NCBI GenBank assembly: GCA_000092065.1
Contig: CP000584.1
Length of the DNA: 64,000 nucleotides
Direction: 5' to 3' (one strand)
From: Ostreococcus lucimarinus
Taxonomy: Eukaryota
The notes beneath the pieces were generated by a model. It did not search any database. It saw nothing but the letters and a program-made list of their open reading frames with translations, and was not told where the DNA came from. How positions within the stretch are numbered: the stretch's first letter is position 1; every line of letters begins with the position of its first letter. Of this stretch, positions 1 through 64,000 are shown piece by piece. Both the position numbers and the translations under genes were made by a program.

Positions 1-1
1 C

Positions 2-187
2 GACGCGTACATGCGCGAAAAGCACGCGTCGCCGAGAGCGTTTAATTTAGAGAAGGCGCGGGCGGTCCTGGATTCGCTGAAAGCGGACCACGCCAAGTTA
101 CCCGAGGCCGCGGGGCCGTTTTCGCTGCCGAAGACGTGGCCCGGGATGTCCCTGGTGCTGGAGCGGTGCGGCGATTCGTTGGAATAG
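2..187 (+). CDS. 3' end (last 61 codons) of a gene that starts upstream of the window; product unknown
   Basis: Frame 2 is open from the window edge and reads ...LEKARAVLDSLKADHAKLPEAAGPFSLPKTWPGMSLVLERCGDSLE, then TAG at 185-187. It is too short for the ORF track and I recognised no family. Confidence 0.35.
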   Translation, partial: DAYMREKHASPRAFNLEKARAVLDSLKADHAKLPEAAGPFSLPKTWPGMSLVLERCGDSLE

Positions 188-239
188 CGAAGACCGCTAG
201 TAGTGCTAGTATTAGTATTGCATGTCGCGATATATCGCG

Positions 240-2307
240 TCACGCGCTAGGAATGAATTCGCGCGCGGAAAGGTCGAGCTTGGGGACGGCGCCTCGCTTG
301 GCGTACAGCGCTCGACCGTCGGCGGCCAGCGTCAGCGCGCGTTTGAATTCTTCGTCCGCGCCGTTGTAATCCAGCACGCTGACGATAGAGACGGCTTGGA
401 TACCCAGCGCTTTTCCTATGCGTCTTTTGGTGAGCGCAAAGATGACTGGAACATCTTTTTCTCGAGCGTCCGCGATTATTTGTCGGACACGGTCGTCGAG
501 GCCGCCTTCGCTTTCAATCTTCTCGATGTTCGGCGCGATGACGACAACCTTGCTCGTCCGCGCGTCCACGCTTTTCGCGACTTCGCGTAATCCGAAGAGC
601 AACCGCCGGCGCATCTTCGCCTTAATCTTATCGGTGTGGTACAGACGGTCCTGAAAGCGTTTGAGCGTCGAAAGGAGCGTCTTGGTCGCCTCGTTGAGCT
701 CGTCGGTGATTATTTGCTCGGCGTATCGTATGTTTAACGCGCCTTCTTCGCCGACGTACGTCTTCGCCGCTTTATTCTGCGACGCCGCTTTCTCCGCCGC
801 TTCAGGGTCGTCCCGAATCGCGAGCTTTTTCGCATGCAGTTTACCGCCGACGTGCGCGTTCCATGCTTGCTCGCCGAAGCACTTCACGTCGCACACGTCA
901 CACGTTCGAGTCTCCTGCTTCACCTTGGCCGACTTTGGCTCTGGTTCGCCTTTCAGAACGTCCAGCAAACTTCGCACGCCCCACACCCCGGCCGGTGCAC
1001 GCGCTTCGATGATGTCGAGCTTCTGTTGTACGCTGTGCTCGTCGGCGTTCTCGCCCTCTGCTGCGGCGGATTCGTCCGACACATCTTCATCCGAATCATC
1101 GTCCGAGTCTGCATCCATGCACATGAAATTCACACCAACAGAGTGATTCGTCTCGTCGTACGTCAGAAGCACATACACCCAGTCGACGCGAACCTCGATC
1201 TCGACTTCCACTTCCTCTTCGACGATCTTCTTTGATTCTTCCTCTCGCCGCGTTGTGCGCTCTCGAAGAATTATCTTTTTCAGCGTCGATTGCTTCTTTT
1301 TCTTCCCTTCTCGTCGCGCTTTGCCGCGTTTGGGCACCATGCCCGTCGACGTCGCCATGTTTGTGCTTCTAATCATCTGCTGCTCTTTACCCTCTGCCCT
1401 CGCGTTCTTCGCCGGCTTGTCCGTCTTGAAGTACGTCGCGAGAGAGTTCACCATGCTATTCGAAGTCTTCGTCTTAGAAGACACCAAGTCGCCTAAGTTC
1501 AGCGACACACGATTGACTTGCGTATTGGCCGTCGGTATAATTCCAGCAGCGATCTGCGCCGCCTCTAGAACCTTCGCCTCGGGATTATTCAAACCGTAAT
1601 GCGAAGCGCCGATGTGCTGCTCCAACGCGTCGTACGCCTTGAACGCGCGTCCACACACCTGACACCGAACTTTGCCGAACTTATCCATCACCGACCGCCT
1701 CGACTCGCGATGAAGTAACTCTGCGGTGATGATGGGAAGTTTCGGCGCTAAGGCTTTCGTCGTCGAGACTTGTCGCTTCCCCGTGGGCGCCGCGCGCCGC
1801 GATTCAGACGCCATGATATCCCGTAAACTCGTCCCACCCTCGCGCGTCAATGCCCCGGCGCGCGCTATCGGCGCCGGTTCCGATGTCATCATCTTGACCG
1901 GCTTCACGTTCCACGCCGGCACGCTCGGCGCCGGCGCGGGCGGCAACAACGCAGGCTTCGCCTTCGTCTCGTCCGCCGTCGCGTCGACGCTCTTCGTCTT
2001 CGTCTTCGTCTTCGCCTTCGTCTTCGCCGCGTCTGTCCCGTCTCGCCCATCCCCTTTCCCGCGCTGCTTCATTCTAACGACATCATCGACGTCGCATCGC
2101 ATGCGCCCCTCGTCCATTCTCTCGCGCCGCCACGCCGCGCACTTCGCGACGTCGTCCTCGCTCGCGCCTCGAGCAAACTTGCTGCACCGCGTCCCCTTCC
2201 CCTCGACGACGTGCGCCGTCGCCGCGAACGCCGCGAACACGCGCTGATTCGCCTCGACGTAGTCGTAGATGAGAGCCGCGCTCGCGTCGTCGTACGTCCG
2301 ACCGTCG

Positions 2308-2344
<37 letters not shown>

Positions 2345-2495
2345 GTCGCACGTTGAGCCCGACGAGGACGTTCATCGGCATCGCGCGCGCTTTGCGCGAG
2401 CATACGGCCTCGATCGCCGCCGCGGTGACGTCCACGGACGCGCGCGAGTGTCCATCGACGCACAGCGCGCTCGCGATGTCGCGCGCGCGCGTCAT
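240..2495 (-). CDS. SECISBP2: SECIS-binding protein 2 (SBP2)-like protein with an L7Ae RNA-binding module and two zinc fingers
   Basis: Track ORF 240..2975(-). The first ATG that does not overlap the divergent neighbour is at 2495 (alternative 2381). The C-terminal L7Ae/L30e module aligns by eye with SBP2 (LFGLREVAKSV..VVVIAPNIEKIESEGGLDDRV..AREKDVPVIFALTKRRIGKALG..VSIVSVLDYNGA). Upstream are a C2H2 finger (CQVCGRAFKAYDALEQHIGASH) and a U1/matrin-like finger (CDVCDVKCFGEQAWNAHVGGKLH). Confidence 0.75.
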
Positions 2496-2543
2496 CGCGC
2501 GCGCGCGTCGACGTGTGCCGTCACTCGTCGTCGCGTCATCGCG

Positions 2544-3485
2544 ATGATGGACGCGTTCGGCGCGCTCGTCCGCGCGTCCTGGGCGCCGATCGCGCGCGGT
2601 GCGCTCGACGGCGTCGAGCTCAACGACGTCGACGTCCTGGTCGTCGCCGAGTGCGCGGCGTTCGCGGCGTGGTGCCTGCTCGGGTCTTGGGTTTGGAAGA
2701 CGTACAGCTTCGTCGACCAACTTTGGAGCGTGACGCCGGTCGTGTACGTCGCGACGTACGCGTATCACGGCGTCGGCACGGCGGCGCGGGCGCGGTTGAC
2801 GCTCATGCTGGGATTGGCGCTGCTGTGGGGGGCGAGGCTGACGTATAACTTTGCCAGGAAGGGTGGTTACGCCGGAGAGGAGGATTACCGCTGGGGCGAG
2901 TTGCGAAAGAATAAACTGTTGCGTAATCCGATCGTCTGGCAGCTGTTCAACGTGTCGTTCATCGCGGTGTATCAAAACGTGTTGTTGCTATTGATCGCCC
3001 TGCCCGCGGCGGTGGCGTATCGATCGAAAGAGGCGCTGGCGTGGCGCGGCGCCGACGGCGTCGCGCTGTGCGCGTGGACGGCGGCGTTTCTCGTCGAAGT
3101 CGCCGCGGATGAGCAGCAGTGGCGGTTTCAACGCTCCAAGCGCGGGTTGGCGCGCAAGGTGAAGGGGTGGAAAGAGGATTACGAGCGAGGGTTCTTGACG
3201 CACGCGCTGTTCGCGTGGTCGCGACACCCGAATTTTTGGGCCGAGCAGACGATGTGGGTGAGCTTTAGCGGCTTCGCCGCGGCGAGCTTAAAGTCCAAGG
3301 CGTTCTTCACGCCCGCGCTCATCGGACCGATTCTGTTGATACTGCTGTTCCAAGGCTCGACGTCGTTCACCGAAGCCATCACGGGGAAAAAGTACCCGGA
3401 TTACAAGGCGTACCAAGACGCGACGAGTCGGTTGCTCCCGCTGCCTCGTCGCCGCGCTTTGCCGCCGCCGACGAAGAAGGATTAA
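2544..3485 (+). CDS. DUF1295 / steroid-5-alpha-reductase-like polytopic membrane protein
   Basis: ATG at 2544 (MMDAFGAL) lies inside track ORF 2211..3485. There are several hydrophobic helices. Motifs YSFVDQLWSVTPVVY and WSRHPNFWAEQTMW are typical of the DUF1295 family. Confidence 0.8.
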   Translation: MMDAFGALVRASWAPIARGALDGVELNDVDVLVVAECAAFAAWCLLGSWVWKTYSFVDQLWSVTPVVYVATYAYHGVGTAARARLTLMLGLALLWGARLTYNFARKGGYAGEEDYRWGELRKNKLLRNPIVWQLFNVSFIAVYQNVLLLLIALPAAVAYRSKEALAWRGADGVALCAWTAAFLVEVAADEQQWRFQRSKRGLARKVKGWKEDYERGFLTHALFAWSRHPNFWAEQTMWVSFSGFAAASLKSKAFFTPALIGPILLILLFQGSTSFTEAITGKKYPDYKAYQDATSRLLPLPRRRALPPPTKKD

Positions 3486-3557
3486 AGTCCGCGACGCGGT
3501 GCGTTCGCTCGTTTTACCCGCTAAAATCAATATTCTCAACTCCTACCGCCATGTTTC

Positions 3558-4019
3558 CTAGTGCGTTTCCGCGAGCTCTTCCTCCCGCTGTCTCGACAGG
3601 TGCAACAGCGCGTCCACCCTTCGCTCGCGCGCCGCGCGCCTCGCGTCCACCTCCGCGCTCACCTCCTCGTACCGCATCCCTCGCCCCGGCTCCCCTCCCT
3701 CTTCGATGACATCGTATTGATCGTAATTCGCGTACCCTCTCGCGATCGCCTCCCCTCGCGCGTCTCCCTCGCCCCGCGTTCGCGCCTTCGCGACGTCCTC
3801 CGTCTCCCCCATCACCGCCCGTCGCTTCGCCTCGCGCAACCGTCGCCGCCCCGGATCGTTCCCACGCCTCCCGCGCACCACGCGCGCCATCTGTCGCCCG
3901 AGCGCGCACGCGACGCCCACCCCCAGCGCGAGATACGTCAGCGCGAACATCGCCCGCATCAAATTCGCGTCCCGTTCGACGCGCATCGCCGGCGGCGGCG
4001 GCGGCGGCATCGACGCCAT
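3558..4019 (-). CDS. Hypothetical small single-pass membrane protein (153 aa)
   Basis: This is the 3' part of track ORF 3558..4817(-), starting at ATG 4019 (MASMPPPPPPAMRVERDANLMRAMFALTYLALGVGVACAL...). The upstream part of that ORF overlaps the RING gene and is R/S-rich noise. No family recognised. Confidence 0.35.
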   Translation of the reverse strand: MASMPPPPPPAMRVERDANLMRAMFALTYLALGVGVACALGRQMARVVRGRRGNDPGRRRLREAKRRAVMGETEDVAKARTRGEGDARGEAIARGYANYDQYDVIEEGGEPGRGMRYEEVSAEVDARRAARERRVDALLHLSRQREEELAETH

Positions 4020-4138
4020 GTCGGCGTCGAGGACCGGCGCGACGACGTCGAGGATCGTCGCGCGGCGCGCCTCGGTCGCCGCGCGTCGACGAGTCGCGAC
4101 CGTCGGCGCGCGCCGTCGACGCGTTCGGCCGCGGCGTT

Positions 4139-4203
4139 GGTCCGTGTTAAAGTGTCCCCGTCGTGAGACTATGGTCCGTGTTAAAGTGTCCCCGTCGTGA
4201 GAC
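4139..4203. repeat. Perfect tandem duplication of a 31-bp unit (period 34 bp) in a divergent intergenic region
   Basis: ggtccgtgttaaagtgtccccgtcgtgagac occurs at 4139-4169 and again at 4173-4203, separated by tat. Two track ORFs that end ...VRVKVSPS* 34 nt apart (4166 and 4200) confirm it. Confidence 0.9.
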
Positions 4204-4377
4204 GACCTCGCGACGGTCGCGGTCGCGGACGCGATTCGTCGTCGCCGCGACGCGACGCGCGCCGACGCGACGCCGCGCGACGCGAGCGACGCGCGCGATC
4301 GCGCGGTCGACGCGTCGGACGCGGACGCGCGAACGACGCGCGACGCGGAAGCGGGACGAACGACGGCGGAGGATTCG

Positions 4378-6183
4378 ATGGCGCCAGGTGGCGACGAAGC
4401 GCCGACGTCGCGCGCGCGCGACGCGCGGCGCGCGCGAGGAGCGACGCGAGGGCGAGGAGGAGGCGCGCGGCGCGCGTTCGTCGCGATGGCGGTCGCGGTG
4501 GCGGTCGCGGCGGCGCGCGTGGGGGCGTCGTACGACGACGACGACGACGACGACGACAGACGAGGCGCGACGACGCTCGCCGTCGGGGGGGACGCCGAGT
4601 ACGGCGAGGTCCTGCTGCGACGCGATAAGTGGTATCGGTTCGACGTGAGCGGGACGTCGTCGGACGTCGTCGTGGAGTTGGAACGGGAGAGCGGGATACC
4701 GCTCGTGTACTTGAAGAAGGACTCGTCGTCGACGGGGGGGTGGCAAAGAATCGTGGGAGCGTACGCGGCGATCGGGAAGTCGAACGAGTGGTGGGATTTT
4801 CCGTTGAAAAGATACACGGTGGGGAATTACGGCGCGTATGGATACGTGGATGACTACAGAACGATTAAACTCGTCGGCGCGTCGGCGGGGAGGTATTATT
4901 TGCGAGTGAAAAACTTGCAGGAGACGTCGATGACGACGGGACGGGTGACGTATTCCGACGTCGCGAGGTACAAGCTCAGGGTGCGTTCGACGAGCGATGG
5001 CGTGACTCAGGCGCCGTTGTGCGCGTGGGACTGCTCGAGCCACGGGACGTGCGTGAATAGCGGCTCGGCGACCGGCGATAACACCAAATGTGAGTGCGAC
5101 GCGTCGCCGACGATAACGGGCGACGGCTTCACGTTCGCGAGCGGAAGCGCGTGCAGAGATCGTTACGGGACGTACGAGAACTTGAGATCCAAGTCCTCGT
5201 TGACGGTGTCTCCGGGACAGTTTTTGTACTTGTCGTACGACGCGTGGAATTTAGTCAGTCGATCGCAAGATTACGGCTTAGAAATAGACGTGTACTGGGA
5301 GCGCGGCGGCGATCCGTTGCTCCTGGTCAAGGCTGGTTCGCCACCGACGCTCATCGATTACGACGCGCAGTACGGTTCGTTGCGCCTGGGTTACAATTCT
5401 GTCTACCTACCGCGGCTCGCATCGAGTCAAATGTACTACTTTGCCGTCTTCAATCGCAAGTTTGACGCCAACAGTGACTGCGTTTTCAGAATATCGCTGA
5501 CGTCGGCTTCGCGGAACAGGGCGACGAACTCGCCGAACATGGTGTCCATGGCGCTCGTGTTATTCGTGAGCATGAGCTTTTGCTTCGTCGTCGCCCTCAT
5601 CAAGCGATACTTTCAGCGACGCTACTTGACCCAGTTTCGCGAGCAACGAGTGCAGCAGCTGTCGATGGAAGAATTGCGAACGCAACGCCGCAACGACCGC
5701 GACACCAACCCCGGGACACCCGAAGACATCATCTCGCAAATCGCACTGGTGGATTATCATCCCAACTTGAAGGACGGCATCCTCGCCGACGGACAAGAGC
5801 CGACGTGCACGATTTGCTTGGATGATTACGTCGAGGGAGACAAGCTGCGACGCTTCCCGCAGTGCAAACACATGTTCCATCAAGAGTGCGCGGACTTGTG
5901 GTTACACACGAGCCACACGTGCCCGAACTGCCGGGCGTCGCTCCTACCGGAAGAGAACGCGCCCGCGGCGGAGAGCGCGCCCGCGGCGGAGAGCGCGCCG
6001 ATGCCTCCCGGCGTTCCGGGTGGTGTATACGAGCTTGCACCTCTGCCTTACGCGCTTCGCGGGCAAGCGGCGCCAGTCGTAGTCGTTCACATGCCTCCGC
6101 CGCCGACGCCCGTCCGCGGCGCGGGTGGCATAGCGCCCGCAAATTCGCGTCCGTTCGACTCGAGTGAACTCCCGACCATTTAA
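4378..6183 (+). CDS. Type-I membrane RING-H2 E3 ubiquitin-ligase-like protein with a luminal/extracellular beta-sandwich + EGF-like region
   Basis: Track ORF 601 aa. RING-H2: CTICLDDYVEGDKLRRFPQCKHMFHQECADLWLHTSHTCPNC. TM helix: MVSMALVLFVSMSFCFVVALI. EGF-like: CAWDCSSHGTCVNSGSATGDNTKCEC. Two segments resemble pre-peptidase C-terminal (PPC) domains (..GDPLLLVKAGSPPTLIDYDAQ..MYYFAVFN). The start may instead be ATG 4486 (MAVAVAVAAARVGA, signal-like). Confidence 0.8.
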   Translation: MAPGGDEAPTSRARDARRARGATRGRGGGARRAFVAMAVAVAVAAARVGASYDDDDDDDDRRGATTLAVGGDAEYGEVLLRRDKWYRFDVSGTSSDVVVELERESGIPLVYLKKDSSSTGGWQRIVGAYAAIGKSNEWWDFPLKRYTVGNYGAYGYVDDYRTIKLVGASAGRYYLRVKNLQETSMTTGRVTYSDVARYKLRVRSTSDGVTQAPLCAWDCSSHGTCVNSGSATGDNTKCECDASPTITGDGFTFASGSACRDRYGTYENLRSKSSLTVSPGQFLYLSYDAWNLVSRSQDYGLEIDVYWERGGDPLLLVKAGSPPTLIDYDAQYGSLRLGYNSVYLPRLASSQMYYFAVFNRKFDANSDCVFRISLTSASRNRATNSPNMVSMALVLFVSMSFCFVVALIKRYFQRRYLTQFREQRVQQLSMEELRTQRRNDRDTNPGTPEDIISQIALVDYHPNLKDGILADGQEPTCTICLDDYVEGDKLRRFPQCKHMFHQECADLWLHTSHTCPNCRASLLPEENAPAAESAPAAESAPMPPGVPGGVYELAPLPYALRGQAAPVVVVHMPPPPTPVRGAGGIAPANSRPFDSSELPTI

Positions 6184-6236
6184 GCCCGAGTCGAGCGAAC
6201 TTTTTACTGTGTCATCATTATTGCATATTGTTATCA

Positions 6237-6241
6237 TTACA
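6237..6241 (-). terminator. Candidate TGTAA polyadenylation signal for the kinase gene
   Basis: ttaca on the plus strand is TGTAA on the minus strand, 16 nt downstream of the stop at 6257. TGTAA is the usual green-algal poly(A) signal. Confidence 0.35.
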
Positions 6242-6256
6242 CGTAGCGCATCTTCA

Positions 6257-7264
6257 CTATATTGTCGTATCTTCACTTTTGCGTCGCTGGCCAGTGAGCA
6301 TCGCACGCGCGCGCCGACCAAGCTCAACCAAGCTCAATCTGCGACTGACGGCGCCGGTGCCGCGAGCCGGCGAGCCGGCGAGAACCCATGGGTGTCTCGA
6401 CACCTCGCGTAACGTGATTCGCTTCTTCGGGTCGGGGTGTAGCATACGAAGAATCAGATCTTTGACCTCGTTCGATATCGATCGAGACATCGGCGCGATG
6501 TTTCCCTTCACGATGTTTTCGAGCGTCAACTTCACGGAGTTTGGGCGGTCTGGATTTTGAAATGGATATGTGCCAGTCAACATGATGTAACAAAAGACCC
6601 CGCACGACCAAACATCGCAAGCCTTCGCGTCGTACTTTGTTCGTCTCACGTTCCCGTCGCCGTCGTGCTTGTCCAGCATCTCGGGCGCCATGTAATCCGG
6701 CGTGCCGACCGCGCGCGTCGCGACGCTATCCAGGCCCTTGGCCAATCCGAAATCGATGAGTTTCAAATCTCCGTGCGGCTCGCACACGATCGCGTTCTCG
6801 GGTTTGACGTCTCGATGACACAATCCGTGATCGTGTATCATCCGGATCGCCTCCACGAGCTGCGAGAACAACCGTCTCGCCGTGACTTCGTCCAATCGTC
6901 CGCCCCGCGCGTTTATGAAATCCAAAACGTCGACCCCCCGCGCGAGTTCAAACACCAACACCAACAAATCTTCCCCATCGTTCACAACATTCATCAATCG
7001 CACGACTCGACTCGTCGACGCCATCAATTTCGTCGCGTACTTGATCTCCCTCTTCACCGCCGCCAGCGGCACCTTCACCCTCGCCCCGTCGCCGACGTCC
7101 AAGCACTTCAGCGCGACTTTTTCCCCCGTCTCCCGATCCACGCCCTCGTACACCAACGCCGTGCCACCGCGATTGATCAGCTTCGTCACCTCGTACCGCG
7201 CGTTTTTCCCCACCGTCGTCCCGCGCGCGAGTTCGTTCGCCGCCGCGCGCGTCGACCGCATCAT
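6257..7264 (-). CDS. Serine/threonine protein kinase (CAMK/SnRK-like)
   Basis: Full 335-aa track ORF starting ATGATG. Gly-loop region INRGGTALVYEG, VALKCL, catalytic loop HRDVKPENAIV, DFGLAK, GTPDYMAPE, DVWSCGV. Confidence 0.9.
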   Translation of the reverse strand: MMRSTRAAANELARGTTVGKNARYEVTKLINRGGTALVYEGVDRETGEKVALKCLDVGDGARVKVPLAAVKREIKYATKLMASTSRVVRLMNVVNDGEDLLVLVFELARGVDVLDFINARGGRLDEVTARRLFSQLVEAIRMIHDHGLCHRDVKPENAIVCEPHGDLKLIDFGLAKGLDSVATRAVGTPDYMAPEMLDKHDGDGNVRRTKYDAKACDVWSCGVFCYIMLTGTYPFQNPDRPNSVKLTLENIVKGNIAPMSRSISNEVKDLILRMLHPDPKKRITLREVSRHPWVLAGSPARGTGAVSRRLSLVELGRRARAMLTGQRRKSEDTTI

Positions 7265-7290
7265 CGCGACGTCGATTGGTCTTCTCGGCG

Positions 7291-8391
7291 ATGGCGCCGG
7301 GTCGCGATCCGCGTTCGTTCGACGACGGCGCGTTCGCGACGACGCGATGCGGTTCGCGACGGACGACGACGCGACGCTCGTTTCGGACGCGCGTCGCGAC
7401 GAAGGCGCTCGATCGACGCGTCGACGAAAGCGACGCGTCGACGAATCGAATCGTTCGCTCGAACGCGTCGACGTGTGGCGATCGAACCGACGCGCGTCGA
7501 CCGGCGATCGCGACGCGCGGCGACGCGATGCGGGACGCGGTGTACTACCCGGACGACGACGACGACGCGCGCGAGGACGCGCGCGAGGACGGCGCGACGA
7601 CGACGACGCGCGCGGGCGCGACGACGACGACGACGACGACGACGATCGCGACGGGCGATGCGAGCGAAGGCGATGGGAAAGCGCGCGCGACGATCGCGAC
7701 GGGCGCGCGCGAGGGAGGGGGGAGTTACACCACGCCGGGAGTGGTTCCGCCGGTGATGCCGACGCGGTTGGTGAGCGCGAGGACGTACGAGAGCGAACCG
7801 GCGAGAGGGACGCCGGTGAGCGCGATTGAGACGCGACCGCGACCGCAGACGATCGCGCGCGCGCAGGGCGGCGTGTTCGCGTTCGTGTCGCCGATGTTCG
7901 CGGACATGGATGATCCTCAAGTGCGCGCGGTGATGGAACGGGAGTTCGCGCGCGAGTTGGGGTTGCCCGAGGGCGAACTGCCGGTGGATTTGGAGCACTT
8001 CATGCTGGCGCGACAGTTGAGTCGCGTGGTGCGTTTGTTCGCGTTGATCGATATGGTGTTGTGCGTGTTGTACGCGCTGAGCGGGGTGAGCGTGATCGCG
8101 GTGTTACTCATAGGCCCGCTCGCTGGGTTCGTGGGGGCGCGCATGTACAGTCCAGGGCTCACCGCTTGTTACGTGGCGTTTTGCGTGGCGTCCATCGTTT
8201 GGCGAATTTTGAATTTCGTCTTTATGAAAAATGTCACCGCGCGCGTGCTGTCGGTGATCACCATCATCTTAGCGACGTACATCACGCGATTGGTGATTCG
8301 GTTTTATCACGTCGTGCGCGTGATACCGCTCGAGGGACAAATTTTGCTTCGGCAACTCGACTTCGCGAACTCGGCGGCGCCCGTGGTCTAA
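7291..8391 (+). CDS. Hypothetical protein with a low-complexity N-terminal half and a C-terminal 3-4 helix membrane domain
   Basis: Track ORF 7276..8391 starts at TTG; the first ATG is 7291. The C-terminus is hydrophobic (VVRLFALIDMVLCVLYALSGVSVIAVLLIGPLAGFVGA.., VLSVITIILATYITRLVIRF). The true start is uncertain (later ATGs are possible). Confidence 0.5.
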   Translation: MAPGRDPRSFDDGAFATTRCGSRRTTTRRSFRTRVATKALDRRVDESDASTNRIVRSNASTCGDRTDARRPAIATRGDAMRDAVYYPDDDDDAREDAREDGATTTTRAGATTTTTTTTIATGDASEGDGKARATIATGAREGGGSYTTPGVVPPVMPTRLVSARTYESEPARGTPVSAIETRPRPQTIARAQGGVFAFVSPMFADMDDPQVRAVMEREFARELGLPEGELPVDLEHFMLARQLSRVVRLFALIDMVLCVLYALSGVSVIAVLLIGPLAGFVGARMYSPGLTACYVAFCVASIVWRILNFVFMKNVTARVLSVITIILATYITRLVIRFYHVVRVIPLEGQILLRQLDFANSAAPVV

Positions 8392-8392
8392 A

Positions 8393-8397
8393 TGTAA
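8393..8397 (+). terminator. Candidate TGTAA polyadenylation signal
   Basis: TGTAA begins 2 nt after the TAA stop at 8389-8391. Confidence 0.4.
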
Positions 8398-8453
8398 TTT
8401 TCAACGTACAATAGTCGATAGTTACAGCTGCTGCTACCTAAACGCCGACCGAC

Positions 8454-9446
8454 CTAACCGCGCGGTTTTTGGTGTCGTCGCCGTCCGAGCGATTTCCAGA
8501 ACGCCTTGACCTCTTTCCGCGCGTTCGGACGTCCTCGGCCTCCGCAAAACGACTCGGCGTCTTTGCCTGGCGGAACAAAGCACGCGCACGAGCCGTGTTT
8601 TTTCACCTTCTTCACGCGCTTCAACACGAACCAGCGACGGACGCGTCGTTTCGACGACGAGCCTTCGCTCGTTATGAGCTTTCGATATCCCTCTCTGTCC
8701 TCGACCCAACCGTGCGCGCAAAACGTATCCATCCACCACCGCCTCGTTTGATACGTTTCGTCTTCGTCTCCCACCGGGCTCCCACCGTCGAGCGTCTTCG
8801 CCAGCGCGAACACCATCATCGCCCCTTTCTTCGCCACGCGCGTGGCTTCGTTTATCACCGGATCGACGTTTTCTTTCGTCGCCTTCATCTCCATCTTCCC
8901 GAACGTCTCGAACGCGACGACGTAATCGAAAAACGCTCGTCGATACGGCAAGCGCCGCAACGACGCCGCCGTCGCCACGCCTTTCGCCGCCAAATCTCCC
9001 CCCCGATCGCGCGTGCGCGCGATTCTCGGATCGACGCCCACTATCTTAAACCCTCGTTCTCGCATCTCTCGCAAAAACGTGCCCGTGCCGCACGCCAGCT
9101 CCAATCCGCGCGCGTCTCGCCGCCGTCCCGCCGCCGCGCGCACGAACGCCCCCATCCCTTCGCACGCCCCGCACGTCGCCCGCATCTCCGCCTCGCCGAT
9201 CGTCACCGCGCGCGTCTCGTCATCATCATCCTCCGCTCGCCCTCGCGCGAACCACGACGCGAGCGCGGACGGCGGCGCCGGCGGCGCGCGCACGCGCGCG
9301 CCGTCCGGTCGAACGAACGTCGTCGCGTTCGCATCTTTCGACGCCGCGCGGTGCGCCCACGTCAGCGTCGCGCACGCGACGGCGACGAGGACGAAGAGCG
9401 TCGGTCGGCATCGCCTCGGGCGCGCGACGACGCGCGAGAGCGCCAT
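8454..9446 (-). CDS. Class I SAM-dependent methyltransferase with an N-terminal signal anchor
   Basis: ATG at 9446 (MALSRVVARPRRCRPTLFVLVAVACATLTWA) inside track ORF 8454..9917(-). Motif I LELACGTGTFLREMRERGFKIVGVD; downstream FDYVVAFETF and VAKKGAMMVFAL. Confidence 0.7.
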   Translation of the reverse strand: MALSRVVARPRRCRPTLFVLVAVACATLTWAHRAASKDANATTFVRPDGARVRAPPAPPSALASWFARGRAEDDDDETRAVTIGEAEMRATCGACEGMGAFVRAAAGRRRDARGLELACGTGTFLREMRERGFKIVGVDPRIARTRDRGGDLAAKGVATAASLRRLPYRRAFFDYVVAFETFGKMEMKATKENVDPVINEATRVAKKGAMMVFALAKTLDGGSPVGDEDETYQTRRWWMDTFCAHGWVEDREGYRKLITSEGSSSKRRVRRWFVLKRVKKVKKHGSCACFVPPGKDAESFCGGRGRPNARKEVKAFWKSLGRRRHQKPRG

Positions 9447-9521
9447 CGCGGCGCGGCGCGGCGCGGCGCGAAGTGCCGTTCGGGCGCGGCGCCATTCGTC
9501 CGCGCGCGACGACGCGCCGTC

Positions 9522-10304
9522 ATGGCGGTCGCGGCGCGACCGTCGCGATGGGACTTTCGCGCGCGAGTCTTCTTCGCGCTGTGCGCCGTGACGTGCGCGA
9601 GCGGGTGCGCGTGCGCGTGCGCGGCGCTCGCGCCGGGCGTCGTCAGACGACGCGCGGACGCGCTCTTCAGACTGTCGATTTACGCGTCGACGAGCGCGTT
9701 CGCGTACAGGATCGCGTACGGCGCGGCGACGAGCGTGAAGGCGAGAGATTTTAAGGCGCTCGGCGCGCATCTGTCGCGAAGCGCGCGCTCGAACGGGGGG
9801 CAATACATGATTTACGGGTCGATGGCGTTGGCGAGCGCGCGACGCGGCGGCGCCAACGCGCCGCAGTTGGCGCCTTTGATCGTGCTGAGCGCGTATCAGG
9901 TGCTGGCGATCGGGCATAAAGTGTGGGAGGACGCGGATAGTAAAACGATGTGGTGCAAGCTCGGGTTCGGACGCGTGTTCGACGCGGCGCAGCGAAATAT
10001 GGAGCTGGCGCTCGCGATTTGCGCGACGATGGAGGTGTCGCTGATGACGACGATTCTTCTGGATTTAGCGAGTCCTCAGCGACGTAGTTTTAGCCGAGTG
10101 ATCGCGTACGCGTTTTGGCTTCGATCGAGGTATCACTGTCACGATAACACGGTGTTTCGCATCAAGTTTACCGCGCACGATACGGCGCACTACCACAGAG
10201 AGGTTTGGAAAATGTTGGACGAGAAGGTGGCGTCCAAGGTGCCGGCGCTTCGAAAAGCCCTGTCGCCGTTCGCGACGTGGTTCGCCACGCCGTCGGCGTC
10301 GTAA
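9522..10304 (+). CDS. TMEM33/UPF0121-like membrane protein (tentative)
   Basis: ATG at 9522 (MAVAARPSRWDFRARVFFALCAV), in frame within track ORF 8469..10304. The C-terminal part (ICATMEVSLMTTILLDL..VIAYAFWLRSRYHCHDN..FRIKF) resembles the TMEM33 family by eye. Confidence 0.5.
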   Translation: MAVAARPSRWDFRARVFFALCAVTCASGCACACAALAPGVVRRRADALFRLSIYASTSAFAYRIAYGAATSVKARDFKALGAHLSRSARSNGGQYMIYGSMALASARRGGANAPQLAPLIVLSAYQVLAIGHKVWEDADSKTMWCKLGFGRVFDAAQRNMELALAICATMEVSLMTTILLDLASPQRRSFSRVIAYAFWLRSRYHCHDNTVFRIKFTAHDTAHYHREVWKMLDEKVASKVPALRKALSPFATWFATPSAS

Positions 10305-10307
10305 TGT

Positions 10308-10312
10308 TGTAA
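10308..10312 (+). terminator. Candidate TGTAA polyadenylation signal
   Basis: TGTAA lies 4 nt after the TAA stop at 10302-10304. Confidence 0.4.
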
Positions 10313-10358
10313 CGAGCGTGTTGAATATTAATCATCATCTAAAAGTTCGTCCGATCTA

Positions 10359-11703
10359 TCAATATTTTGGTGGCACTTTGCACGCGTCGATTTCTCTCGC
10401 CGCGGCGTCAAAGCCCGGGAACATCATAAAGTTTGGCGAAATCCCTGTCTGATCGATGTCGACGAGACCTGGGGTGACGTACTTACCCACGGTGAGTACC
10501 ATCCCACTCAAATCACTGAGTTCGTACACGCTCTGAATCAAACCCTTGCCGTACGTCTTACTCCCGACCACAGTCGCTCGACAGTTGTCCTTCAAAGCGC
10601 CGGTTAAAATTTCGCTCGCAGAAGCGCTTCTGCCGTTGACAAGAACAACCAGCGGAACGTCAGCGGCGACGACAGGGTCATTTTTCGACGTCGTGATCGC
10701 CTTCAGCTTAGTCGGTAGTTGAGAATCAGATCCGTTTCTCGCGGTTTTTGTCGCCGAGACGTCGGTATCGCGTTTGACGCCTCCGGCGACGACTCGACCT
10801 TCGGTGTACGCGATGGTCGAATCCGCAGGTAAAAATAATCGAGCAATCTCCACACCAGCTTGCACTAATCCCCCAGGATTGTCGCGTAAGTCTAGAATAT
10901 ACGCGTCTGCTCCTTGCGTCCTTAAATCCGTGATCGCTCTCGCGATATCGCGCTCGGCGAGCGAGTTGAACTCGCGAAGCCGAATGTAACCGACGTGTCC
11001 GCCCTCCAGACGCATGCTCACTGGACTTTTCGGCGCTTCGAATTGACTGTCTCGCGTCAGAGAAACGACGCGCGGGACGTCTTCGCCTGTGCGCGAGATT
11101 GTTAGATCCACGCTCTTCCCGTCAGCCTCTTGAATGAGCGAAGACACCTGAAACGCGCTCAAGCCGCGCACGAGTTCGCCGTTGACGGCGACGATTTCAT
11201 CATCCTGCGCCACTCCAGCCTTCATCGCGCTCGAGTCGAGCACCATTCCCAGCACGCGCACGCGTTCAGGGTCGTCCGCATCTTCCGCGATGTTCAAACC
11301 GACGCCGGTGATGTCGTATTTCAACATCGAAGTGAACCGATCCGGCTCGATGAAGCGCGTAAACTTATCCCCGAGCGTCCCCAGCATCGACTTAATCATC
11401 TCGTACGCCTCCTCGCGACTTTGAGGCGGATTCGCCTCGTGTTCGGCCTTGATCGCCTCCCACGCCGCGCGATCGAATCCGTCCGACTCAGATTTTCTCG
11501 CCGGTAAAAAGTTGTCGAAAACCAACCCCCACGCTTCGTCCAAGATGGTCGCGTCCGTCGCGCCCTCCGATTCCGCCTCCGCCTCCGCCGCTTCGGCCGC
11601 GATCTCGCTCACCAGTTCCACCGCCGACGACACAGATTTCGTCCGCGCGTCCCCTCGACCGCGCGCGACGTCATCCGCGAACGCCGCGGGCGTCCCGAAC
11701 GTC

Positions 11704-11753
<50 letters not shown>

Positions 11754-12047
11754 GCGCGCGCGCGCCGTCGGCCCCATCACCGCTCGCGCGATCGCCTCCG
11801 CCCACGATGACGTCGTCGTCATCGACGCCGACGCGTCGCCGCGCGCGCGCGCGCCGTCGCCGCTCCTCGCGCGCGCGGCGCCGCTCGTTCGCCGTGACCC
11901 ATCGCCCGCGCGTCCCGACGACGACGTCGCGCACCGCGCGCGCGCGTGCGCACCGCGCGTCGTCGCGCGCGACGCGCCCGCGTTCGCGCCACCGCGCGGC
12001 CACGCCTCGGGGCGCGCGCTCGACGCGCGCGCGACGTGGAACCGCAT
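10359..12047 (-). CDS. ctpA: C-terminal processing peptidase (S41 family, CtpA-like) with a PDZ domain, probably plastid-targeted
   Basis: Track ORF 10359..12218(-). S41 motifs GHVGYIRLREFN, LDLRDNPGGLV, VLVNGRSASASEILTGAL, GSKTYGKGLIQ. PDZ-like LGMVLDSSAMKAGVAQDDEIVAVNG. The N-terminus is Ala/Arg/Ser-rich. ATG 12047 was chosen because ATG 12107 collides with the divergent gene's ATG; the start is uncertain. Confidence 0.85.
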
Positions 12048-12105
12048 CGCGCGCGTCGCGCGGTGACGCGATTTCGCGACGCGACGCCGCGCTCGTCGTC
12101 GCGCC

Positions 12106-12657
12106 ATGCTCGCCGCGCGCGATGCGCTCTCGCCGCGCGCGTGCGCGCGCGCGTTCGCCCTGCTCGTCCTGCTCGGCGCCCCGCTGTTTGCGACGCGCGG
12201 GGACGCGACGGCGTTCACCGTCGTCGACGGCGTCGCGAGTTGGCTGAGCGCGCAGAACGGCGGAAGAAAACTCGCGGGATGGCGCGCGGTGGTCGTCGAG
12301 GCGTGCTATTACCCCGACAGCGCGATCGCGCGCCTTAGCGGTCGATCGGTCGAGGCGACGGCGACGCGGATCACGCGAAAGGCGGCGCAGATGCGCGAGG
12401 CGCTCGGCGAGGCGGGGGCGCGCGAGTGCGCGCTGGGGTGCGCGCTCGCGCTGCTGGGGAGCGTCAAGTATTGCGTGAACGGCGATATCGGACCGTACGG
12501 CGTGCTGGCGGCGCTCGAACTCGGGTATTCCGTGTTCGCGAAGGGACTTCCCGCGATGCGGGCGAACGTGGTGGGGACGACGTGCGTCGTCGTCTTCGGC
12601 GCGTTGTCGTCGCCGAGCGCGCGCCGACGCGCGCGGGCGAGGGCGAAGCGAGATTAA
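12106..12657 (+). CDS. Hypothetical protein with signal-peptide-like N-terminus (183 aa)
   Basis: Track ORF starting with ATG. MLAARDALSPRACARAFALLVLLGAPLFATRG then non-repetitive sequence with hydrophobic segments. No family recognised. Confidence 0.4.
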   Translation: MLAARDALSPRACARAFALLVLLGAPLFATRGDATAFTVVDGVASWLSAQNGGRKLAGWRAVVVEACYYPDSAIARLSGRSVEATATRITRKAAQMREALGEAGARECALGCALALLGSVKYCVNGDIGPYGVLAALELGYSVFAKGLPAMRANVVGTTCVVVFGALSSPSARRRARARAKRD

Positions 12658-12827
12658 CGACGCGCTGCGATCGATTTCGCGCGTTCGGGCGTTCGGTTTT
12701 TGATCTTTCTTGTGAATTCGTGACGTGAAAGCGTCGACCTGTCGGTATAATAATGTACAATTCGTTCTCGCTGAATCGCGTCCGTCATTCGTTCTCATCG
12801 CGCGGCGTCGCGTCGGCGCGCGACGCT

Positions 12828-14438
12828 CTACTTCGGCGCGCGATGCTCTCGCCAGAGGAAGAAACCGCAGTCACAATCGGGATTGGTGCGCGCGCCGGCC
12901 GGGCGCGGGCAGCAAAAGAACACGCGTCCACAGTGTGGGCTCTCCTTCTTCTTCACCGTGCGTACTTTGCACGTTTCGCCGTGCTTGCACTTGGGAGGCG
13001 CCATTTTGGCGAACGTGTTCATCCACGCGCCTCGCGCTTCTTCGGAGCTCACTTTCGTCTCGCGCGATTCGAATGCGTTCGCCGTGGGTGCTATAGGTTG
13101 TTCTACTGTGTCTAGTTGGCGTTCGTTTCGGTCATCCGGCTCTTTCTTTTTGGACTTGACGACGAAGAAATCTTTCAACGTCGCTTCGGGCTTGCGCTTG
13201 GGCGCGTCTGAGACGCCCGCGCGGGATTGGGCGCGGGCGCTTGGGCGCGTCGGCTTCGCTCGCGACTGAGACGCCGCGTTAAGAAATTCCGGCGTCGCGT
13301 TGCTCGTCGACGATGCGCGTGCGAATATTGAATCTACCGTGGTTTGTCGACCTGGGTAAAGCATCGAAATCGCCAAAGACGGAGGCGTTTGTTGCGAATC
13401 TCTCCGCCTCCACATCGATTCCTCGAGCTCAAGATAGACTGGCGCGTGATCGCTCCCTTCAAATTTTTGTGCCACACCGACGCCTCGGACGCGCTTCAAC
13501 GTCACCGCTCGATCGCACAAGAAATAATCGATTCGTGATCCATAATTGGACAACTGCGCTCCACTCGCAACGTTCCAACACGTGAACGCATCGCCGAGCG
13601 TCGGAAAAAATTCGCGAAACACGTCCACCATCGCGTCCCCGGCAAGTTGTGCCGCGAGCCAATCGCGCGATGGATTTCGAGGTTCCACCGCGTTCGGGTC
13701 TTCATCCGCGCGATCGAGTTTCCACGACGGTGCGATGTTCCAATCACCGCATAAAATCACATTTCGACCGCGTTCGCGCAGACTCTTGTATCTCGCCTCG
13801 AGCGCGCTCAAAAAATCGCGCTTGAACGCCGCGCGCTCGGCTGTTTTCTCATCGACCGCTGGATCGCCGAAAACGGCCGGCACGTACACCGTGCACAGAA
13901 CGAACTCACCGAAATCGACCCACAACGCCCTGCCCTCGCCGTCGATCTCTTTCGCGCGCGTCGCGTCGTCCGCGAACGGCGCGATTTCTCCCGCCCACAT
14001 GGTCGACTCGCCCGCGTCGCCTTTCGCGCACACTCCCCGCTCGATCGACGTCGGGCAAATCTCGTTCGAGCGCCAGTACACCGCCACGCCGCTGTATCCC
14101 ACGCGGTGATTGGAGGATTCGCACACCGCGTGGGCGCCGTCCCAACCTTCGACGCGTTCCAGCCGCTCGACGTCGCCGCTCGAGCTCAGCTTTGTTTCCT
14201 GCAAACAAATCACCTTCAAATCGCTTCCGAGCGCGTCGAACAGCGCCTTCATGGACCCGTAGCCGTGTATCCGACGCACGCCGTGCGCGTCCGCGCGTCC
14301 GTTCGTTTTTTGCGCCGCGCGCGCGTCCGTGAGCGCGCGCAACCCGCGCAGACCGACGTTCCACGAGACAATCGTCGAGCGTCGCGACGCCGCGTTCGAG
14401 CGTCGAGGGTACGCGCGCGCGTCGTCGGGCGTCGACAT
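12828..14438 (-). CDS. APEX2: AP endonuclease 2 (ExoIII/APE family) with a C-terminal GRF zinc finger
   Basis: Full 536-aa track ORF. N-terminal IVSWNVGLRG, internal VICLQETK, ILCGDWNIAP, C-terminal SDHAPVYLEL. GRF-type finger PPKCKHGETCKVRTVKKKESPHCGRVFFCCPRP...CGFFLWRE. Confidence 0.9.
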   Translation of the reverse strand: MSTPDDARAYPRRSNAASRRSTIVSWNVGLRGLRALTDARAAQKTNGRADAHGVRRIHGYGSMKALFDALGSDLKVICLQETKLSSSGDVERLERVEGWDGAHAVCESSNHRVGYSGVAVYWRSNEICPTSIERGVCAKGDAGESTMWAGEIAPFADDATRAKEIDGEGRALWVDFGEFVLCTVYVPAVFGDPAVDEKTAERAAFKRDFLSALEARYKSLRERGRNVILCGDWNIAPSWKLDRADEDPNAVEPRNPSRDWLAAQLAGDAMVDVFREFFPTLGDAFTCWNVASGAQLSNYGSRIDYFLCDRAVTLKRVRGVGVAQKFEGSDHAPVYLELEESMWRRRDSQQTPPSLAISMLYPGRQTTVDSIFARASSTSNATPEFLNAASQSRAKPTRPSARAQSRAGVSDAPKRKPEATLKDFFVVKSKKKEPDDRNERQLDTVEQPIAPTANAFESRETKVSSEEARGAWMNTFAKMAPPKCKHGETCKVRTVKKKESPHCGRVFFCCPRPAGARTNPDCDCGFFLWREHRAPK

Positions 14439-14568
14439 CGCGCGCTTAAACGCGTCGCGCGCGCCGCGGTGACGCGAGGTGTCGCATGCCGACGAGCGTT
14501 CGAATGCCGATGACGAGTGCCTCGTTTCCTCTACTCACAACGCGCGTTCGAGTCGCGGGACTACGGCG

Positions 14569-17142
14569 CTAGAGGACGAGCTTGACCCACGGCATGTCGC
14601 ACGCGTCGTTCTCGCAGTTCTCCACCAGCGCGAACGTGATGTCAGCCATGGGCACGGAGAGGGAAATTTGTTGTAAATTTCTGGCCGTCGAGGCGTCCGT
14701 CATGATGAGGTGCGTGGAACGTAAGCGAGAGGCGATGCGAACGCCGCTCCCAATCGGGGGCTCGGCGACGTTTACGCGCGGATCTTTGCACATCACCTTG
14801 AGCATTTGCATCACCGTGCCCATGTCCACGGTGGTCGTGCCGGTGCGTTGAAGCGCCTTAACCAACGCTATCAAGAACATGCGCTCGTAAAAGCTCGCAG
14901 CGTGAATGAGTTTCATGTGCGGACCGTCGAACATTTCGCTTTGCGCTTGGCGGACGTCGTCCATGGTTACTTTTTCGATGCGAGCCTTGGCGCGCGCTGC
15001 GGCGCCCTCTTCTGGTTGCGCGTTTTGCAAAGTGAGAGTAGTCACCTTTTCGACGTTAATTCTGGCTTCGGCGACTTCCGCCGCTCGCCGCGCGAGTTCG
15101 AGCGCTCGCCGCGCGTCGCCGTTCACCGAAGCAACTTTTCTGCAAATCAAGTCGAGGGTCGACGGCGCGTAGGCGTCGCTGCATCCCTCGACACTTTCCA
15201 GACGCGAGGTGACGATCTTCTTGAGCTGTTCCCAGGAATACGGAGCGAAAGCCGCGCGATTGCTTCCGAGTCGAGACGCGATGCGCGGGAGCATGCGTTC
15301 GGGTACGTCGAGCGTGTTGGCGATGCCGATGACGACGAGTCGACTCTTCTTGTGAGTCGGCCAATCGAAAATATTGTACAGCACGTCTTGCCTGTGCGTA
15401 ACGAGCAAATCAAGCTCGTCGACGATGAGAACTGTGACTCGTCCATCGCTTCCTTTGCCTTCCTTGAATCTCTTCTCCAAGACCATGCTCGCTTTGTCCG
15501 GGCTAAACTTTTGCCCCATCAACTCTTCGGCGATGGTGCTGTACGCGTGCTTGGGCGTTTGCAAACGGAGCGCGTTGAGCTCAACGTGGTTGAACTTTGG
15601 AATCACGCCGTTGCGCGCTTGCGAACGAAGGACCCGTATGATTTCGCGAACTGTCGCCGTCTTGCCCGTACCGGGGACGCCGGAAATGTACAGACATTTT
15701 CCCGTGCTGTGCGAACCCGCCATGATGGCTTCGTGCACGAAGTCGTAGACTTGCTTGCGTTCGTTTTCGCGACACGGCAGCGTCGCCGGCGTCGATGCCA
15801 GAGATAACACAGCGCGCACGCCGCCTAAAACAGTCGACGGGTGCTTCCTACCACGACTGAGAGCGCTGCCACCGAAACCAGCAATCTCCAAACGCGCCGC
15901 CGCGTCTTCCACACGCCGTCGAGCGGCGAGACGACCCGCGAGACGACTGTTGGCGCCCGACTTTTTGTCCTTCTTTTTCTTCGAGTCCCAGTCGTCGTCC
16001 TCTGCGTCGCGCCAGTCTAATTCATTCTCAAAGCGATCGTCGTCGCTGAATTCGTCCTCTTCGCCCCATTCGCCGCGACGCTTGAAGCGCTGAAACGCGG
16101 TGTCGTACGTGTATTCGCACACGTACGTGTCGTGCGATCCTTCCTCTTGATCTCGGAATTCTTGAGGCGTGCACACCTTGGCGACGCGAAATAAGCAATC
16201 GACGGGATTAACGTCGACGTTATGCGTCAAAAACACCTCGCGCCGATGCTGAATGGGTTGGCGTCCCATGTGCGTCTCCTCGGGCAGCGCGTACCATCGC
16301 GCCGCGAATTGGTACTCTCCGTTCTCTTCCCAAATGTGCTCTATACGCGCTAAATGGAACCTACCCGCCATGAACTCCGTGCACGCGGTGCGCGTCAACG
16401 TTTCGATTCGCGGCACCGCGCTCGCGGCCTCCCCGCCCCGCGCACACAACGGACAGTGCCAATCGCTCTCCGGCACGCGCGTCAGCGGCGGCTTGAGACA
16501 GCACATGTGCCACCCGCTCAGACACGTATCGCACTCGAGCATGATTCGATCCGCGTTCGGCGCTTCACCGCACACCATGCAAGGACAATCTTCGTCGTCA
16601 TCGAAATCGACCGTTTTCTCGTTCACCACGTACACGCTATCGCCCACGGCAAACTTTTCGCCTTCCAAATTCACGCACTTCCAATACTTGCGCTTCGGCG
16701 CCGCCGCCGCCGCGTTCAATTTTTTTCCCCTCCCCACCTTTTTCCCGTCCGACCCCCCCCCGACGTCGCTCGCGACGTCCCGCGCGTCGCGCGTCCTCGT
16801 CCTCTCCCCCTCGCTCGCTTTCGCCTTCGTCTTTTTCCCTCCTCTCCCCGACGCGTCCCTCGCCGCGTCGTCGTCTCGCGTCCGCGCCGCCTCCGTCTCC
16901 ATCTCCTTCCTCCCTCGCGCCATCTGCGCCAAAAACGCCGCGTTCGCCCGCTTCTTCTTCTTCTTCTTCTTCGCCTTCCCATCGTTCGCGTCCTCGTCGT
17001 CCCGTCCCGTCGTCGTCGTCGTCGTCGTCGTCTTTCGCTTCGTCGGTCGCGTCCCATCCTCGGTGGCGTACACCCGCGTCGCCATCGCGCGCGCGCGCGA
17101 CGTCGACGCGAGTCGCGATCGCAGTCGCGTCTGCCGCTCCAT
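14569..17142 (-). CDS. ORC1: Origin recognition complex subunit 1 (plant-type, PHD finger embedded in the BAH domain, AAA+ ATPase)
   Basis: Full 857-aa track ORF (ATG at 17142). PHD CMVCGEAPNADRIMLECDTCLSGWHMCCLKPPLTRVPESDWHCPLC. BAH ARIEHIWEENGEYQFAARWYALPEETH. Walker A GVPGTGKTATV. Walker B VLIVDELDLL. ORC1/CDC6-type C-terminus. Confidence 0.9.
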   Translation of the reverse strand: MERQTRLRSRLASTSRARAMATRVYATEDGTRPTKRKTTTTTTTTGRDDEDANDGKAKKKKKKKRANAAFLAQMARGRKEMETEAARTRDDDAARDASGRGGKKTKAKASEGERTRTRDARDVASDVGGGSDGKKVGRGKKLNAAAAAPKRKYWKCVNLEGEKFAVGDSVYVVNEKTVDFDDDEDCPCMVCGEAPNADRIMLECDTCLSGWHMCCLKPPLTRVPESDWHCPLCARGGEAASAVPRIETLTRTACTEFMAGRFHLARIEHIWEENGEYQFAARWYALPEETHMGRQPIQHRREVFLTHNVDVNPVDCLFRVAKVCTPQEFRDQEEGSHDTYVCEYTYDTAFQRFKRRGEWGEEDEFSDDDRFENELDWRDAEDDDWDSKKKKDKKSGANSRLAGRLAARRRVEDAAARLEIAGFGGSALSRGRKHPSTVLGGVRAVLSLASTPATLPCRENERKQVYDFVHEAIMAGSHSTGKCLYISGVPGTGKTATVREIIRVLRSQARNGVIPKFNHVELNALRLQTPKHAYSTIAEELMGQKFSPDKASMVLEKRFKEGKGSDGRVTVLIVDELDLLVTHRQDVLYNIFDWPTHKKSRLVVIGIANTLDVPERMLPRIASRLGSNRAAFAPYSWEQLKKIVTSRLESVEGCSDAYAPSTLDLICRKVASVNGDARRALELARRAAEVAEARINVEKVTTLTLQNAQPEEGAAARAKARIEKVTMDDVRQAQSEMFDGPHMKLIHAASFYERMFLIALVKALQRTGTTTVDMGTVMQMLKVMCKDPRVNVAEPPIGSGVRIASRLRSTHLIMTDASTARNLQQISLSVPMADITFALVENCENDACDMPWVKLVL

Positions 17143-17288
17143 CTCGTCCGTCGTCCCTCGTCGCCGGCGTCGCGGTGTGAGCGCGCGTCGCGGTGTGCGC
17201 GCACCGCGATTCGAATCGATCGCGCGACAGCTCGAGTTTGAATTCGCGTTCGCGTCGTCGCGAGTGCGACGCGCGCGAGGGACGACGG

Positions 17289-18974
17289 ATGCGCGTCTCG
17301 ACGTCGACGCGCGTCTCGATCGCGGTCGCGTCGACGCCGCGTCGCGCGCGTCGGCGACGACGCGCGAACGCGACGCGACGACGCGCGTTCGACGACGACG
17401 ACGACGACGACGACGGACTCGATGGACTCGTGCGACGGGCGTGCGCGCGAATCGGACGCGGCGACGAGGAAGCGAAAGAGATGACGGCGCGATTGCGGGC
17501 GAATTGGTTCGAGACGGCGGAGGACGTGCGAGGGATGGGGCCGGAGGACGCGCGCGCGGCGGGAATGCCGGCGAGGCTGTACGCGAGCGTGCGGGCGACG
17601 CTGGACGAGGACGAAGAAGACGACGTAGAGGCGAGAAATGGGGAAACGAAGCGCGAGGAGAGCGAAAGTGGGTGGATCGGGGGGGCGCTGCCGGGCGCGG
17701 GAACGCGCGCGCCGACGGTGACGCGAGAGGGAGGGACGGCGCTCGCCGACGTGCGCGTGACGCAACGGCGACGATTGAAACCGTTTTCTCTGCGCGGCGA
17801 AGAGGTGAGCGCGGAGTTGGAGGAAGAGTTGAATACGCTGGTGAGAGATTTGACGTCGAGACGCGTCGGTGGTGGGCGCGCGCCCGTGCGAGAGCGCACG
17901 GCGATGAATCACGTCGCCGTGGCGAAGCAATTCATGGGATGGTTGTGCCGAGAGTCAGAGCACGCGAGCGAGTTTGCGACTCTGAGCGTCGATGGACGCG
18001 TGGTGTTGCGTCCGGGCGTGTCGTTGCGCGACGCGTTTCCGAAGCGCGAATCCGTAGGCGCGAAGTACGCGATAGAATACGTTCAGTGGCTCAGCGACGA
18101 GCGTCGCATCAAATCGACGACGGAGGATTTTCAGCTGCGAAGTCTCGTCGCCTTGGCGAAGTGGGTGCACGCGTTCGTCGAAGACGACGGTATAGCGCCG
18201 CCGTGCGTGCAAGAGCTCGTTCGAGTGCAGCGATCGGCGCGCGATCGCGCGAAAAACGCCCCACACGCCGCGGACGACGACCGAAAATGGCTCGAATGGG
18301 ATCAGTACTTGGCGCTCGTCGAGCATCTCAAACTCGAGTGCGCGCCGCTGGATTGCAACGGCAAAGAGCGCTCTGAGCGCGAAATCGCGATGAGCGTGCA
18401 GCGCTATTTATTGTTCGCCATCTTGGCGTGCATTCCCGATCGCCAGCGAACGTTGCGCGAGCTGCAGTTGAACAAGACGCTCTTTCGCGACGCCTCCACC
18501 GGCGCGTGGATGGTGCGTCACGGCAGCGACGATTACAAAACGGGCGGCGCCTACGGCGAGCGACCCGCGCTCGTGATCGATTCTCGCGTCTATCCAGCGC
18601 TCGAGAGTTGGCTCTCCACCCACCGAGCCGCGTTATCGCCGTCCCACGACTTTGTTTTCACCCGCCCCAACGGCACGCCCTGGACGGTGAGCGAATTGTC
18701 GCGAACGTTTTCCCGCGCCGCCCTTCGCGTCACCGGCCAAAAGACCAATCCCCACTTGATTCGCGACATGATCGTCACCCACGTCCGCTCTCGCGGCATC
18801 GCCAGCGACGCCGAGCTCGAGGCCTTGGCTCGTTTCATGGGTCACTCCAGCGCCATGCAAAAGTCCACCTACGACCGCCGCACGACGCAAGAAAAAGTCA
18901 ACCCGGCGTTGTCGTTGATGGCCAACGTCAACGCCGCCGCGCCGCCGTCGCGACCGGCGTCCGCGCCGTCCTAG
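17289..18974 (+). CDS. Tyrosine recombinase (phage-integrase/Xer/Cre fold) with an apparently intact catalytic set
   Basis: Track ORF 17193..18974 starts at GTG; the first ATG is 17289. Ordered motifs: IPDRQRTLRELQL (Arg I), DDYKTGG (Lys), NPHLIRDM (HxxR), MGHSSAMQKSTY (His ... Tyr, spacing 9). A SAM-like core-binding-type helical region lies upstream (AVAKQFMGWL..AIEYVQWLSDERRIKSTTEDFQLRSLVALAKWV). Confidence 0.75.
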   Translation: MRVSTSTRVSIAVASTPRRARRRRRANATRRRAFDDDDDDDDGLDGLVRRACARIGRGDEEAKEMTARLRANWFETAEDVRGMGPEDARAAGMPARLYASVRATLDEDEEDDVEARNGETKREESESGWIGGALPGAGTRAPTVTREGGTALADVRVTQRRRLKPFSLRGEEVSAELEEELNTLVRDLTSRRVGGGRAPVRERTAMNHVAVAKQFMGWLCRESEHASEFATLSVDGRVVLRPGVSLRDAFPKRESVGAKYAIEYVQWLSDERRIKSTTEDFQLRSLVALAKWVHAFVEDDGIAPPCVQELVRVQRSARDRAKNAPHAADDDRKWLEWDQYLALVEHLKLECAPLDCNGKERSEREIAMSVQRYLLFAILACIPDRQRTLRELQLNKTLFRDASTGAWMVRHGSDDYKTGGAYGERPALVIDSRVYPALESWLSTHRAALSPSHDFVFTRPNGTPWTVSELSRTFSRAALRVTGQKTNPHLIRDMIVTHVRSRGIASDAELEALARFMGHSSAMQKSTYDRRTTQEKVNPALSLMANVNAAAPPSRPASAPS

Positions 18975-19372
18975 CGATCGCGGAGTCGATCGATTTTCGG
19001 TCTCGACCGCGGCGTCCGGATCGGATCCCGTCGGCGCGCGCCCGCGATGAAACCAAACCAAACCAAACGCCACCGAACCAAACACAGACACGACGCGACC
19101 ACGCGCCGCCGCGCGGTGACCTCGCCGCAGTCGGGGACGCGAGTCGCGACTCGCCGATTCATCACCGCGCGTCGCCGCGGCGCGACGACGCGCGAGAGCG
19201 GAGAAAGGGCGCTCGAATCGTCGATCGCGAATCGCGTCGAACGCGCGACGCGACCGACGCGCGCGACGCGCGCGACGCCGCGCGACGCGACGGCGCGGGA
19301 CGCGCGATCGACGCCCGGACGCGAATCGACGGGAGGCGCGAGCGACGCGAGGAAACGTCGGCGACGCGCGCG

Positions 19373-20503
19373 ATGGCGCCGAACGACGGCGAACGAACGG
19401 CGTTCGCGCTGAAGATCGCGCGAGGGCGCGTCGTGGAGGTGACGAAGACGAACGGGGAGACGATCGAGGGGGTGTTCGCGGAGACGACGAAGAACGGCGG
19501 CGAGGCGACGATCAAGTACGGATGGACGAAACGCGAGGCGGGGGCGAAAGAGCGGGCGCAGAGGAGCAAACCGATGGAAACGATGGCGATCGCGATGGAT
19601 GAGATCGCGAGCATCACGGCGAGAGACGTGGGGATGAGCGATTTGGCGGTGGGGCCGAGTCGAATGAACGACGACTTCACCGACGGCGGCATCTCGAGAG
19701 GGGCGACGGGACAGGATCGCGAACTCGTCGCGTGGGCGCCGGAAGAGGGCGATGGAGCGAGTGGGATGACGCTCGAGGAAGAGGCTGGGATCGGGGCGAA
19801 GAAGGCGGCGGCGGCGGCGTGGGGGAAGAAATCCGGCGGACAGTGGGACCAATTCTCCGCCAATAAGCAACTCTTCGGCGTCGACACCAAGTTTGACGAA
19901 TCCTTGTACACGACGACGATCGATAAGGCCAAGGGAGGGATCTCCGAAGCCGAGGCCGCGCGCATCGCGTACGAGATTCAGAATCAAATCTCGGACAACC
20001 CGCACGTCGCGGAGGAACGTGGCCAAAAGGCGCTCGCGGATTACGACGAAGAGGAACGATACTCCTCGGTGTTGCCCACGCCGAAAGGCGCGGCGCCGCC
20101 GACGCCGGCGTGGGGCTCGGGCAAGGTGCCGAGCACCGTCGCGCAGCACGCGGAAAAGAAGCCCGCGGGTGAGAAGGCGAAGGACGTCGCCCAGCCCGCG
20201 GACGCGTCCAAGTCCAAGCTCAACGCCGACGCCAAGTCTTTCTCTCTCAGCGCCAAGGCGGCCGAGTTCGTGCCGACGTTCAAAAAGCCAGCCGCGCCGC
20301 AAGTGCCGCCCACGGGACCGCAAATGATGATGTACCCGGGTATCCCGCAAATGCAAGGCCAAATGATGTACATGCCGCAAATGGGCATGGGCGTTCCGCC
20401 GCAAATGCGAGGCATGATGCCGGGTATGCCGTACATGCCGCAACAAGGCATGGGCGTCCCGCACGGTGCGCCTCCCACACGACCACCCGAGGGTGAGAAC
20501 TGA
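19373..20503 (+). CDS. Ataxin-2/Pbp1-like protein (Sm-like + LsmAD domains, PAM2 motif)
   Basis: ATG at 19373 (MAPNDGERTAFALKIARGRVVEVTKTNGETIEGVF, Sm-like) in frame within track ORF 18428..20503. LsmAD WDQFSANKQLFGVDTKFDESLYTT. PAM2 LSAKAAEFVPTFK. M/P/Q-rich tail. Confidence 0.8.
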   Translation: MAPNDGERTAFALKIARGRVVEVTKTNGETIEGVFAETTKNGGEATIKYGWTKREAGAKERAQRSKPMETMAIAMDEIASITARDVGMSDLAVGPSRMNDDFTDGGISRGATGQDRELVAWAPEEGDGASGMTLEEEAGIGAKKAAAAAWGKKSGGQWDQFSANKQLFGVDTKFDESLYTTTIDKAKGGISEAEAARIAYEIQNQISDNPHVAEERGQKALADYDEEERYSSVLPTPKGAAPPTPAWGSGKVPSTVAQHAEKKPAGEKAKDVAQPADASKSKLNADAKSFSLSAKAAEFVPTFKKPAAPQVPPTGPQMMMYPGIPQMQGQMMYMPQMGMGVPPQMRGMMPGMPYMPQQGMGVPHGAPPTRPPEGEN

Positions 20504-20775
20504 GCTCGCGTTCGCGTACACAACGAGCGAGTGCGTTCCATAGGCGTCGCGCGCGCGCCATCCGAAACCGTCAAACCGTCGACGCGCTCGCTCGACGTTT
20601 GATTTTGTCCGTCTCCGACGACGCAATAACACATTACCGACAAAACATATTATCCAGGCGACTCCGACGGCGCGTCGCGTCTTCGCCTTTCGCGACCGTC
20701 GACGCGAGCGCGAAACGACGTCCCGACGGGACGACTGGCGACCCCGCGCGGCGGTTACCGCACATCGCGCCGACG

Positions 20776-21897
20776 ATGCGCGTCGCGCGCGCCTTCGTCG
20801 TCGCTTTCGCGCGCGCGCGCCCGCGAGTGACGCGCGCCGCGCGTCCGAGCGCGCCCGCGACGAAACCGCGCGTCTGCGCCCCCCTCTGCGCGTCCGCCGA
20901 CGACCGCGCGCTGCACAGCCTCGACGGCTGCGACGACGCCAGCGACGCGCCGTACGTCGTCGTCAAGCGCGTCGACGCCCACGACGTCGGCGCGCTCGGT
21001 GATGTGTTACTTTCTCTCGGTGCCTCGTCCGTGTCGACGATCGACGCCGACGCGGGGACGGAGGACGAGCACGAAATCTTCAGCGCCAACACGTTCGAGG
21101 AGCAGGCGAGCGACAAGACGAAGGCGCGCGTTTGGGCGAAGTGCCACGTGACGGCGTACTTTGAAGATCACGCGCGAGCGCGCGCGGGAATCGAGGCGGC
21201 GGAAGAAATTTTGGGGATTTCGTTGGAAGCGTCGTACGCGGAGTCGAAATCAAACGATTGGGTGCAGGCGGTGAAGGATAGCTTTACGCCGACGAAAATC
21301 GCGGACGGGCTGTACATCGTGCCGGATTGGTGTAAAGACGTCGATGCGAACGCTGTGAACATCGCGCTGGAGCCGGGCATCGCGTTCGGTACCGGTGAAC
21401 ATCCGACGACGCGGTTGTGCCTGCGCTGGCTGAAACAGACTTTGGCGAGGCGAGGGAAGACCGAGCTCGTGGTCGATTTCGGATGCGGCTCGGGCGTACT
21501 CGCGATCGGAGCGCTCGTCATGGGGGCCGACCGCGCGGTGGGCGTGGATTTGGCGAAACAAGCCGTGCAGAGTTCTATCGACAACGCCAAGTTGAATGGT
21601 GTGGAGGATCGCTTGACGACGTATCTTGGCGACGGACGCGATCCCGGAACTCCGGGCGCGAACGGGCAGGCGGACGTCGTCGTCGCGAATATTTTAATCG
21701 GCCCCGTGCTCGAGTTGGAGCCACTCTTCGCGGGGTACTGTAAAGTCGGTGGCGAAATCGCGTTGAGTGGGATTTTATACGGTGAGCAGAGCGCATCTGT
21801 CGTGGCAAAGTACGCGCGTCATTTCGACAATATTTGCGTCGTCGAGGAAGGTGGGTGGGCGTGCGTGCACGGCGTACGAAACGGAACGCCAGTCTGA
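20776..21897 (+). CDS. prmA: Ribosomal protein L11 methyltransferase (PrmA-like), organelle-targeted
   Basis: ATG at 20776 (MRVARAFVVAFARARPRV) within track ORF 20599..21897. PrmA strings LEPGIAFGTGEHPTTRLCLRWL, VVDFGCGSGVLAIGALVMGADRAVGVDL, VVVANIL. Confidence 0.85.
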   Translation: MRVARAFVVAFARARPRVTRAARPSAPATKPRVCAPLCASADDRALHSLDGCDDASDAPYVVVKRVDAHDVGALGDVLLSLGASSVSTIDADAGTEDEHEIFSANTFEEQASDKTKARVWAKCHVTAYFEDHARARAGIEAAEEILGISLEASYAESKSNDWVQAVKDSFTPTKIADGLYIVPDWCKDVDANAVNIALEPGIAFGTGEHPTTRLCLRWLKQTLARRGKTELVVDFGCGSGVLAIGALVMGADRAVGVDLAKQAVQSSIDNAKLNGVEDRLTTYLGDGRDPGTPGANGQADVVVANILIGPVLELEPLFAGYCKVGGEIALSGILYGEQSASVVAKYARHFDNICVVEEGGWACVHGVRNGTPV

Positions 21898-22016
21898 TTG
21901 ATGGTTCTTCGTCGTCATTGTTATTGTGTCGTAGTTTTCTAATACAAAAATTCGCGTGCGCGCGCATATTAACAAAAATTACGAATCCAGTCGTCGTCTA
22001 CATTGCTCGCTTAACA

Positions 22017-23942
22017 TCATTCGCTCGAAACCGGCTCTTTTCCGCCGCCGCCGCACACCTCTTCGCCGTCTTCTTCGCTTTCGTCACCGAGCATAAAGGC
22101 ATCCGACTGCATCGCATTCTTCTGCATAGAGATAGTCGTACCTTTACTCACGCTCGGCGTACCACCGACGCGATTGAAAGTTGTTCCCGGTTGATCCATG
22201 CGCGATTCCGTGCCGGTGGCGTGCGACGGGCTGTCTGGTCGGCGCAAGTGCGTACCGTCAAGCATCGCTCGTGTATCCATGGCAGCGTTATCGTCGACGT
22301 TTTGGAAAGAGCTGAACCCACCTCCGAAAACTCCAGCACTCATGGCGCCATCGGTTTCCCCCTCAACTTCACCGTGCATACCCAAGCCACCGCTGGCGAC
22401 GTAGCCGGCGTTGGGGTAAGAGAACAGTTGCCCGCCCTGCGCGCTCGATCCCGCCATGCCGCTCATGGGCATCGTCCCCCAGGACACTCCTCCCGGTGCG
22501 CCGATGAACGACGATGCGATACCACCCCGTCGTGGTGCGTGGAGAGCGACATCACGTCGGTGAGTGGCTTCGCGCAAATCCGCGACGAGCCCCGGATCAT
22601 CGGGCGTCATTTCCAACGCCTTGGTCAAGTCGCCGATGGCGGTGCCGAAATCTCCCTCGGTCACCGCGGCGAGCGCTCGCGCCTTGAGTGCGAGTGCATT
22701 GTTCGGTTCGCGCGCGAGCGCGCGAGCTGCGAGTTCACCCGCTCGCACGGGATCGGCTCTCCGAAGCGCGCACGCGCTCGCTTCGAGCAAGCACGCCGTC
22801 TTCAACTGTGAATTTCGCTCCGACGATCCACCCGTCTCTTCGGTTTCAAACATTTCAATTTGATCGATAAATCGCAGGGCGTGTCCGTACGCGCGCTCGG
22901 CGGTGCCGAAATTCTCGATCGCCTTGAGCGCATCCGCGCGAGCCTTGAGCTCGAGCGACGCCGGAACGAGCGATTCTCGCGGTACGTCCCACGGTTCTTG
23001 ATTATCCCACCGCGTCGGCGCGGGCAGAATGATTTGCTTCGATTCGACCTCGGTACCGACACCTGCCGCTCCTCCCTCACCGGCGAGCAAGCTTCCAGCC
23101 GCCTTGATGTCGCCACATTCCACCTCTTCGCTATTGCCCAGGCCCGAATCCGCGCGCCCGCCTTCGCCGCGCGAATTCGTAAGCCTCTGCGCCTCGGTCG
23201 AATCCACCGGACGCGCGCGGTCGCTCGACACCGCCGCCGTGTTCGAATCTCCCGCACTATTCGCCGGCCGCTGTGCGTGTCCGTGCACCGTGCTCGAACT
23301 CCCCGTCGCGCCTCCGCGCCCGCCGACGCGACTTCGCGTCAACCCGGGCGCCGCGCCGCGCCGCGCCGCGCCGTCCGCATTCGTCGCGTCGACCGTCGCC
23401 GCCGCCTCCTCACCCATCGCCCGCGCGCGCGCCCTCACATTCCCGGCTTCGTCTCCGTTCACGACGTCGTCGTTCGACCGCACGGCTTGCGAGTTTTGAA
23501 TCGAGTGCGTCGCCGCGCGTCGCGCCCCTTCGTCCCCGATCACCGTGGCGTGTCCCGGATTTTCGATCGACCGCGTCACCGCCGCCGCGTCCACCGCGGG
23601 CATTCGTGTCTCGTATCCGCCGTCGTCGTCCAAGTCTCTCGCGGACCGTTCGACGTCCGCGTCGTCGTCCGCGTCTTCGTCCCCTCGTCGCGTCCCGCGT
23701 CCCCGTCGCCGCGCTTCGCCCGCGCCGCCCGCGCCGCCCATCCCGAACGCCGATCCCGACGATTGCGCCGCGCGCGTCGCCGCGGCGCGCTCGGGCGACG
23801 CCCGCAGCGCGTCGTCGTCGAGGCGTTCGGCGCCGTCCGTTCGCATCAGCATCGGACTCAGATGGGTGTCACCCTCGGACGTCGTCGCGTCGAGCGTCGC
23901 CAGCGACGCCGCGCCCGTGGATCCGCCCGCGCTGCGCGCCAT
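22017..23942 (-). CDS. TPR-repeat protein with a long low-complexity N-terminal region
   Basis: ATG at 23942 (MARSAGGSTGAASL) within track ORF 22017..24437(-). TPR-like helices AERAYGHALRFIDQ.., ACALRRADPVRAGELAARALAREPNNALALKARALAAVTEGDFGTAIGDLTKALEMTPDD. Confidence 0.65.
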   Translation of the reverse strand: MARSAGGSTGAASLATLDATTSEGDTHLSPMLMRTDGAERLDDDALRASPERAAATRAAQSSGSAFGMGGAGGAGEARRRGRGTRRGDEDADDDADVERSARDLDDDGGYETRMPAVDAAAVTRSIENPGHATVIGDEGARRAATHSIQNSQAVRSNDDVVNGDEAGNVRARARAMGEEAAATVDATNADGAARRGAAPGLTRSRVGGRGGATGSSSTVHGHAQRPANSAGDSNTAAVSSDRARPVDSTEAQRLTNSRGEGGRADSGLGNSEEVECGDIKAAGSLLAGEGGAAGVGTEVESKQIILPAPTRWDNQEPWDVPRESLVPASLELKARADALKAIENFGTAERAYGHALRFIDQIEMFETEETGGSSERNSQLKTACLLEASACALRRADPVRAGELAARALAREPNNALALKARALAAVTEGDFGTAIGDLTKALEMTPDDPGLVADLREATHRRDVALHAPRRGGIASSFIGAPGGVSWGTMPMSGMAGSSAQGGQLFSYPNAGYVASGGLGMHGEVEGETDGAMSAGVFGGGFSSFQNVDDNAAMDTRAMLDGTHLRRPDSPSHATGTESRMDQPGTTFNRVGGTPSVSKGTTISMQKNAMQSDAFMLGDESEEDGEEVCGGGGKEPVSSE

Positions 23943-24157
23943 GTCGGCGCGCGCGACGCGCGAAGACGCGTCGCGGTGTGCGACTCGGCGGCGTCCGCGC
24001 GGCGGGCGACGCGAACGCGAACGCGAGACGCGCGCGAACGTCGAGGTCGATATCCCGAATCGTCGATGTGAATGAATTACACGAATCACACAAAAAGTTA
24101 GTTCGTTTCCCAGCGCTCGCTCGTCGCGATGACGCGTCGAAATCGCCCGTCGTCGCG

Positions 24158-24640
24158 TCACCGCGCGTTGGGATCGAGCGGAAACGACGCGCGCGCCGCG
24201 TCGCTCGGAAACGGAAACGGAAACGCGACGCCGACGCCGACGCCCGCGATCGCGCGCATCGCGTCGATCGTCATCGTCGACGACGACGACGACGACGCGC
24301 GGTGCGCGTGACGCGCACCGCGACGCCCGCCGCCGCCGCGTCCCGTCGACGCCGGCTCGCCTCCGTCTCGCGCCGGCGACGACGCGTCTAGAACTTCGTC
24401 GTCCGTCGCCTCCTCCGTCGTCATCTCCGCGTCCCACGAAGCGAGTCGTCCCGTCATCGTCGACGTCGACGTCGTCGGCGTCTCCGAGTCGTTCGCTTCC
24501 TCGCGCTCGCGCTCGCGCTCGTCCCGCCTCGCGTCTCGCTTGGCCAGTCGTCCGTCGCGCACGCCGACGGCTTCGACGTACGCGTCTCGTCTTCGCTTGC
24601 GCCCGCGCGCCGCGCGCGCGGCGTCACCGTCGTCGTCCAT
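24158..24640 (-). CDS. Doubtful small acidic ORF (160 aa)
   Basis: ATG at 24640 (MDDDGDAARAARG..) inside track ORF 24158..25102(-). An AT-richer patch at ~24700-24730 could be its promoter. The composition is low-complexity and no family was recognised, so it may be non-coding. Confidence 0.2.
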   Translation of the reverse strand: MDDDGDAARAARGRKRRRDAYVEAVGVRDGRLAKRDARRDEREREREEANDSETPTTSTSTMTGRLASWDAEMTTEEATDDEVLDASSPARDGGEPASTGRGGGGRRGARHAHRASSSSSSTMTIDAMRAIAGVGVGVAFPFPFPSDAARASFPLDPNAR

Positions 24641-24984
24641 GGAATCCACGTCGCACGCGGCGCGCGCGCGCGCGTTTTCGAACGAACGCGCGAACCACCG
24701 GTCGGTGATTGATTGTATTGATTTTTGAACGCGATGCGCTCGAGCTCGACGCCGCGACGACGCGACGACGCGACGACGCGACGCGCGACTACCGACGACG
24801 CGACGACGACGATCGCGACCGATCGGATCGATCGCGCGTCTCGCGGTGTCGCGCGCGCGGCGTCGAACGCGCGTCTTCCATCGATCGATTCGACGCCCGC
24901 GTCTTCTCGGCGACCGACCGAACGCGACCGACGACGCGATCGCGACGAACGGCGCGTTCGACCGACGTCGAGATCGAAATCGAA

Positions 24985-25014
24985 CGATCGCACCGCGATC
25001 GATCGGTGCGATCG
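24985..25014. repeat. Perfect 11-bp inverted repeat with an 8-nt spacer (hairpin-capable), ~107 nt upstream of the DDX3 ATG
   Basis: cgatcgcaccg (24985-24995), spacer cgatcgat, cggtgcgatcg (25004-25014). The arms are exact reverse complements. Confidence 0.85.
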
Positions 25015-25120
25015 AACCTCGACGCGTCGATCGAACGATCGTCGAATCGCGCGATCGACCCATCTGGATCGCCGTCGGCGCCGACGTCACGCCCGGCGGC
25101 ACAGCGCGACGGACGACGCC

Positions 25121-25331
25121 ATGAGCGACTGGGCCGACGACAGCGGCGATTTACCACCCCTGAGCGCGGGACTGCCGCCGCCACCGACGACGACGACGAC
25201 GACGACGATACCGAAACCGTCGACGTCGGTGCCGGCGCCGCAGGTCGCGTCGCCGCAGAAATCGGGATACGTCCCGCCGCATCTGCGGAATCGGCACGCG
25301 GCGGCGGGCGACGGCGGGTCGCGAGGATTCG
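25121..25331 (+). CDS. DDX3: DEAD-box helicase DDX3/Ded1-type, exon 1
   Basis: ATG at 25121 (MSDWADDSGDL..) in the frame of track ORF 24725..25399. It contains SGYVPPHLRNR, the eIF4E-binding-type YxPPHLR motif of DDX3/Ded1 N-termini. The exon ends at G|GTGCGT (phase 1). Confidence 0.7.
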
Positions 25332-25579
25332 GTGCGTCGACGACGACGGCGCGACGCGCGCGAACGACGGCGACGGCGACGACGAGAGGGAATTTTTAAT
25401 CGATCGATCGCGCGCGCGCGATGACGCGCGAACGCGTCGCGCGAGAGAGGGGACGCACGCGATCGCGATCTCGACCGCCCCGCACGATGGCGACGGGCGA
25501 TAACATTGAGGCGTAACCCTGGACGAGCGCCGAGGCGGGCGACTGACGACGAACGACGCGCGCGGTTCCGATCGAGCAG
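25332..25579 (+). other. Intron 1 of the DDX3-like gene (248 nt)
   Basis: Donor GTGCGT at 25332. GACTGAC branch motif at 25541-25547. Acceptor gagCAG at 25577-25579, 33 nt after the branch A. Splicing is phase-compatible and yields ..[33 protein letters not shown].., a typical RGG/W-rich DDX3 leader. The exon-2 frame is open back to the in-frame TGA at 25507. Confidence 0.7.
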
Positions 25580-27193
25580 GCGGTGACGATAGACGAGGCG
25601 ATGGATGGGATACCGGACGCGACCGCGGCGGCGGTGGATGGGGCGGCGGCGGCGGCGGTGGATGGGGCGGCGGCGGCGGCGGCGGACGGTTTTCGCGCGG
25701 GGAAGACTACGGCGGGACGTCGTTCGGGCGGCGAGACGATCGCGGGGGAGGAGGCGGAGGATGGGACACCGGACGGTCGCGATTCCGCAGAGAAGATAAC
25801 CCGTTCGCGCAAATGGAAGAGGAAGAAGCGGCGGCGGCGAGAAACGATCCTGACTCCGAGGCGACGAAGATGTTTACCGGCGAAAACACCGGTTTGGACT
25901 TTGACCTGTACGACGACATTCCCGTGGAGACGAGCGGACGCGACGTGCCGGAGCCCATCACTTCGTTCGTCGACCTCGACCTCGGGGCGGCCGTGAACAC
26001 GAACATCAAGAGATGCAAGTTTAAGAATCCGACGCCGGTGCAAAAGTACGCCATTCCAGCTTCGCTGGCGGGAAGAGATTTAATGGCGTGCGCGCAGACG
26101 GGTTCCGGTAAAACGGCGGCGTTTTGCTTTCCCATCATCGCCGGTATCTTGAAGCGCGGTCTTCAAGGCGGTCATATGAACCGCAAGACGTATCCTCTCG
26201 CGCTCGTGCTTTCGCCGACGCGCGAATTGGCGAGCCAGATTCACGAAGAATCGCGGAAGTTCGCGTACCAAACCGGCGTCGCCTCGTGCGTCATCTACGG
26301 TGGCGCTCCGGCGGTGGAACAATTCCGCGCCATGGAACGCGGGTGCGACATTCTCGTCGCCACGCCGGGTCGTTTGATCGATCTCATCGATCGCGCTAAG
26401 ATCTCGTTGAGCAGAGTTCAATATCTCGCGCTCGACGAGGCGGATCGCATGTTGGATATGGGTTTCGAGCCGCAAATTCGACAAATCGTCGACGAGCGCG
26501 ACATGCCGCGATGTGGCGAGCGTCAAACGATGTTGTTCTCCGCAACGTTCCCGAGGGAAATCCAGCGAATGGCTTCGGACTTCTTGGACGATTACGTCTT
26601 TCTCACGGTCGGTCGCGTCGGCTCTTCGCACGCGTTGATCACGCAATCCGTCGAGCGCGTGACTTCGTACCACGAAAAGAGCAATATGCTTCTCGATTTG
26701 GTCGAAGCCGTGCCGGGTTTGACTTTGGTTTTCGTCGAAACGAAGCGAGGTGCGGACCAGCTCGAGGATTTCTTGTACCAAAACGGTAAGCCCGCGACGA
26801 GCATCCACGGCGATCGCACGCAGCAGGAGCGCGAGGCGGCGTTGAAATCCTTCCGAGCGGGTAAGACGCCCATCCTCGTCGCCACGGACGTCGCGGCGAG
26901 AGGTTTGGATATTCCTCACGTCACCCACGTCATCAACTTTGACTTGCCATCGGATATCGACGACTACACGCACCGCATCGGTCGTACCGGGCGCGCGGGG
27001 AAGAAGGGTCGGGCGACGGCGCTGTTTTTAGAATCCAAAGACGGCCAAATGGCTCGCCCGTTGACGGAGCTCATGAGCGAGGCGAACCAGGAAGTGCCGA
27101 CGTGGTTGACGCAAATCTCTGGCCATTCCTTCGGCGGTGGTGGACGTCGTCGCGGTGGTGGTGGCGGGAATAGATTCGGCGGTCGCGACTACC

Positions 27194-27240
<47 letters not shown>

Positions 27241-27255
27241 TGGGGCCGCGAGTAA
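25580..27255 (+). CDS. DDX3: DEAD-box helicase DDX3/Ded1-type, exon 2
   Basis: Includes track ORF 25813..27255. Q motif [13 protein letters not shown], motif [19 protein letters not shown] (LDEADRMLD), [23 protein letters not shown], and a Gly-rich tail (poly-G encoded by (ggc)n at ~27185-27240). Confidence 0.9.
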
Positions 27256-27617
27256 ATCGACCCGCCTCGCGCGTTCGCGTTCCGAGTATGAAATCCTAGA
27301 TGTGTGCATCTGTTAGATGTTAGACATTCGTGTTGTGACTATTTTCTACACTATCCCACTACGCCATCACACGTCCCCTCGCGTCTCGGCCGCCGACAAA
27401 GACGACGAAGCCTCGACTCGACGAAAACGGTCCCGCGCCCGCCCCCCTCGCAAAAGATTCCTCTTCGGCACGCGTAGGAATAAAAAACCAAAATCACCCC
27501 GAAACCCCGTATACAACGTGAAACGAGTCGATGTACCGCGCACCCCATTTGTGCGACGGCGTCCCCCGCCTCGTCGTCGCGGCGTCGTCGTCGCGGCATC
27601 GCGCGACGCGTCGGACG

Positions 27618-27680
27618 ATGAAGTTCGGTCAGCTCTTCGCCGCGACGACGGCGTCGATGGCGCCGAACGTGCGAGAGCAG
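27618..27680 (+). CDS. SPX-domain protein, exon 1 (21 codons)
   Basis: MKFGQLFAATTASMAPNVREQ in the frame of track ORF 27531..28034. MKFG is the canonical SPX N-terminus. The exon ends at CAG|GTGCGC. Confidence 0.75.
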
Positions 27681-28020
27681 GTGCGCGACGCGAACGCGCG
27701 AGCGCCCGGAACGACGCGACGACGACCGCGCGAACGACGACCGCAAAACGGGGCGACGGGCGATGGCGCGGTAGAATATTCCCAGCGCGCGACCGTCGCG
27801 GAGGGGGGGGGAGGGCGCGCGTCGCGCGCGTCGCGCGCTCTAAAGAGAGACAAGAATGCGCGCGAAGGATGCGCGCGAGGACGCCGCGAATGGGGACGGT
27901 TCGCGCGCGATGGTGGGCGTCGAGCGCGCGAAGACGGCGAACGGAGGGCGGCGAGACGCGCGAACGACTCGAGGGCGTTGACTGACGGATTCACGCGATG
28001 CACGCGCGCGGGAAGCGTAG
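27681..28020 (+). other. Intron of the SPX gene (340 nt)
   Basis: Donor GTGCGC at 27681. GACTGAC at 27981-27986. Acceptor cgtAG at 28019-28020, 35 nt after the branch A. Phase 0. The spliced N-terminus MKFGQLFAATTASMAPNVREQFLDYKLLKQVLK aligns without gaps to the plant SPX consensus (MKFG..x17..FLxYKxLKKxLK). Confidence 0.75.
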
Positions 28021-28752
28021 TTTTTGGATTATAAACTCTTGAAACAGGTGTTAAAGACACTTCCGGAGAATAAGGGCGATGTGAAGCCCGCGACGGCGGG
28101 GGAGGTTCACGCGGGGGAGCGGGCATTCGTGCAGGCGCTGTCCAACGAGTTGAAGAAGTTTAACGAGTTCTTCATGAACAGAGAGGAGGAAATCGTCATG
28201 AAGGAGGGTCATTTGCAGCAGTTATTCGATCAGAACGAAGAGCGCATCGCGAGCGCGTTGAGCGCGGGGGTGTACGACGACGCGTGTTTGGCGGGAGACA
28301 CGGGCATTTGCCAGAAATTTGCCAACTTTCACGGAGAGCTCGTGTTGTTGGAGCACTGGACCAATTTAAACTACGCGGCTTTGGTGAAAATTTTGAAGAA
28401 GCACGATAAGCGATCGAGCTTGGCGCTGCGTTCTCCTTTCCTAGTCAACGTCCTGCAGCAGCCTTTCTACAGCACGGAGGTGCTCACGGCGATGATCGGT
28501 CGCGCCGAGGAGCGATTCCGCGCCATCGAGCACAGGATTCGAGAATTCTTGGGCGAGCACGTCCCGCGCGCTGAGCTCGGGACATCGCCGCAGGTGCAAC
28601 TGAGGGTATCATCGGACGGAAGCGAGATTAGCGACGACGACGACGACGCCTATTCCATCGAGCACACCAAAGCCGCTCTGAACTGCTGGCAAGGTTTGGA
28701 CAAGAGCGAGGCTTTGCAAAACCCGCTCGGCACGCCTCACGACGTTCAGTGA
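28021..28752 (+). CDS. SPX-domain protein, exon 2
   Basis: Track ORF 28024..28752 (TTG start in the track); the reading frame opens at 28021 (F). SPX strings LNYAALVKILKKHDKRS, FVQALSNELKKFNEFF. Confidence 0.85.
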   Translation, partial: FLDYKLLKQVLKTLPENKGDVKPATAGEVHAGERAFVQALSNELKKFNEFFMNREEEIVMKEGHLQQLFDQNEERIASALSAGVYDDACLAGDTGICQKFANFHGELVLLEHWTNLNYAALVKILKKHDKRSSLALRSPFLVNVLQQPFYSTEVLTAMIGRAEERFRAIEHRIREFLGEHVPRAELGTSPQVQLRVSSDGSEISDDDDDAYSIEHTKAALNCWQGLDKSEALQNPLGTPHDVQ

Positions 28753-29051
28753 AAACTTACGCACTAGTTTCTCGCACTCCCACCGCGCGTCGTGACATCT
28801 CGCGCGTGAATGACGCATATTACCCTAGCTCAGCCACACGTCTGGCTGACCACCATTCTTTCCTTGTTGTAAGCTTTTTTTGTTAACTTGGCCTCGAACC
28901 GTCTTGTCTCGCGCGCGCGCATCACGAGCCATTCATCCGCGCGTCGTCGGACCGATCGATCGGCGCCGAAGCGAAGGGACGCCACGCACTCACCTCCAGA
29001 GTCGAGACCGCGCGCGCGCGACATCGACGCGCGCTCGATACGACGGCGCAA

Positions 29052-31682
29052 ATGCGACTCCTCGACGGGTCGCCCTCGGCCCAATACGTCGTTTCACGCG
29101 AGCTCGTCGTTATGCTCGACGCGCCGCGCGCGGGCGTGCCTCGGCGCGTGCGCGAGCGATTCGAAAGTGCGAGCGAGACACATCCATCATCCAACGACGA
29201 ACGACGAGCGGTGTCGAACGAGCGCGACGTTGAGGTAGGCTGCGAGTCAAGATACGAACAGCCTTTTCTGACGACGCGACTCCATGAAACTGACGTGACT
29301 AACGACGTGACTGACGACGTGACTGACGACGCCTCGTCGCGTGAGCTGCAGATCGCTCGAGCATTTCTCGACGCACGGTTGAACGGTGAGCACGAATACG
29401 AAGGCTTTGAAGCGCTACTGTGCGACGAATCCGTGATCTCTCTGACGACGCGACTTCTCGCGCGCGTCGAAGAGCGCGGCGAAGCCAAATTTCCAGCGAA
29501 AATGGTTCTGAGCGCGTACATGATTTGCTACCACGCCGATGTGGTCCTCGGTGGTTCGAACGCGAAGGAGGTACCGTGCGAAGAAACGTCGCTCATTGAT
29601 TCATCCAAGGCGTTGGTTAACGCGTTCGACGCGCTCGCACTCACGATGTCGCGCTCGGGCACGTTCACAGCCACCATCACGAACGCGTTCGAGCGCGCTT
29701 GGCACACGTGGACTGCAGATTTCAAAATTTGGAAATCGAAAGACGCGTTTAGTTTGACCCAAGAGCTCATACGAATCGGTGTTGCGATGGAGTCTTCGAT
29801 GATTCGTGTGTGCGGCGCTCGCGGCGCGCTCGATTCCACAGTCGATCTCGGTGAAGAACGCAACGCGATACGCTCCGCACAATCGCACGATCGCGCGCTT
29901 CTAAGAGAGAAAGTCTTCACGCTTTCGGGTAAAAGCGCAGTCGACGAGTTCGATGCGATGATTACAAGAGTTCGAGCCGCGGGCTTAAGCGACGAAGAGT
30001 CAGCGAGGGCAAAGGATACTCGCACGGATCGGCTCGACGAACGTCGGCGTAAACGGGAAGCCACGAGCGCTCAAATCGCCGCTGCGATCGAAAAGGACAA
30101 AGAACGCGCTCGTCAGCAGATGGCTGGTGAAGAAAACGTTGTTTCGAACTTTGTCGAAATGCAAAAGGATCAGATTTTACACGAATTAATGCTGGACCCC
30201 GAGTGGAAGCTCAGAGCGCCACCAAAGTCACCCGTTGAGGACGATCCCGTACGCGAGCAGGTCGTACAAATCATGAAGAAGGCGTTCTGGGACATGGTGT
30301 ACGAATCACTTGTTCATGATACGATCGACACATCTATCGTTCGCGCTCGAATTTTCGAATGGAAAGACGCCATCATCGACGACACTTTGATTTTGGATCG
30401 CCAGACGACGGAGAGCTTGGAACTGATCCAAAATTCACTCAGCCTCATCGACGTCAACTATCTTGAAGCGAGCATCTTGCGCATGGAAAGCACACCTACA
30501 GACACATCAGAAGCTTTGCGAACCTCGCTCGATCATGGTTACACGGCTCTCAATGCGCTCGCGAATGGTTCCGTGAAGGACGATCTTAGCGCTGCGTTTG
30601 ACAATCTGACGCGAGAACTCGAGACGGCGACGAACGCGGACAAATTCACTTTATCTCGAGCGATTGCTGATGCTTTGGCGTTCTTGTTTGATTTTCGCGA
30701 GCGTATACACCAATCGATGAGCCTTGAAGCAGCCAACGAGGCGATTGATGCACTCCGCGAGACGCTCGCGGTGATGCCAGATGGCATCGAGTACGCGACA
30801 ACGCGCTTCTTGCATCGATTTGATGTGAAAGTCGGGGAGACCGAACTCGCACTTGCGTTTCCTCGCACGTGTGCTTGGCTTGAAAGCGTCGTCGAAGAGC
30901 TTCCGACGCTCGATGCGACATTTGCACCTCTTCTCGATTCTCTCAATGTCGACCGCTGGCGAGGCGTGCGTCTGAGGAGCGGTTTCGAGACTCGAGCCGA
31001 GGGCGCGCAAAAGACTTCTTCGGAAGTAATCAGTTCAACTTTACATCCGACCCGGGTCATGTCTGTGAATGGTGTTTGTCGTGTCGCCTTTGCACGATTG
31101 GTTACCAATCCCAACGCCATGATTCAAGACTTTATCCCGGAAACGCTTGAAAACGACGTGCAACGCATCGATTACTTTTGCCGTGAGTTTCAGAACATTC
31201 AAACGCTTGCCGCTTGTTTGATGCTCTCCACGCAACTCTGTCGCTTAGAGGTTTTCGTGGATGTGGACGCGCTCATCGATCGAGTCGCGGTTCTGCTCTC
31301 TTCGGAACGAGACCTACCGGCGATGTCTCGCGTCGCCGAGGTCCTCTCCGCGACGCTCCCGACGTCCGACGGCGCCCAAACCATCACCAACATGCTTCGC
31401 AAGCTCACGGGTTCCGACGATTGCGCCAATCCGATGTCTGTCGCCATCATCAAGGCCATACGATCCGCGCTCACGATTCGTCTCCTTCACGGCTTCGAAG
31501 GCGAAGCCGTTGATAGGGCGTGCGACGCCCGGCTCGCCGCAGTCTTCGCGTCGCGTCTCCGTCCTCGCGTCGACGCCATCGCTCGCGACGCCGCGCGAGT
31601 GATCAATCTACACGCCACAGTGCGCGCGCCCGTGGTTTCGGCCTTAGTGAACGACTTGCTCGCCAGAGATGATGAAATTTAA
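29052..31682 (+). CDS. T-complex-11 (TCP11)-like protein (tentative)
   Basis: Full 876-aa track ORF with ATG. Central strings QILHELMLDPEWKL and VREQVVQIMKKAFWDMVYESL resemble the TCP11 family. Otherwise helical and non-repetitive. A short 12-nt repeat encodes TDVTNDVTDDVTDD at ~29285-29335. Confidence 0.6.
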   Translation: MRLLDGSPSAQYVVSRELVVMLDAPRAGVPRRVRERFESASETHPSSNDERRAVSNERDVEVGCESRYEQPFLTTRLHETDVTNDVTDDVTDDASSRELQIARAFLDARLNGEHEYEGFEALLCDESVISLTTRLLARVEERGEAKFPAKMVLSAYMICYHADVVLGGSNAKEVPCEETSLIDSSKALVNAFDALALTMSRSGTFTATITNAFERAWHTWTADFKIWKSKDAFSLTQELIRIGVAMESSMIRVCGARGALDSTVDLGEERNAIRSAQSHDRALLREKVFTLSGKSAVDEFDAMITRVRAAGLSDEESARAKDTRTDRLDERRRKREATSAQIAAAIEKDKERARQQMAGEENVVSNFVEMQKDQILHELMLDPEWKLRAPPKSPVEDDPVREQVVQIMKKAFWDMVYESLVHDTIDTSIVRARIFEWKDAIIDDTLILDRQTTESLELIQNSLSLIDVNYLEASILRMESTPTDTSEALRTSLDHGYTALNALANGSVKDDLSAAFDNLTRELETATNADKFTLSRAIADALAFLFDFRERIHQSMSLEAANEAIDALRETLAVMPDGIEYATTRFLHRFDVKVGETELALAFPRTCAWLESVVEELPTLDATFAPLLDSLNVDRWRGVRLRSGFETRAEGAQKTSSEVISSTLHPTRVMSVNGVCRVAFARLVTNPNAMIQDFIPETLENDVQRIDYFCREFQNIQTLAACLMLSTQLCRLEVFVDVDALIDRVAVLLSSERDLPAMSRVAEVLSATLPTSDGAQTITNMLRKLTGSDDCANPMSVAIIKAIRSALTIRLLHGFEGEAVDRACDARLAAVFASRLRPRVDAIARDAARVINLHATVRAPVVSALVNDLLARDDEI

Positions 31683-31729
31683 CGCTCTTCTTCGCGAATC
31701 AGAGGCACCCGGCGCTTGAAGAATCTTCA

Positions 31730-34700
31730 ATGAAGATGAACCGCTTTTCCGTTGCCCACGCGTCAGAATTCTGCATTCAGCGACTCGCGCGGCGAGCACG
31801 CCGCGCTCGAAACGCCGCCAAGTTGTCGCAGGAGAACAACGATGTGTGCGCGCGCGACGAATCCACCGTCGCGCGCGACGAAGCGCGCCAAGGCCTGCTG
31901 TCGCTCGCGCGCGTCGCGAGTCGACGCGTCGATCGCTCGTTACGACGCATGCGCGCGTCAATCAGTCGTAGACGCTCCAACAAAGGAACGGATGGCGAAG
32001 CGTGCTTAGTTTTACACGGATGGCGAAGCAACGCCGACGTGAGCGCGCTGCATGCGCGAAGGTTGCGGCTTTTGAAGCGATTTAGAAAGGCGTCGTGCGT
32101 GAATGGCTCGGAGGAGGCGCCGCACGCGGCGGACGAGACGACGTCTGAATTAATCGATGGACCGTGGTTCTCCTGGGTCGACGACGCGAGTGATGATACG
32201 TTTGAAAATTTGGAAAGCGAGCGAGCGACGGCGTTAATGACGGCGGCGCGATCGGTGGCAAAGTTTGCCATCGAACACGGGCCGTTCAAGTGCGCGGTGG
32301 GATTTTCGCAAGGCGGCGCAATGATCACGTTGTTGTCCAACCCGCAGGTCTTAAGCATGCTGGGGATCGAAGGGGGCTATTTGTGGGACAGTGCGGTGAT
32401 TTGTTGCGGCGCGTCATCTTCATTGCTCGATCTCGCGGCGACGAAGTGGGGTATCGACGTGCGCTCGTCGGCGTCGCCGATGCCGTCGTTGCACGTGTTC
32501 GGTTTTCAAGACAAATTCAAACCACAAGGTGAAGTGCTCATGAATACGTTCCGTGCGTACGACAGCGAGGACCAATTGATCAGACACGCTCTGTATTTAG
32601 ACTGCGGTCACACGTTGCCGGCGTCGCTCGAGACGGACACTGGTTTTCACGCCGAATTCGACGCCTGGCTCGAGGCGGCGACCGAGGCGGCTCCCCGTCG
32701 TTACAGGTCAAACGAGTTCGATGAAGATGTTTTGTTCGACGACATCAAGTCGCTAGAGTATAAGTCGCTCAAGTTTAGTAATCAGCCCACCATCGAGCGC
32801 GCTGAGGCTGATATTGAGAGAGCAGAAGCGGAGGGCGCACGCGCCGCCCAAGCGACGACATTTGCTTCAGCCAGAACTCTCGCCCGAAACATCGATGTAA
32901 GCACCGCAACTGCGCCGAGCGGGAATGATCTCACGTTCAACACGCGCTGTGCGAGTTTGGTTCAGTGTAATGTGTCGCTAAAGTCAAGCAGAGTGAATAT
33001 TCTTGACTTTCTAGCGAGGGCGCCTCGAGCGTCTCCGCTTCTTCGAAGCTTGGACGGGGCAACATTGACGTACGGGCAAGCGATCGACTTCATAACAAAA
33101 GGGGACGGTGATTTACGTAAACTTGGGGCAGATTCGTCATCTGTTTTTGCGTATAATGTCCCTCCAGGCCCGGTCGGTGCGCTAGCTTTTCTCGCCGTCG
33201 CGTCGCAGTGCACCGCCGTCCCTTTGGACCCCGGCATCGCCGAGGAAGACGCCTACGAAGCCCTGACGTCGTGTCGAGTGTCAATGCTTGCGTTATTTCG
33301 AGGAACCGACACTGAAGCAATTGAAACGGCAGCTTCTCGAGCTCATATACCGATTAAATGGTTCGTGATGACGGAAGCTGATACTAAACTTGCCGGTTTG
33401 TACGCGCCGGAATCGTCTCAATCGTCAACGAGTGACGTCGCGCCGCTCGTACAATCGAGTGAAACGATCGGTCTTTTGCTTCGAACTTCTGGGACGACAT
33501 CCAAGTCAAAAGTTGTTCCGTTGGTTATCGGCGCGTTGACTTCAAACGGCGCTACGCTGGCGGCTTCTCTTGAACTCAAAGCTTCAGACGTTTGCATCAA
33601 CGCCATGCCTCTTTTTCACATCGGTGGCCTTTCGTGTTCCATCTTGGCGACGATCGCGGCGCACTCTTCTGTCATCTGCTGTCGTAAGTTTGACGCTCAA
33701 TCGTTTTATGACACCATTACGACGTCGCATGAAGTCAAACCGACGTGGTACTCAGCAATACCGACGATTCATTTGACAGTACTGCAATACGGTCAAGCTG
33801 TGGCTCGTGGCGCAAAGCCATCGCATGCTCTTCGTTTCATACGCTCTGGCGCGGCGGCGCTCAGCCATGCCGACGCAGAAAAGTTGCAACGATTTTGGGA
33901 CGTGCCGATAATACCGACGTATAGTATGAGTGAACAAATGCCGATCACTGGTAAAGGTGTCCACGTTCCGCTCGCCGAGCGTGCGGATACCGTGGGCCAG
34001 CCTCTCTGTTGTTCGTTTGCGCTCGTCGGTGATGGTCATTGCAGACTCACGGCACCTTTTGGACAGCAAGGTGAACTCGTCATCAGCGGTGATAACGTGA
34101 TGACGGCGTATCAAGATGCGGAAGAAGCTAACAATAAGACTTACTTCTACGTTGCCGATAAGCGTTACCTTCGCACTGGCGACATCGCAAAGATGGACCA
34201 CGATGGGTTTGTGTACTTGACTGGTCGTAGTAAGGAACTTATCAAGCGCGGGGGTGAGCAAGTGAGCCCATTAAAAGTCGAGGCTGTGCTCGTGCAGCAT
34301 CCATACGTGCGTGTTGCGGTAGTCTTCAGCGTTCCTTCGGCGCTTTGGGGAGAAGAAGTGGGCGCCGCGATCGTATTGACCGACGACTTTGATGGGCACG
34401 AAGACTCGGCGCTCTCTTCAATCAAGTCTTTCATGGGAACATCGAAAGAACTATCTCGATTTGAAATTCCTGTACACTGGAAATTTGTCGCTGACGAAGA
34501 TTTACCCAAAACATCGACGAAAAAGTATAAGCGTGCGGGTTTGGCCGAGATTTTAAACGTCGCGAAGAAAGTCGACGCGTGCACTTTGCGGCACTCTAAA
34601 AAGGTGACGACCCCGTCGCATGGTCTTGCAGGCTTGCGCTATTGTATGGCTGTAGGTGTGATGTTTAACCACATAGGTGCCATTTGGCAAGGCGAGGACG

Positions 34701-36391
34701 AACGTGATCCTTTGACGTATGGTCCAGCGTGGATGTCTGCCAAGGCGACGACGTTTTACTTTCCAGCGACAACTTTCTTTGTGCTGGGTGGCTTCACGCT
34801 CAGCGCCGCACTGAACGGCAAGGAAATCACAAAAGGAACATGGGGATCGTTCTATAATTCAAGGTTTCAAACACTCTTTCCTCTGTACTTGCTGTCTTTG
34901 TTTCTCGGTCTGATCAACGTCCTCGTGGTGTGTCGCCCGGAAACTTTTAGTAGCGAATTTAGCTGGCAACCACATAACGCAACGCTCACGCTCGACTCTG
35001 GGGCGTGGGCGCAATGCCAGACCGGTCCAGTGGAGATGCCCTACGGCGCTTGGCTCTTCATGACCCTCATCGTTTTCTCTTTCGGGTTGCAAACTTGGTT
35101 CCCGCTGTGGCTTCTCAGCTCGTGGTTCATGTACTACACGTGGTTCAACGGCGTTTACTATTTCATTATTCTCGTGTTTCCTTTCATGCACAACGCGCTC
35201 GCTCGCGTCAAAGGCGAATTCAAAGCCGTACTGAGATGGTTCATCGTTTACTGTGTCGGTACTCTTATCACCGCCGGGCTTTTGGGATTGTACTACGCCT
35301 TACCGGCGTGGGAAGAGCACGACGATGTCGCCAAAGTGAAGAGCTGGAAAGAAAATGTGCAGAACATCTACGCACTCAGCACAATGATGTTTCCGCCGTA
35401 TTGGGTGCCATGTGTCGGTACGGGTATGGCCGCATACTTTTGGTACGACGCCGTACGGCCAGTAGAGTCGCACAAGCGCGCGTTGTACGGCCACTGCGCC
35501 GATGTGCTCACGCTCGCATTTTTCGCCTTCCATCTCGCCCATTTCCTTGACATTGATTGGCCTTATCCGACCAACGTCACGGGCAAGATGTGGGAAGTTG
35601 TACCCGAAGAGCATCATCGCTGGGATACAGGCATCAATCGCTATGTATGGAGCGTCATGATCACTCGGTTGTATTCTCCGTTGATCGCCGTCTGGATCGC
35701 TCTGCTGTCGATACCGAAGGGCAGCCGAACGACTCGCCTTCTTGAATCAAACTTACTAAGCAAAGTGCTCGCCCCGACGAGTTATGGTTGCTTCTTGTTC
35801 CACCAGATCATTGGACAGTGGTATTGGTGGGCGACTCGTAATGGAAATGGCATCAAGACCGCAGACGTTGGCGACAAGACGTCGTGGATGTGGTGGGCGT
35901 ATCCGAAGGAATATTACTGGTTCTCGCCGCAGCCGTTACCTGTGGCGTGGTACGAGTTCTTCTTCATCGTCGGAATGACGACGTGCTTTTCGGCGGCGGT
36001 AGACAGGTGGCTCAATACTCCACTGACGGTGCTATGGATCAAGTTTATAACCTTCTTCCGGAATATTATATGGCCGAATTCGGCGAAGAGCGCGGAGACT
36101 TCGGGTAGCAGCGAGGAGTCGTCGCCTGAAGACGCGGTGATCAAAGCAGTCGCCGCGGTCACGGGCGTCGACGAACGAGTGTCTCTCGACGACTCCTTTG
36201 ATGAGATCGGTCTCGTTTCTGTCGGTCTGCCAGTGCTCGTGGGTATAATCAACGCCGGCGAACAATTCGCCGTCATCTCGGCTCAAGAAATAGCGACGTG
36301 CGCGAACCTTCGTGACGTCGTCAGAATAATCGCTTCCAAGCGTGAATCGGCTCGATCGAGTGTAGGGTTTGGAACTAGAAGCTCTCTGTAA
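31730..36391 (+). CDS. Four-module fusion protein: FSH1-type serine hydrolase + ANL adenylating ligase + acyltransferase-3 membrane domain + carrier-protein-like C-terminus
   Basis: Uninterrupted 1,553-aa track ORF (alternative ATG 31949). Hydrolase ~32000-32645: LVLHGW, GFSQGG, GFQDKF, DCGHTLP. Ligase ~33017-34564: LLRTSGTTSKSKVVPL, TWYSAIPTIH, LRFIRSGAAALS, TGDIAKMDHDGFVYLTGRSKELIKRGGEQVSP, PKTSTKKYKR. AT3 ~34619-36049: GLAGLRYCMAVGVMFNH plus about 10-12 hydrophobic helices. Carrier-like ~36119-36349: VSLDDSFDEIGLVSVGLPVLVGII. Confidence 0.85.
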   Translation: MKMNRFSVAHASEFCIQRLARRARRARNAAKLSQENNDVCARDESTVARDEARQGLLSLARVASRRVDRSLRRMRASISRRRSNKGTDGEACLVLHGWRSNADVSALHARRLRLLKRFRKASCVNGSEEAPHAADETTSELIDGPWFSWVDDASDDTFENLESERATALMTAARSVAKFAIEHGPFKCAVGFSQGGAMITLLSNPQVLSMLGIEGGYLWDSAVICCGASSSLLDLAATKWGIDVRSSASPMPSLHVFGFQDKFKPQGEVLMNTFRAYDSEDQLIRHALYLDCGHTLPASLETDTGFHAEFDAWLEAATEAAPRRYRSNEFDEDVLFDDIKSLEYKSLKFSNQPTIERAEADIERAEAEGARAAQATTFASARTLARNIDVSTATAPSGNDLTFNTRCASLVQCNVSLKSSRVNILDFLARAPRASPLLRSLDGATLTYGQAIDFITKGDGDLRKLGADSSSVFAYNVPPGPVGALAFLAVASQCTAVPLDPGIAEEDAYEALTSCRVSMLALFRGTDTEAIETAASRAHIPIKWFVMTEADTKLAGLYAPESSQSSTSDVAPLVQSSETIGLLLRTSGTTSKSKVVPLVIGALTSNGATLAASLELKASDVCINAMPLFHIGGLSCSILATIAAHSSVICCRKFDAQSFYDTITTSHEVKPTWYSAIPTIHLTVLQYGQAVARGAKPSHALRFIRSGAAALSHADAEKLQRFWDVPIIPTYSMSEQMPITGKGVHVPLAERADTVGQPLCCSFALVGDGHCRLTAPFGQQGELVISGDNVMTAYQDAEEANNKTYFYVADKRYLRTGDIAKMDHDGFVYLTGRSKELIKRGGEQVSPLKVEAVLVQHPYVRVAVVFSVPSALWGEEVGAAIVLTDDFDGHEDSALSSIKSFMGTSKELSRFEIPVHWKFVADEDLPKTSTKKYKRAGLAEILNVAKKVDACTLRHSKKVTTPSHGLAGLRYCMAVGVMFNHIGAIWQGEDERDPLTYGPAWMSAKATTFYFPATTFFVLGGFTLSAALNGKEITKGTWGSFYNSRFQTLFPLYLLSLFLGLINVLVVCRPETFSSEFSWQPHNATLTLDSGAWAQCQTGPVEMPYGAWLFMTLIVFSFGLQTWFPLWLLSSWFMYYTWFNGVYYFIILVFPFMHNALARVKGEFKAVLRWFIVYCVGTLITAGLLGLYYALPAWEEHDDVAKVKSWKENVQNIYALSTMMFPPYWVPCVGTGMAAYFWYDAVRPVESHKRALYGHCADVLTLAFFAFHLAHFLDIDWPYPTNVTGKMWEVVPEEHHRWDTGINRYVWSVMITRLYSPLIAVWIALLSIPKGSRTTRLLESNLLSKVLAPTSYGCFLFHQIIGQWYWWATRNGNGIKTADVGDKTSWMWWAYPKEYYWFSPQPLPVAWYEFFFIVGMTTCFSAAVDRWLNTPLTVLWIKFITFFRNIIWPNSAKSAETSGSSEESSPEDAVIKAVAAVTGVDERVSLDDSFDEIGLVSVGLPVLVGIINAGEQFAVISAQEIATCANLRDVVRIIASKRESARSSVGFGTRSSL

Positions 36392-36524
36392 TAAGTTATC
36401 ACACGCTAAGCATCATCGTCACTCAAACGACGACGAGTTGCGTATCCTCTCCTTGTGCTCGTGCGCCTCGCGTCCGAGGAAAACCTTTGCTCGACTGATT
36501 CAGTCACGTCACAACCCAGACGCC

Positions 36525-36662
36525 ATGAACTCGATCAAGCGTGCGATCGCGCGCGTGCTGGCGTCAGACGAGTTACACTACGCCATCATCCCCGTCATCA
36601 TCATCGTCGGTATGAACACGACGCCGAAACCGAGCATTTTGTCGCTCTTGACGCCGATTTAG
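36525..36662 (+). CDS. TOM7: Mitochondrial import receptor subunit TOM7-like mini-protein (45 aa)
   Basis: ATG at 36525 inside track ORF 36369..36662. MNSIKRAIARVLASDELHYAIIPVIIIVGMNTTPKPSILSLLTPI resembles TOM7 (HYGxIPxVxYLG...PxxLxLLxP). Confidence 0.55.
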   Translation: MNSIKRAIARVLASDELHYAIIPVIIIVGMNTTPKPSILSLLTPI

Positions 36663-36763
36663 ACGAGTGTAGAGATCTAGAGATTAGCAACGAACGAACG
36701 CATCGACCGCGACACGGATACGAGTGTAATGAAAACGAAGTGGTTTGTTACAAGTTGCGCGTT

Positions 36764-38398
36764 TTAGCTTCGCTCGCGCAGGCGTCGATCAAAGTCGGAG
36801 AGGTCGTAATCATCGCCGGCGCCCTCGTTGGACGTGTACACGGCGTCACCCACGACGCGCTGGGACGCAGCTGAGCTCGCGGCGGCGAGCTTGGCGGCTA
36901 AACGAGGCTCTGGACTCGCGATACGGCGAGCTGCGAGCAATCGAGAGTTATTGCGAGCATCGATTTCCCGGTTCTTGCCTTGGTTGCGGAAATAGCGCAA
37001 CAGCGGAACGACGAAGAATAATACGCCGTAGCTCAGTAAACCGGGGAGCAAGCCCGAGAAGGCGCGCGCCAACTCCACGTACTCTCGGGTGCGGTACATG
37101 ATTTGCGGGTCGTTAATCATCTGCGCCAAAATCACCACCCCCACTAAGTTCGCAACGCCGAGTAAACCCGCTTGAATCTTTTGCGACGGCTCGGCGAGCG
37201 AAAACACCCATCGCTCCTCTTGCGCCAACGCCTCACTTTCGCCTCTACTTCGCGCCGTTGTTTTTCCAGCGGTGGACTCCATGTTAGGAAATCGATAAAT
37301 GATCGATCCTGTGACGGTATTCACCTCTGGCGTGCCCTCGAAGCGGGTGAGCGCGGGCAAGACAAAGGACTCGTCTTCGTATCCCGCCGTGTCCAGAAAC
37401 GGCGCCAACTGCTCCGCCGTCACAACGCCCTTATTCTTTTGAATCAAGCGTCCAACCAACTCCCAACGCCGCTTTTCGAAATCCAAGTTCGGATCGCCGT
37501 CGCCGAAAACAAAACTGAAGACAGCCTCAAAAAAGTTCATCTCTCTGTCGCGTCTTCGCGGTCGGCGATAGTAGTACGGATCCCAATACCAAAACAAATC
37601 AAACGGCGAAATGTAAAAGCGCGGCCCAGCGAAGCCACCACCGCGCCGATCTGAACGATCGTCACTACTCTTGGCGCTCATGAGGGCGAAGATGGCGGTG
37701 TAGACAATCATCACGCTCGCCACGAGCGACGTTCCAAACGCCACGCGAAAAACGTACGAAGCTAAGCTTTTCGCCCCGCTCACGATCGGTTCGATCTTCA
37801 TCTTGAACGATTTCGAGCTCAAAATCCCTCGTGTCGACCTGGGAAACACGTATGTGAGATCGCCCGCGCTGGATACTTCCAAAGTCGCTCCTGTGTCCGC
37901 CGCCAGCGCGTTGAGCGCCTTTTGCGTCTCGAACACGCTCGCCCCCGAAATCGAGCTCACGTCCCCCACAGTGGCGCGATACTGCGCCTTCTCGATCGCT
38001 TTAAGTGTTTTTTCGCGCAATTCAGCGTTCAAATCATCGCTCTCCACGCGTCCTCCCGGGGCGACGGCGAGCTTGTCGTCCTCCGCGAGCGCGCTCTCGC
38101 GAGGCAGGTCCAACTCGACTCGATCGTCGTAGTCCCATCCTCCTCGCGCGCGCGTCGTCACCGCTCCATCGCGCGCGCGCGCGAAGCGCGTCTTTCGCGC
38201 GACGCGCCCGTCCTCAGCGCGCGTCGCCGCGTCGCTCGCCCGCGCGCGCGACCTCGTCGGCGTCATCTTGGACGACGCGCGAACGACGACGACGACGACG
38301 CGCGGCGACGACGACGACGCGCGCGCTCGAACGGCGCCGACCGCGAGCGGCGGCATCGCGCGCGAGTTGTGCGTCGTCGGCACCGCGGTGGCGCGCAT
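36764..38398 (-). CDS. Conserved plastid-lineage membrane protein (function unknown) with a transit-peptide-like N-terminus
   Basis: ATG at 38398 (MRATAVPTTHNSRAMPPLAVGAVRARASSSS) within track ORF 36764..38497(-). The motif NFFEAVFSFVFGDGDPN and several TM helices are, from memory, typical of a cyanobacterial/plant protein family. The assignment is tentative. Confidence 0.7.
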   Translation of the reverse strand: MRATAVPTTHNSRAMPPLAVGAVRARASSSSPRVVVVVVRASSKMTPTRSRARASDAATRAEDGRVARKTRFARARDGAVTTRARGGWDYDDRVELDLPRESALAEDDKLAVAPGGRVESDDLNAELREKTLKAIEKAQYRATVGDVSSISGASVFETQKALNALAADTGATLEVSSAGDLTYVFPRSTRGILSSKSFKMKIEPIVSGAKSLASYVFRVAFGTSLVASVMIVYTAIFALMSAKSSDDRSDRRGGGFAGPRFYISPFDLFWYWDPYYYRRPRRRDREMNFFEAVFSFVFGDGDPNLDFEKRRWELVGRLIQKNKGVVTAEQLAPFLDTAGYEDESFVLPALTRFEGTPEVNTVTGSIIYRFPNMESTAGKTTARSRGESEALAQEERWVFSLAEPSQKIQAGLLGVANLVGVVILAQMINDPQIMYRTREYVELARAFSGLLPGLLSYGVLFFVVPLLRYFRNQGKNREIDARNNSRLLAARRIASPEPRLAAKLAAASSAASQRVVGDAVYTSNEGAGDDYDLSDFDRRLRERS

Positions 38399-38486
38399 GT
38401 CGATCGAAGCGAAGGGCGCGTCGTGAGATGACGCGATGCGACGCGAAGGACGAGCGAGCGACAGTGCGAGACGCGCGACGCGCGCG

Positions 38487-40352
38487 ATGTCTCGCAAGGG
38501 CGGATGGGGACGCGGGGACGAGGATGATTATTACGACGATTACGACGACGACGAGGCGTACGACGACGACGACGAGGCGTACGACGACGACGACGAAGCC
38601 GCAGGCGCCGGGCGCGAGGCCCTCGAGCGAGCCGAGGATGGCGAGCGCGCGACGACGGGCGCGAGGGCGGCGAAGACGAGCAAGGCGATGGAGTTGATGA
38701 AGACGAAACCGACGCCCACGCGCGTGGGGATGAAAGAGATCGAGGCGCGGATGGCGGCGGAGAGAAACGCGAGGTATCCCGCGGCGCCGCGCGGGCCGAG
38801 CGGAGGCGGCGCGAGCGCGGGGAAGTTTGCGTTCGATACGCCTTCACCGGACGCGGCAGCGGCGGCGGCGCGAGCGCGGGGGAGTAAGTCTGGGGCGAGC
38901 GCGGCGATGGAAACGACGGAAACGCTCGTGAAAGAATTTGCGGCCAAGACGCGAGTCGGCGGCGACGCGACCGCGTTTGCGGGATACGAAGCTTCGAGCG
39001 CCGAGCGCGCGGCGTACACCTCACCGGAGGGCGGTGACGTGCACGTCGTGATATTAGGACACGTTGATGCGGGGAAATCGACGCTTAGTGGGCGATTGAT
39101 GTACGCTTTGAAAGCGGTCGATGACAGAGCGATGCATAAAAACGTGCGCGATTCCAAGGCGAGCGGGAAATCGTCGTTCGCCTGGGCTTGGGTGATGGAC
39201 TGTAGACCGGAAGAACGAGAGCGCGGGGTGACGATAGACGTCAGCATGAAGCGATGTGTGTTAGATGGACATCGACAGTTGGTAGTTTTAGATGCTCCTG
39301 GGCACAAAGATTTCGTGCCGAACGCGATTTCCGGCGCGTCGCAAGCCGACGCGGGCGTTTTGGTCATTGACGGCGCGATGGGTGGATTTGAAAACGGTTT
39401 CGCTGCGACTCCAGGTCACACGGGACAAACGCGCGAGCACGCGCGATTGGCGCGGGCGCTTGGTTTACATTCCCTCATCGTCGTCATCAATAAGATGGAC
39501 TGCGTTGAGTATGGAGAGGAGCGATTTAGATTTGTCGTCGATGCGCTTCAAAACTTTCTCATCGACGACGTCGGTTTTAGCCAAGAACAGCTCACGTTCG
39601 TGCCGGTTTCGGGGATTGAGGGTACAAATATTTCGCCCGATGACGCGGCTGCATTGCCCGATGCATTGGCCTCGTGGTATCGAGGCCCGACGCTCGTAGA
39701 CGCGTTGCGAGCGGTTAAAATTCCATCTCGAGGAGCGCCGAAACCGCTTCGCATGCCAATCGCAGACATCATCACCGAAGTGCGCTCTCTCGGTGGAGCC
39801 GCGTGCGGTGGTAAGATCGAAGCTGGAAGCTTGATGAAAGGTCAAAAGCTACTCGTGATGCCGGCCAACGTTTCGGCCACTGTGAAGTGCGTGGAAGTGG
39901 ACGGAATAGCCGTCGACTTTGCGCCGATTGGCACATCCGTGGACGTCGGCTTGAGCGACGTGGATTCGCGGCATTTAGAAGTCGGGAGCGTTTTATGCCA
40001 TGCGTCGCATCCAATAACGCCCACGGATGAGATTGAAGTCCGTGTGCTCACGACGGACATGCTTCGTGTGCCTTTACTCAAAGGCTCAAGGGTTGTTTTG
40101 CATTCGCACATGCTCGCGTGCGACGCAACGATTGAGGAACTCGTCGCGCAAGTGGACACGGTGACGGGAGACGTGGTAAAGGCAAGTCCTCGGTGTATTA
40201 CGCGCGAACAGAGCGCTATTTTGCGTATTCGCACGTCTAGGAATATTTGCGTCGAACCGGTCGAGATTTCACCGACGTTAAGCCGCGTGACGCTTCGCAT
40301 GAATGGCAAAACCATGGCGCTCGGTGTGGTGACTGCGATTTGGCGCTCTTAG
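38487..40352 (+). CDS. HBS1: HBS1/eRF3-family translational GTPase (HBS1-like)
   Basis: ATG at 38487 (MSRKGGWGRGDEDDYYDDYDDDEAYDDDD) within track ORF 38436..40352. G1 GHVDAGKST, G2 RGVTID, G3 DAPGHKDF, G4 NKMD, GQTREHARLARALG. EF-Tu-like domains II/III follow. Confidence 0.85.
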   Translation: MSRKGGWGRGDEDDYYDDYDDDEAYDDDDEAYDDDDEAAGAGREALERAEDGERATTGARAAKTSKAMELMKTKPTPTRVGMKEIEARMAAERNARYPAAPRGPSGGGASAGKFAFDTPSPDAAAAAARARGSKSGASAAMETTETLVKEFAAKTRVGGDATAFAGYEASSAERAAYTSPEGGDVHVVILGHVDAGKSTLSGRLMYALKAVDDRAMHKNVRDSKASGKSSFAWAWVMDCRPEERERGVTIDVSMKRCVLDGHRQLVVLDAPGHKDFVPNAISGASQADAGVLVIDGAMGGFENGFAATPGHTGQTREHARLARALGLHSLIVVINKMDCVEYGEERFRFVVDALQNFLIDDVGFSQEQLTFVPVSGIEGTNISPDDAAALPDALASWYRGPTLVDALRAVKIPSRGAPKPLRMPIADIITEVRSLGGAACGGKIEAGSLMKGQKLLVMPANVSATVKCVEVDGIAVDFAPIGTSVDVGLSDVDSRHLEVGSVLCHASHPITPTDEIEVRVLTTDMLRVPLLKGSRVVLHSHMLACDATIEELVAQVDTVTGDVVKASPRCITREQSAILRIRTSRNICVEPVEISPTLSRVTLRMNGKTMALGVVTAIWRS

Positions 40353-40370
40353 TTGGCTAATTTCTAATTT

Positions 40371-41624
40371 CTACTTTGGAACGCCGTACACGACTTGATT
40401 CGCGCCTTCTATATCTAGATACTGTACTTCGCCCCCCGTTTTTCGCGCGAGATAATCCACGAGCGCCATTCTCTCGGTCACCGGCGCGCCGTCGCGGTCT
40501 CGTCTGTGCTTGAACAAATCCGGAAAGACGCAACACGGAACTACGGCGAACGGCTTACTGTATTGCAGCGCGAAATCGACGATCGCTTCGGTGGCCTGAT
40601 CTGGATGCATACCGATAATGGCCGAACAATCTTTGAACTGTGCGAAATTTTCACTGGAAAACTCTGTTCGAATTTGCTCGCACAGCATCGATTCCGCCTC
40701 CGGCGCCGTCGACTCGTCCGTCTTCAACTTCTTCTTCAGCCACTTGTGCTGTTTCTTGTTCAGCTTTCGCTCGCGCGGTTCGACAAGCGTGCTTTTGATT
40801 CCTAATTTTGTATGTAACTCAAACGACACATCGCCTCGTCCGCCCGCGACGTCCAAAACGCCGGTACCCGCGTTTAAAACTTCGGCGCCAAACTTTTCGA
40901 GCAAAAATTGCGCGAATCGCTGCGCACGCATTTGTTTGCTCGCCACCGAGTCTCCGTGCGGGTCCCCGCACTCTTTAGCCGCGATTTCCCGTCTATTCGC
41001 CTTACGCGCCGCGATCCATTCGCGTTGCACCGCTCGATCGTGCGCATACTTGCACTTGTCGCCTTTGGCGCAAAATGCGTTATTGATGAAGAACTTGCAC
41101 GCGCCGACGCTCGCTCCGTCGGCGACTCTCGAACTCGCCTCGCCGCCGATCCCACTCTCGCCTCCTTCGTTCGGGAGGTACAACTCGCGCTGAAACGCTT
41201 TCCCTGGATTCACTTTCGCCCACTCTTCGACGATCTCGACCACTTCCTCGCACGCCAACGACCACTCGCCGTGCGCGTTCGCCGCTCGCCGCGAGAGCGT
41301 CCCGCGAAACGCGCCCGTGTTCCCGAGCTTCAACGACGTCTTTTGCGCCCACGCCACGTCTTCGTGCGTCACGAACGCACCATGCGACGCCTTCACCACC
41401 ATTTCGATCAGCTCGCCAGCGCTCAACGCCGCGTGCGCCCGCGCGCGTCGTCCGTCGTCTCGCAAAGTCGCGTCGTCCGCGCCAACCGCCGCCGCATCGA
41501 GCGCGTCGTCCACGCGCACGTCGTAAAATGCCAAGCGCTTGCTCACGCGACGTCGACCGATGATGCGTCCGCGCACGATGACGTCAACCGCGCTCGCGCC
41601 GTCGTCGGCGGCGGCGGCGCGCAT
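40371..41624 (-). CDS. OB-fold + CCCH zinc finger + SAM-methyltransferase-like protein (probable RNA/tRNA methyltransferase)
   Basis: Full 417-aa track ORF (ATG at 41624). N-terminal aaRS-type OB string VIVRGRIIGRRRVSKRLAFYDVRVDD. CCCH finger CKFFINNAFCAKGDKCKYAHD. MTase motif I VLDVAGGRGDVSFEL. GMHPDQATE..PFAVVPCCV is reminiscent of TRM44-type enzymes (tentative). Confidence 0.75.
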   Translation of the reverse strand: MRAAAADDGASAVDVIVRGRIIGRRRVSKRLAFYDVRVDDALDAAAVGADDATLRDDGRRARAHAALSAGELIEMVVKASHGAFVTHEDVAWAQKTSLKLGNTGAFRGTLSRRAANAHGEWSLACEEVVEIVEEWAKVNPGKAFQRELYLPNEGGESGIGGEASSRVADGASVGACKFFINNAFCAKGDKCKYAHDRAVQREWIAARKANRREIAAKECGDPHGDSVASKQMRAQRFAQFLLEKFGAEVLNAGTGVLDVAGGRGDVSFELHTKLGIKSTLVEPRERKLNKKQHKWLKKKLKTDESTAPEAESMLCEQIRTEFSSENFAQFKDCSAIIGMHPDQATEAIVDFALQYSKPFAVVPCCVFPDLFKHRRDRDGAPVTERMALVDYLARKTGGEVQYLDIEGANQVVYGVPK

Positions 41625-41694
41625 GACTGCGCGACGCGATGCGACCGACGCGCGTCAAAGTGACGCGCTCGGGGCGACGACGACGCGCATCGGG

Positions 41695-43164
41695 ATGACG
41701 ACGTCGGTGACGCCGGCGCGCGGCGCGAGGTGTGCGCGAGGTGTGTCCGCGCGCGCTCTGGCGCGCGCAGACGACGCGCGACGCGCGACACACGCGCGCG
41801 GCGCGGCGTCGAACGCGATGGATAAAACGCGCGGCGAAACGACGACGACGACGACGACGAGACGAAGCGGTGGACGACGACGTGACGCGCGAGCGCGCGC
41901 GAGCGCAGATGATGTCGAAGAGCGTGTGACGTCGACGCGTGAAACCACGACGGGGCGGTTCGGGAATGGAAACACGACGAGACGAGACGCGCTCATGGCG
42001 GCGGCGAGCGCGGCGGCGCTGCGAGCGACGGGAGCAAACGCGGCGGATGACGACGCGCGACGGTTGTTCGAGCAGAGGTTCCCGGTGCTGTTTAAACCGT
42101 TCATCGGTCGTGGAACGCGCGCGACGGTGAAGCGAACGATCGTGCCGGGACAGATGTGGGCGTTTGAACAAAACATCGAGCTCGGCCCGCTCGAGACGAC
42201 GATTCGATGCGTGACGTGCAAGCTAAGCGACGGTTCGCTGTGGGTGCACGCGCCCTTAGCGCCGACGGAGGAGTTTTTTGAATTTGTGGAGAGTTGTGGG
42301 GATGGTACGAGCGCGTGCGTTCGATACGTCGTCGTGCCAACGTACGCGTTAGAGCATAAAATTTTCGCCAAGGATGCGCTCGCGCGATGGCGAGGCGCCA
42401 AGTTATACGCCTCGCCGGGGCAGTTTACGTTTCCCATTCGCGACGTCTCTGACGAAATAGTGTTCGGGAAAAAGGTGGACTTCGTATTACAAGGAAGTGA
42501 TTTAGACGTGAGATCGCCTGTAGCGGTGCCTTGGAAGGATGAGATCGAGTTTGAGACGCTCGAAGCGGGAACGTTTGACGTGGGATCGACGAAGCAGACG
42601 ATTTACGAGACCGCGTTTTTTCACAAACCAAGCAAGACTTTGATCGTCACCGACGCCTTGGCGCAGATCCCGATCGACCCTCCGGAGGCGAATTCCGTGG
42701 AAAAACTCTTAGTCGTCTCCCAGCGATCGACGGCGGACCCCGTGCCCGAGGACACGCCCGAGGCGCGTCGCGCCGGGTGGGAGAAAACGGCGTTGTTGGT
42801 GAGTTACTTTTTCCCCGAACACGAAGAGCTCGACCCGGCGGCGCCTGGGACGGTGATTTGGACAGACGGTTGGCACGACAACTTTCAAGCCCTCGCCGGT
42901 CGCTTGCTCGTTCCCCCGGTCGTGCGCACGCTGCTTTACGCTCAAAATCCCAACGCTGTTCGCCGTTGGGTAGCCGCCGTGAGCTCGAGGTGGGATTTTG
43001 AGCGCGTCGTCCCGGCGCATTGGGAGGCGCCCTTGGCGTGTTCCCCCGGTGATTTCAAGCGCGCGTTCGCATTTTTAGACGACGATGCGATCGATGCGTT
43101 TCCCGAGGGTGATTTAAAGCGCGGTTTGCAGCCCGTAGCTGACATAGTGCTGAAGAAAAAGTAG
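41695..43164 (+). CDS. DUF4336-family protein with a transit peptide plus twin-arginine (Tat) signal, probably thylakoid lumen
   Basis: Track ORF 41539..43164. Candidate ATGs are 41623 (overlaps the divergent ATG) and 41695. Tat-like NTTRRDALMAAASAAALRATGANA. DUF4336-like body (VPGQMWAFEQNIELGPLETTIRCV..LWVHAPLAPTEEF..TLIVTDAL..VPAHWEAP). Confidence 0.75.
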   Translation: MTTSVTPARGARCARGVSARALARADDARRATHARGAASNAMDKTRGETTTTTTTRRSGGRRRDARARASADDVEERVTSTRETTTGRFGNGNTTRRDALMAAASAAALRATGANAADDDARRLFEQRFPVLFKPFIGRGTRATVKRTIVPGQMWAFEQNIELGPLETTIRCVTCKLSDGSLWVHAPLAPTEEFFEFVESCGDGTSACVRYVVVPTYALEHKIFAKDALARWRGAKLYASPGQFTFPIRDVSDEIVFGKKVDFVLQGSDLDVRSPVAVPWKDEIEFETLEAGTFDVGSTKQTIYETAFFHKPSKTLIVTDALAQIPIDPPEANSVEKLLVVSQRSTADPVPEDTPEARRAGWEKTALLVSYFFPEHEELDPAAPGTVIWTDGWHDNFQALAGRLLVPPVVRTLLYAQNPNAVRRWVAAVSSRWDFERVVPAHWEAPLACSPGDFKRAFAFLDDDAIDAFPEGDLKRGLQPVADIVLKKK

Positions 43165-43230
43165 TACACGGTGTGTTTTACAACGCCGGCGTCGCTCGGC
43201 TGAGTCAGCATTCTTTCCAGTCATTCGCGC

Positions 43231-43280
43231 TCGTTCGTTCCTTCCTTCGTTCGTTCGTTCGTCCGTTCGTTCGTTCGCTC
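43231..43280. repeat. Imperfect (TCGT/TTCG)n tetranucleotide microsatellite in the spacer between two convergent genes
   Basis: tcgttcgttccttccttcgttcgttcgttcgtccgttcgttcgttcgctc. Confidence 0.85.
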
Positions 43281-43557
43281 ACTTCGCGGGATCGTTCCAG
43301 AGATTATTCACGTGCTTGCGCGGTGATCCTTTATCCCAGGACGATCGCCACACCTCTTCGTGTTTCGTCATCCCCGTCGTCCCCGTCGATGCGTTCGATT
43401 GCGTCGATGTCACGAACGAGCGGAACGCGTAATACGTCGCCACGCCGACGCCCGACGCGACGCACAGCGCGCCAAGACTCGTTCGCGGGAGTTTGAAGAG
43501 TTTATGATTACGCGCGTAATCTTCGTGAATCGTGTGCGCGCGATGTAAATCAACCAT
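43279..43557 (-). CDS. Small single-pass membrane protein (92 aa), possibly B12D/NDUFA4-like
   Basis: Only the last 92 codons of the 678-aa track ORF 43279..45315(-) look genuine: MVDLHRAHTIHEDYARNHKLFKLPRTSLGALCVASGVGVATYYAFRSF...KHVNNLWNDPAK (ATG at 43557). The rest of that ORF is Ser-rich antisense of the coiled-coil gene. The family call is weak. Confidence 0.45.
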   Translation of the reverse strand: MVDLHRAHTIHEDYARNHKLFKLPRTSLGALCVASGVGVATYYAFRSFVTSTQSNASTGTTGMTKHEEVWRSSWDKGSPRKHVNNLWNDPAK

Positions 43558-43765
43558 GGGTGATGGCGGCTCGCCGACGTCGAGGTGTGCCGACGCCGAC
43601 GCGGGCCGTTCGCGATGACGATTGGCCGTCGGCGCCGCGCGGCCGGTCGCACGTCGCGACGCGCGGTGAGGACGACGACGACGGGACGACGGGACGGGAC
43701 GACGACGACGGGACGACGACGACGGGACGACGGGACGACGGGACGACGCGCGCACCGCGCGCGCG

Positions 43766-46700
43766 ATGGACGACCGCGCGGTGTTTAAAGATGGCACGAA
43801 TGCGTCGCGTCGCCGAGGCGAGGACGCCGTGGAAACGATGCGCGAGAAGCTGGAGAAGACATCCATCAAAGCGTTGCGAGCGTTGGAGGCGAAAGACGCG
43901 GAGATCGCGCGATTGCGCGCGGAGCTGCGGGCGCGCGAGCGAAGAGAAGGGGCGACGACGGCGTTTGAACGGCGAAGACGCGCTCGACGCGGAGGCGAAG
44001 ACGAAGGTGAGATGAGCGATGAGGAGACGTTCGAGGACGAGGATCGGTATCGAAACGCGCGACGCGGTCGAACGTCGGCGTCGGCGTCGGCATCGGGCGC
44101 GCGCGTTGGGCAATTGGAACGGGAATTGGAAGACGAACGCGCCGTCGTCATTCGTTTGAGGCGAGAGCTGCGCGAGGCAAACGGAAACGCGGAAAGGCTT
44201 CGAGAGTCGCACGAAGAAGCGAAGAAGTTTGCGTTGGCGAGCGAAAAACACGCGGGGGCGTTGACAGAACGAATGCAGCGCTTGGTGTGCGCGCGAGATG
44301 AGCGGTGGAGCGAGCGCGAGAATGCGGCGGATGCCTCGGAGAGAGCGTTGTCGGCTCGCGTCGCCGCGCTGACGGTCGAAAGCGCGCGCGCGAGCGAAGA
44401 AGGCGAGCGATGGCGGGTAAAGGCGCAAGATTTAGAAGAAGAATTACGCTCAATCAAGGCTGCCACGTTCGAAACCGAGATCTTGAATGAAGAGGAGGAC
44501 GAAGACGCCGGCGCCGCAGAGTCGGCGCATCGATTGCGCGTTCGACTCGCCGAGACGCGTCTCGCGCTTCGCCAGGCGCTTGCCTCGGATAGCGCTGAAG
44601 CGAATACGATGGCATCATCGCAGACCAGCGAGCAAATCGGTGATGCGCTCTCGATGATGTCGCAATCATCGAGGATGACAGCGACTAAGAGCGCGCGAGA
44701 CAACGCCAAACTTGCCTCTGCTGAAGAGAAAATTTCTTCTCTCAAACGCGTCGTGAAGGAACTTAGAAGTACGAATAACTCGCAAGCGAACGAGCTCGGG
44801 CGATTGGAAATGCTATTGAGGGAACAAATCGCGTCGAGCAAACTCACGCTAGAGTCCGCGGAGGCGACTTCTGAAAACGCGACACACGAACGGGAATACT
44901 TCACCAACACCTTGCGCGAACGCGAAGAAGAATTACTCGTCTTGAGAGACACTTTATCGGTATTAGAAAGTGATCGTTCGCCTGCGACAGCAGATGGTGA
45001 TTGGCGGCGAGACGAAATGAATCGAGCGCGCGAGAAGATTATCGCCCTCGAGACTGAAAATGCGTCGCTCGTAAACGAGAGAGAGCTTCTCGCGGGCGAG
45101 GTGCGACAGTATCGCCACGAGCTCAAGGGTGAGTCGGAGCGCGCGGAGGCGTACGAGAGCATCGCCAAATCTGCGCGCCAGCGCGAAGAAATCTTGTTCG
45201 CACAACTCGAGTGGAAAACTGAAGAGTGCATCGCGTACATGGATGCGGAGCTTGAGCTGCTGAGTCGTTTAGACGACGCCGAGCGAGACAACTTGGATTT
45301 GGAAATCAGTCTCAAGTCGTGTGAGAAAGCGCTTCGACTGCAAGTCGAACGGTTGAGTCAATACAGCGCCACGCAGATCGGAGATTTGAAACGCAAAGTT
45401 CAACAGAGCGTGACGGATACCGTTTCAACAGACGCCGCGGCGAACTTTTGCCGCGGTATCCAAATCGCGCTGCGACAGACAGACGACGGGGAAACCACTG
45501 TCAATCAAAGACTTGAAGAAGCGCTCTTGGATGCGCAGCGCACGATTGCTCTGTTGGAGTGTACGTCTATTAAATACGAGAAGGCTTTTACTTCGGCTAT
45601 GAGGCACGTGGAGAAGGCGGAACATCGCAGCGAGTCGACAAAGACAGCGTTTGATCACGTGTGCGCCATTCTCGAACTTTCTCAAAAGTCGTACGCCTCT
45701 CTGAGCTCCAAGGCCATGAGTTCGTTGGAGAATCGACTCATGACGACGCACGCTCGCAACGTAAAGTTATCACAGATAATTGTGCGAGGCGAAACGGACA
45801 CGGGCGTCGAGCTTAACGAAATGGAGGAGGAACTGCGCGATCGCGACGAAAAGATTGAATTAATGAAGGCGCGCATCGACGAGCTCGAAGTCACGGGAAG
45901 CGAACTCATTGGCGCTCGCGAGTCGGCTGCGAGCGCTATGCAAGCCATGTCGGTGGCCCGCGATAAGGCGAAGAAGGAAGTGTTCGAGGAGCAGGATCGC
46001 TTGCGCGAAGCCCAGCGCACGATTGCCGAACTTAACGCCCGCGTTGCGCAGCTTCACGAAGAATTTCGGGCGTCGATATTAGAAGATCAGGCGGACCAAT
46101 TGCGCGCGTTAGTCGAAGAACAAGCGCAGACGATCGCATCGGCGTCTATGGAGCTAGAGAAACGAGTGAATGCGGAAACGCATGCGCAGGAGAGACTGGC
46201 AGAAATCACACGAGAGCTCGAAGCGACGCGTGAAAGCTTTGAGCGAGCGACTGCAGAGCTCGAAGAAGTACGGGAATCTCGCGCAAAGCTCGTCGAGCGG
46301 ACAGATGGACAATCTGAACACCCTGATGTCGTGACAAAATTGAGCCAGCGCACATCCGAGCTCGAAAAAGCGATTGAGGTTCGAGACGATCGAATCAGAG
46401 AATTGGAAAAGTCGGCGCGCTTCGAGACGGCTTTGGCGACAAAGGGAACGACGGCGACGCTTGGTGCGAAAGTTGATCCTCACGATGCGGAAAGCTTAGT
46501 CACTGTCGCGCTCAAAGACAACCGAGCGGCTGCTGTCGTCGCAGCCGCTGCGCGTGACGAAGTCGATCGACTGAAGGAAGAAATCAGATGGCGTGATGAC
46601 GCCTTGGCTGCCGTCGGCGCGTCGACGACAAATGTCGCGATGGACGAATCCACGCGAACTGAACTCGAAAATATCAAGTCTCTTCTCGAAGGCGCGTTCA

Positions 46701-47887
46701 AGCAACACGAAGGACGGTTATCAGAAACCAATCGCTTGGTCGCGCGCGACACATCGACTTTGCAAGCATACGCCGAGGTAATGACGGCGAGGCTGCTCAA
46801 CTTGGAAGCCGAAATCGCGGAACAAAAGCGAAAAGAAGAGGAATGGCAGGCGAGCAACATGCCGGGCGATGATGAGCGTCGCGCGCACGTGGAAAGATGT
46901 AAGCGCTACAGAGAGCTCATGCAACGCCTGCGTCAGGAGCACGAACGCGAGCGAAATAAACTGTTGGAATTCGTCAAGGAGTCGGAAGCAAAGATTGCCG
47001 ATTTGACCAGGCGCGTGCAGAGCAGCTGGGCAGGAGAATCCGAGGCTGAAGTCGCCAATCTCAACGCGCAGCTCGTGCGCGCAAATCAACGAATCGAAGA
47101 GCTCGAACGTCAGCTAAAAACCAAGCAACTCGCCGTCGACGCGACAGAAGGCGGTTTCACTTTGCTCACAGAAGTCGAATCCGCCGACGCAGAACTTCGA
47201 GACACCAGCGCCAAGCTCGCGACGAGCGTCGAAGAAGCCGCTCGACTTCGCGATGAACTCGAACAGTGCAAGACGCAAATCGAGTCGATGAGGGAAGAAA
47301 CGAAGAAAGCTGTGGAGAAGCAGCTGACGACCCGATTCCGGCGCGAGCTGGCGAGACACGAAGATGAGATCGAGCGATTGCGCGAACGTTGCTCGGCGTT
47401 CGCACCGCCGTGCGCATCCCTGGTTGAGGCTGTGCGCAAGATGTCGATACGCTTGTTGCGTATGTCAGCCGCTGTGGCGCACATGTCGAGACAAGCCCAA
47501 GGCAAGCAGTCGATATCAGAAACCCTGATGGCGAAAGATGCGAACGAAGTTGCTTCTTTGGTCGGGTTGTCGCTCGAGGAAATCACCTCGGTGTTTGCAG
47601 TGCAAAACATTCGTTCCGACGGTTCCGCGGATGAAGCGAAAACGGCGCTGAGCATGTTGGATTCACCGGAAAATATCGCCGCTGCGATCGCGTGGTGCGA
47701 GGCGCGTACCTTGCAACTCAACGACGCTTTGACATCGGAGGCTCCGATTGCCGAAGTCTGGAGAGACGATGCACTCGACGCCGTGACGTCGCTCGTGCAC
47801 GATCAAGCGAGCGCGGCTGAGACGTGCCTTCGCGAGTCCACGCCCGAACTTCAACGCTGGTGGATGGGATTAGCTACTAGTGACTAG
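43766..47887 (+). CDS. Large coiled-coil protein (1,373 aa)
   Basis: Full track ORF with ATG. It is E/R/L/A/K-rich with a heptad-like character throughout (e.g. ELEDERAVVIRLRRELREANGNAERLRESHEEAKK, LEATRESFERATAELEEVRESRAKL). No enzymatic motif seen. Confidence 0.75.
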   Translation: MDDRAVFKDGTNASRRRGEDAVETMREKLEKTSIKALRALEAKDAEIARLRAELRARERREGATTAFERRRRARRGGEDEGEMSDEETFEDEDRYRNARRGRTSASASASGARVGQLERELEDERAVVIRLRRELREANGNAERLRESHEEAKKFALASEKHAGALTERMQRLVCARDERWSERENAADASERALSARVAALTVESARASEEGERWRVKAQDLEEELRSIKAATFETEILNEEEDEDAGAAESAHRLRVRLAETRLALRQALASDSAEANTMASSQTSEQIGDALSMMSQSSRMTATKSARDNAKLASAEEKISSLKRVVKELRSTNNSQANELGRLEMLLREQIASSKLTLESAEATSENATHEREYFTNTLREREEELLVLRDTLSVLESDRSPATADGDWRRDEMNRAREKIIALETENASLVNERELLAGEVRQYRHELKGESERAEAYESIAKSARQREEILFAQLEWKTEECIAYMDAELELLSRLDDAERDNLDLEISLKSCEKALRLQVERLSQYSATQIGDLKRKVQQSVTDTVSTDAAANFCRGIQIALRQTDDGETTVNQRLEEALLDAQRTIALLECTSIKYEKAFTSAMRHVEKAEHRSESTKTAFDHVCAILELSQKSYASLSSKAMSSLENRLMTTHARNVKLSQIIVRGETDTGVELNEMEEELRDRDEKIELMKARIDELEVTGSELIGARESAASAMQAMSVARDKAKKEVFEEQDRLREAQRTIAELNARVAQLHEEFRASILEDQADQLRALVEEQAQTIASASMELEKRVNAETHAQERLAEITRELEATRESFERATAELEEVRESRAKLVERTDGQSEHPDVVTKLSQRTSELEKAIEVRDDRIRELEKSARFETALATKGTTATLGAKVDPHDAESLVTVALKDNRAAAVVAAAARDEVDRLKEEIRWRDDALAAVGASTTNVAMDESTRTELENIKSLLEGAFKQHEGRLSETNRLVARDTSTLQAYAEVMTARLLNLEAEIAEQKRKEEEWQASNMPGDDERRAHVERCKRYRELMQRLRQEHERERNKLLEFVKESEAKIADLTRRVQSSWAGESEAEVANLNAQLVRANQRIEELERQLKTKQLAVDATEGGFTLLTEVESADAELRDTSAKLATSVEEAARLRDELEQCKTQIESMREETKKAVEKQLTTRFRRELARHEDEIERLRERCSAFAPPCASLVEAVRKMSIRLLRMSAAVAHMSRQAQGKQSISETLMAKDANEVASLVGLSLEEITSVFAVQNIRSDGSADEAKTALSMLDSPENIAAAIAWCEARTLQLNDALTSEAPIAEVWRDDALDAVTSLVHDQASAAETCLRESTPELQRWWMGLATSD

Positions 47888-47921
47888 GGAATGTATTATT
47901 TTCACTATTTTCACTATTTTC

Positions 47922-48412
47922 CTACGCTAATTTTCCCGCCTTCTGTAGCGCGATGCGTGCCTCGACCCGCGCCTTCGCGATTTGTGAATTTATCGCCGCC
48001 TGTCGCGCCTCGTCCGCTGGCGGTGGGGCCACGACGGGTTGTTGCGGACCAGCGCTGTGAAACGAGATTCCGTTTCGCTTGGCGAGGTACTTCTCCGTGA
48101 CCCGCTTCTGTTCATCAGCGAGCGCACGAGCGAAATCTTCCTCCTCCACTGGCGATTCGTCAAACGCAAATTTTGCCCCAGTGGCGAACGCGTCGCTCGC
48201 CGACACTCCATCTCGCGCGCAGGTCTCCATGAACTCTGGGTTCCTAAAAGTCGATGACGTGAACATCAACGCGCTCGGCGTCACGCCTCGTCGTCTCGCG
48301 ACGATTAAGAGGTCGTTCACTCTCTGTTGCGTCGCCTTCGTCTCCTCGCTCGTCTCGCTCGTCTCGCTCGTCGTCGCCCCGTATCTCGCCGCGATCGCCG
48401 CCACCCACGCGT

Positions 48413-48498
<86 letters not shown>

Positions 48499-48686
48499 CG
48501 ATCATCGACGTTCACCCTCGTCGTCATCGCCGTCGGTCGCGCCGGTCCCACGAACGCATCCTCGCCGTCGCTCGTCGCTTCGTCCGCCGTCTGCCGCGCC
48601 GATCCAGCGCGCGCCGGTCCCACGAAGCCACCGTCGTCGCCGTCGCCGTCGTCGCTGCTTCCGTACTCTCCCACGAACGCGTCCAT
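47922..48686 (-). CDS. HCNGP/SAP30BP-like protein (tentative) with an acidic D/G repeat
   Basis: ATG at 48686 (MDAFVGEYGSSDDGDGDDGG) within track ORF 47922..49571(-). The C-terminal part, TSSTFRNPEFMETCARDGVSASDAFATGAKFAFD, resembles the HCNGP domain. DDGDDGDDD is encoded by an imperfect 9/27-nt repeat at ~48411-48500. Confidence 0.55.
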
Positions 48687-49243
48687 CGTCGCGATGGGAC
48701 GGCGCGACGCGTCGGCGGCGTTCGTCCGAGTGTCGCGGCGCGAACGCGCGACGCGCGAACAAAGGGTCGCGGATATTTTGGTTTTTCGAAAATTCGAATG
48801 GATGCGATCAAATCTACGTATACGGTGTGTAAAAAACGCCATCACGAGTGGATAGGGTTCTGCATCCAAATCTTTAAATCGCGCGGCGCAGCTGTCGACG
48901 TTTTGGCGCGCAAGATGACGGATGAGTTTCGACGCCGCGCCGCACACCTCGCCGCTCGACGAGGTTATAAATCTAAATCTCGAGCGAAACGAACTGCATC
49001 GATTCGATCGTGTTCCGCGCGAGCATCGCGTCGTCATCCGCGCTTGAGGGAGCGCGCACGGACAACGCGCGCGCGAACGGCGTCGAACGAATTCGCTTGT
49101 TCCCCCGATCTCGACACATCGCCGATCGCGCGCATCGGCGACGTCGATTTCGAGCGCGTCGCGGGAGTGTTCGGTGACGAACGCGCGCGTGGACGTGAGA
49201 ACGAACGTCGTTCGTTCACCGCGAGCGGCGCTCGCGCGAAGGC

Positions 49244-49584
49244 ATGGCTGGGAAACGCGCGACGCCGGTAAAAGATGCGTCGAAAAACAAACCGAAAACG
49301 ACGCCGGTGAAGAAGTCGACGATGAAGGCGCCGCGGGACGGGGCGTCGGCGCCGAATTCGCCGGCGGGGCGTGGAACGCCGCGACGAGCGACGGCGAATA
49401 AGGCAACAGAAAGAATGAAGGAAATGGCTGTGAAGACGGAGGACATGGATGAGGACTACGCGTTCGACGGGGATGACGATTACGCCGCGGCGCCGAGCGC
49501 GCCGGCGAGCGGGCGCACGACGCCGAAGAAGTACAGAGCGCGCGTCGTGGGAGGATCAGCACCGCCGACACCGATGAGCAAGAG
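49244..49584 (+). CDS. DNMT5: DNMT5, exon 1 (113 codons + 2 nt), basic/acidic leader
   Basis: ATG at 49244 (track ORF 49244..49630): MAGKRATPVKDASKNKPKTTPVKK..GRTTPKKYRARVVGGSAPPTPMSK. The exon ends AG|GTACGC at 49584/49585. Confidence 0.65.
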
Positions 49585-49831
49585 GTACGCTAGTAGTGGT
49601 TCTTTGATTTTATCTCCGTTGCGCGCGTGAACAGGACGGCGCGGATGAGAGAAAAGGGGAATCGCGATCAGGGCGCCCGCGGGTGCCCGCGACGCGTTTC
49701 CCGCCCGAACTGCGTCGCCGACGGCAAACGCGCGCCTCACGCGACGTTGACGCGCTTCGGGCGCGTTGAAATCGCGCGTATACATGGATGACTGACGAAT
49801 ATTTTTTCACCTCTTGTTTCATTTTTAACAG
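49585..49831 (+). other. Intron of DNMT5 (247 nt)
   Basis: Donor GTACGC at 49585. GACTGAC at 49790-49796. Pyrimidine tract ttttttcacctcttgtttcattttt and acceptor aaCAG at 49829-49831, 36 nt after the branch A. Phase 2: ag + a gives AGA (Arg), then continues in the frame of track ORF 49788..56348 (..PMSK-R-SPGGSPRKSGDSD..). Confidence 0.7.
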
Positions 49832-52800
49832 ATCTCCGGGTGGTTCTCCGCGCAAGAGCGGAGACAGCGACAGCGGCGCGAGCGGCAACCCGAGAACGCA
49901 ACTCGCGGAGCATTTGCCCGTGATTGCGGATATCGGTGGTATGTTTGCCGATCTTGTTAGTCGTGTTCCGGGCATGGAGAACTTCTTGACGGCGATGAAG
50001 CGCCCGTTACGCGTCGCGACGATGTGCTCTGGCACGGAGTCGCCGCTTCTCGCACTCGACAAGATTGGGGACGCCACGGAAAAACTCTATGGTACGCGTC
50101 TCGCCGTCGACCACGTGTTCTCGTGCGAGATCGAACCGTTCAAGCAAGCATACATCGAGCGTAACTTCGCGCCGCCAATCCTCTTTCGCGATATTCGCGA
50201 ATTAGGCGGCGACCAGGCGACGACGGCTTACGGCGCGAAAATCAACGTGCCGCACGACGTCGACATGCTCGTCGCGGGTACTTCTTGTGTCGATTACTCC
50301 AACTTGAACAACGAGCGTAAGGGTCTCGAGGCACAAGGGGAGTCTGGTCAAACGTTCCGCGGGATGATGAACTGGATCAGAAAGAGCCAACCACCGATCA
50401 TCATCTTGGAGAACGTGTGCAACGCGCCGTGGGATCAAGTGCAGAAGAAGTTTGAAGACGAGGGCTACCACGCGCGTTTCATGCGCGTGGACACGAAGCG
50501 GTTCTACATTCCGCACACGCGTACGCGTGTGTACTTGTTTGCGTGCAAAGCGAGCGATGCATCGCTCGTCGAAGCGTGGAAGGGTATGGTAAAGTCGCTC
50601 GAGCGACCGGCGAGCGCGACGCTCGAAGCATTCCTCTTCGACGCCGACGATCCTCGTGTACACGAAGGTCGACGTATGTTGGCTCGCCCGGGTGAAGATT
50701 CGACGCGCGCAAACACTGACTGGGGACGGTGCGAATCTCGTCATCAACGCGCACGCTTGGAGGAAGGTTTGGGTCAGCGTCGCCCGTTCACGCATTGGGA
50801 TGGCGGTTGCACGCTCCCCGACTTTGCATGGAACGACTGGGGTAAGGCTCAGACCGACCGCGTGCTTGACTTGATGGACATCGACTATTTACGCCTTGCG
50901 CAACTTGATATTGATTCCATGCACAAGACTTTGGTTTGGAACCTCTCTCAAAACGTCGATCGTACCACCGGCTCGGTCGCTCCGGGAATTTGCCCGTGCC
51001 TGACGCCATCGATGGTGCCGTTCGTCACCAACCGTGGTGGTCCTCTCGTCGGCATTGAAGCTCTGAGCTTACAAGGGATTCCGGTCGATGACTTGTTGTT
51101 GACCCGTGAAAGCGAGAACCAAATGAGCGATTTAGCCGGCAACGCGATGACGACGACCGTCGTCGGCGCTTGCATGCTCGCCGCGATGACTCTCATGACG
51201 GACAACCTCGCCGCAAAGAAGCACAAGACGGCTCGACGCGCTTTACTGCTTGACGATGATTCCAAGGAGAGCTCGCAAACTATGCAAGGCTCGCTGACAG
51301 TCGTTCAAGCTGCTGCGGCTAAGAAGACGGAGGTCGTCGGGCAAGACAAGTTGGTGAAGCGTCCCCTCGATCTCGGCATGAAGCCAGTCGGGATGAAGGA
51401 GCTCCTCAGCAAGGCGAACAGATCTGCGCGTTTGTGCGTGTGCGAAGGTGAAACTGGCACCACTGATGCGGATTCTCTCGTCATTTGCCGTGACTGCTCT
51501 CACACGTGCTGTATCAAGTGCTGCGGGCGACCCGAACACAACTACGAGAAGCACGTCGTCGATCGCATCTTGCCGGAGGATTTCAAAGAAGACTTGAAAA
51601 ACTCTCTGCCGATGCACATGAAGTTGGATGTGAGCTCGGCCAAGTTTACGAAACCGAAAGAACTTCTTGGTAAAGTGTGGGACGACTGGATGGACGCGAT
51701 CAAGGCTATTGGGGAAGCTGATTTCTTGTTCCGAGGCATGAAGCGAACCAACGTCTGGCGCGTGTATTACTCGTGCGCTTCTGAGGACAAAGTACGCTTG
51801 GAATTGCGCATCGCTCCTAACGCGGCCGAGTGGTTGATCTTCGTTGATCCTTCCATCAAGAAGGGCAAACCGGAGGAGTTCCATGAACGCCCGTTGATGC
51901 GTATGCTCTTGGACAAGTCGGCGAAGAGCGTCTTGGACGGCACGTGGGAGTTCTTCTCGCCAGAGTACGCCGCGGTGCCGGTTATTCTTGAAGGTAAGGG
52001 CGAACTCGAAGATTCTTGGCAGATCAAGCTCGGTATGTTGACCAACAGCAAGCTGAACGGTGACGTGAATTGGCCGGAGGAACGTTGGACTCAGTACGAA
52101 GTTAAGCTGAAAGATCCGAAGAACGCGACAGAGTTTGATCGCAGCATCACCGGCACCTACCAGCTTTATGACAAATGCGACGCCGCTCAAAGTTCATTGC
52201 ACAAGCGCATTGGTGGCCCGCAAAATGGTCGCGAAATGTACTTCTTCATGGACCCCAGACGTAACCAAAAGGGTGAATTTGACTACTTCGTGTTTGCGGA
52301 TAACCATCGTCGTTTGATGTATGGTGAAGACCGCATGGAGACGGCGCACTTGGATTTCCGAAACCTTGGACAGCCTCCTTCGGGAGATCGTTTCCGTCCG
52401 AGTGATAAGAAGGTTGTCGAACACATGGCTCACACGTTTGGAAAATGGACTGCTCTGCCGCAAAAGGTTGCCCTCATGCCCGCCGTCGTCCAAAACGCCG
52501 TCGTGTTGACGCCGCCGGTGAACGCCGTCCCGACTCAAGGCGAGGACTCGTGCTCGAAGGCGGTTGCCATCATGCGTTGCTCCGTTCCTTTGTCTAGCGT
52601 TGATGTCGATTTGTGGCCCGAGAATGGATACACGACTGTGCGTCTTGACAAGAGTCATGCTACCTTCCAACGCCTCGAGTGGTTCACGTCTCGCATGGAA
52701 CTTCCGAAGGTTGTGGAGAAGTGGAACCAGCTCAGCGACGATCACGCGTTGTCGTGCGATAAATTCGCTTGCTCGCGATGTGCGCCGACGCCGCCGACTC

Positions 52801-55800
52801 TTTTGTGGAGCCGACAAGTCGGTTCGCAAAAGATTCAAGCCCGTGAAGATCCGTTGCAGGCATCCAAATATGAACAAGCGCTCAAGTGTCGACCCGAGCC
52901 ATTCGTCGTGCAATGGACTCGCGAGAAGACGACGGGCAACTTGATGATTGCTGGTAACCCAGCTACGCTCGTTCATCGTGCTCTTGCGCTTGTCGCTCCG
53001 TCTGGTGTTCGAGGCATCGAATCAAAGGCGCCGCATATGTCGTGGAGAATCGTTCGACACGACGACCGCCCGATGGACAACTTTGGGGAGTTTGAATTGA
53101 AGAGCAACCGTCACGACAAGCAAGTTGCGCAACCGCCGAACTGGAGCAAGAAGTACCCACTTCGCCCAGAACAACTGCGCTCGCTTGGGTGGATGGTTCA
53201 GCAAGAGATCAACGAAACGCCGTTCGTGGAAGAGGAAATTTGTGAAAAACTTCTTCCGGCTTTGGGCCTTCGCATGGATGGCAAGGCGGAAGTCTCAAAG
53301 GTGATTCGCGGCGGCATCGTGGCCGATCAAGTTGGTTACGGGAAAACGGCCATCTCCATCGGGGTCATCTTGGCGAACCAGCTCAAGTTCCCGACGCCCA
53401 AGCAAGCTAAAGTTGATGCTCCGGTCAAAGCGATTCCGACCAAGGCAACGCTTGTCATCGCGCCGTCTCAGTTGCTCCGCCAATGGCCGAGAGAGGTTGA
53501 GAAGTTCAGCGCGAGAGGTTCTTTGAACACGGTCGTTCTCAAGACAATGTCTGATCTCAACTCTTTGACGGCGCGAGAGGTCATGGAAGCAGATGTTGTC
53601 ATCGTCGCTACGACTCTCTTCAGATCTTCGCTGTACTTTGAGCGTCTCGCGCAACTCGCCGGTCGACCTTCTCTTCCGGATCCGAAATCTTCGAGCCAAG
53701 CGCGCCACTTCACGAGCGTGTACAAGGACACTGTGGCGAGCCTCGAAGACCAAGTCATGCGATTGACCGATAAGAAACTTGGTGTCGCTGAGGTTGCCAA
53801 ACACGTTCGTTGTGGCACTTCTACGCTCAGCGACGTCGCCGTCACAGCGGCGCCCAAACGTCTCAAGGGCGCAAAGCTCATCGAAATGACCGAAAAGGCT
53901 GGCGGCGAAGGTTACGAGTTCGTCGAGGCCTTGCACAAGGAACGCCAGCAGGCTTTGGACAAGGAGAATGTTCAAAAACCGATCAATGTTGAGCCGACAA
54001 GTGCTCCGGTCACGCCGTCCAAGCCTAAGAAGACGCCGACGAAGAAGACGCCGACGAAGAAGACGCCGACGAAGAAGACGCCGACGAAGAAGACGCCGAC
54101 GAAGAAGACGCCGACGAAGAAGACGCCGATGAAGTCACCGATCCGCGCGTCTGCGCGAAACACGCCGCGTAAGTCATACGCTGAAGATGATAGCATGGAA
54201 ACTGATGATGAGATCTCTGATTGGGATGACGATGAATCGCTGGATGGCAGTGAAAGCGAGGAATTCGTCAAGGAAAAGTCGACGCCGAAGCGTAAGCGCA
54301 TCGTTAAGCAACGAAGCATGGAAATTGACGCCGATGGCAATAAAGATCATTGGGGTCTCGAAAGCGCTCAAGCTGAGTACGACTGGCGTGACATCAAGTC
54401 TGTTCCTGTCGAGCTATTCCACTGGCGCCGCGTCATCGTCGATGAGTTTACATACTTGAAGCCGTCCGATAAGGCCGTCGTCATGGGACTTCAATCTGAA
54501 TCCCGTTGGTGCTTGTCTGGTACTCCGCCGGTGGGCGACTTTGCCGACATCAAGGGTACCGCTGCTTTACTCGGTATCAACCTCGGCAGCGACGAAGTTC
54601 CGCGCTATAACAAGTCGGAAATCACGAAGGTGGAGACGTTCCAATTCTTTAAGGAGAAGCCGACACAACAATGGCACAAGCGAAGATGGGAGGTGGCGCA
54701 AGGCTTTTTGAACCGTTACATGCGACAAAACATTGCTGAAATCGATGAGATCAAGTTCAAAGAAGATGTGTGTGATGTTCAACTTCGACCAGCTGAGCGT
54801 GCTATCTACCTTGAGCTCGATCACTACTTGCAATCCATGGACATGAAGGCGAAGAAGAAGAAGCGAGGCGCGTCTGAGAGTGACCGCGACGCCCGTCTCG
54901 CTGCCGTCCTCGGCAACTCTTCTTCCGCAGAAGAAGCACTTCTGAAGCGCGTGGCGCACTTCGAATTGGATGACGAAGCGGGAACTGCGCTTCGAACTTG
55001 CCAAGACATCGTGAACGTTCGCAAGACTCAACAAGAAGATTGCTTGAAGGAATTCGGTGAAGCCATTCTCAAGGCGCGCGCCATGTTGTCGCAAATGTCT
55101 CAGATGCCTGACTTTACTCCGGAAGACAATCCGTTCATCCGATGGGAGAACGGCGTTCAAGGCGAAGGTATCGGTGACCCCACAGCGAGCGAACTTCTCA
55201 AGGGCGTTCTCAAGGAGCAAACCGAAGCCAAGGCTGCTAAGACCGCGCACCTCTTGCAAACGCGCCCGCCCGTCGGATCGACCATCGCGGTGTTTTCTGT
55301 TGAAGAGCAAGAATGGATTGAAGGTGAAGTTCGCGGTTATAGTGGTCAGTGGAAGCAAAAAGCTTCCGTCTACTACGACGCCAAGACTCGTAAGGATGAA
55401 GATTTGACCAAGGTTGACTGGAAGGTGGTCAAGGCTGTTGAAGGCGAGCCGAGCTCCACGATGGACTCTGGGAAATCCGTATCCATGAAGAAGACGAAGA
55501 CGGCATCCCTCGACGATAAGCTCTGGGAGCTGCGAGAGCATACGCACGGTCTCCGCAAGTTGCAAAAAGAGCTTGTCGGTCGAGTGCGCTCTTTGCGCTT
55601 CTTCCAGTCTGTTCGTGACTTGCAACAAGCCAAGATGGACGATTCGGTCAAGTGCGAAGCGTGCTCGAAGAAGTTTGCCAAGTCAAAGTCTGGCGTCCTA
55701 TCTACGTGCGGCCATATTGGTTGCGTCACCTGCCTCAAGGTCAACGCCGAGAACCAAGAGTGTGGCGTGAAGAACTGCGATTGCGCTACTCGTGACACGT

Positions 55801-56348
55801 CCGTCGTGACCGCGGTCTCTCTTGGCACCGAGGCCAGCGCGGACTCCAAGTCTATCAAGACTGATGGTGGCGTCGGCGTGCACGGTTCAAAGATCATCGA
55901 CATCGTCGCTCACATCAAGTCCATCCCGGATGACGAACGAATCCTGGTCTTCGTGCAATTTCCTGACTTGATGCAACAAGTGAGCTCCGCGCTCAACGAA
56001 GCTGGTATCAAAACGCTCAAGCTCAAGGGCTCGGTGCATCAACAAACGGGCGCGCTCGACGAGTTCCAAAAAGAAAACTTGAAGAAGGATGATGCTCGCG
56101 TTCTCTTGCTTTTGAGCCGAGACGAAAGTGCGTCTGGAGCCAACTTGACGACGGCTAACCACGCCATCTTCGTTCACCCCTTGCTCACGAACACTGCTCA
56201 GGAGTACATCGCCAGCGAGACGCAAGCCATCGGTCGCATCCGCCGCTACGGGCAACAGCGCGAAGTGCGCATCTGGCGCTTCATCGCTCGCGATTCCGTC
56301 GACTCTGAAATCTTGAGTCAGCGCGCCGCTGGCTTGATGCAGAACTAA
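49832..56348 (+). CDS. DNMT5: DNMT5: cytosine-5 DNA methyltransferase fused to a RING-like Cys cluster and an SNF2-family ATPase, exon 2
   Basis: Track ORF 49788..56348. C5-MTase-like motifs ATMCSGTESPLLAL, AGTSCVDYSNLN (catalytic Cys), IILENVCNAPW, QGIPVDD..AGNAMTTTVVG. SNF2: ADQVGYGKTAISIG, VIVDEFTYLK, ILVFVQFPDLMQQVSSALNEAGIKTLKLKGS, SGANLTTANHAIFVHPLL, QAIGRIRRYGQQREVRIWRF. Cys cluster CEACSKKFAKSKSGVLSTCGHIGCVTCL. Confidence 0.9.
54027..54131 (+). repeat. Seven tandem copies of a 15-bp unit (aagaagacgccgacg) inside DNMT5, encoding (KKTPT)6-KKTPM
   Basis: Six copies are identical at the nucleotide level. The seventh differs by one base (gatg for gacg). Confidence 0.9.
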
Positions 56349-56519
56349 TAACAGACTAGATGCGCTTCTTACTTTACTATTACTGCAACCGCAAAGAAAC
56401 ACCCTCATATTGACGACAGGAGGTGGTCTGATCCCTCTCAAGTCTGCCAGTTGTCGCCAACACACATATATGACGATTTGTAACGTGTTTTACATACAAC
56501 TATATCACCTAATGACGCT

Positions 56520-57335
56520 CTAATACCAACGCGTCGTCGTTTTCATGAACCAAGCATCTCGTGCAGTTTCGGTGCTTCGAAGCTGCGCGTAGAGCGGTAG
56601 TTGGTCTTCAAGAACTTTCCTCGTCGCTCCGCGGCGTCGATCAACGCGCGGAGTTGGCGCCGAAGATGGATCTTGACTCAACTTTATCTTCGCCAACTGT
56701 GAACGCAGGCGCTCAGTTTCTTTCGTCTTCTTCTCGAGTTCGATGGTCAGGCGTTCGTTGCGCGATTTTTCGCGCGCCAACGCCCCTCGAAGCTCCTGAA
56801 TTTCTCGCTCTTTCGCGTTTGCTTTCGAACGCCGCTCTTCGCTTTCAACCGCTGTCGCGTTCTTTGTCGCCGTCGTTCGCGCAGCATCGGCGCGACGTCG
56901 TGCCCAAAATAACGCCATATCTAAATCAAACGAGACCGGCGCTAGCGCTCCCGGATCGTGCGCGCCATCTTCATCGTCTCGCCGATCGCCGGCTCTGCCT
57001 TTGGCCCTGGCGCCCGCTTCCTCATTCAAGTCACCGGGGAACGAGGACGTCGACAGTTCGTCGTCGAATTGCGCGTATTTTTCCAGTCGCACCTCTTGTA
57101 GGTGTTTAGACACCCGCGATGCCATCTTCTTCGCGTACTCCTCTTCGCTCAGTGCGTATTTTCTTCTTCTCTGTTCGGCCTCGATGTCCAAAGCGCTCAC
57201 CCACGGCGGTCGCGCGTCGCCGCCGTCATCGCCACCTCCATCGGTCGACGATGATGATGCGTACTCATCGTACTCATCACCGTCTTCCCGCATCGCGTCG
57301 CTCGCGAGGTCGTCCCACACAGCGCGAGGTCCCAT
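56520..57335 (-). CDS. Hypothetical protein with a C-terminal coiled coil
   Basis: Track ORF 56520..57434(-) starts at GTG; the first ATG is 57335 (MGPRAVWDDLASDAMRED..). Coiled-coil stretch EREIQELRGALAREKSRNERLTIELEKKTKETERLRSQLAKI. No family recognised. Confidence 0.5.
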   Translation of the reverse strand: MGPRAVWDDLASDAMREDGDEYDEYASSSSTDGGGDDGGDARPPWVSALDIEAEQRRRKYALSEEEYAKKMASRVSKHLQEVRLEKYAQFDDELSTSSFPGDLNEEAGARAKGRAGDRRDDEDGAHDPGALAPVSFDLDMALFWARRRADAARTTATKNATAVESEERRSKANAKEREIQELRGALAREKSRNERLTIELEKKTKETERLRSQLAKIKLSQDPSSAPTPRVDRRRGATRKVLEDQLPLYAQLRSTETARDAWFMKTTTRWY

Positions 57336-57635
57336 CGCGAGGCGACACCGAACCGCGCGACGTCGTCTGTCGCGGCGTGATTCAAACGTCGATGTTCCAG
57401 ATTTCAGGGCGTCCTCAGGTTGTAAAACCCTCACGATTTTTATGATTTATTTCTTGATCCCACATACTATAAATACTGTCTTTAAAGTGCCGTCGCTTCG
57501 GGTTTTTGGTCGATCCGAAGCGTCACGAACGTTGCCGTCGACACGCTGGTGGTGGTTGACCGTCGCGGCGGCAGAGTGACACACGTCGTCGTTCAAGCAT
57601 CGCATCGCGCGGAATTTCGAGTGAACGCTTTCCTC

Positions 57636-59051
57636 ATGCTCTCTCGTGCGTTCGCCGCCGACAAAGATCGTCACGCGGTGGCGGCGAACGCGCGCGATGA
57701 CGATCACTCGCCTTCGGTGCCGACTGGATTAATGACGCCTTTGCGGAGCGACGAAGACGTTGCGTGCGCGAGGGACGCGGATATTTCGGCGAGCAGTGCG
57801 AGTGGAACGCCGACGTCGAAGTGCTTCGTGCACGCGCCCGCGGACTCCCCGAACGGGACACCGCAAGAAAACCGAAAAGCCGTGCTGGCGCGCATGGAGC
57901 TCGTCCAGCGCTGGCCCACGCGAGTGGAGTTGTCCGCGGCGGAACAAAACCGTGCAGAGATGTTTTCGCGCTCGTACGAGGACGAAGACGATGGATTCAT
58001 GCTTGCCGAGCGACGAAATGAAGCGTCGACGGTGCGTCGCACGCTGCAAGCGTCGCAATCGCTGAGTTCGATGCCACGCATCGATTCCAAGCCGCCGCTG
58101 GCGCCAAAACCGACGCTGTCGCGCGCCAGAGCGTACGCTTCGGAGGCAGATTTGAGCAAACTGGTCGACACTCATGACGAAGGGCCCGTGTCTTTCGGGC
58201 CTAGTGTTGCGTTAATGCTCGTCGATATCCAACCCGTGTATTGGAGCTTGGCGCCAGAGGTGCAGGCGGCTTTCCCCACGTTTCCTGAAAATGTTTCGCA
58301 TCTACTCGCCTCGGCGCGAGATGCGGGCTCGCACGTCGTCCACGTGAAAGCTTCATACACGTATGACACGTGTCCGTGGCTGAAGAACTTCCAGCGATTG
58401 AACCCAGGTCGACGCGCATACGAGATCGATCCGTCCGAGGTGGAGGAGTTTGCGCAACCGCGCGAGGGCGAAACCATCGTCGACAAGGACACCTTTGGCG
58501 CCTTCATCCACGCGCCAGATCTCGCAGTGCGACTGCGCGAAGCTGGTGTGAAGACGATCGTATTCGCTGGGCTCATCACGTCTGTTTGCGTGCAACATTC
58601 TGTTTTCAGCGCCTTTAACGCTGGTTTCCGAGTCGTCGTCGCGCACGACGCGTGCGGCGATCGCTCTCGCGCTCGTCACGAAGCCGCATTGATGCTTTAC
58701 GGCAACTACATGTATGATGTCGCATCGACGAGCGAGTTAGTGCAAGAAACCGTGGAAGCGAAGAAACGAGAAGAAGTAGAATCTTCTTACAAATCCACGG
58801 CCGCACCGTCGGTTGTTCAAAAACCGCCCCGACCGCTCGCCATCGCGAAACCGACGGCGGTGCACGAATCAAATGTCGCCGATTTGAAGTCCAAGCGATA
58901 TCTTGTCGCCTCCAAATACGGTGGCTCACCGGTAAGCAACCTTGGGGTGTCGTTGTCTCAAATTTCTCTCGTCGATTACGTCGACAAGCGCGGCGCCCGA
59001 GGCGGCCTGTCACCTGTCAGCGCGCTAGATCTTGATAACGCGTCGCTCTAG
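57636..59051 (+). CDS. Isochorismatase/nicotinamidase-family cysteine hydrolase with long N- and C-terminal extensions
   Basis: Track ORF 57549..59051 starts at GTG; the first ATG is 57636. Core VALMLVDIQPVYW..HVVHVKA..IVDKDTFGAFIHAPDLAVRLREAGVKTIVFAGLITSVCVQHSVFSAFNAGFRVVVAHDAC (catalytic Cys in SVCV). Confidence 0.8.
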   Translation: MLSRAFAADKDRHAVAANARDDDHSPSVPTGLMTPLRSDEDVACARDADISASSASGTPTSKCFVHAPADSPNGTPQENRKAVLARMELVQRWPTRVELSAAEQNRAEMFSRSYEDEDDGFMLAERRNEASTVRRTLQASQSLSSMPRIDSKPPLAPKPTLSRARAYASEADLSKLVDTHDEGPVSFGPSVALMLVDIQPVYWSLAPEVQAAFPTFPENVSHLLASARDAGSHVVHVKASYTYDTCPWLKNFQRLNPGRRAYEIDPSEVEEFAQPREGETIVDKDTFGAFIHAPDLAVRLREAGVKTIVFAGLITSVCVQHSVFSAFNAGFRVVVAHDACGDRSRARHEAALMLYGNYMYDVASTSELVQETVEAKKREEVESSYKSTAAPSVVQKPPRPLAIAKPTAVHESNVADLKSKRYLVASKYGGSPVSNLGVSLSQISLVDYVDKRGARGGLSPVSALDLDNASL

Positions 59052-59148
59052 AGCCGTGTTTGAACTCATTACCGGTCGACCTGTCTTTGACTCGCTCCCT
59101 AATCGAGCGTTCTGTTGTTGTTCCACTTATAATGTAAAAATATTGCCG

Positions 59149-59940
59149 CTACATTTTAAAATCGATGAACACGAGTTCGTCTCCTCCTTCTTGAACGAGT
59201 AGTTCGCGCATCACGAACGCGCCGTACTGCTCGGTAAGCGTCTCTTTAAACCTTTTACGATTTTGAGGCGCTCGGCTTGGTGGATCTCCCAGTAGAAATC
59301 GGCCACCGCCGCGTTTTACGAGCTTTGGAACGAGTTCCGCGACGGGCAATACAGCGTGCGATTCATAGAGTACATCGCACGCAAGAAGAGTGTCGAACTT
59401 CGCTTGATCTTCGCGTACGTCATTCCAGTCGAAATCTTTCACCAAAACGCGATCTTGAAACCCATTTGCCTCGATTGACAGGATGGCGCACGCCAACGCG
59501 AGCGGTTCGCGGTCGAAGAGCTCGACTCGTTTCGCGCCCGCGGCGCACGCAACGAGACCAGCAAGTCCTAAACCTGCGCCGAGATCACACACCGTTTTGT
59601 CTCGCACCAAAGCCGGAGCGTTTGCGATGTACCGAGAAACCGCGAAAGCGCTCGGCCACAGAGTCGCCCAGTACGGATCTGCGTCGAAGGCCTCGTTCGC
59701 GACGTAGTGCTCAACGACTTCGTCTTCAGAAACCGGTCGCACCAATCGCACGCTCAGGGTGTCGGATATGATAATTTGGTCCGTCACGAGCTCGAACACA
59801 TCTCGCACGTCTCGCACGTCTCGCTCGCTTGCTCTCGGCGACCGTCGTGGCCGCCGCCGCTTTTCTAACGACCATCGTCTCTCGAGTGCGAACGTCACTC
59901 TCGACGCGCGCGTTCGCGTCACCGCCGTCGTGGCGGACAT
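59149..59940 (-). CDS. Class I protein-lysine methyltransferase (Methyltransf_16 / METTL20-ETFB-KMT-like)
   Basis: Full 263-aa track ORF with ATG. DPYWATLWPSAFAVSRYIANAPALVRDKTVCDLGAGLGLAGLVACAAGAKRVELFDREPLALACAILSIEANG, FDTLLACDVLYE. Confidence 0.8.
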   Translation of the reverse strand: MSATTAVTRTRASRVTFALERRWSLEKRRRPRRSPRASERDVRDVRDVFELVTDQIIISDTLSVRLVRPVSEDEVVEHYVANEAFDADPYWATLWPSAFAVSRYIANAPALVRDKTVCDLGAGLGLAGLVACAAGAKRVELFDREPLALACAILSIEANGFQDRVLVKDFDWNDVREDQAKFDTLLACDVLYESHAVLPVAELVPKLVKRGGGRFLLGDPPSRAPQNRKRFKETLTEQYGAFVMRELLVQEGGDELVFIDFKM

Positions 59941-60167
59941 GCGTCAACGCTTCGATCTCCTCTATTGTGGCTCACGACGCATGGTCCGCGACGAACGAAG
60001 CGTTGTGTGGGGATTCAACGCCTTTTTCTAAGTTTGTACGTACGCTTTCGTTCAAGAGCCCTGTGCCATGCGCGATTGATTAGCGCGGGGACGACGTGAG
60101 TCGCGTATTAATTACGTGCGTATATCGTTCTCTTACCACATGTGTTTCTAGGTTTCTATGCTTCCGT

Positions 60168-62243
60168 TCAAGACGTCCTTCTCCACGCGCGGTCCGCCTC
60201 GCTCGGCGACGCCTCGTCGTCGAGCAAAACTTGTTGATCGTCGTCTCGACGCATTTGCCCGCGTTCGAGCCAGTCGATGTCGTCGTCATCCTTCAGGATA
60301 CTCACTCGGGGTCCACGTGCCGCTTGAGATTCGCCACCAAAGTACTTCGGGTCGTAGAACAACGACGTACACAGCGCGATGAACTCAAACACCGAAAAGA
60401 GAGGCGTCAAGACAATCGTCAACACAAATAGGATGTTGTAATATATTGCGCCGGACACGACACCTTGCGATAAATCGGCGACGGACGCGCTCTTGTAAAA
60501 CCCAATGGCATACTTGAATGTCACACAAGCGGTGATGAAACCAACGATGCAAGAGACTGCAAACGTGTCCGCGCCGCTCGAACGCAAACACCAAGGAGCG
60601 AAAGCGCTGAGCACGGGAGCGATGGTCGAGAAGCCCGCGCTCACGCACGCAAGCGTTAAAGAAGCGCGATGCGAGTGATCGAGCGCACTCTCGTCGCGCA
60701 TCAAAACCAGCGCACTATGGTGATCTCGCGCTCGAAGTTTAAACAATTTCCAGACGTTGCTCGTCGGTATCGGCACGTGAACGCCCGCATCCAACCAGGA
60801 GAACTTGACGCCGTTGTTTGAACATCGCAACGCGAAAGCCGTGAGCTCAAAGCCGTCGTGCACGTCCATGTCGGCGAACCCAACTGCGAGCTCGAGTTCG
60901 TTTGGAACTACTAAATATGTGTTCGGAATCGGAGCGACGACGCGCGAGTGCTTCGCATACATCATTCGTAACGCACCGTACGATTCGCCTGCGCGGATGC
61001 ACTCTGCCATGGCTGGGATCCATTGAAACACGCTTTCGACGCCATCGATGAAGGAATTCGATGTTCGAGTGATTCCAGGAAGCACCGCACCTTGCGCGAG
61101 CCGGCGCACGTGTGTGTCCCCACGCCCAGACAAAGCCGCGAGACGTGTTTCTCGCGCGCAGTGTGCGAGCACGGCATCAACCGCTCGCACGTTCAGCAAC
61201 GAATCCGATCCTAAATGCACCACCCAGTCTCCCCATGTCGCCGAACTTGCACGCGTGGCGAAGTTCAACAACCCGCTGCTTCCTTGAACTTTGTAATTCA
61301 TCTCCAATGGAACCACAAGCTCGCTGACGCACGACGACGACACGCCAATCTCTTTTGTCGTCACCACTTCGATTTCAAACAACGTCGTCGGTATTGCGCG
61401 TTGCAGAATATCCACCGCCACGTCCACAGCGCGCTTCACTGCAAGTGGCTTCGCGTCACGTGATATGTGGAATCTAAAGTAAATTTTTCCGCCTAGCTCC
61501 TCCAATAGCTTTGAACGGTCGGGATAAGCCTCTAACCACACCGGCGGCCAGGTGAGGTACGCCGTGACGTGAGCGACGGCTGAAGGAATCGCTATGAAGC
61601 TCGCGACCGAAATAATCATCCAAACCACGTTTTCTAATGCATTTAACTCCAACACTTCCCCAGTTGGATTGAGGTAGGCGCCGAGCGCAGTGACGATGAC
61701 GAACGCGAAGACTAGCGCCATGAAGGAAGCGTACAAGCAGAACAGGCGACACAAAAGTGTGAAGGTCACCGGTTTATATGCTCGGCGCTCCGCCTTCCGA
61801 CGCAGGGCTTCTTTCGATGACTTGCCCGAGGCACTTTTCTTTCGCCCTCGTTCGGTTGCATCCCCTGAGCGGCGAGTACTCGCTCCGCTCCGACGAGACC
61901 TCGTACCGTGCGACGAAGCGGGCTTCTTCACACCACTCAGTAAACCTGTGGTGATCGCCGCGTCCTGACCCCTTGCGAGTGTTTCTGCGGCATCTTCGAA
62001 TGCATCCGCGTCTTCGCCGTCATCATCTGAATCGCTCGCGTCACCCGCGCGCATGTCGCCGTCGTCCTCTACGTCGGTGACGTACGCGTCCGAACTCGTC
62101 GTCGACGGCTCGTCGTCATCGAAACCACTCGCCGCGAGCGCGCGCGTGAGATCATCTGGTTCATCTCCGGGTAATCGTACGCCATCATTCTCTCTCCCCG
62201 GTAAAACCGCTCGCCAGCTCGGGTCGTTTTGATTGAGCGCCAT
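60168..62243 (-). CDS. Polytopic family-2 glycosyltransferase-like protein (egghead-like, tentative)
   Basis: Track ORF 60168..62300(-) starts at GTG; the first ATG is 62243 (MALNQNDPSW). TM helices flank a cytosolic domain with IEVVTTKEIG and WGDWVVHLGSDSLL, which resembles the W.vHLDEE region of egghead-type GT2 enzymes. Four or more C-terminal TM helices. Confidence 0.6.
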   Translation of the reverse strand: MALNQNDPSWRAVLPGRENDGVRLPGDEPDDLTRALAASGFDDDEPSTTSSDAYVTDVEDDGDMRAGDASDSDDDGEDADAFEDAAETLARGQDAAITTGLLSGVKKPASSHGTRSRRSGASTRRSGDATERGRKKSASGKSSKEALRRKAERRAYKPVTFTLLCRLFCLYASFMALVFAFVIVTALGAYLNPTGEVLELNALENVVWMIISVASFIAIPSAVAHVTAYLTWPPVWLEAYPDRSKLLEELGGKIYFRFHISRDAKPLAVKRAVDVAVDILQRAIPTTLFEIEVVTTKEIGVSSSCVSELVVPLEMNYKVQGSSGLLNFATRASSATWGDWVVHLGSDSLLNVRAVDAVLAHCARETRLAALSGRGDTHVRRLAQGAVLPGITRTSNSFIDGVESVFQWIPAMAECIRAGESYGALRMMYAKHSRVVAPIPNTYLVVPNELELAVGFADMDVHDGFELTAFALRCSNNGVKFSWLDAGVHVPIPTSNVWKLFKLRARDHHSALVLMRDESALDHSHRASLTLACVSAGFSTIAPVLSAFAPWCLRSSGADTFAVSCIVGFITACVTFKYAIGFYKSASVADLSQGVVSGAIYYNILFVLTIVLTPLFSVFEFIALCTSLFYDPKYFGGESQAARGPRVSILKDDDDIDWLERGQMRRDDDQQVLLDDEASPSEADRAWRRTS

Positions 62244-62474
62244 CGCTGCTTGCGTCAAGGAGGACGGCGATCTTCCCTCGCGTCGTCCGTGTTGGCGCAC
62301 CGAGGGCGACGACGGCGACGCTTGCGTCTGCGTCTACTTCTCCGTCGTTTTCGTCGTCGCCGTCGATTCCGTTTACACCGCCGCGCCCGCCACGCGACGG
62401 GACGCGTCTCACTGTGCGGATTTCGTTTAGTGTTGAACGGCTTACGACGTGAGAGCGCGGCGCGCGCGGGGGCG

Positions 62475-64000
62475 ATGTCGGAATCAACTGTGTCCGTATC
62501 GCTCGCCGGCGACGCCGACGCCACCGCGCGAGTCGGCGGCGACGTCGGGACAAACGAGGCGACGACGACGACGACGACGCCGACGACGACGGGAGCGACG
62601 AAGCCACGCCACAGGAACTTTCGCCGTCGGGCAGCGCATGATCGAAGGGAGCGATGGAGGCAGGCACAGACGGCCAACTGGCGCCGAGGCGCGGAGACTG
62701 ACAGCGAAGACCACAGCGATTCATCGCACTCGGACGCCGTGATGCGTTGGAAGCAAGGATCGAGCGCCGACGAGGCCGACGAGATTGACCTCAAAATGCC
62801 AGAGCACTTAAAGCCGGTATTCGTGCAAGGAAAGTTGATGATGCGAAAGAAAAAGCAGTCCAGCGCGCATGTGCGGTCGAAAAAGACGCTTCACGCGTCG
62901 AGTTCCGAGACGGCTTCGCACTCGTCGCGAAGTATATCTGAATGGGAGCGCGCGCAGACTGCCGCTTGGCGTGGGCAAGAGCAAGCGGTTCCATCTGGTT
63001 TGCAAGACTGGGACGACGACGACGACGACGATTTTGCGAATCGGTTGCGCCAGCCCTTGAAGTTGCCATCCACAGTCGCGTCGAGTAGTAGTAGCAGTAG
63101 CAGCAGCAGCTCTTCGAGCTCTTCGAGCGGCAGTGGCAACGATGGCTCGGCGAAAAAAGCGCCGTCGAAGCCCAAACCATCGATGCTCACCAGACAAGAT
63201 CACATCAGGCACGTTGATGAGAGTGACAAGGAGTATTACACCCCTACTGACTCCGACGACACGTTTGAATCCACTGACGGTGACGATGCGAGCGCCGAAT
63301 GCGAGGACGACGAGGTCGACGAATTTGATGAAGAGTTTGACGACGACGAGAACGGCGCTGAAGCGCGAAAAAAGTTGAGAAAGAAAAAGAAAAGAACAGA
63401 CAAAAGGGCGTTGGGTAAAGCTCTCACGCCGCCGATGAGTCCGAAGAGCAAGGCGAGGCATCGTTGCATCAAAGGAGAGCTCGCAGCGTCAAAGGCACGA
63501 ACGGAAGCGCTTCGCGCGCAGCACGCCGCCGTCAAGTACGCATTGGAAGTGGAGAGCGAAACAGGCGAGCGTGTGGTGAATGATGAGCTCAGTCTGGTGC
63601 TCGCCGAAGCTAGCAAAGAGAGTGGAACGATCGACGCCGGGATGCGAGTGCGCGCGAGCATGTTTGCGAAGACAAACGGGCTTTCACCTTTACCGGTTTG
63701 CACGTGCAACGAGACGCCCATGACGCTCATCGGCTCCAATCACAAAGGTTCGTGTGCGGCGTATTGCCAAATTCACATGCCGTTTGCGGCTGCGAAAATG
63801 GGGGTGTACGGAACTTCGCATAGTGAAAATCACGTCGAAGAGGCGACTCGACGTCTACGAGCGGTGTATCTAGAAGAGAAGGCGATCGAAGAAAAGCAAA
63901 AGCAAAAGGTGCGAAATGCTGAAGCGCGACGAAAAGCGCGAGGTGACTTTTCGTGGGCGAAGGGTGGAGCCCTGGAACGTCAAGCTGGTGATTCGAGTGA
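62475..64000 (+). CDS. 5' part of a gene running off the window end; product unknown
   Basis: The frame containing ATG 62475 (alternative ATG 62742) stays open to position 64000. It is not in the track because no stop is reached. It reads MSESTVSVSLAGD...MRWKQGSSADEADEIDLKMPEHLKPVFVQGKLMMRKKK...poly-Ser...CTCNETPMTLIGSNHKGSCAAYCQIH...EEKAIEEKQKQKVRNAEARRKARG. No family recognised. Confidence 0.5.
   Translation, partial: MSESTVSVSLAGDADATARVGGDVGTNEATTTTTTPTTTGATKPRHRNFRRRAAHDRRERWRQAQTANWRRGAETDSEDHSDSSHSDAVMRWKQGSSADEADEIDLKMPEHLKPVFVQGKLMMRKKKQSSAHVRSKKTLHASSSETASHSSRSISEWERAQTAAWRGQEQAVPSGLQDWDDDDDDDFANRLRQPLKLPSTVASSSSSSSSSSSSSSSSGSGNDGSAKKAPSKPKPSMLTRQDHIRHVDESDKEYYTPTDSDDTFESTDGDDASAECEDDEVDEFDEEFDDDENGAEARKKLRKKKKRTDKRALGKALTPPMSPKSKARHRCIKGELAASKARTEALRAQHAAVKYALEVESETGERVVNDELSLVLAEASKESGTIDAGMRVRASMFAKTNGLSPLPVCTCNETPMTLIGSNHKGSCAAYCQIHMPFAAAKMGVYGTSHSENHVEEATRRLRAVYLEEKAIEEKQKQKVRNAEARRKARGDFSWAKGGALERQAGDSS

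Follow-up and report, generated by a model that had tools for sequence, protein, structure and literature searches.

The base composition of this 64-kb Ostreococcus window, the whole stretch of DNA analysed here (about 31 genes of a compact genome; mean G+C 0.599, CpG o/e 1.69), is a mosaic of CpG-packed islands, found at nearly every gene start, embedded in gene bodies that have about 54-57% GC. Two effects account for the mosaic: a 5'-to-3' fall within genes and a regional lowering of GC at silent sites. What sets the two compartments apart is chiefly CpG density, and less G+C per se. An earlier note had described, by eye, long genes that looked markedly less GC-rich than the patches around them, and computed GC and GC3 values bear this mosaic out. 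Four long genes have G+C contents of 0.54-0.57, whereas the eight patches named in that note lie between 0.68 and 0.76 (2000-4600, 0.684; 7300-7800, 0.715; 9200-9700, 0.752; 11600-12700, 0.756; 16700-17500, 0.697; 23200-25800, 0.709; 38100-38900, 0.718; 41500-42000, 0.703). Computed gene by gene, GC3 is 0.71-0.84 in the majority of the remaining genes. The standard deviation of GC among 500-bp windows, 0.0625, is 2.9 times the binomial expectation of 0.0219.

Segmentation identified 16 islands of 468-2540 bp, with GC of 0.64-0.745 and CpG o/e of 1.78-2.07, inside which about 40-50% of all bases sit in CpG dinucleotides. By Gardiner-Garden & Frommer-type rules a CpG island has a minimum size of 200-500 bp, a minimum G+C of 0.5-0.55 and a minimum CpG o/e of 0.6, and all 16 segments qualify in size, G+C and CpG o/e. 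They are as follows.

1840..2725: divergent starts of G1 (-) and G2 (+); GC 0.691, CpG o/e 1.88
3732..4668: start of G4 (RING gene), with tandem-repeat arrays at 4246-4575; GC 0.745, CpG o/e 1.82
7149..7898: divergent starts of G5 (kinase, -) and G6 (+), with a (GAC)n array at 7552-7645; GC 0.705, CpG o/e 2.07
8883..9851: starts of G7 (methyltransferase, -) and G7b (TMEM33-like, +); GC 0.714
11547..12782: start of G8 (CtpA-like S41 peptidase, -) plus the 720-nt spacer upstream of it, where GC peaks for the whole window; GC 0.736
13834..14554: start of G9 (APE/ExoIII, -); GC 0.660
16874..17771: divergent starts of G10 (ORC1-like, -) and G11 (+), where GC skew flips sign; GC 0.702
18895..19527: start of G12 (ataxin-2-like, +), tandem promoter; GC 0.706, CpG o/e 1.96
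20570..21111: start of G13 (PrmA, +), tandem promoter; GC 0.690
23205..25744: the largest (2.5 kb), with the starts of G14 (-) and of a possible G15 (24158-25063, -; putative coding, no Pfam match) and the DNA upstream of G16 (+); GC 0.711, CpG o/e 1.94
27506..27973: start of G17 (SPX-domain gene, +); GC 0.707
38041..38966: divergent starts of G20 (-) and G21 (HBS1-like, +); GC 0.713
41316..42128: divergent starts of G22 (-) and G23 (DUF4336, +); GC 0.694
43464..44213: weaker island, start of G24 (coiled-coil gene, +); GC 0.657, CpG o/e 2.00
48291..49644: start of G25 (HCNGP, -) and putative DNMT5 exon 1 (49244-49630, +); GC 0.639
62176..62650: weak island, divergent starts of G30 (-) and G31 (+); GC 0.657

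The islands are tied to gene starts. With start codons taken as a proxy for transcription starts, every one of the 16 islands holds a start codon, and together they contain 26 of 31 starts, versus 5 of 30 stops, a result equalled in none of 5000 circular shifts; five of the 31 start codons have no island. GC in 250-bp windows is correlated with distance to the nearest start codon (rho = -0.60, matched in 0 of 2000 circular shifts) and shows no relation to stop codons in the same windows (rho = -0.05). The GC-extreme patches thus do lie at gene 5' ends and promoters, as had been proposed. Their assignment to bidirectional promoters held in part, since tandem promoters are equally peaked (0.224 vs 0.234 CpG/nt). 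Each island begins in the upstream spacer and extends about 600-900 nt into the coding sequence, its edges coinciding with transcription-unit borders. Where promoters are in tandem, CpG peaks in the spacer and in the coding sequence that follows it, and the 3' end of the upstream gene is flat at 0.13-0.15 CpG/nt. GC3 declines from 0.79 at the ATG to 0.62 within about 900 nt (regression term t = 8-10), and the baseline is regained about 700-900 nt past the ATG. Two further observations of the earlier note also stood. In the patches, Tandem Repeats Finder reports arrays built of (GAC/ACG/CGA)n, (CGC/GCG)n and CGCGACG-type units, and the patches are indeed the source of spurious reading frames: among non-genic ORFs 250 aa or longer, 25 of 29 span a start codon or lie within 500 nt of one.

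The islands are specific to CpG. Four-fold sites that cannot form CpG have a GC3 of 0.632 in the 5' zone and 0.590 in the body (p = 0.07), whereas CpG-capable four-fold sites rise from 0.69-0.71 in the body to 0.81-0.89 in the 5' zone. Two related Ostreococcus species, for which genes were called independently, gave the same result: the 5' and body values are 0.531 vs 0.546 and 0.629 vs 0.580 at CpG-neutral sites, and 0.73 vs 0.58 (p = 2e-10) and 0.83 vs 0.60 (p = 7e-31) at CpG-capable sites. From GC-rich to GC-poor windows CpG o/e falls from 1.83 to 1.49 and TpG/CpA o/e rises from 0.62 to 0.98, and GpC o/e is constant at 1.17. Gene bodies have a CpG o/e of about 1.4-1.5. The peak is not a codon effect, because non-coding upstream spacers reach a CpG o/e of 1.8-2.1. 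The 5' coding sequence is enriched for the CpG-bearing codons GCG, ACG, TCG and CCG. Silent sites of the 5' zone also carry an excess of G on the sense strand (G3 0.53-0.56 vs C3 0.24-0.28); GGGG runs number 95 and CCCC runs 7, the purine skew begins near the ATG, and the sense-strand skew is +0.2 between +200 and +500 and about zero in non-coding upstream spacers. CpG density in gene bodies varies periodically, repeating about every 195 bp (z = 4.7, reached by 1% of null runs), which hints at a nucleosome-scale signal.

The region that first drew attention, 29052-36391, and the long genes can be understood from the positions of the islands. The features concerned are these.

27974..38040: about 10 kb free of islands, including the whole of 29052-36391; GC profile 0.50-0.61
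29052..31682, +: G18, TCP11-like (Pfam Tcp11, E = 1.4e-20); GC 0.557, GC3 0.618
31730..36391, +: G19, fusion of FSH1, AMP-binding, AMP-binding_C and Acyl_transf_3 modules (Pfam); GC 0.541, GC3 0.611
43766-47887, +: G24, coiled-coil gene; GC 0.567, GC3 0.627
49645..62175: island-free stretch of about 12.5 kb by segmentation, holding the DNMT5 body, G27, G28, G29 and the G30 body
49788..56348, +: DNMT5 (C5-methylase, SNF2, RING and Helicase_C by Pfam); GC 0.549, GC3 0.655

The first stretch is body-type all along because neither G18 nor G19 has a 5' island: the G18 start lies outside every island, and the G19 ATG follows the G18 stop by 47 nt, with no island. Pfam backs the labels TCP11, four-module fusion and DNMT5 that these genes had been given from their translations; the label "GT2-like", given to another gene, has no Pfam support. 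The contrast between long genes and patches is real, but length is not its cause. In a regression with ATG distance and region fitted, gene length had no independent effect (t = 0.7), and the short genes G27, G29 and G30 are as GC3-poor as the long ones (GC3 of 0.60-0.66 for the short genes in 49645..62175). Long genes look GC-poor merely because most of their length falls past the island. The second effect is regional. Past about 28.8 kb silent-site GC drops, in short genes too, and in the right half of the window it is lower by about 0.06-0.1. By regression the difference between left and right is confined to GC3 (-0.095, t = -8.8), with GC1 and GC2 unaffected, and it includes CpG-neutral sites, as a shift in generic GC. 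This layer has a cause separate from that of the islands, for which regional conversion bias or expression could be candidates.

Comparison with related Ostreococcus species indicates that the pattern is stable. Islands at orthologous promoters are conserved in position and strength among species whose silent sites are saturated; for example, the G20/G21 peak is kept in L006 (0.72-0.73) and L004 (0.66). The TCP11, fusion, coiled-coil and DNMT5 genes are syntenic and similar in composition in the relatives, and the G18 orthologues are equally GC3-poor (0.585 in L006, 0.583 in L004). The exception to synteny is the fusion gene: it has an O. tauri orthologue of 68% identity, and contigs L004/L005, which are O. 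mediterraneus-like, lack it at the syntenic position. Methyltransf_16 is the sole gene whose position changed between species, and its GC3 went from 0.60 to 0.80 in the new context. The coiled-coil orthologue in L006 has a divergent promoter and a stronger peak (5' GC3 0.84, vs 0.70 here). Island strength thus depends on genomic context rather than on gene identity.

The anatomy of the islands, their specificity for CpG, their tie to gene starts and their conservation across species are all direct observations. We give about even chances to one mechanism behind them, namely that DNMT5 methylates the genome and the islands are zones, akin to CpG islands, that stay free of 5-methylcytosine. In this proposal the direction of causation and the methylation state of the 16 islands are taken from literature on related strains. 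In accounts that relay Huff & Zilberman 2014, enzymes of the DNMT5 class methylate linker CpGs in prasinophyte gene bodies (PMC5082852, PMC12633428), and the DNMT5 gene in the window is, by enzyme class, a candidate actor in the mosaic. Prasinophyte gene 5' ends lack 5mC, which begins at about the third linker and continues beyond it (PMC12695648, PMC12633428); in Micromonas and Ostreococcus the 5' ends carry 6mA, followed by 5mC (PMC12695648). Ostreococcus genomes as a whole are reported to be rich in CpG, and a promoter with its first two or three nucleosomes is reported to bear 6mA/H3K4me3 in place of 5mC. DNMT5 would methylate the CpGs of nucleosome linkers in gene bodies. Unmethylated 5' CpGs would persist at a level fixed by genome-wide CpG pressure, and methylated body CpGs would decay faster to TpG/CpA, leaving less CpG and therefore lower G+C. 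A coding filter would make the sense strand of the 5' coding sequence G- and purine-loaded, with non-coding spacers remaining strand-symmetric. The return of CpG to baseline 700-900 nt from the ATG agrees both with 5mC reportedly setting in from the third linker onward (PMC12633428) and with the 6mA-to-5mC handover (PMC12695648).

In favour of this mechanism, O. tauri mutation-accumulation lines have a GC-to-AT bias in coding regions that is absent from intergenic regions (PMC5455958), and prasinophyte genomes are enriched in CpG despite high 5mCG (PMC12695648, PMC11884799). Against it, no hypermutability of 5mC was seen in Prasinoderma, and it has been argued that DNMT5 methylation does not necessarily raise cytosine mutability (PMC11884799). 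In a comparison of very low power (about 217 SNPs from 21 metagenomic haplotypes, the minor allele being counted as derived), 5' zones and bodies showed no difference in CpG loss, at 0.0036 and 0.0038 per CpG base. Bodies keep a CpG o/e of about 1.4-1.5, and therefore a CpG-favouring force is still required; that force might itself be stronger at 5' ends, and causality could also run in reverse, with CpG density excluding methylation. Loss of CpG from bodies does not account for the G excess on the 5' sense strand.

The earlier note had offered promoter-centred biased gene conversion as a cause. Meiotic breaks in nucleosome-free promoters, with heteroduplex repair that favours G/C, would build GC and CpG peaks, and in a conjectural variant thymine glycosylase would repair T:G mismatches at CpG in favour of CpG alleles. 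The GC content of O. tauri, 0.59, is far over its mutational equilibrium of 0.37 (PMC5455958). [quoted passage not shown] In the window, GC3 is a little higher at 3' ends pointing towards a promoter downstream (+0.04 vs -0.05), and in the right-half sample 17 of 43 S-to-W variants are singletons, compared with 6 of 33 W-to-S variants. With all SNPs pooled, however, the singleton asymmetry is 37/71 vs 25/62 (p = 0.22; alleles unpolarised, haplotypes being metagenome consensus sequences), and coding diversity is equal in the GC-richer and GC-poorer halves. A generic W-to-S bias should lift CpG-neutral four-fold sites, which show no lift in three species, and the rise in CpG density is not symmetric, as the gene upstream has no share in it at its 3' end. 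Conversion is therefore rather unlikely as the source of the islands, where it would have a minor part at most, although a bias specific to CpG is conceivable; the regional shift, in which CpG-neutral sites take part, is compatible with conversion. Direct selection for CpG-dense, G-skewed DNA 3' of the start is also unlikely. Such DNA is proposed as a platform that recruits readers of unmethylated CpG/H3K4me3, forms R-loops or positions the first nucleosomes, and a very large algal population would let weak selection hold the islands, even at the price of reshaping N-terminal protein sequence. Selection would suit the conservation of orthologous islands despite saturated silent sites, their respect for transcription-unit borders, the sense-strand G-runs and purine skew, the near saturation of CpG-capable four-fold sites in the left half (93% G/C) and the otherwise unexplained genome-wide CpG excess (PMC12695648). 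But five genes manage without an island, spacers have no skew, so that the skew is perhaps only a coding filter, and any stable chromatin-linked mutational regime also predicts conservation.

Relaxed constraint with replication slippage, by which CpG pressure and repeat expansion would act only in weakly constrained sequence (spacers, UTRs, disordered N-terminal tails, transit peptides) and be resisted by domain-coding bodies, is quite unlikely. It agrees with the abundance of (ACG/CGA/GAC)n, (GCG)n and CGCGACG arrays in the islands, with Pfam domains that begin well past the ATG in many genes, with the enrichment of 5' zones in Arg, Ala, Asp and Gly, and with the metagenomic contig breaks and clustered indels in GC-rich patches. 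It sits poorly with synonymous four-fold sites that depend on position within the same codon families (although sites in repeat units are not independent), with 3' ends and 3' spacers that are not CpG-rich, and with the existence of genes without an island. Expression-linked translational codon bias, the second cause suggested earlier, would give G/C-ending codons to short, highly expressed genes and deny them to long, weakly expressed ones. Codon bias does grow with expression in O. tauri, where almost all optimal codons end in G/C (PMC3673656), and the shift between left and right involves GC3 only. At the 5' ends, however, GC1, GC2 and GC3 all rise, as does GC in non-coding DNA; the use of GGT, optimal in O. 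tauri (PMC3673656), falls there from 0.32 to 0.15 (p = 8e-9), and C-ending Ala and Thr codons become fewer (GCC from 0.24 to 0.11, ACC also down). CCC, reported as non-optimal, is if anything commoner in the half richer in GC (0.24 vs 0.16, p = 0.08), gene length has no independent effect, and the GC3 of the relocated gene moved with its context. As the shift is neither confined to synonymous sites nor directed towards optimal codons, we rejected translational selection for the 5' peaks and regard it as very improbable. The last suggestion, a different evolutionary origin of the long genes, whether foreign or from a low-GC outlier-chromosome region, is hardly credible. The fusion gene alone has a restricted distribution: full-length copies are limited to Ostreococcus-like clusters (61% identity or more), the adenylation module most resembles bacterial NRPS domains (about 30-36% identity), and it is absent from the O. 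mediterraneus-like site. The TCP11, DNMT5 and coiled-coil genes are ordinary eukaryotic genes in conserved synteny. The long genes share the composition of their short neighbours G27-G30, which speaks against a horizontally acquired gene or island. Their ORFs are long and unbroken, whereas the low-GC outlier regions described for Mamiellales are rich in introns and transposons (PMC8557840, PMC5498103). At 61-72% protein identity between species a foreign compositional signature would have faded.

Several known systems resemble the mosaic in part. The Mamiellales have low-GC regions, namely the mating-type region and a small outlier chromosome (PMC8557840, PMC5498103), with GC and GC3 under the genome level in the same algal group. 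Those regions extend over hundreds of kb in which recombination is suppressed, and they hold transposons, lineage-specific genes and many introns, whereas here 10-12 kb of ordinary, syntenic, intron-poor genes lie between islands; with such short stretches, long ORFs and synteny in three species, an outlier region of this kind (a sharp 9-17% GC drop) was rejected. The GC3 gradient of grasses and other plants, ascribed to recombination-linked GC-biased gene conversion (PMC5460877, PMC4316631), likewise falls monotonically from the start codon over several hundred nt, with short genes GC-richer than long ones and conservation between species. The gradient described here differs in resting almost wholly on CpG-forming sites, CpG-neutral four-fold sites being flat, and in ending at the border of the upstream gene and not being symmetric about the promoter. 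Vertebrates also have a GC peak near most gene starts, the origin of which is debated among recombination, mutation and selection (PMC11323403); the lineage and methylation system are different, and the Ostreococcus peak appears to be stably maintained across species. In invertebrate gene-body methylation, as outlined in PMC12695648, methylated bodies have a lower CpG o/e than unmethylated sequence of the same genome, as would be the case here, but that outline concerns contrast between genes and true CpG depletion, whereas the present contrast is within genes and both compartments exceed a CpG o/e of 1.

Under the methylation model the islands would be analogues of vertebrate CpG islands. Differences are evident. 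Bulk CpG o/e is about 1.5 in Ostreococcus and about 0.2 in vertebrates, so that the islands are an excess without a CpG-depleted background; their CpG density is about twice that of the vertebrate islands; they lie mostly in coding sequence, with tiny spacers, and alter N-terminal amino-acid composition; DNMT5 acting on nucleosome linkers would take the place of DNMT1/3; and the skew is missing from non-coding spacers. Nonetheless, as in vertebrate CpG-island promoters, discrete, GC-rich, CpG-dense segments of 0.5-2.5 kb sit on the starts of most but not all genes, with bidirectional promoters sharing one island. They reach into the early part of the gene, where the sense strand has a positive GC skew that may come from a coding filter or, as in the R-loop class, from transcription, and, if the literature on related strains applies, they would form a 5mC-free, H3K4me3-marked zone beside methylated bodies.

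The window has a G+C content of 59.9% and no Ns, and it carries about 31 genes (G1-G31, numbered along it) that are tightly packed and mostly intron-free; their assignment draws on ORFs, a scan of codon scores and Pfam. Pfam agreed with the labels that an earlier note had given to the genes for TCP11, the FSH1/AMP-binding/AMP-binding_C/Acyl_transf_3 fusion and DNMT5 (methylase, SNF2, RING and helicase C), and returned no match for the "GT2-like" ORF. Many marine metagenome contigs encode proteins with 99-100% identity to the HBS1-like protein (38436-40352), whose identity to a cluster that includes an Ostreococcus mediterraneus protein is 67%. O. tauri has an annotated orthologue of the fusion gene (68% identity). 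These identities place the window in an Ostreococcus species distinct from both O. tauri and O. mediterraneus. Neither the TCP11 protein nor the isochorismatase protein had a match in exact look-ups.

The compositional mosaic that the earlier note described by eye is confirmed and sharpened by measurement. Between 500-bp windows GC varies with a standard deviation of 2.9 times that expected from a binomial. The eight patches singled out as GC-extreme have GC contents of 0.68-0.76, compared with 0.54-0.57 for the long genes, and GC3, calculated per gene, is lower in the long genes (0.61-0.66) than in most others (0.71-0.84). The proposed coincidence of the patches with gene 5' ends also held: the GC of 250-bp windows drops with distance to the nearest start codon (rho = -0.60, a value reached in 0 of 2000 circular shifts), and in the same windows distance to stop codons bears no relation to GC. 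(GAC/ACG/CGA)n, (GCG/CGC)n and CGCGACG-type arrays are abundant in the patches. The patches do yield spurious ORFs, as had been supposed: 29 non-genic ORFs reach a length of 250 aa, and 25 of them lie on or beside a start codon.

CpG-dense segments, here called islands, were delimited blind to gene models as sequence with at least 0.18 CpG per nucleotide in 300 bp. The 16 islands found range from 0.47 to 2.5 kb in length, from 0.64 to 0.745 in GC and from 1.78 to 2.07 in CpG observed/expected ratio (o/e), and cover 23% of the window. None of the 16 lacks a start codon. Together they take in 26 of the 31 starts and 5 of the 30 stops, a result that 0 of 5000 circular shifts matched. The starts that lack an island are those of the TCP11-like gene, the fusion gene, G27, G28 and G29. 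Because the first two are island-free, the interval 29052-36391 falls in the first of the following stretches.

27974-38040, island-free stretch of 10 kb, which holds 29052-36391
49645-62175, second island-free stretch

At tandem promoters CpG density peaks between -200 and +200 of the ATG, has fallen to baseline by some 400 nt upstream and some 700 nt downstream, and is flat across the 3' end of the upstream gene. Peak height is equal at divergent and tandem promoters (CpG/nt 0.234 vs 0.224). The possibility that the flagged interval belongs to a low-GC outlier-chromosome region was rejected; the low-GC stretches are segments of 10-12 kb between islands, with uninterrupted ORFs and conserved synteny.

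Distance from the start and region both shape composition. In the metagene profile GC declines from 5' to 3' over about 900 nt at every codon position (GC3 0.79 to 0.62, GC2 0.59 to 0.44, GC1 0.67 to 0.59). A regression of GC3 in 150-nt bins on distance, region and log gene length required a term for distance (t about 8) and one for region, by which GC3 is lower by 0.095 beyond 28.8 kb (t = -8.8). Log gene length had no effect once these two were fitted (t = 0.7), and the short right-half genes G27, G29 and G30 have GC3 as low as the long genes; gene length as the cause of low GC is thereby ruled out. The regional term is visible at third positions only, where it affects CpG-neutral and CpG-capable silent sites alike.

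The 5' peaks are specific to CpG. Across the window as a whole CpG o/e stands at 1.69; the GC-richest quarter has 1.83 and the poorest 1.49, and the TpG/CpA o/e moves in the opposite direction (0.62 in the GC-richest quarter vs 0.98 in the GC-poorest) while GpC stays constant at 1.17. Within the first 450 nt of coding sequence synonymous usage shifts towards NCG codons (GCG 0.81 vs 0.48, ACG 0.83 vs 0.52) and C-ending codons drop (GCC 0.11 vs 0.24). The decisive test is the comparison of four-fold sites. Those that cannot be part of a CpG have a GC3 of 0.632 within 600 nt of the start, compared with 0.590 at more than 900 nt from it (p = 0.07), whereas CpG-capable sites rise from 0.69-0.71 in gene bodies to 0.81-0.89 in 5' zones. 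On orthologous contigs of two other Ostreococcus species, each with its own independent gene calls, the 5'/body values are 0.53/0.55 and 0.63/0.58 at CpG-neutral sites versus 0.73/0.58 and 0.83/0.60 at CpG-capable sites. Non-coding upstream spacers have a CpG o/e of 1.8-2.1, indicating that codon selection is not the source. At window level GC correlates with CpG-embedded bases at r = 0.94, but the slope is largely what a constant CpG o/e predicts, and we therefore do not base the claim on this correlation.

The peaks are also asymmetric between strands. On the sense strand of the 5' coding zone G rises to 0.379 from 0.295 and C is unchanged (0.271 vs 0.267); ACGACG occurs 157 times and its complement 29 times, and at four-fold sites G3 is 0.53-0.56 and C3 0.24-0.28. 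The skew starts near the ATG and is maximal at +200 to +500. Non-coding spacers of known orientation have none (-0.01), and we therefore take a coding filter to be the main reason for the asymmetry: on the sense strand (ACG)n encodes Thr/Arg/Asp and (GCG)n Ala/Arg/Gly, and their complements Val/Ser/Arg and Arg/Ala/Pro. Transcription-coupled asymmetry, which might produce a sense-strand excess of G, is not supported, given the unskewed spacers and an excess of A over T rather than of T over A, but may still contribute.

Prasinophyte genomes are CpG-enriched in spite of high 5mCG (PMC12695648, PMC11884799). Methylation of gene-body linker CpGs is attributed to DNMT5 (PMC5082852, PMC12633428), and 6mA is reported at gene 5' ends, with 5mC increasing as 6mA declines, around the third linker and onwards (PMC12695648, PMC12633428). 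Mutation-accumulation lines of O. tauri display a GC-to-AT bias in coding, not intergenic, regions (PMC5455958); hypermutability of 5mC is unproven in these algae (PMC11884799). The length scale of the peaks, their CpG specificity, the reciprocal behaviour of TpG/CpA and the halting of the peaks at transcription-unit borders fit an arrangement that we infer, in which the islands would be CpG-island-like zones free of 5mC, beside methylated bodies that would lose CpG faster. This mechanism leaves the genome-wide CpG excess unexplained.

CpG density in gene bodies is periodic, repeating about every 190-195 bp; the periodogram peak has z = 4.7 relative to codon shuffles, and 1% of null runs attain such a maximum. 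CpG autocorrelation has bumps near 200, 390 and 585 nt. The sample comprised the bodies of the TCP11-like, fusion, coiled-coil and ORC1-like genes and of G26, G1 and G30 (e.g. 32630-36391, 44666-47887 and 50688-56348). A period of about 195 bp is on the scale of the nucleosome repeat and is consistent with linker-specific CpG methylation by DNMT5. A DNMT5 gene lies within the window itself (49244-49630 and 49788-56348, + strand), its short, GC-rich putative first exon inside an island, and this enzyme, of a class thought to write gene-body methylation, may be a shaper of the mosaic. An apparent structural variant of the gene on the contigs L010, L012 and L013 was ruled out, as the alignment is gap-free and the gene calls alone differ. 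Window-wide, the ApT o/e is 1.17 over the initial 600 nt of coding sequences and 0.96 in bodies, though the 5' zones are poorer in A/T; the excess is of interest in view of reports that genes of these algae carry 6mA at ApT in their 5' ends.

About 217 SNPs came from same-species metagenomic haplotypes at 10 loci near HBS1 and another 10 near ORC1. They are unpolarised and give almost no power for the comparison of CpG loss per CpG base, which is 0.0036 in 5' zones and 0.0038 in bodies. The S-to-W and W-to-S frequency spectra do not differ significantly in this underpowered sample (p = 0.22), and coding diversity, likewise underpowered, is equal in the two halves of the window. Alignment artefacts account for many of the apparent S<>S "SNPs" in repeats of non-coding sequence.

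Composition tracks context rather than gene identity. The island between G20 and the HBS1-like gene is kept at orthologous loci, with a GC of 0.72-0.73 in L006 (a contig of a 68%-identity species) and 0.66 in L004 (O. mediterraneus-like), and the weak 5' ends of the TCP11 and fusion genes are likewise kept at these loci. The Methyltransf_16 gene has a GC3 of 0.80 in L006, where it sits beside a divergent promoter, versus 0.60 in the window, and the 5' peak of the coiled-coil gene is 0.84 where it is divergently arranged, versus 0.70. These two relocations between species hint that a head-to-head arrangement strengthens the peak.

Of the interpretations offered by the earlier note, the siting at 5' ends and promoters stood. 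A foreign origin of the long genes is contradicted by synteny and by a composition common to their neighbours; a restricted distribution is seen for the fusion gene only. Translational selection, the expression-linked codon bias of the note, is contradicted as the cause of the peaks because GC1, GC2 and the spacers rise too and because GGT, GCC and ACC run against it (PMC3673656). Generic GC-biased gene conversion, though well motivated for Ostreococcus (PMC5455958, PMC5498103), fails both the CpG-neutral-site test and the symmetry test at the islands; conversion bias could nonetheless cause the regional GC3 shift. Possible explanations of the islands include conversion that favours CpG in particular, selection acting directly for a CpG-dense platform at the 5' end, and relaxed constraint combined with repeat slippage. 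We hold it rather unlikely, if worth stating, that the islands are no passive by-product and instead are a selected, CpG-saturated, G-skewed platform or the product of CpG-specific conversion bias. On that reading the platform would define, in a genome without room for real promoter regions, where each transcription unit begins, with that start free of methylation and marked by 6mA/H3K4me3, and its strength would suffice to dictate N-terminal amino-acid composition.

Several observations concern gene content and arrangement. The fusion gene (31730-36391) and the small Tom7-like gene that follows it are missing from the syntenic site in the O. mediterraneus-like contigs L004/L005 (7753-8152) and present in another relative (L006, 3428-8017). 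Full-length homologues of the fusion gene come only from Ostreococcus-like clusters at 61% identity or more, and its adenylation module is nearest to bacterial NRPS domains (about 30-36% identity). G11 (17289-18974, + strand), which is kept on same-species contigs, has a weak match, just below the Pfam cut-off, to the tyrosine-recombinase family "Phage_integrase" (E = 7e-6) and may be a domesticated or Crypton-like recombinase. The stop codons of convergent genes are as little as 18 nt (40353-40370) and 34 nt (47888-47921) apart, with AT-rich spacers (GC 0.22-0.24), implying overlapping 3' UTRs or shared terminators. In divergent pairs the first in-frame ATGs are 26-48 nt apart (2496-2543, 7265-7290, 38399-38435), and those of G22 and G23 overlap by 65 nt (41560-41624); either the opposing 5' UTRs overlap, each on its own strand, or the true start of some of these genes is a downstream ATG within an island. 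Start codons made uncertain by islands are an annotation problem, as are the long spurious ORFs that islands give.

Many same-species metagenome contigs (L016-L024) end in or beside islands, at about 11.7-12.2 kb and 19.2-20.9 kb. Contigs are far shorter over the island-dense left half, and indels and spurious S<>S "SNPs" concentrate in island repeats, indicating that islands are hazards for assembly and alignment. On the same-species contig L017 (1-2289, against about 24788-27000 of the window), RNase_T and AAA genes replace the DEAD-box gene beyond the 23.2-25.7 kb island, either because the island was the site of a real rearrangement or because its low-complexity repeats led to a chimeric assembly.

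The GC content of Ostreococcus and its relatives is far above mutational equilibrium, which is usually ascribed to GC-biased gene conversion. Fine-scale GC variation here and in two related species comes almost wholly from differences in CpG density that are linked to gene starts, which points to CpG- and methylation-linked dynamics. If a selected platform or CpG-specific conversion were indeed the cause, the GC content of these algae would be ruled mainly by CpG dynamics and not by generic GC-biased gene conversion. The contrast of CpG-neutral with CpG-capable silent sites offers a simple genome-wide test, and Arg/Ala/Asp/Gly-rich N-terminal tails may be driven by DNA composition. Drawn from one window and two syntenic loci, the claim is suggestive, and much of its background has been published before. 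The feature is an Ostreococcus instance of promoter-proximal CpG islands and 5' compositional gradients, from the known examples of which it differs in its CpG-rich background, in its mostly coding location and in being specific to CpG rather than general to GC.

What the first reader, a model, noticed from the sequence alone, without database searches (positions are those of the whole stretch)
31730..36391. One-polypeptide 'activate - carry - transfer - hydrolyse' membrane acylation machine (serine hydrolase + adenylating ligase + acyltransferase-3 + carrier-like tail)
A single uninterrupted 1,553-codon ORF strings together four modules that normally occur as separate proteins. (i) aa ~91-300 is an FSH1/OVCA2-type serine hydrolase with an intact-looking Ser/Asp/His set (GFSQGG, GFQDKF, DCGHTLP). 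(ii) aa ~430-945 is an ANL-superfamily adenylating enzyme (LLRTSGTTSKSKVVPL; TGDIAKMDHDGFVYLTGRSKELIKRGGEQVSP; terminal PKTSTKKYKR). Its strings TWYSAIPTIH and LRFIRSGAAALS look closest, by eye, to the Pcs60/AAE3 short-chain (oxalate-type) acyl-CoA ligase clade. (iii) aa ~964-1440 is a 10-12-helix acyltransferase-3 (OafA/OatA/NolL-type) membrane domain that opens with the family's LAGLR...FNH signature. (iv) aa ~1464-1540 is a carrier-protein-like segment (VSLDDSFDEIGLVSVGLPVLVGII) with a Ser at the position of the phosphopantetheine attachment Ser. Characterised AT3 enzymes take acyl-CoA in the cytosol and acylate extracytoplasmic glycans. The bacterial Dlt pathway uses separate ligase, carrier, membrane acyltransferase and esterase-fold proteins. 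This ORF looks like a fused eukaryotic analogue in which a small carboxylic acid would be adenylated, tethered, handed to the membrane acyltransferase and possibly edited or released by the hydrolase. I know of no characterised protein with this architecture. Substrate and acceptor are unknown.
Basis: partly seen in the sequence, partly recalled or inferred. Interest (0 to 1): 0.8.

Follow-up and report, generated by a model that had tools for sequence, protein, structure and literature searches.

The report
Membrane acyltransferase with built-in acyl supply
This green-alga gene really does encode one 1,553-residue protein joining a hydrolase, an acid-activating enzyme, a membrane acyltransferase and a carrier domain; the same uncharacterised four-part protein is also widespread in bacteria, and it probably feeds its membrane pore from its own tethered carrier rather than from free acyl-CoA.

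Summary
ORF 31730-36391 (+) is uninterrupted and encodes FSH1 serine hydrolase (aa 92-301), an ANL adenylating enzyme (429-945), an AT3/TmAT membrane domain (965-1427) and a carrier-protein domain (1466-1543).

All four modules are recovered by HMMs or by fold. Every catalytic residue is invariant in 12 algal and 25 bacterial homologues.

- The architecture is not eukaryote-specific. Collinear single ORFs of 1,370-1,495 aa (about 30% identity) occur in Acinetobacter, Pseudomonas, Marinobacter, cyanobacteria and others.
- Eleven bacterial loci carry an Sfp/EntD-type phosphopantetheinyl transferase next to the gene. This is strong evidence that the tail is a real carrier.
- Charge analysis gives a 10-helix, N-in/C-in topology, which puts the carrier on the same face as the A domain.
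- The A domain is closest to oxalyl-CoA synthetases but lacks both oxalate-specific residues.
- The AT3 arginine proposed to bind the 3'-phosphate of CoA is lost across the family.

Best reading: a Dlt-like, self-supplying AT3 acyltransferase. Substrate and acceptor are unknown, and I found no functional description. Rating: new variant of a known kind, interest about 0.7.

The parts
31730..36391 (+). Whole gene: 1,553-codon ORF plus stop, one polypeptide
   Evidence: Full-length orthologues. End-to-end alignment with bacterial single ORFs.
31730..31999 (+). aa 1-90: Arg/Ser-rich N-terminal extension. It is not conserved among orthologues and is absent from the bacterial proteins. The true start codon may lie downstream.
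   Evidence: Alignment A1. Bacterial FSH1 domains start at residue 1-8.
32003..32632 (+). aa 92-301: FSH1/OVCA2-type alpha/beta serine hydrolase. Catalytic triad: Ser193 (32306-32308), Asp261 (32510-32512), His294 (32609-32611).
   Evidence: Pfam PF03959, 53.6 bits against a cut-off of 21. Best PDB sequence hit is yeast FSH1, 1ycd. The triad is invariant in 37 of 37 sequences.
32633..33013 (+). aa 302-428: partly conserved linker between the hydrolase and the A domain
   Evidence: Alignment A1. Lies inside the single HSP with the P. chlororaphis protein.
33014..34564 (+). aa 429-945: ANL-superfamily adenylating domain (N- and C-subdomains). Motifs: A3 LLRTSGTTSKSK; gate His630; A8 GRSKELIKRGGE; A10 Lys932 (34523-34525). 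Pocket residues: Gly632, Gly707, Ala708, Pro738.
   Evidence: Pfam AMP-binding 125.8 bits and AMP-binding_C 37.7 bits. NCBIfam FadD7-like match over aa 429-937. Best PDB hits are oxalyl-CoA synthetases. Motif and pocket residues are invariant in 37 of 37.
34622..36010 (+). aa 965-1427: AT3 / TmAT membrane acyltransferase domain, 10 transmembrane helices. Features: R970-X10-H981 in TMH1 (His981 at 34670-34672); Arg1045 as the first Arg of the RXXR motif, with Thr1048 replacing the second; a re-entrant helix at aa 1105-1117 (35042-35080); an invariant Cys1068/Cys1096 pair in the outward TMH3-4 loop.
36014..36070 (+). aa 1429-1447: amphipathic, positively charged helix directly after TMH10. Predicted to lie on the cytosolic face. 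It is followed by a flexible linker of about 18 residues.
   Evidence: AlphaFold helix 480-498 and low pLDDT at 503-513. Net charge +1.9 averaged over 23 homologues. The homologous segment carries many R, D and K residues in distant relatives.
36125..36358 (+). aa 1466-1543: carrier-protein (PP-binding) domain, a four-helix bundle. The predicted phosphopantetheine attachment residue Ser1497 (36218-36220) lies in the motif G-L-V-S at the N-cap of helix 2.

Best explanation
The gene encodes a self-supplying transmembrane acyltransferase. It is an AT3 (TmAT-fold) enzyme whose acyl donor is made and held by the same polypeptide instead of being drawn from the acyl-CoA pool.

Proposed cycle:
1. The cytosolic ANL domain adenylates a carboxylic acid. 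The acid is of unknown identity, is the same in algae and bacteria, and is not oxalate.
2. The acyl group is passed to the phosphopantetheine thiol on Ser1497 of the C-terminal carrier. The carrier hangs on a flexible linker directly after TMH10, on the cytosolic face.
3. The acyl-pantetheine arm enters the cytoplasm-facing pore of the AT3 domain, which in other AT3 proteins admits the pantetheine arm of acyl-CoA. This brings the thioester to the invariant His981 near the outer face.
4. The acyl group is transferred to an extracytoplasmic or lumenal acceptor. In bacteria this possibly involves the co-encoded periplasmic PEBP-family protein.
5. The N-terminal FSH1 hydrolase acts as an accessory thioesterase that clears mis-loaded or stalled carrier, as type II thioesterases and LovG do.

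Shown here: the four domains, their order, intact catalytic residues, the carrier fold, the predicted topology, cross-kingdom conservation and the operon context. Inferred: every chemical step, the substrate and the acceptor.
For: Architecture and integrity:
- All four domains are recovered.
- The FSH1 triad, A-domain motifs A3/A5/A7/A8/A10, AT3 His981 and the carrier G-L-x-S are invariant in 12 algal plus 25 bacterial sequences that share only about 30% identity.

The carrier is real:
- Four-helix fold with Ser1497 at the N-cap of helix 2.
- Tails of the FSH1-less subfamily pass the Pfam cut-off.
- An Sfp/EntD-type PPTase (4PPT_N + ACPS) lies within a few kb in 11 of about 27 bacterial loci. 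Genomes carry only one to a few PPTase genes, so this is far above chance (inference).
- NCBI's pipeline named a fragment of this protein 'acyl carrier protein'.

Carrier and A domain lie on the same face:
- Loop charges alternate +2.0 / -1.1 / +0.9 / -2.1 / +1.9 / -1.6 / +1.0 / -2.8 / +0.9 / -0.2 / +1.9 across 23 homologues. This fits 10 crossings, N-in/C-in, if helix 1105-1117 is the re-entrant element described for OafB (PMC9833829).
- There is no 11th helix of the kind that takes SGNH domains outside.
- In the OafB model the acyl-CoA channel entrance is bounded by the N-terminus and TMH9/10 (PMC9833829). These are exactly the points where the A domain and the carrier are attached here.

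Signs of a donor switch:
[quoted passage not shown] It is Thr1048 here and is never basic in 37 of 37 sequences. R970-X10-H981 and Arg1045 are kept.
- Outside the family, the nearest full-length relatives of the A domain are carrier-loading A-T-TE and C-A-T proteins (P0013-P0019).

FSH1 as accessory thioesterase:
- It is absent from a sister A-AT3-T subfamily.
- FSH1 domains sit in dinoflagellate PKS/NRPS megasynthases beside thiolation domains (PMC8283056).
- LovG, which shares this alpha/beta-hydrolase domain structure with FSH1-domain proteins, is indispensable for lovastatin biosynthesis (PMC10512364, citing Xu et al. 2013, whose title calls it the thioesterase that releases dihydromonacolin L).

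Precedent for the logic: in the Dlt pathway DltA loads DltC, DltC interacts with the membrane acyltransferase DltB, and DltB moves D-alanine across the membrane (abstracts of PMC11035591 and PMC9338922).
Against: - No biochemical step has been tested.
- Characterised AT3 enzymes use acyl-CoA, and the field's view is that ACP is not their donor (PMC9558356).
- The A domain's closest characterised relatives are CoA ligases. Nothing in the sequence excludes CoA as its thiol acceptor, and I saw no FAAL-type insertion.
- The residue before the Ser is Val or Ala, not the usual Asp or His. In the window sequence PP-binding and AT3 both fall just under the Pfam cut-offs.
- The topology rests on charge bias and a model, not on experiment. 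If helix 1105-1117 counts as one true crossing, the carrier would lie outside.
- I could not obtain model coordinates or PAE, so the position of the carrier relative to the pore is unknown.
- The Oac alignment that maps RXXR is weak (hhalign E 0.13). It rests on the FFxxxG...F..R..R..P motif region.
Confidence: 0.55

Rival explanations
1. Channelled acyl-CoA route. The A domain is an ordinary acyl-CoA synthetase fused to the AT3 domain so that acyl-CoA is produced at the mouth of the pore. The AT3 domain uses acyl-CoA as every characterised AT3 does. The carrier-like tail has another role, such as docking, regulation or a second product.
For: The closest solved relatives of the A domain are oxalyl-, malonyl- and fatty-acyl-CoA ligases. 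AT3 donors are acyl-CoA where tested (PMC9558356). R970-X10-H981 and Arg1045, which are implicated in CoA handling, are retained.
Against: It does not explain an invariant G-L-x-S serine in a carrier fold across 37 sequences. It does not explain a dedicated PPTase in the bacterial operon. It does not explain the family-wide loss of the Arg proposed to bind the 3'-phosphate of CoA. The tail is kept in every subfamily examined.
Confidence: 0.2
2. Lipid-remodelling machine, Aas-like. The substrate is a fatty acid. FSH1 is a (lyso)phospholipase that frees it. The A domain and carrier re-activate it. The AT3 domain acylates a lipid or lipoglycan in the outer leaflet, with the periplasmic PEBP protein handling the lipid acceptor. 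This is the same tethered-donor chemistry as the best explanation, with a specific choice of substrate and acceptor and a non-editing role for FSH1.
For: - A phosphatidylethanolamine-binding-protein family gene with a signal peptide sits directly upstream in 19 bacterial loci.
- The top NCBIfam matches are fatty-acid-CoA ligase families.
- The pocket loses polar and bulky residues relative to AAE3: H216 to G, C288 to G, S289 to A.
- Yeast FSH1 is reported as a lysophospholipase (reference list of PMC11878206).
- E. coli Aas is a precedent for a fused acyltransferase plus ANL enzyme that uses ACP (own knowledge).
Against: The NCBIfam scores are far below the family cut-offs (238 against 650), and the closest solved structures are short-chain dicarboxylate ligases. 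The function of bacterial PEBP proteins is unknown. FSH1 is dispensable in a sister subfamily. Characterised AT3 acceptors are mostly carbohydrates (PMC9558356).
Confidence: 0.15
3. Degenerate or non-functional tail. The C-terminal domain is a relic carrier fold that is never modified and serves only as a structural cap on the cytosolic face of the AT3 domain.
For: In the window protein PP-binding is below the Pfam cut-off. The canonical Asp or His before the Ser is missing. Helix 2 is unusually hydrophobic in the Ostreococcus sequences.
Against: The Ser, the preceding Gly-Leu and the fold are conserved from cyanobacteria to algae. Related tails pass the cut-off. A PPTase is co-encoded in 11 loci.
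Confidence: 0.07
4. Annotation or assembly artefact. The ORF joins separate genes, or it is bacterial contamination in an algal assembly.
For: None found. The only oddity is that the first ~85 residues are not conserved and the upstream ORF ends 47 bp before the ATG.
Against: The ORF is flanked by eukaryotic genes on the same DNA: Tcp11, a DEAD-box helicase and an eEF1A-like GTPase. An orthologue lies on a 945-kb O. tauri contig and is annotated as one protein. The architecture is collinear in 23 bacterial single ORFs. GC3 is like that of the neighbours.
Confidence: 0.01

Closest known systems
Dlt D-alanylation pathway (DltA ligase, DltC carrier, DltB membrane acyltransferase, DltD)
   Same: The same logic. 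An ANL enzyme loads a phosphopantetheinyl carrier in the cytosol. The carrier interacts with a polytopic membrane acyltransferase, which moves the acyl group across the membrane (abstracts of PMC11035591 and PMC9338922). That the carrier docks on the cytosolic face, threads its pantetheine arm into a tunnel and delivers the acyl group to a conserved His comes from my own knowledge of the DltB-DltC crystal structure; I did not read it in these papers.
   Different: DltB is an MBOAT, a fold unrelated to AT3/TmAT (PMC12423673). The Dlt components are separate proteins, whereas here everything is one chain with the carrier placed after the membrane domain. The esterase-fold partner DltD acts outside the cell, whereas FSH1 is cytosolic. 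The substrate here is not an amino acid, because the A domain belongs to the acyl-CoA-ligase branch.
AT3 acyltransferases: OafA/OafB, OatA (AT3-SGNH) and Oac, WbaK, Lag1 (AT3-only)
   Same: Homologous membrane domain: a 10-helix core, R-X10-H in TMH1, a re-entrant element in the TMH3-4 loop, the first Arg of RXXR, and outward transfer (PMC7448272, PMC9833829).
   Different: - Known fusion partners are an extracytoplasmic SGNH domain reached through an 11th helix, an N-terminal NRF domain in animals, or the VanT racemase (PMC9558356, PMC12423673). I found none with an adenylating enzyme, a carrier or FSH1.
- This protein has no 11th helix and no SGNH domain.
- The second Arg of RXXR is lost.
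- The donor is probably carrier-bound rather than acyl-CoA.
Oxalyl-CoA synthetases AAE3 / Pcs60 / LsOCS (PDB 5ie0-5ie3, 8aff, 6qjz)
   Same: Closest solved relatives of the A domain, at 183-215 bits and aligned over nearly the full length. All ANL core motifs are shared, as are the gate His (AtAAE3 H214 = His630) and the A10 Lys (K500 = Lys932).
   Different: The two residues conserved only in oxalyl-CoA synthetases and contacting oxalate are both replaced: S289 to Ala708 and H319 to Pro738. H216 becomes Gly632 and C288 becomes Gly707. All four replacements are invariant in 37 of 37 sequences (PMC8905533). It is fused to other domains and probably loads a carrier, not CoA.
FSH1 / OVCA2 / LovG serine hydrolases
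   Same: Pfam FSH1 is above its cut-off and the Ser-Asp-His triad is intact. Family members sit beside carrier domains in dinoflagellate megasynthases (PMC8283056). LovG, which PMC10512364 describes as sharing this alpha/beta-hydrolase domain structure, is the lovastatin-pathway thioesterase named in the title of Xu et al. 2013.
   Different: Here it is the N-terminal domain of a membrane protein. Sequence identity to yeast FSH1 is low (E 0.02 against 1ycd). Its substrate is unknown.
Aas (acyl-ACP synthetase / 2-acyl-GPE acyltransferase) and AlmEFG (own knowledge)
   Same: An ANL enzyme and a carrier dedicated to one membrane acyltransferase. In Aas the ligase and the acyltransferase are fused.
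   Different: Their acyltransferases are PlsC- or LpxL-type enzymes acting at the inner leaflet, not a pore-forming AT3. Their carrier is a separate protein.

Membership tests
AT3 / Acyl_transf_3 (PF01757), TmAT superfamily | Match to the family HMM at or above the curated cut-off | tested here: met
   The window protein scores 29.0 bits, 2 bits under the cut-off of 31. Collinear homologues of the same family score 47.5, 63.9, 43.4, 47.9 and 47.2 bits, and PF01757 is precomputed for the identical protein P0001. The feature is met at family level and marginal for this sequence alone.
AT3 / Acyl_transf_3 (PF01757), TmAT superfamily | 10-transmembrane-helix TmAT core fold with a re-entrant element between TMH3 and TMH4 | tested here: met
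AT3 / Acyl_transf_3 (PF01757), TmAT superfamily | R/K-X10-H motif in TMH1 (OafA R14/H25) | tested here: met
   R970-X10-H981. The His is present in 37 of 37 sequences and the Arg in 35 of 37 (motif as defined in PMC7448272).
AT3 / Acyl_transf_3 (PF01757), TmAT superfamily | RXXR motif on the cytoplasmic face of TMH3 (Oac R73/R76, OafB R71/R74) | tested here: not met
   hhalign to phage Sf6 Oac maps Arg1045 onto R73 and Thr1048 onto R76. The second position is T, N, P, V, G, A, S or Q and never R or K in 37 of 37 sequences. The motif is described as 'highly but not absolutely' conserved (PMC7448272), so this marks a variant rather than excluding membership.
AT3 / Acyl_transf_3 (PF01757), TmAT superfamily | Acyl-CoA as donor and an extracytoplasmic acceptor | not testable with these tools
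   Needs biochemistry. Context evidence points to a carrier-bound donor.
Phosphopantetheinyl carrier proteins (PP-binding, PF00550) | Match to the family HMM at or above the curated cut-off | tested here: inconclusive
   The window tail scores 19.7 bits alone and 12.2 bits within the whole protein, against a cut-off of 20.8. PP-binding is the only family hit, in 11 of 12 orthologue tails. Homologous tails of the FSH1-less subfamily score 30.1, 33.8 and 31.2 bits.
Phosphopantetheinyl carrier proteins (PP-binding, PF00550) | Four-helix bundle with the attachment Ser at the N-terminus of helix 2 | tested here: met
Phosphopantetheinyl carrier proteins (PP-binding, PF00550) | Conserved G-x-(D/H)-S motif | tested here: met
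   G1494-L1495-(V/A)-S1497: Gly and Ser are invariant in 37 of 37 and Leu in 36 of 37 (one Ile), and the serine aligns with the GGHS and GLDS serines of PKS and FAS carriers. The D/H position is Val or Ala, which is a variant.
Phosphopantetheinyl carrier proteins (PP-binding, PF00550) | Actual phosphopantetheinylation by a PPTase | not testable with these tools
   Indirect only: an Sfp/EntD-type PPTase gene is adjacent in 11 bacterial loci.
ANL superfamily adenylating enzymes (PF00501 / PF13193) | HMM match above cut-off and intact core motifs A3, A5, A7, A8 and A10 Lys | tested here: met
   125.8 and 37.7 bits. T586, G588, K594, E735, D818, R833, K839, G841 and K932 are invariant in 37 of 37.
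Oxalyl-CoA synthetase (AAE3/Pcs60) subfamily | Oxalate-contacting residues conserved only in this subfamily (AtAAE3 Ser289 and His319) | tested here: not met
   Residue-by-residue alignment to 5ie0 gives S289 to Ala708 and H319 to Pro738, plus H216 to Gly632 and C288 to Gly707. Residue roles are taken from PMC8905533. All are invariant in the family. It is the closest clade, but this protein is not a member.
FSH1 serine hydrolases (PF03959) | HMM match above cut-off and a Ser-Asp-His triad | tested here: met
   53.6 bits against a cut-off of 21. S193, D261 and H294 are invariant in 37 of 37. The best PDB sequence hit is yeast FSH1, 1ycd, with the GxSxG serine aligned.
Dlt-type pathway | MBOAT-fold membrane component (DltB) and an extracytoplasmic DltD | tested here: not met
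   The membrane domain is AT3/TmAT, not MBOAT. No extracytoplasmic esterase domain is present. This is an analogue by mechanism only, not a member.

The most novel reading that the evidence does not exclude
This would be the first AT3/TmAT acyltransferase family that does not use acyl-CoA. Instead it threads the phosphopantetheine arm of its own covalently attached carrier domain into the transmembrane pore. An in-cis adenylating domain charges the carrier and an in-cis FSH1 thioesterase proofreads it. Because the acyl-pocket residues are identical from cyanobacteria and Acinetobacter to picoalgae, the family would install one specific, still unidentified acyl modification on an extracytoplasmic or lumenal molecule in both domains of life. 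In bacteria a periplasmic PEBP-family protein would be its outside partner.
Probability: 0.45. Interest if true: 0.85.

Novelty: new variant of a known kind. Interest (0 to 1): 0.72.

Why it matters
How AT3 proteins obtain and move their acyl group, and whether AT3-only proteins need partners, are open questions in the field (PMC9558356). A family in which the donor-making enzyme and a carrier are welded to the two ends of the AT3 core, at the points that bound the proposed acyl-CoA entrance, offers a natural experiment on that mechanism.

It would also show convergence between the two unrelated membrane acyltransferase folds: MBOAT in the Dlt pathway and TmAT here. Because the carrier traps the intermediate covalently, mass spectrometry of the loaded protein can read out the unknown acyl group directly.

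The family is present in tractable bacteria (Acinetobacter, Pseudomonas chlororaphis) and in model picoalgae (Ostreococcus tauri), so the hypothesis can be tested immediately. The conserved PEBP neighbour could also give bacterial PEBP proteins their first biochemical context. At present these proteins are annotated only as 'AMP-binding protein' or 'AMP-dependent synthetase/ligase'.

Tried and rejected
- **Hydropathy alone.** It gave ambiguous helix calls and flagged the carrier's helix 2 as hydrophobic. I considered that the tail might hold an 11th or 12th transmembrane helix. I rejected this because the same segment carries D, E, K, N and R in relatives and folds as carrier helix 2.
- **Eleven-crossing topology.** This would put the carrier outside, as in OafA/OafB. 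I rejected it on the charge alternation, on the published re-entrant TMH3-4 helix, and on the Pfam AT3 profile ending only after the last helix. It remains the main way the model could fail.
- **The afdb50 library** was unavailable, so I could not survey architectures in AFDB.
- **tblastn of the P. chlororaphis protein against plasmids.** It found only A-domain matches and no full-length homologue or useful annotation.
- **tblastn of the bacterial operon partners against the window.** PEBP, AraC regulator, DJ-1/PfpI, PPTase, SDR and porin gave no hits. The algal gene's neighbours are unrelated housekeeping genes.
- **Recent horizontal transfer.** The window's GC profile dips around the gene, but the gene's GC3 (0.61) matches several neighbours. 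A midpoint-rooted NJ tree simply separates algal from bacterial sequences, so no direction can be inferred.
- **Oxalate as substrate.** Rejected on the pocket residues.
- **Literature searches.** Eight searches found no description of this architecture.
- **Model coordinates and PAE** are not exposed, so I could not measure the distance from the carrier Ser to the pore.

Full report
**1. The observation**

The window holds one open reading frame from 31730 to 36391 on the + strand, 1,553 codons plus a stop.

| Family | Residues | Bits | Cut-off |
|---|---|---|---|
| FSH1 | 92-301 | 53.6 | 21 |
| AMP-binding | 442-794 | 125.8 | 29.9 |
| AMP-binding_C | 849-932 | 37.7 | 24.5 |
| Acyl_transf_3 | 965-1391 | 29.0 | 31 |
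| PP-binding | 1469-1532 | 12.2 | 20.8 |

Three modules pass outright. The acyltransferase and the carrier are marginal in this sequence and needed independent tests.

**2. Organism and reality of the fusion**

The protein is identical to a metagenomic protein (P0001). It has eleven full-length orthologues at 61-72% identity. One of them is the annotated Ostreococcus tauri protein XP_003079071.2, named 'AMP-dependent synthetase/ligase', on a 945-kb contig.

The window's flanking genes are eukaryotic housekeeping genes: Tcp11, a DEAD-box helicase and an eEF1A-like GTPase. The window is therefore from an Ostreococcus-like picoalga.

A more distant relative, P0012, has 2,330 aa and 34% identity. 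It keeps all four modules behind an extra N-terminal region that contains one transmembrane helix. A EukProt transcript, P0172, spans the end of the A domain (the last ~40 profile positions of AMP-binding plus AMP-binding_C), then AT3 and the tail.

The decisive result is that the same collinear protein exists in bacteria.
- Methylobacterium WP_455395485.1 (1,425 aa) and Neisseriaceae MDF7676129.1 (1,421 aa) carry FSH1 + AMP-binding + AMP-binding_C + Acyl_transf_3 + PP-binding.
- A scan of one genome per prokaryotic species found 29 loci. They are in Acinetobacter, Pseudomonas, Marinobacter, Neptuniibacter, Marinibactrum, Marinobacterium, Aeromonas, Pseudoduganella, Comamonas, Azonexus, Zoogloea, Hyphomicrobiales, Neisseriaceae, Gilliamella and the cyanobacteria Leptolyngbya and Nodosilinea.
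- In 23 of these loci the gene is a single ORF of 1,369-1,495 aa.
- The window protein aligns with the P. chlororaphis protein in one HSP, aa 93-1543 against aa 23-1422, at 32% identity.

A profile search of 1.84 billion cluster representatives finds 157 representatives at E <= 1e-30. Many are 1,400-1,650 aa long with the AT3+tail match at the C-terminus.

The fusion is therefore real, old and not specific to eukaryotes.

**3. The acyltransferase domain**

Bacterial homologues pass the Pfam AT3 cut-off at 47.5 and 63.9 bits.

Of the motifs that define AT3:
- R/K-X10-H in TMH1 is present as R970-X10-H981 (motif from PMC7448272). The His is in 37 of 37 family members.
- In RXXR, only the first Arg (Arg1045) survives. 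A profile alignment to phage Sf6 Oac puts Arg1045 on Oac R73 and Thr1048 on Oac R76. The second position is never basic in 37 of 37 sequences.

**4. Topology**

Simple hydropathy was ambiguous. I therefore took helix boundaries from the model and counted charges in 23 homologues.

The net charge of successive loops alternates as follows: +2.0 (N-terminus), -1.1, +0.9, -2.1, +1.9, -1.6, +1.0, -2.8, +0.9, -0.2, +1.9 (after the last helix). This is the pattern of ten crossings with both ends inside. It requires that the short uncharged helix 1105-1117 is the re-entrant element that the OafB model places in the TMH3-4 loop (PMC9833829).

The outward TMH3-4 loop carries two cysteines, 1068 and 1096. 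They are invariant even in bacteria, which fits an extracytoplasmic disulfide.

After the last helix comes a positively charged amphipathic helix (1429-1447). A low-confidence linker of about 18 residues follows, and then the tail. There is no counterpart of the 11th helix that carries SGNH domains outside in OafA, OafB and OatA.

The hydrolase, the A domain and the tail are therefore all predicted to be cytosolic. It rests on prediction only.

**5. The tail**

- Scanned alone, the tail scores 19.7 bits against PP-binding. PP-binding is the only Pfam family hit, in 11 of 12 orthologue tails.
- A profile of the tails finds a PKS carrier (8xjy_C, E 0.023) and the rat FAS ACP in the PDB. Ser1497 aligns with their GGHS and GLDS serines.
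- In both AlphaFold models the tail is a four-helix bundle with Ser1497 as the first residue of helix 2.
- In the G-L-(V/A)-S motif, Gly and Ser are invariant in 37 of 37 sequences and Leu in 36 of 37.
- A sister subfamily without FSH1 (A + AT3 + tail, 1,165-1,240 aa) has tails that pass the Pfam cut-off at 30-34 bits.

The strongest evidence is the genomic context in bacteria.

| Neighbour | Pfam | Position | Loci |
|---|---|---|---|
| Secreted PEBP-family protein | PF01161 | directly upstream | 19 |
| AraC regulator | HTH_18 / HTH_AraC | mostly downstream | 20 |
| ElbB-like protein | DJ-1/PfpI | nearby | 12 |
| Sfp/EntD-type phosphopantetheinyl transferase | 4PPT_N + ACPS | nearby | 11 |
| Porin | Porin_4 | nearby | 4 |

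Genomes carry only one to a few PPTase genes. Finding one within a few kb in 11 of about 27 loci means the protein needs phosphopantetheinylation (inference).

**6. The A domain**

Its best solved relatives are oxalyl-CoA synthetases: 6qjz at 215 bits, 5ie0 at 192 and 8aff at 183.

[quoted passage not shown] Mapped residue by residue:

| AtAAE3 | This protein |
|---|---|
| H214 | His630 (kept) |
| V215 | Ile631 |
| H216 | Gly632 |
| C288 | Gly707 |
| S289 | Ala708 |
| M314 | Met733 (kept) |
| H319 | Pro738 |
| K500 | Lys932 (kept) |

The four replacements (Gly632, Gly707, Ala708, Pro738) are invariant in all 37 algal and bacterial sequences. Two conclusions follow. The substrate is very probably not oxalate. 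It is very probably the same acid in bacteria and algae. The pocket has lost polar and bulky side chains.

Beyond the family itself, the nearest full-length relatives of the A domain are A-T-TE and C-A-T proteins, which load carriers (P0013-P0019).

**7. The hydrolase**

The FSH1 match is above the cut-off, and Ser193, Asp261 and His294 are invariant. The best PDB sequence hit is yeast FSH1, 1ycd.

The domain is missing from the sister subfamily, so it is accessory to an A-AT3-T core.

FSH1 domains occur in dinoflagellate PKS/NRPS transcripts together with thiolation domains (PMC8283056). [quoted passage not shown] The title of the paper it cites (Xu et al. 2013) calls LovG the thioesterase that releases dihydromonacolin L. 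A proofreading or release thioesterase acting on the loaded carrier is therefore the most economical role. A lipase role cannot be excluded.

**8. Mechanism proposed**

1. The cytosolic A domain adenylates an unidentified carboxylic acid.
2. It transfers the acyl group to the pantetheine thiol on Ser1497.
3. The carrier, tethered just after TMH10, presents the acyl-pantetheine arm to the cytoplasmic mouth of the AT3 pore.
4. His981 near the outer face mediates transfer to an extracytoplasmic or lumenal acceptor.
5. FSH1 clears wrong or stalled acyl groups.

Three structural points fit this model.
- In OafB the donor channel entrance is bounded by the N-terminus and TMH9/10. Here these are the attachment points of the A domain and the carrier.
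- The arginine proposed to bind the CoA-specific 3'-phosphate has been lost.
- The linker is long enough to let the carrier shuttle between the two sites (inference).

The logic parallels the Dlt pathway, in which DltA loads DltC, DltC interacts with DltB, and DltB moves D-alanine across the membrane (abstracts of PMC11035591 and PMC9338922). The membrane fold, however, is unrelated.

Reviews of AT3 proteins list SGNH, NRF and VanT-racemase fusions, and they state that acyl-CoA rather than ACP is taken to be the donor (PMC9558356, PMC12423673). No paper I could search describes this architecture.

**9. What remains unknown or weak**

- No chemistry has been shown.
- The A domain could still make free acyl-CoA. 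That rival gets about 0.2.
- The topology is a prediction.
- The RXXR mapping rests on a weak alignment of a strong motif region.
- Substrate, acceptor, subcellular membrane in the alga, and the role of the PEBP, DJ-1/PfpI and porin neighbours are open.
- A lipid-remodelling version of the model is possible. In it the substrate is a fatty acid, the acceptor is a lipid, and FSH1 is a lipase.
- The NJ tree separates algal from bacterial sequences without showing a direction of transfer.

**10. Verdict**

The feature is real, intact, conserved across two domains of life and functionally undescribed. It is best seen as a new variant of the AT3 membrane acyltransferases, one that carries its own donor-making and donor-holding modules.

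Three corrections apply: the family is not eukaryote-specific, oxalate is unlikely to be the substrate, and the hydrolase is a cytosolic accessory rather than a DltD-like outside partner.

Noticed in passing
L002-L030 (e.g. L002:6686-7294+, 11904-12785+, 12879-13538+, 13613-14341+; L010:11747-12751+): The bacterial homologues sit in a conserved neighbourhood. It holds a secreted PEBP-family protein directly upstream (19 loci), an AraC regulator (20), an ElbB-like DJ-1/PfpI protein (12), an Sfp/EntD-type PPTase (11) and a porin (4). The roles of the PEBP and DJ-1/PfpI partners are unexplained.
   Followed up: partly
P0222 (1,647 aa): This family member has an N-terminal EF-hand pair in front of FSH1 + A + AT3 + PP-binding. 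That suggests a calcium-regulated, presumably eukaryotic, variant.
   Followed up: no
P0277, P0303, P0313, P0281, P0251, P0255: A sister subfamily of 1,165-1,315 aa has A + AT3 + PP-binding but no FSH1. In three of its members the carrier tails pass the Pfam cut-off (30-34 bits).
   Followed up: partly
P0012 (alignment columns 1-600): The most distant eukaryotic full-length homologue carries an extra N-terminal region of about 600 residues ending in one transmembrane helix. It has no Pfam match. If it is lumenal, it could be an outside partner domain.
   Followed up: no
P0090 = MDA9599241.1: A 447-aa fragment in the same 90% cluster as this algal protein is deposited at NCBI as 'acyl carrier protein, partial [bacterium]'. 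It is probably a picoeukaryote contig binned into a bacterial MAG.
   Followed up: no
L011 (Aeromonas popoffii), L026 (Nodosilinea), L001 (GCA_036704275.1): In these assemblies the gene is split into two or three ORFs: 733 + 718 aa in L011, 494 + 150 + 421 aa in L026, and FSH1 called as a separate gene in L001. This may be a frameshift, a pseudogene or sequencing error.
   Followed up: no
window 29052-31682 (+) and 31683-31999: A Tcp11-domain ORF of 876 aa ends only 47 bp before the target's ATG. The target's first ~85 residues are not conserved among orthologues, so the real start codon may be downstream (for example Met74).
   Followed up: partly
window 28000-38000 versus 2000-27000: GC falls to 0.52-0.58 around the gene, against 0.61-0.69 upstream. 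The gene's GC3 (0.61) resembles that of Tcp11 (0.62) and the 1,373-aa ORF at 43766-47887 (0.63), so there is no clear sign of foreign origin.
   Followed up: partly
window 34931-34933 and 35015-35017 (Cys1068, Cys1096); 34976-34984 (N1083-A-T): Two cysteines in the outward TMH3-4 loop are invariant in all 37 algal and bacterial sequences, which suggests a disulfide. An N-x-T sequon between them is kept in most, but not all, algal orthologues.
   Followed up: partly
window 36764-38497 (-) and 38436-40352 (+): A 577-aa ORF on the minus strand has no Pfam match. It overlaps by about 60 bp the start of the eEF1A/HBS1-like GTPase ORF on the plus strand, so one of the two start codons is probably miscalled.
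   Followed up: no

Follow-up and report, generated by a model that had tools for sequence, protein, structure and literature searches.

The 64,000-nucleotide stretch of contig CP000584.1 analysed here (termed the window) carries on its plus strand the DNMT5 gene of Ostreococcus lucimarinus, a marine picoalga with a genomic G+C content of ca. 60%. An open reading frame of 2,186 codons (49788–56348) codes for a C5-methyltransferase followed by a Cys cluster and an SNF2 ATPase that harbours a putative RING insertion. The C5 cytosine methyltransferase domain (50022..51164; Pfam PF00145, DNA_methylase, E = 2.2e-16) contains the DNMT5-type motif IV GTSC within AGTSCVDYS (50274–50300), the ENV motif within ILENV (50403–50429) and the GNAMT motif within AGNAMT (51132–51158). 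A Ser in front of the catalytic Cys of motif IV is a trait of DNMT5 (PMC9998398) and is present here, as the motif reads TSC. Downstream of this domain follows the Cys-rich cluster CVCEG..CRDCSHTCCIKCCGRPEH (51435..51545), which is conserved among DNMT5 homologues from other lineages. The SNF2 ATPase begins with the first part of its N-lobe at 53172..53672 (PF00176, SNF2-rel_dom, E = 6.7e-21; aligned to residues 1464–1543 of pdb-code 7R76) and is resumed past an insertion at 54360..55649 (aligned to residues 1669–1816 of 7R76 and onward). Between the SNF2 lobes lies a putative RING-type zinc finger (55650..55778), a feature present in most DNMT5a/b; its zf-RING_5 match (E = 2.5e-4, 21.4 bits) falls below the Pfam cut-off of 27.9 bits, the Cys/His pattern is visible and region 1926–2162 also matches the RAD5 structure 6L8N. 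The C-terminal lobe corresponds to Helicase_C (55914..56252; PF00271, E = 4e-6), so that SNF2 domain and Helicase_C reside on the same polypeptide as the methyltransferase.

The full-length homologue of known structure is DNMT5 of Cryptococcus neoformans (pdb-codes 7R76, 7R77, 7R78 and 7T02, deposited as “DNA repair protein Rad8”). A phmmer comparison with 7R76_A yielded E = 0 and 1,353 bits over three stretches, the best of which pairs query residues 24–1280 with chain residues 282–1543. Both enzymes share the same domain order, the homology extending over the methyltransferase, the middle region and SNF2/RING/Helicase_C. In contrast, the first ca. 281 residues of the fungal protein, which include a chromodomain, could not be aligned to the leader of the algal enzyme described below, and the loop within the SNF2 domain measures ca. 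125 aa in the fungus and ca. 230 aa in the alga, with unrelated sequences. The C. neoformans enzyme, in which CG maintenance methylation depends on ATP, defines the DNMT5 family of methyltransferases coupled to an SNF2 ATPase (PMC10538959); judged from domains and motifs, the O. lucimarinus enzyme belongs to this family.

The gene is virtually certain to consist of two exons (49244–49584 and 49832–56348) with a product of 2,285 aa. Exon 1, the leader (49244..49584), comprises 341 nt or 113 codons plus 2 nt, codes for the N-terminus MAGKRATPVK and starts at ATG 49244, the first ATG past an in-frame stop located 14 codons upstream. Its in-frame splicing to exon 2 (49832..56348), i.e. the fusion of 49584 to 49832, generates a single open coding sequence of 2,285 codons which ends at the stop codon 56346–56348. 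The intervening phase 2 GT-AG intron of 247 nt (49585..49831) opens with GTACGC (donor AG/GTACGC), contains a T-rich tract and the branch sequence CTGAC (49792–49796) with its branch A 36 nt ahead of the acceptor G, and closes with AACAG (acceptor AACAG/A); the false start ATG at 49788 falls inside it. The composite signal AG/GTRCGY..CTRAC..YAG is rare, with only three occurrences on both strands of the window compared with ca. 1.1 expected from a first-order Markov model; one of these occurrences coincides exactly with the intron.

Leader exon and intron were found at identical place and phase, with conserved splice signals, in eight Ostreococcus lineages and also in Micromonas and Bathycoccus. 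Across the eight Ostreococcus lineages the homologous exon 1 is 329–341 nt long, in phase 2 without exception, and its dN/dS values of 0.10–0.36 indicate that it evolves under purifying selection. Identity between clades amounts to 64–73% for exon 1 and 74–78% for exon 2; for the intron it is 42–58%, with shuffled controls at 48%, and the intron sequence has diverged to about random. Exon lengths vary solely by multiples of three, while the intron ranges from 158 to 258 nt and acquires indels of 1–8 nt inside clades. Conservation ends precisely at the donor, the read-through tails past GT being unrelated in sequence and variable in length, and restarts precisely at the acceptor. The CTRAC branch site is conserved and ATG 49788 is not. 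In two Ostreococcus clades the stretch from the upstream stop to the conserved beginning of exon 2 is free of in-frame ATGs, and the first ca. 45 residues of exon 2 are conserved in these clades as well.

Transcript evidence for splicing comes from a contig of a sister Ostreococcus lineage (L083, MMETSP-labelled, JGI/IMG), whose methyltransferase region shares 84% identity, and not from O. lucimarinus itself. The contig is devoid of exactly the predicted intron: its alignments to the genomic contigs L041 and L045 fall into two blocks separated by precisely the predicted intron of 257/258 nt. The homologous leader exon sits at its 5′ end, in-frame stops precede its ATG, and its product P0303 (2,304 aa) is colinear from Met1 with the spliced O. 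lucimarinus protein (residues 1–2284 versus 1–2303, end to end, 76% identity). No transcript of O. lucimarinus itself was found, word-indexed searches yielded no spliced product for this species, and the exact spliced protein is absent from the protein collection searched. A preceding sequence-only reading had proposed the DNMT5 architecture with its TSC, ENV and GNAMT motifs, the phase 2 intron joining the leader to the large ORF, and an intronic origin of the apparent MTDEYFF start overlapping the branch site. The Pfam matches to DNA_methylase, SNF2-rel_dom and Helicase_C together with that to 7R76 bear out the architecture, the motifs are present as described, the intron recurs in at least ten Mamiellales lineages and is missing from the transcript, and the conservation of CTRAC and not of the ATG agrees with the proposed false start. 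The junction check suggested there thus gave a positive answer, from the orthologue transcript and not from the O. lucimarinus strain.

RefSeq (O. lucimarinus CCE9901) splits this one gene with its 247-nt intron into two genes, XP_001417392, an orphan “predicted protein” of 102 aa, and the DNMT5 XP_001417393. From Met27 of the unspliced leader ORF onward, the former (XP_001417392.1, P0126) agrees with this ORF at every residue (100% identity), intron read-through included. The latter serves as O. lucimarinus DNMT5 in PMC10538959, where its VFSCE motif is numbered 110; since this number matches a start at ATG 49788, the model apparently begins at the intronic ATG overlapping the branch site. 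The corresponding numbering of Bathycoccus XP_007511811 (VFSCE at 82) and of M. pusilla XP_003063363 (domain from 51) suggests, from residue numbers only, that these models may be N-terminally truncated as well. The DNMT5 enzyme is already known; what is new is the correction of its 5′ end, together with the lineage-specific tails.

These tails are the leader and a variable insertion of ca. 230 aa in the SNF2 domain (53673..54359), which cannot be aligned to C. neoformans DNMT5, and they follow one plan in which a basic block rich in S/T-P-x-K/R is succeeded by a site-free acidic block and a second basic block. In the leader, residues 1–58 form the basic S/T-P block (net +12), residues 59–82 the acidic/aromatic block with AFDGDDDY (net −8), and residues 83–113 a second basic S/T-P block continuing into exon 2. 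In the insertion, a basic T/S-P-x-K block with ten sites (53988–54182, net +19) is followed by an acidic block (54183–54278, net −15) and the basic TPKRKR block (54279–54326). All 16 S/T-P-x-K/R sites of the protein are confined to these two regions, five to the leader and 11 to the insertion, where shuffles that preserve composition give 0.56 (p about 5e-5) and 0.95, respectively; none occurs in the other 2,049 residues. The leader carries TPVKK, TPKK and SPAGRGTPRR, just as the sequence-only reading had listed. The (KKTPT)7 linker named in that reading lies in the insertion and corresponds to a 15-nt tandem repeat at 54027..54134 (TRF: period 15, 7.2 copies, 98% matches); a seven-unit repeat does exist there, the formula being slightly generous as the protein reads six KKTPT plus one KKTPM. 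Alignment of orthologues, likewise suggested there, found both the leader and the KKTPT linker conserved.

Conservation of both tails extends over Ostreococcus, Bathycoccus and Micromonas, and the block plan of the insertion is kept in four Ostreococcus clades as well as in the other two genera. The motifs do not shift in position although the residues around them vary; the non-repeat sites TPVK, GTPRR, TPKK, NTPRK and TPKRKR hold their position across lineages at a saturated dS of 0.8–1.7. The KKTPT peptide unit is identical across clades, in four to seven units, although the codons differ; its copy number differs between contigs of the same species, and homogenisation of the DNA units is seen within each species. 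Bathycoccus and Micromonas retain TPxK clusters without any KKTPT repeat. Eighteen other full-length DNMT5s (the C. neoformans protein was not scored) have zero to four sites each and at most three in any 120 aa, compared with 12 and 16 sites and up to 11 per 120 aa in two Ostreococcus DNMT5s, and among the sampled DNMT5s such clusters are confined to Mamiellales. Accessory N-terminal modules also partly distinguish DNMT5b and DNMT5c of diatoms, haptophytes and dinoflagellates, there as folded laminin-B-receptor, methyl-CpG-binding, HAND or Tudor modules or as a long unannotated extension; an S/T-P-x-K/R leader on green-algal DNMT5 is not described in that study (PMC9998398).

Neither the leader nor the insertion matches a Pfam family. 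An AF2 model of the leader has a mean pLDDT of 58 and a pTM of 0.15 with a weakly predicted helix at residues 46–66; as it was calculated from an alignment of seven sequences, its low confidence is weak evidence of disorder. At the sequence level the tails resemble SPKK or H1-tail segments in combining clustered tetrapeptides with a basic segment without a confidently predicted fold, and the clustered sites, conserved across Mamiellales, correspond to the full CDK consensus S/T-P-x-K/R. SPKK-type units, which double as CDK sites, are known from the C-terminal tail of H1 and from sea-urchin sperm H1/H2B; in H1 they bind linker DNA and are loosened by phosphorylation. The algal tails are likewise lysine-rich, without predicted fold and furnished with repeated S/T-P-K/x-K; unlike H1, they use T-P-T-K, not S-P-K-K, as their most frequent unit, they are attached to an enzyme, each is trailed by an acidic block, and a winged-helix domain is missing. 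As no Pfam match to the winged-helix globular (H15) domain was obtained in the leader or the large ORF, membership in the linker histone H1 family was rejected and the likeness is limited to the H1 tail. A further relative in design is HMGA with its disordered basic DNA-binding segments, CDK-type sites lowering the DNA affinity and acidic tail; the algal tails appear to pair basic segments and proline-directed sites with an acidic segment in a similar manner. The GRGTPRR of the O. lucimarinus leader resembles an AT-hook with the central Arg replaced by Thr, but this assignment was rejected because the G-R-P core is absent. True RGRP is found solely in some Micromonas leaders and GRPRR/GRPKR in the N-termini of fungal-type DNMT5s, and phmmer did not align the O. 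lucimarinus leader to the GRPRR motifs of the latter.

The best explanation overall, which we consider probable, is a DNMT5 gene with corrected 5′ end whose product carries H1-tail-like tails switched by phosphorylation. The mechanism itself, a phospho-switchable binding of linker DNA or chromatin, is put forward more tentatively, somewhat short of an even chance. In this scenario the basic blocks would imitate the C-terminal tail of H1 or the segments that flank the AT-hooks of HMGA and provide electrostatic affinity for accessible linker DNA; the TPKRKR block could additionally drive nuclear import. Multisite phosphorylation of the proline-directed sites, which match the full CDK consensus, could offset the charge of +12 to +19 and cause release from DNA, and the neighbouring acidic blocks could compete intramolecularly. 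As outcome, maintenance methylation of nucleosome linkers would be tied to a cell-cycle window.

The sequence-only reading had offered, as an inference, H1/SPKK-like tails with CDK-type sites that could serve linker-DNA binding or cell-cycle control. The plausibility of this idea is increased by the conserved motif positions and the Mamiellales-specific clusters, as well as by linker-specific methylation and the mostly missing winged-helix H1 in Mamiellales. Mamiellales are devoid of DNMT1 and DNMT3, and DNMT5 has been linked to their CG methylation in nucleosome linkers (PMC5082852, PMC9998398). The winged helix of canonical H1 is missing in all described linker-methylating species except M. 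pusilla (PMC5728721), and O. tauri lacks any protein with an H15 domain (PMC9871001). However, linker-specific methylation could arise merely from uncoupling nucleosome remodelling and methylation maintenance (PMC5728721), in which case a special linker anchor is not required. Some tail function may also be independent of the phosphosites, because fungal-type DNMT5s have basic/acidic N-terminal tails as well, yet without S/T-P clusters. SPKK motifs prefer the AT-rich minor groove, which in a genome of ca. 60% G+C counts against the mechanism, as does the KKTPT copy number of four to seven, which suggests that dosage may be only loosely constrained.

Unlikely, though the most serious competitor, is the view that the leader exon is real and the tails are a nuclear localisation signal plus flexible spacers without any DNA-binding or CDK-switch role, their motifs being a by-product of K/T/P-rich low complexity and slippage. 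The likeness of TPKRKR to a classical monopartite NLS, the homogenised and copy-variable tandem repeat encoding KKTPT, the missing confident AF2 fold and the S/T-P-free basic/acidic tails of other DNMT5s all fit this view; composition-keeping shuffles, however, yield ca. ten times fewer motifs, and it fits poorly with non-repeat sites kept in position despite high dS, TPxK clusters without the repeat in Bathycoccus and Micromonas, and one peptide unit maintained by different codons. Rather improbable is a function mainly via charge blocks, in which the acidic/aromatic blocks (AFDGDDDY, ETDDEISDWDDDE) bind H2A-H2B, or mimic DNA and thereby auto-inhibit the SNF2 ATPase, and the basic blocks are intramolecular partners akin to regulatory patches of other remodellers. 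Aromatic anchors within an acidic stretch are typical of histone-binding motifs, and the basic-acidic-basic plan is realised twice and conserved across Mamiellales; its second copy occupies an SNF2-domain loop that also varies in the solved C. neoformans enzyme. Against it, neither tail sequence matches described histone-binding or auto-regulatory motifs, the leader belongs to no Pfam family, and the conservation of proline-directed sites in particular is left unexplained. Two isoforms, a spliced full-length and a leaderless one produced by an intronic transcription start or intron retention and translated from ATG 49788 or a Met inside exon 2, have little to recommend them: retained introns are common in small algal genomes, and in O. 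lucimarinus ATG 49788 shares the reading frame of exon 2, but other clades do not conserve this ATG and the spliced L083 is the sole transcript found. Hardly credible, finally, is the public record of the locus, with XP_001417392 as an independent small gene and DNMT5 starting with MTDEYFF at ATG 49788, for although each ORF is open by itself and the transcript stems from a sister lineage rather than the O. lucimarinus strain, that transcript joins both parts precisely, indels break the frame in the intervening sequence, the leader protein is conserved exactly up to the GT donor and unrelated beyond, and the proposed start is unconserved, two clades having a stop and no ATG ahead of the conserved exon 2.

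Mamiellales methylate CG almost exclusively in nucleosome linkers, and winged-helix H1 is mostly missing among them. It is conceivable, if rather doubtful, that the leader and the KKTPT insert equip their DNMT5 with built-in modules of the H1-tail type, which would dock the enzyme to linker DNA and be switched off by multisite CDK phosphorylation. If this holds true, the tails would help to produce and time the periodic linker methylation of Mamiellales and, through this methylation, shape nucleosome spacing in their very compact nuclei.

The DNMT5 gene of the window is composed of a short leader exon (49244–49584), a phase-2 intron (49585–49831) and a large second exon (49832–56348). The ATG at 49244 is the first one past an in-frame stop codon and opens a 341-nt ORF segment ending in AAGAG/GTACGC. 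The following segment of 247 nt terminates in TTTTTAACAG/A; it includes a CTGAC element at 49792–49796 whose branch A lies 36 nt upstream of the acceptor G. Joining 49584 to 49832 creates a single uninterrupted coding sequence of 2,285 codons. The sequence-only reading had proposed this layout and had regarded the ATG at 49788, the head of a 2,186-aa ORF, as intronic and located at the branch site; both proposals agree with the sequence, and the ATG overlaps the CTGAC element. The composite signal AG/GTRCGY...CTRAC...YAG has only three matches when both strands of the window (64 kb) are scanned, versus ca. 1.1 expected from a first-order Markov model, and one of the three corresponds exactly to the interval 49585–49831. 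The other two, at 27681–28020 (+) and 47430–47709 (−), may be introns of other genes. The upstream neighbour, an HCNGP-like gene (47949–48947, −; PF07818 with 25.1 bits, just under the cut-off of 26.3 bits), is transcribed divergently, and because its start codon and the DNMT5 ATG are only 296 bp apart, both genes probably share a bidirectional promoter. A 549-aa antisense ORF (47922–49571) is an artificial extension of the HCNGP-like gene across the DNMT5 leader.

For a comparative analysis, 80 related loci were collected by a scan of metagenome contigs, and protein searches supplied two more leaders of the Ostreococcus type. In all eight Ostreococcus lineages the leader exon is 329–341 nt long, starts with MAGK, ends in phase 2 at a donor AG/GTRCGY and is followed by CTRAC 30–45 nt upstream of a YAG acceptor, while exon 2 invariably starts with (R)S(P)GG(S/T)PRK. 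Differences in exon length are always multiples of three; the introns measure 158, 159, 229, 230, 232, 239, 247, 254, 255, 257 or 258 nt. Between clades, 64–73% of the positions are identical in exon 1 and 74–78% in exon 2; the intron identity is 42–58% compared to 48% in shuffled controls. Pairwise dN/dS values of exon 1 range from 0.10 to 0.36, with dS reaching 1.7. Protein conservation of the leader ORF ends exactly at the donor, and the read-through tails behind it are unrelated and of differing lengths. Moreover, in two clades exon 2 is closely preceded by a stop codon, and the stretch from that stop to the exon contains no ATG; since the first ca. 45 residues of exon 2 are nevertheless conserved, they must be reached from upstream. 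The same arrangement recurs in Micromonas (65–72% G+C) and Bathycoccus (44–49% G+C): their loci have a leader exon ahead of exon 2 and, at the homologous position, just one phase-compatible GT...AG interval. An apparently intronless orthologue on contig L003, indicated by a tblastn match of query residues 1–354 in one frame, was rejected, as its DNA includes a 159-nt intron that bears an in-frame stop and whose length is, by chance, divisible by three.

Removal of the intron is documented by a transcript. An exhaustive search of cluster representatives and subsequent listing of the cluster members led to P0303, a 2,304-aa ORF ("type:complete") labelled as an MMETSP transcript, which belongs to the cluster of the unspliced 2,177-aa representative P0159. 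Its contig L083 (JGI/IMG sample 3300016841, 8,152 nt) aligns in two blocks with L041 and L045, genomic contigs from its own lineage, and the sole skipped segment (4291–4547 of L041, 4291–4548 of L045) is exactly the intron earlier predicted from sequence alone. In-frame stops precede the L083 ATG, and the spliced protein of the window is colinear with P0303 from Met1 to the C-terminus (1–2284 versus 1–2303, 76% identity). The junction check suggested in the sequence-only reading thus came out positive, though for an orthologue and not for the O. lucimarinus strain itself. L083 additionally includes a portion of a gene running convergently on the other strand (7324–8151, −), which reflects either neighbouring transcripts overlapping at their 3′ ends or an assembly merger.

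The public gene models deviate from this structure. When the unspliced leader ORF was looked up by exact sequence, it fell into a cluster containing XP_001417392.1/ABO95685.1. This entry, annotated for Ostreococcus lucimarinus CCE9901 as a 102-aa "predicted protein", matches the window with 100% identity from leader Met27, past the donor, into the intron (...MSKRYASSGSLILSPLRA, stop). The O. lucimarinus DNMT5 entry in PMC10538959 is XP_001417393, the adjoining accession. Because VFSCEIEPFKQ begins at its residue 110 in the alignment of that study, a position fitting a start at ATG 49788, the RefSeq DNMT5 model apparently begins inside the proposed intron. RefSeq therefore splits the locus into two genes, and XP_001417392 is to be merged into XP_001417393. 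The numbering in the supplement of PMC10538959, with VFSCE at 82 in Bathycoccus XP_007511811 and the domain from 51 in Micromonas pusilla XP_003063363, suggests that these two models likewise start at internal methionines. The Bathycoccus and Micromonas loci (L068, L050–L053), however, contain a leader exon farther upstream as well as a phase-2 intron. Exact look-up in the protein collection retrieved neither the spliced 2,285-aa nor the unspliced 2,186-aa protein, and searches of the word-indexed protein database gave unspliced ORFs only and no spliced protein. One candidate for a junction-spanning protein, P0144, was discarded. This 279-aa "protein" of the leader locus from a Logan assembly (window ca. 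49000–49830), in which C is read as T (MVGKCVMLVKDVLKNKLK...), appears to originate from an assembly of bisulfite-sequencing reads, and it represents genomic DNA and not RNA because the intron is read through.

The assignment to DNMT5, combining a methyltransferase with an SNF2 ATPase, was corroborated by Pfam matches to DNA_methylase (E = 2e-16), SNF2-rel_dom (7e-21) and Helicase_C (4e-6), by the presence of the TSC, ENV and GNAMT motifs, and, among solved structures, by Cryptococcus neoformans DNMT5 (7R76; E = 0, 1,353 bits), which matches along the protein length. A RING match between the helicase lobes scored below the Pfam threshold. As far as sequence evidence reaches, the protein thus belongs to the DNMT5 family.

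The 2,285-aa protein has 16 S/T-P-x-K/R sites, all confined to residues 7–122, comprising the leader and the first exon-2 residues, and to residues 1508–1601, which belong to an SNF2-domain insertion; the remaining 2,049 residues contain none. Five sites were counted in the leader and 11 in the insert, versus 0.56 and 0.95, respectively, in composition-preserving shuffles. Both segments follow one basic-acidic-basic charge plan (+12, −8, +8 in the leader; +19, −15, +5 in the insert), and every S/T-P is placed in a basic block. Overall leader identity between clades amounts to only ca. 50–65%, but TPVK, SP, GTP(R/K)R, TP(K/R)K and the last TP ahead of the splice site do not vary among the Ostreococcus lineages. 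The leaders of Micromonas and Bathycoccus are longer (144–195 aa) and built on the same plan, sharing a core (G/T)TP(R/K)R(A/G)AA...K with an acidic/aromatic stretch behind it. A Pfam search assigned the leader to no family, and AlphaFold prediction from a seven-sequence alignment gave no confident fold (mean pLDDT 58, pTM 0.15), with a weak helix at residues 46–66.

The insert harbours a 15-nt tandem repeat (54027–54134; 7.2 copies, 98% matches) encoding KKTPT, a peptide identical in four clades with 4–7 units. Its unit number varies between clades and also within a species, from one metagenome contig to another (loci L004–L046), a variation to which collapse of the repeat in short-read assemblies may contribute. 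At the DNA level the units are homogenised per species, the third codon being ACG in one species and ACC in another, which indicates concerted evolution by slippage; repeat slippage under peptide-level selection would produce this pattern. Conservation also extends to the flanking SARNTPRK(S/N)Y, the acidic block and TPKRKR. At the insert position, Bathycoccus and Micromonas have 4–8 TPxK sites but no KKTPT repeat, and C. neoformans DNMT5 has a shorter, unrelated loop. Among 18 other full-length DNMT5 homologues, mostly fungal-type, each contains 0–4 S/T-P-x-K/R sites and never more than three per 120 residues. A homology search with the insert, aimed at TPxK clusters in the DNMT5 of the other linker-methylating lineages, Emiliania and Aureococcus, returned Mamiellales-like fragments only, the candidate selection probably being steered by low-complexity words. 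Many fungal-type homologues (P0205, P0206, P0220, P0247, P0249, P0281, P0283, P0295) display in their N-termini an AT-hook-like G-R-P-R/K-R, located 165–190 residues before the methyltransferase anchor and often with ..SY and an acidic tract behind it; in Ostreococcus, GRGTPRRA is found 130 residues before the anchor and ARNTPRKSYAEDD in the SNF2 insert. Homology between the leader GRGTPRR and the fungal-type GRPRR was rejected, since phmmer gave no alignment; the similar position relative to the methyltransferase domain constitutes a suggestive resemblance only.

The two-exon DNMT5 thus possesses two conserved basic-acidic-basic modules rich in the full CDK consensus. Judged from their sequence, we tentatively consider these tails as a phospho-switchable anchor to DNA or chromatin, a possibility rated somewhat short of an even chance. 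In this scenario the basic blocks, which could include a nuclear-import signal, would bind DNA electrostatically and be neutralised by multisite proline-directed phosphorylation, while the acidic blocks could compete intramolecularly, the net outcome being a cell-cycle switch on chromatin engagement. Such a mechanism is attractive because Mamiellales lack DNMT1 and DNMT3 and their DNMT5 has been associated with a CG methylation restricted to nucleosome linkers (PMC5082852; PMC9998398; PMC9246332), because the species with described linker-specific methylation, M. pusilla excepted, all lack the winged helix of H1 (PMC5728721), and because an H15-domain protein is absent from O. tauri (PMC9871001). 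Several points argue against an anchor. Linker specificity could result simply from uncoupling of nucleosome remodelling and methylation maintenance (PMC5728721), and the KKTPT copy number is only loosely constrained. The O. lucimarinus genome has a G+C content of ca. 60%, and SPKK motifs favour AT-rich DNA. A function of the tails as NLS and spacer only is rated slightly less likely than the anchor. A histone-binding or auto-regulatory role of the charge blocks appears improbable.

The enzyme and its occurrence in O. lucimarinus are already known. New, judging from the literature that could be searched, are the corrected 5′ end, with an orphan-exon error probably in two other reference genomes too, and the lineage-specific H1-tail-like modules of Mamiellales DNMT5, which stand in the place of the folded accessory domains of other DNMT5 subfamilies; no description of the two conserved tails was found in that literature. 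Altogether, we regard the result as a solid annotation correction combined with a testable hypothesis, of moderate interest and not as a surprising new system. The true N-terminus is clearly missing from the reference model of O. lucimarinus and, by numbering, probably from those of Bathycoccus and M. pusilla; any phylogeny, expression construct or domain comparison based on these models therefore lacks 110–195 residues. DNMT5 is the sole candidate maintenance CG methyltransferase of Mamiellales and is linked to their unusual nucleosome-linker-specific methylation, which is thought to help position nucleosomes. With 16 candidate regulatory phosphosites now defined, the tails offer a testable handle on how DNMT5 may be targeted to linker DNA and coupled to the cell cycle.
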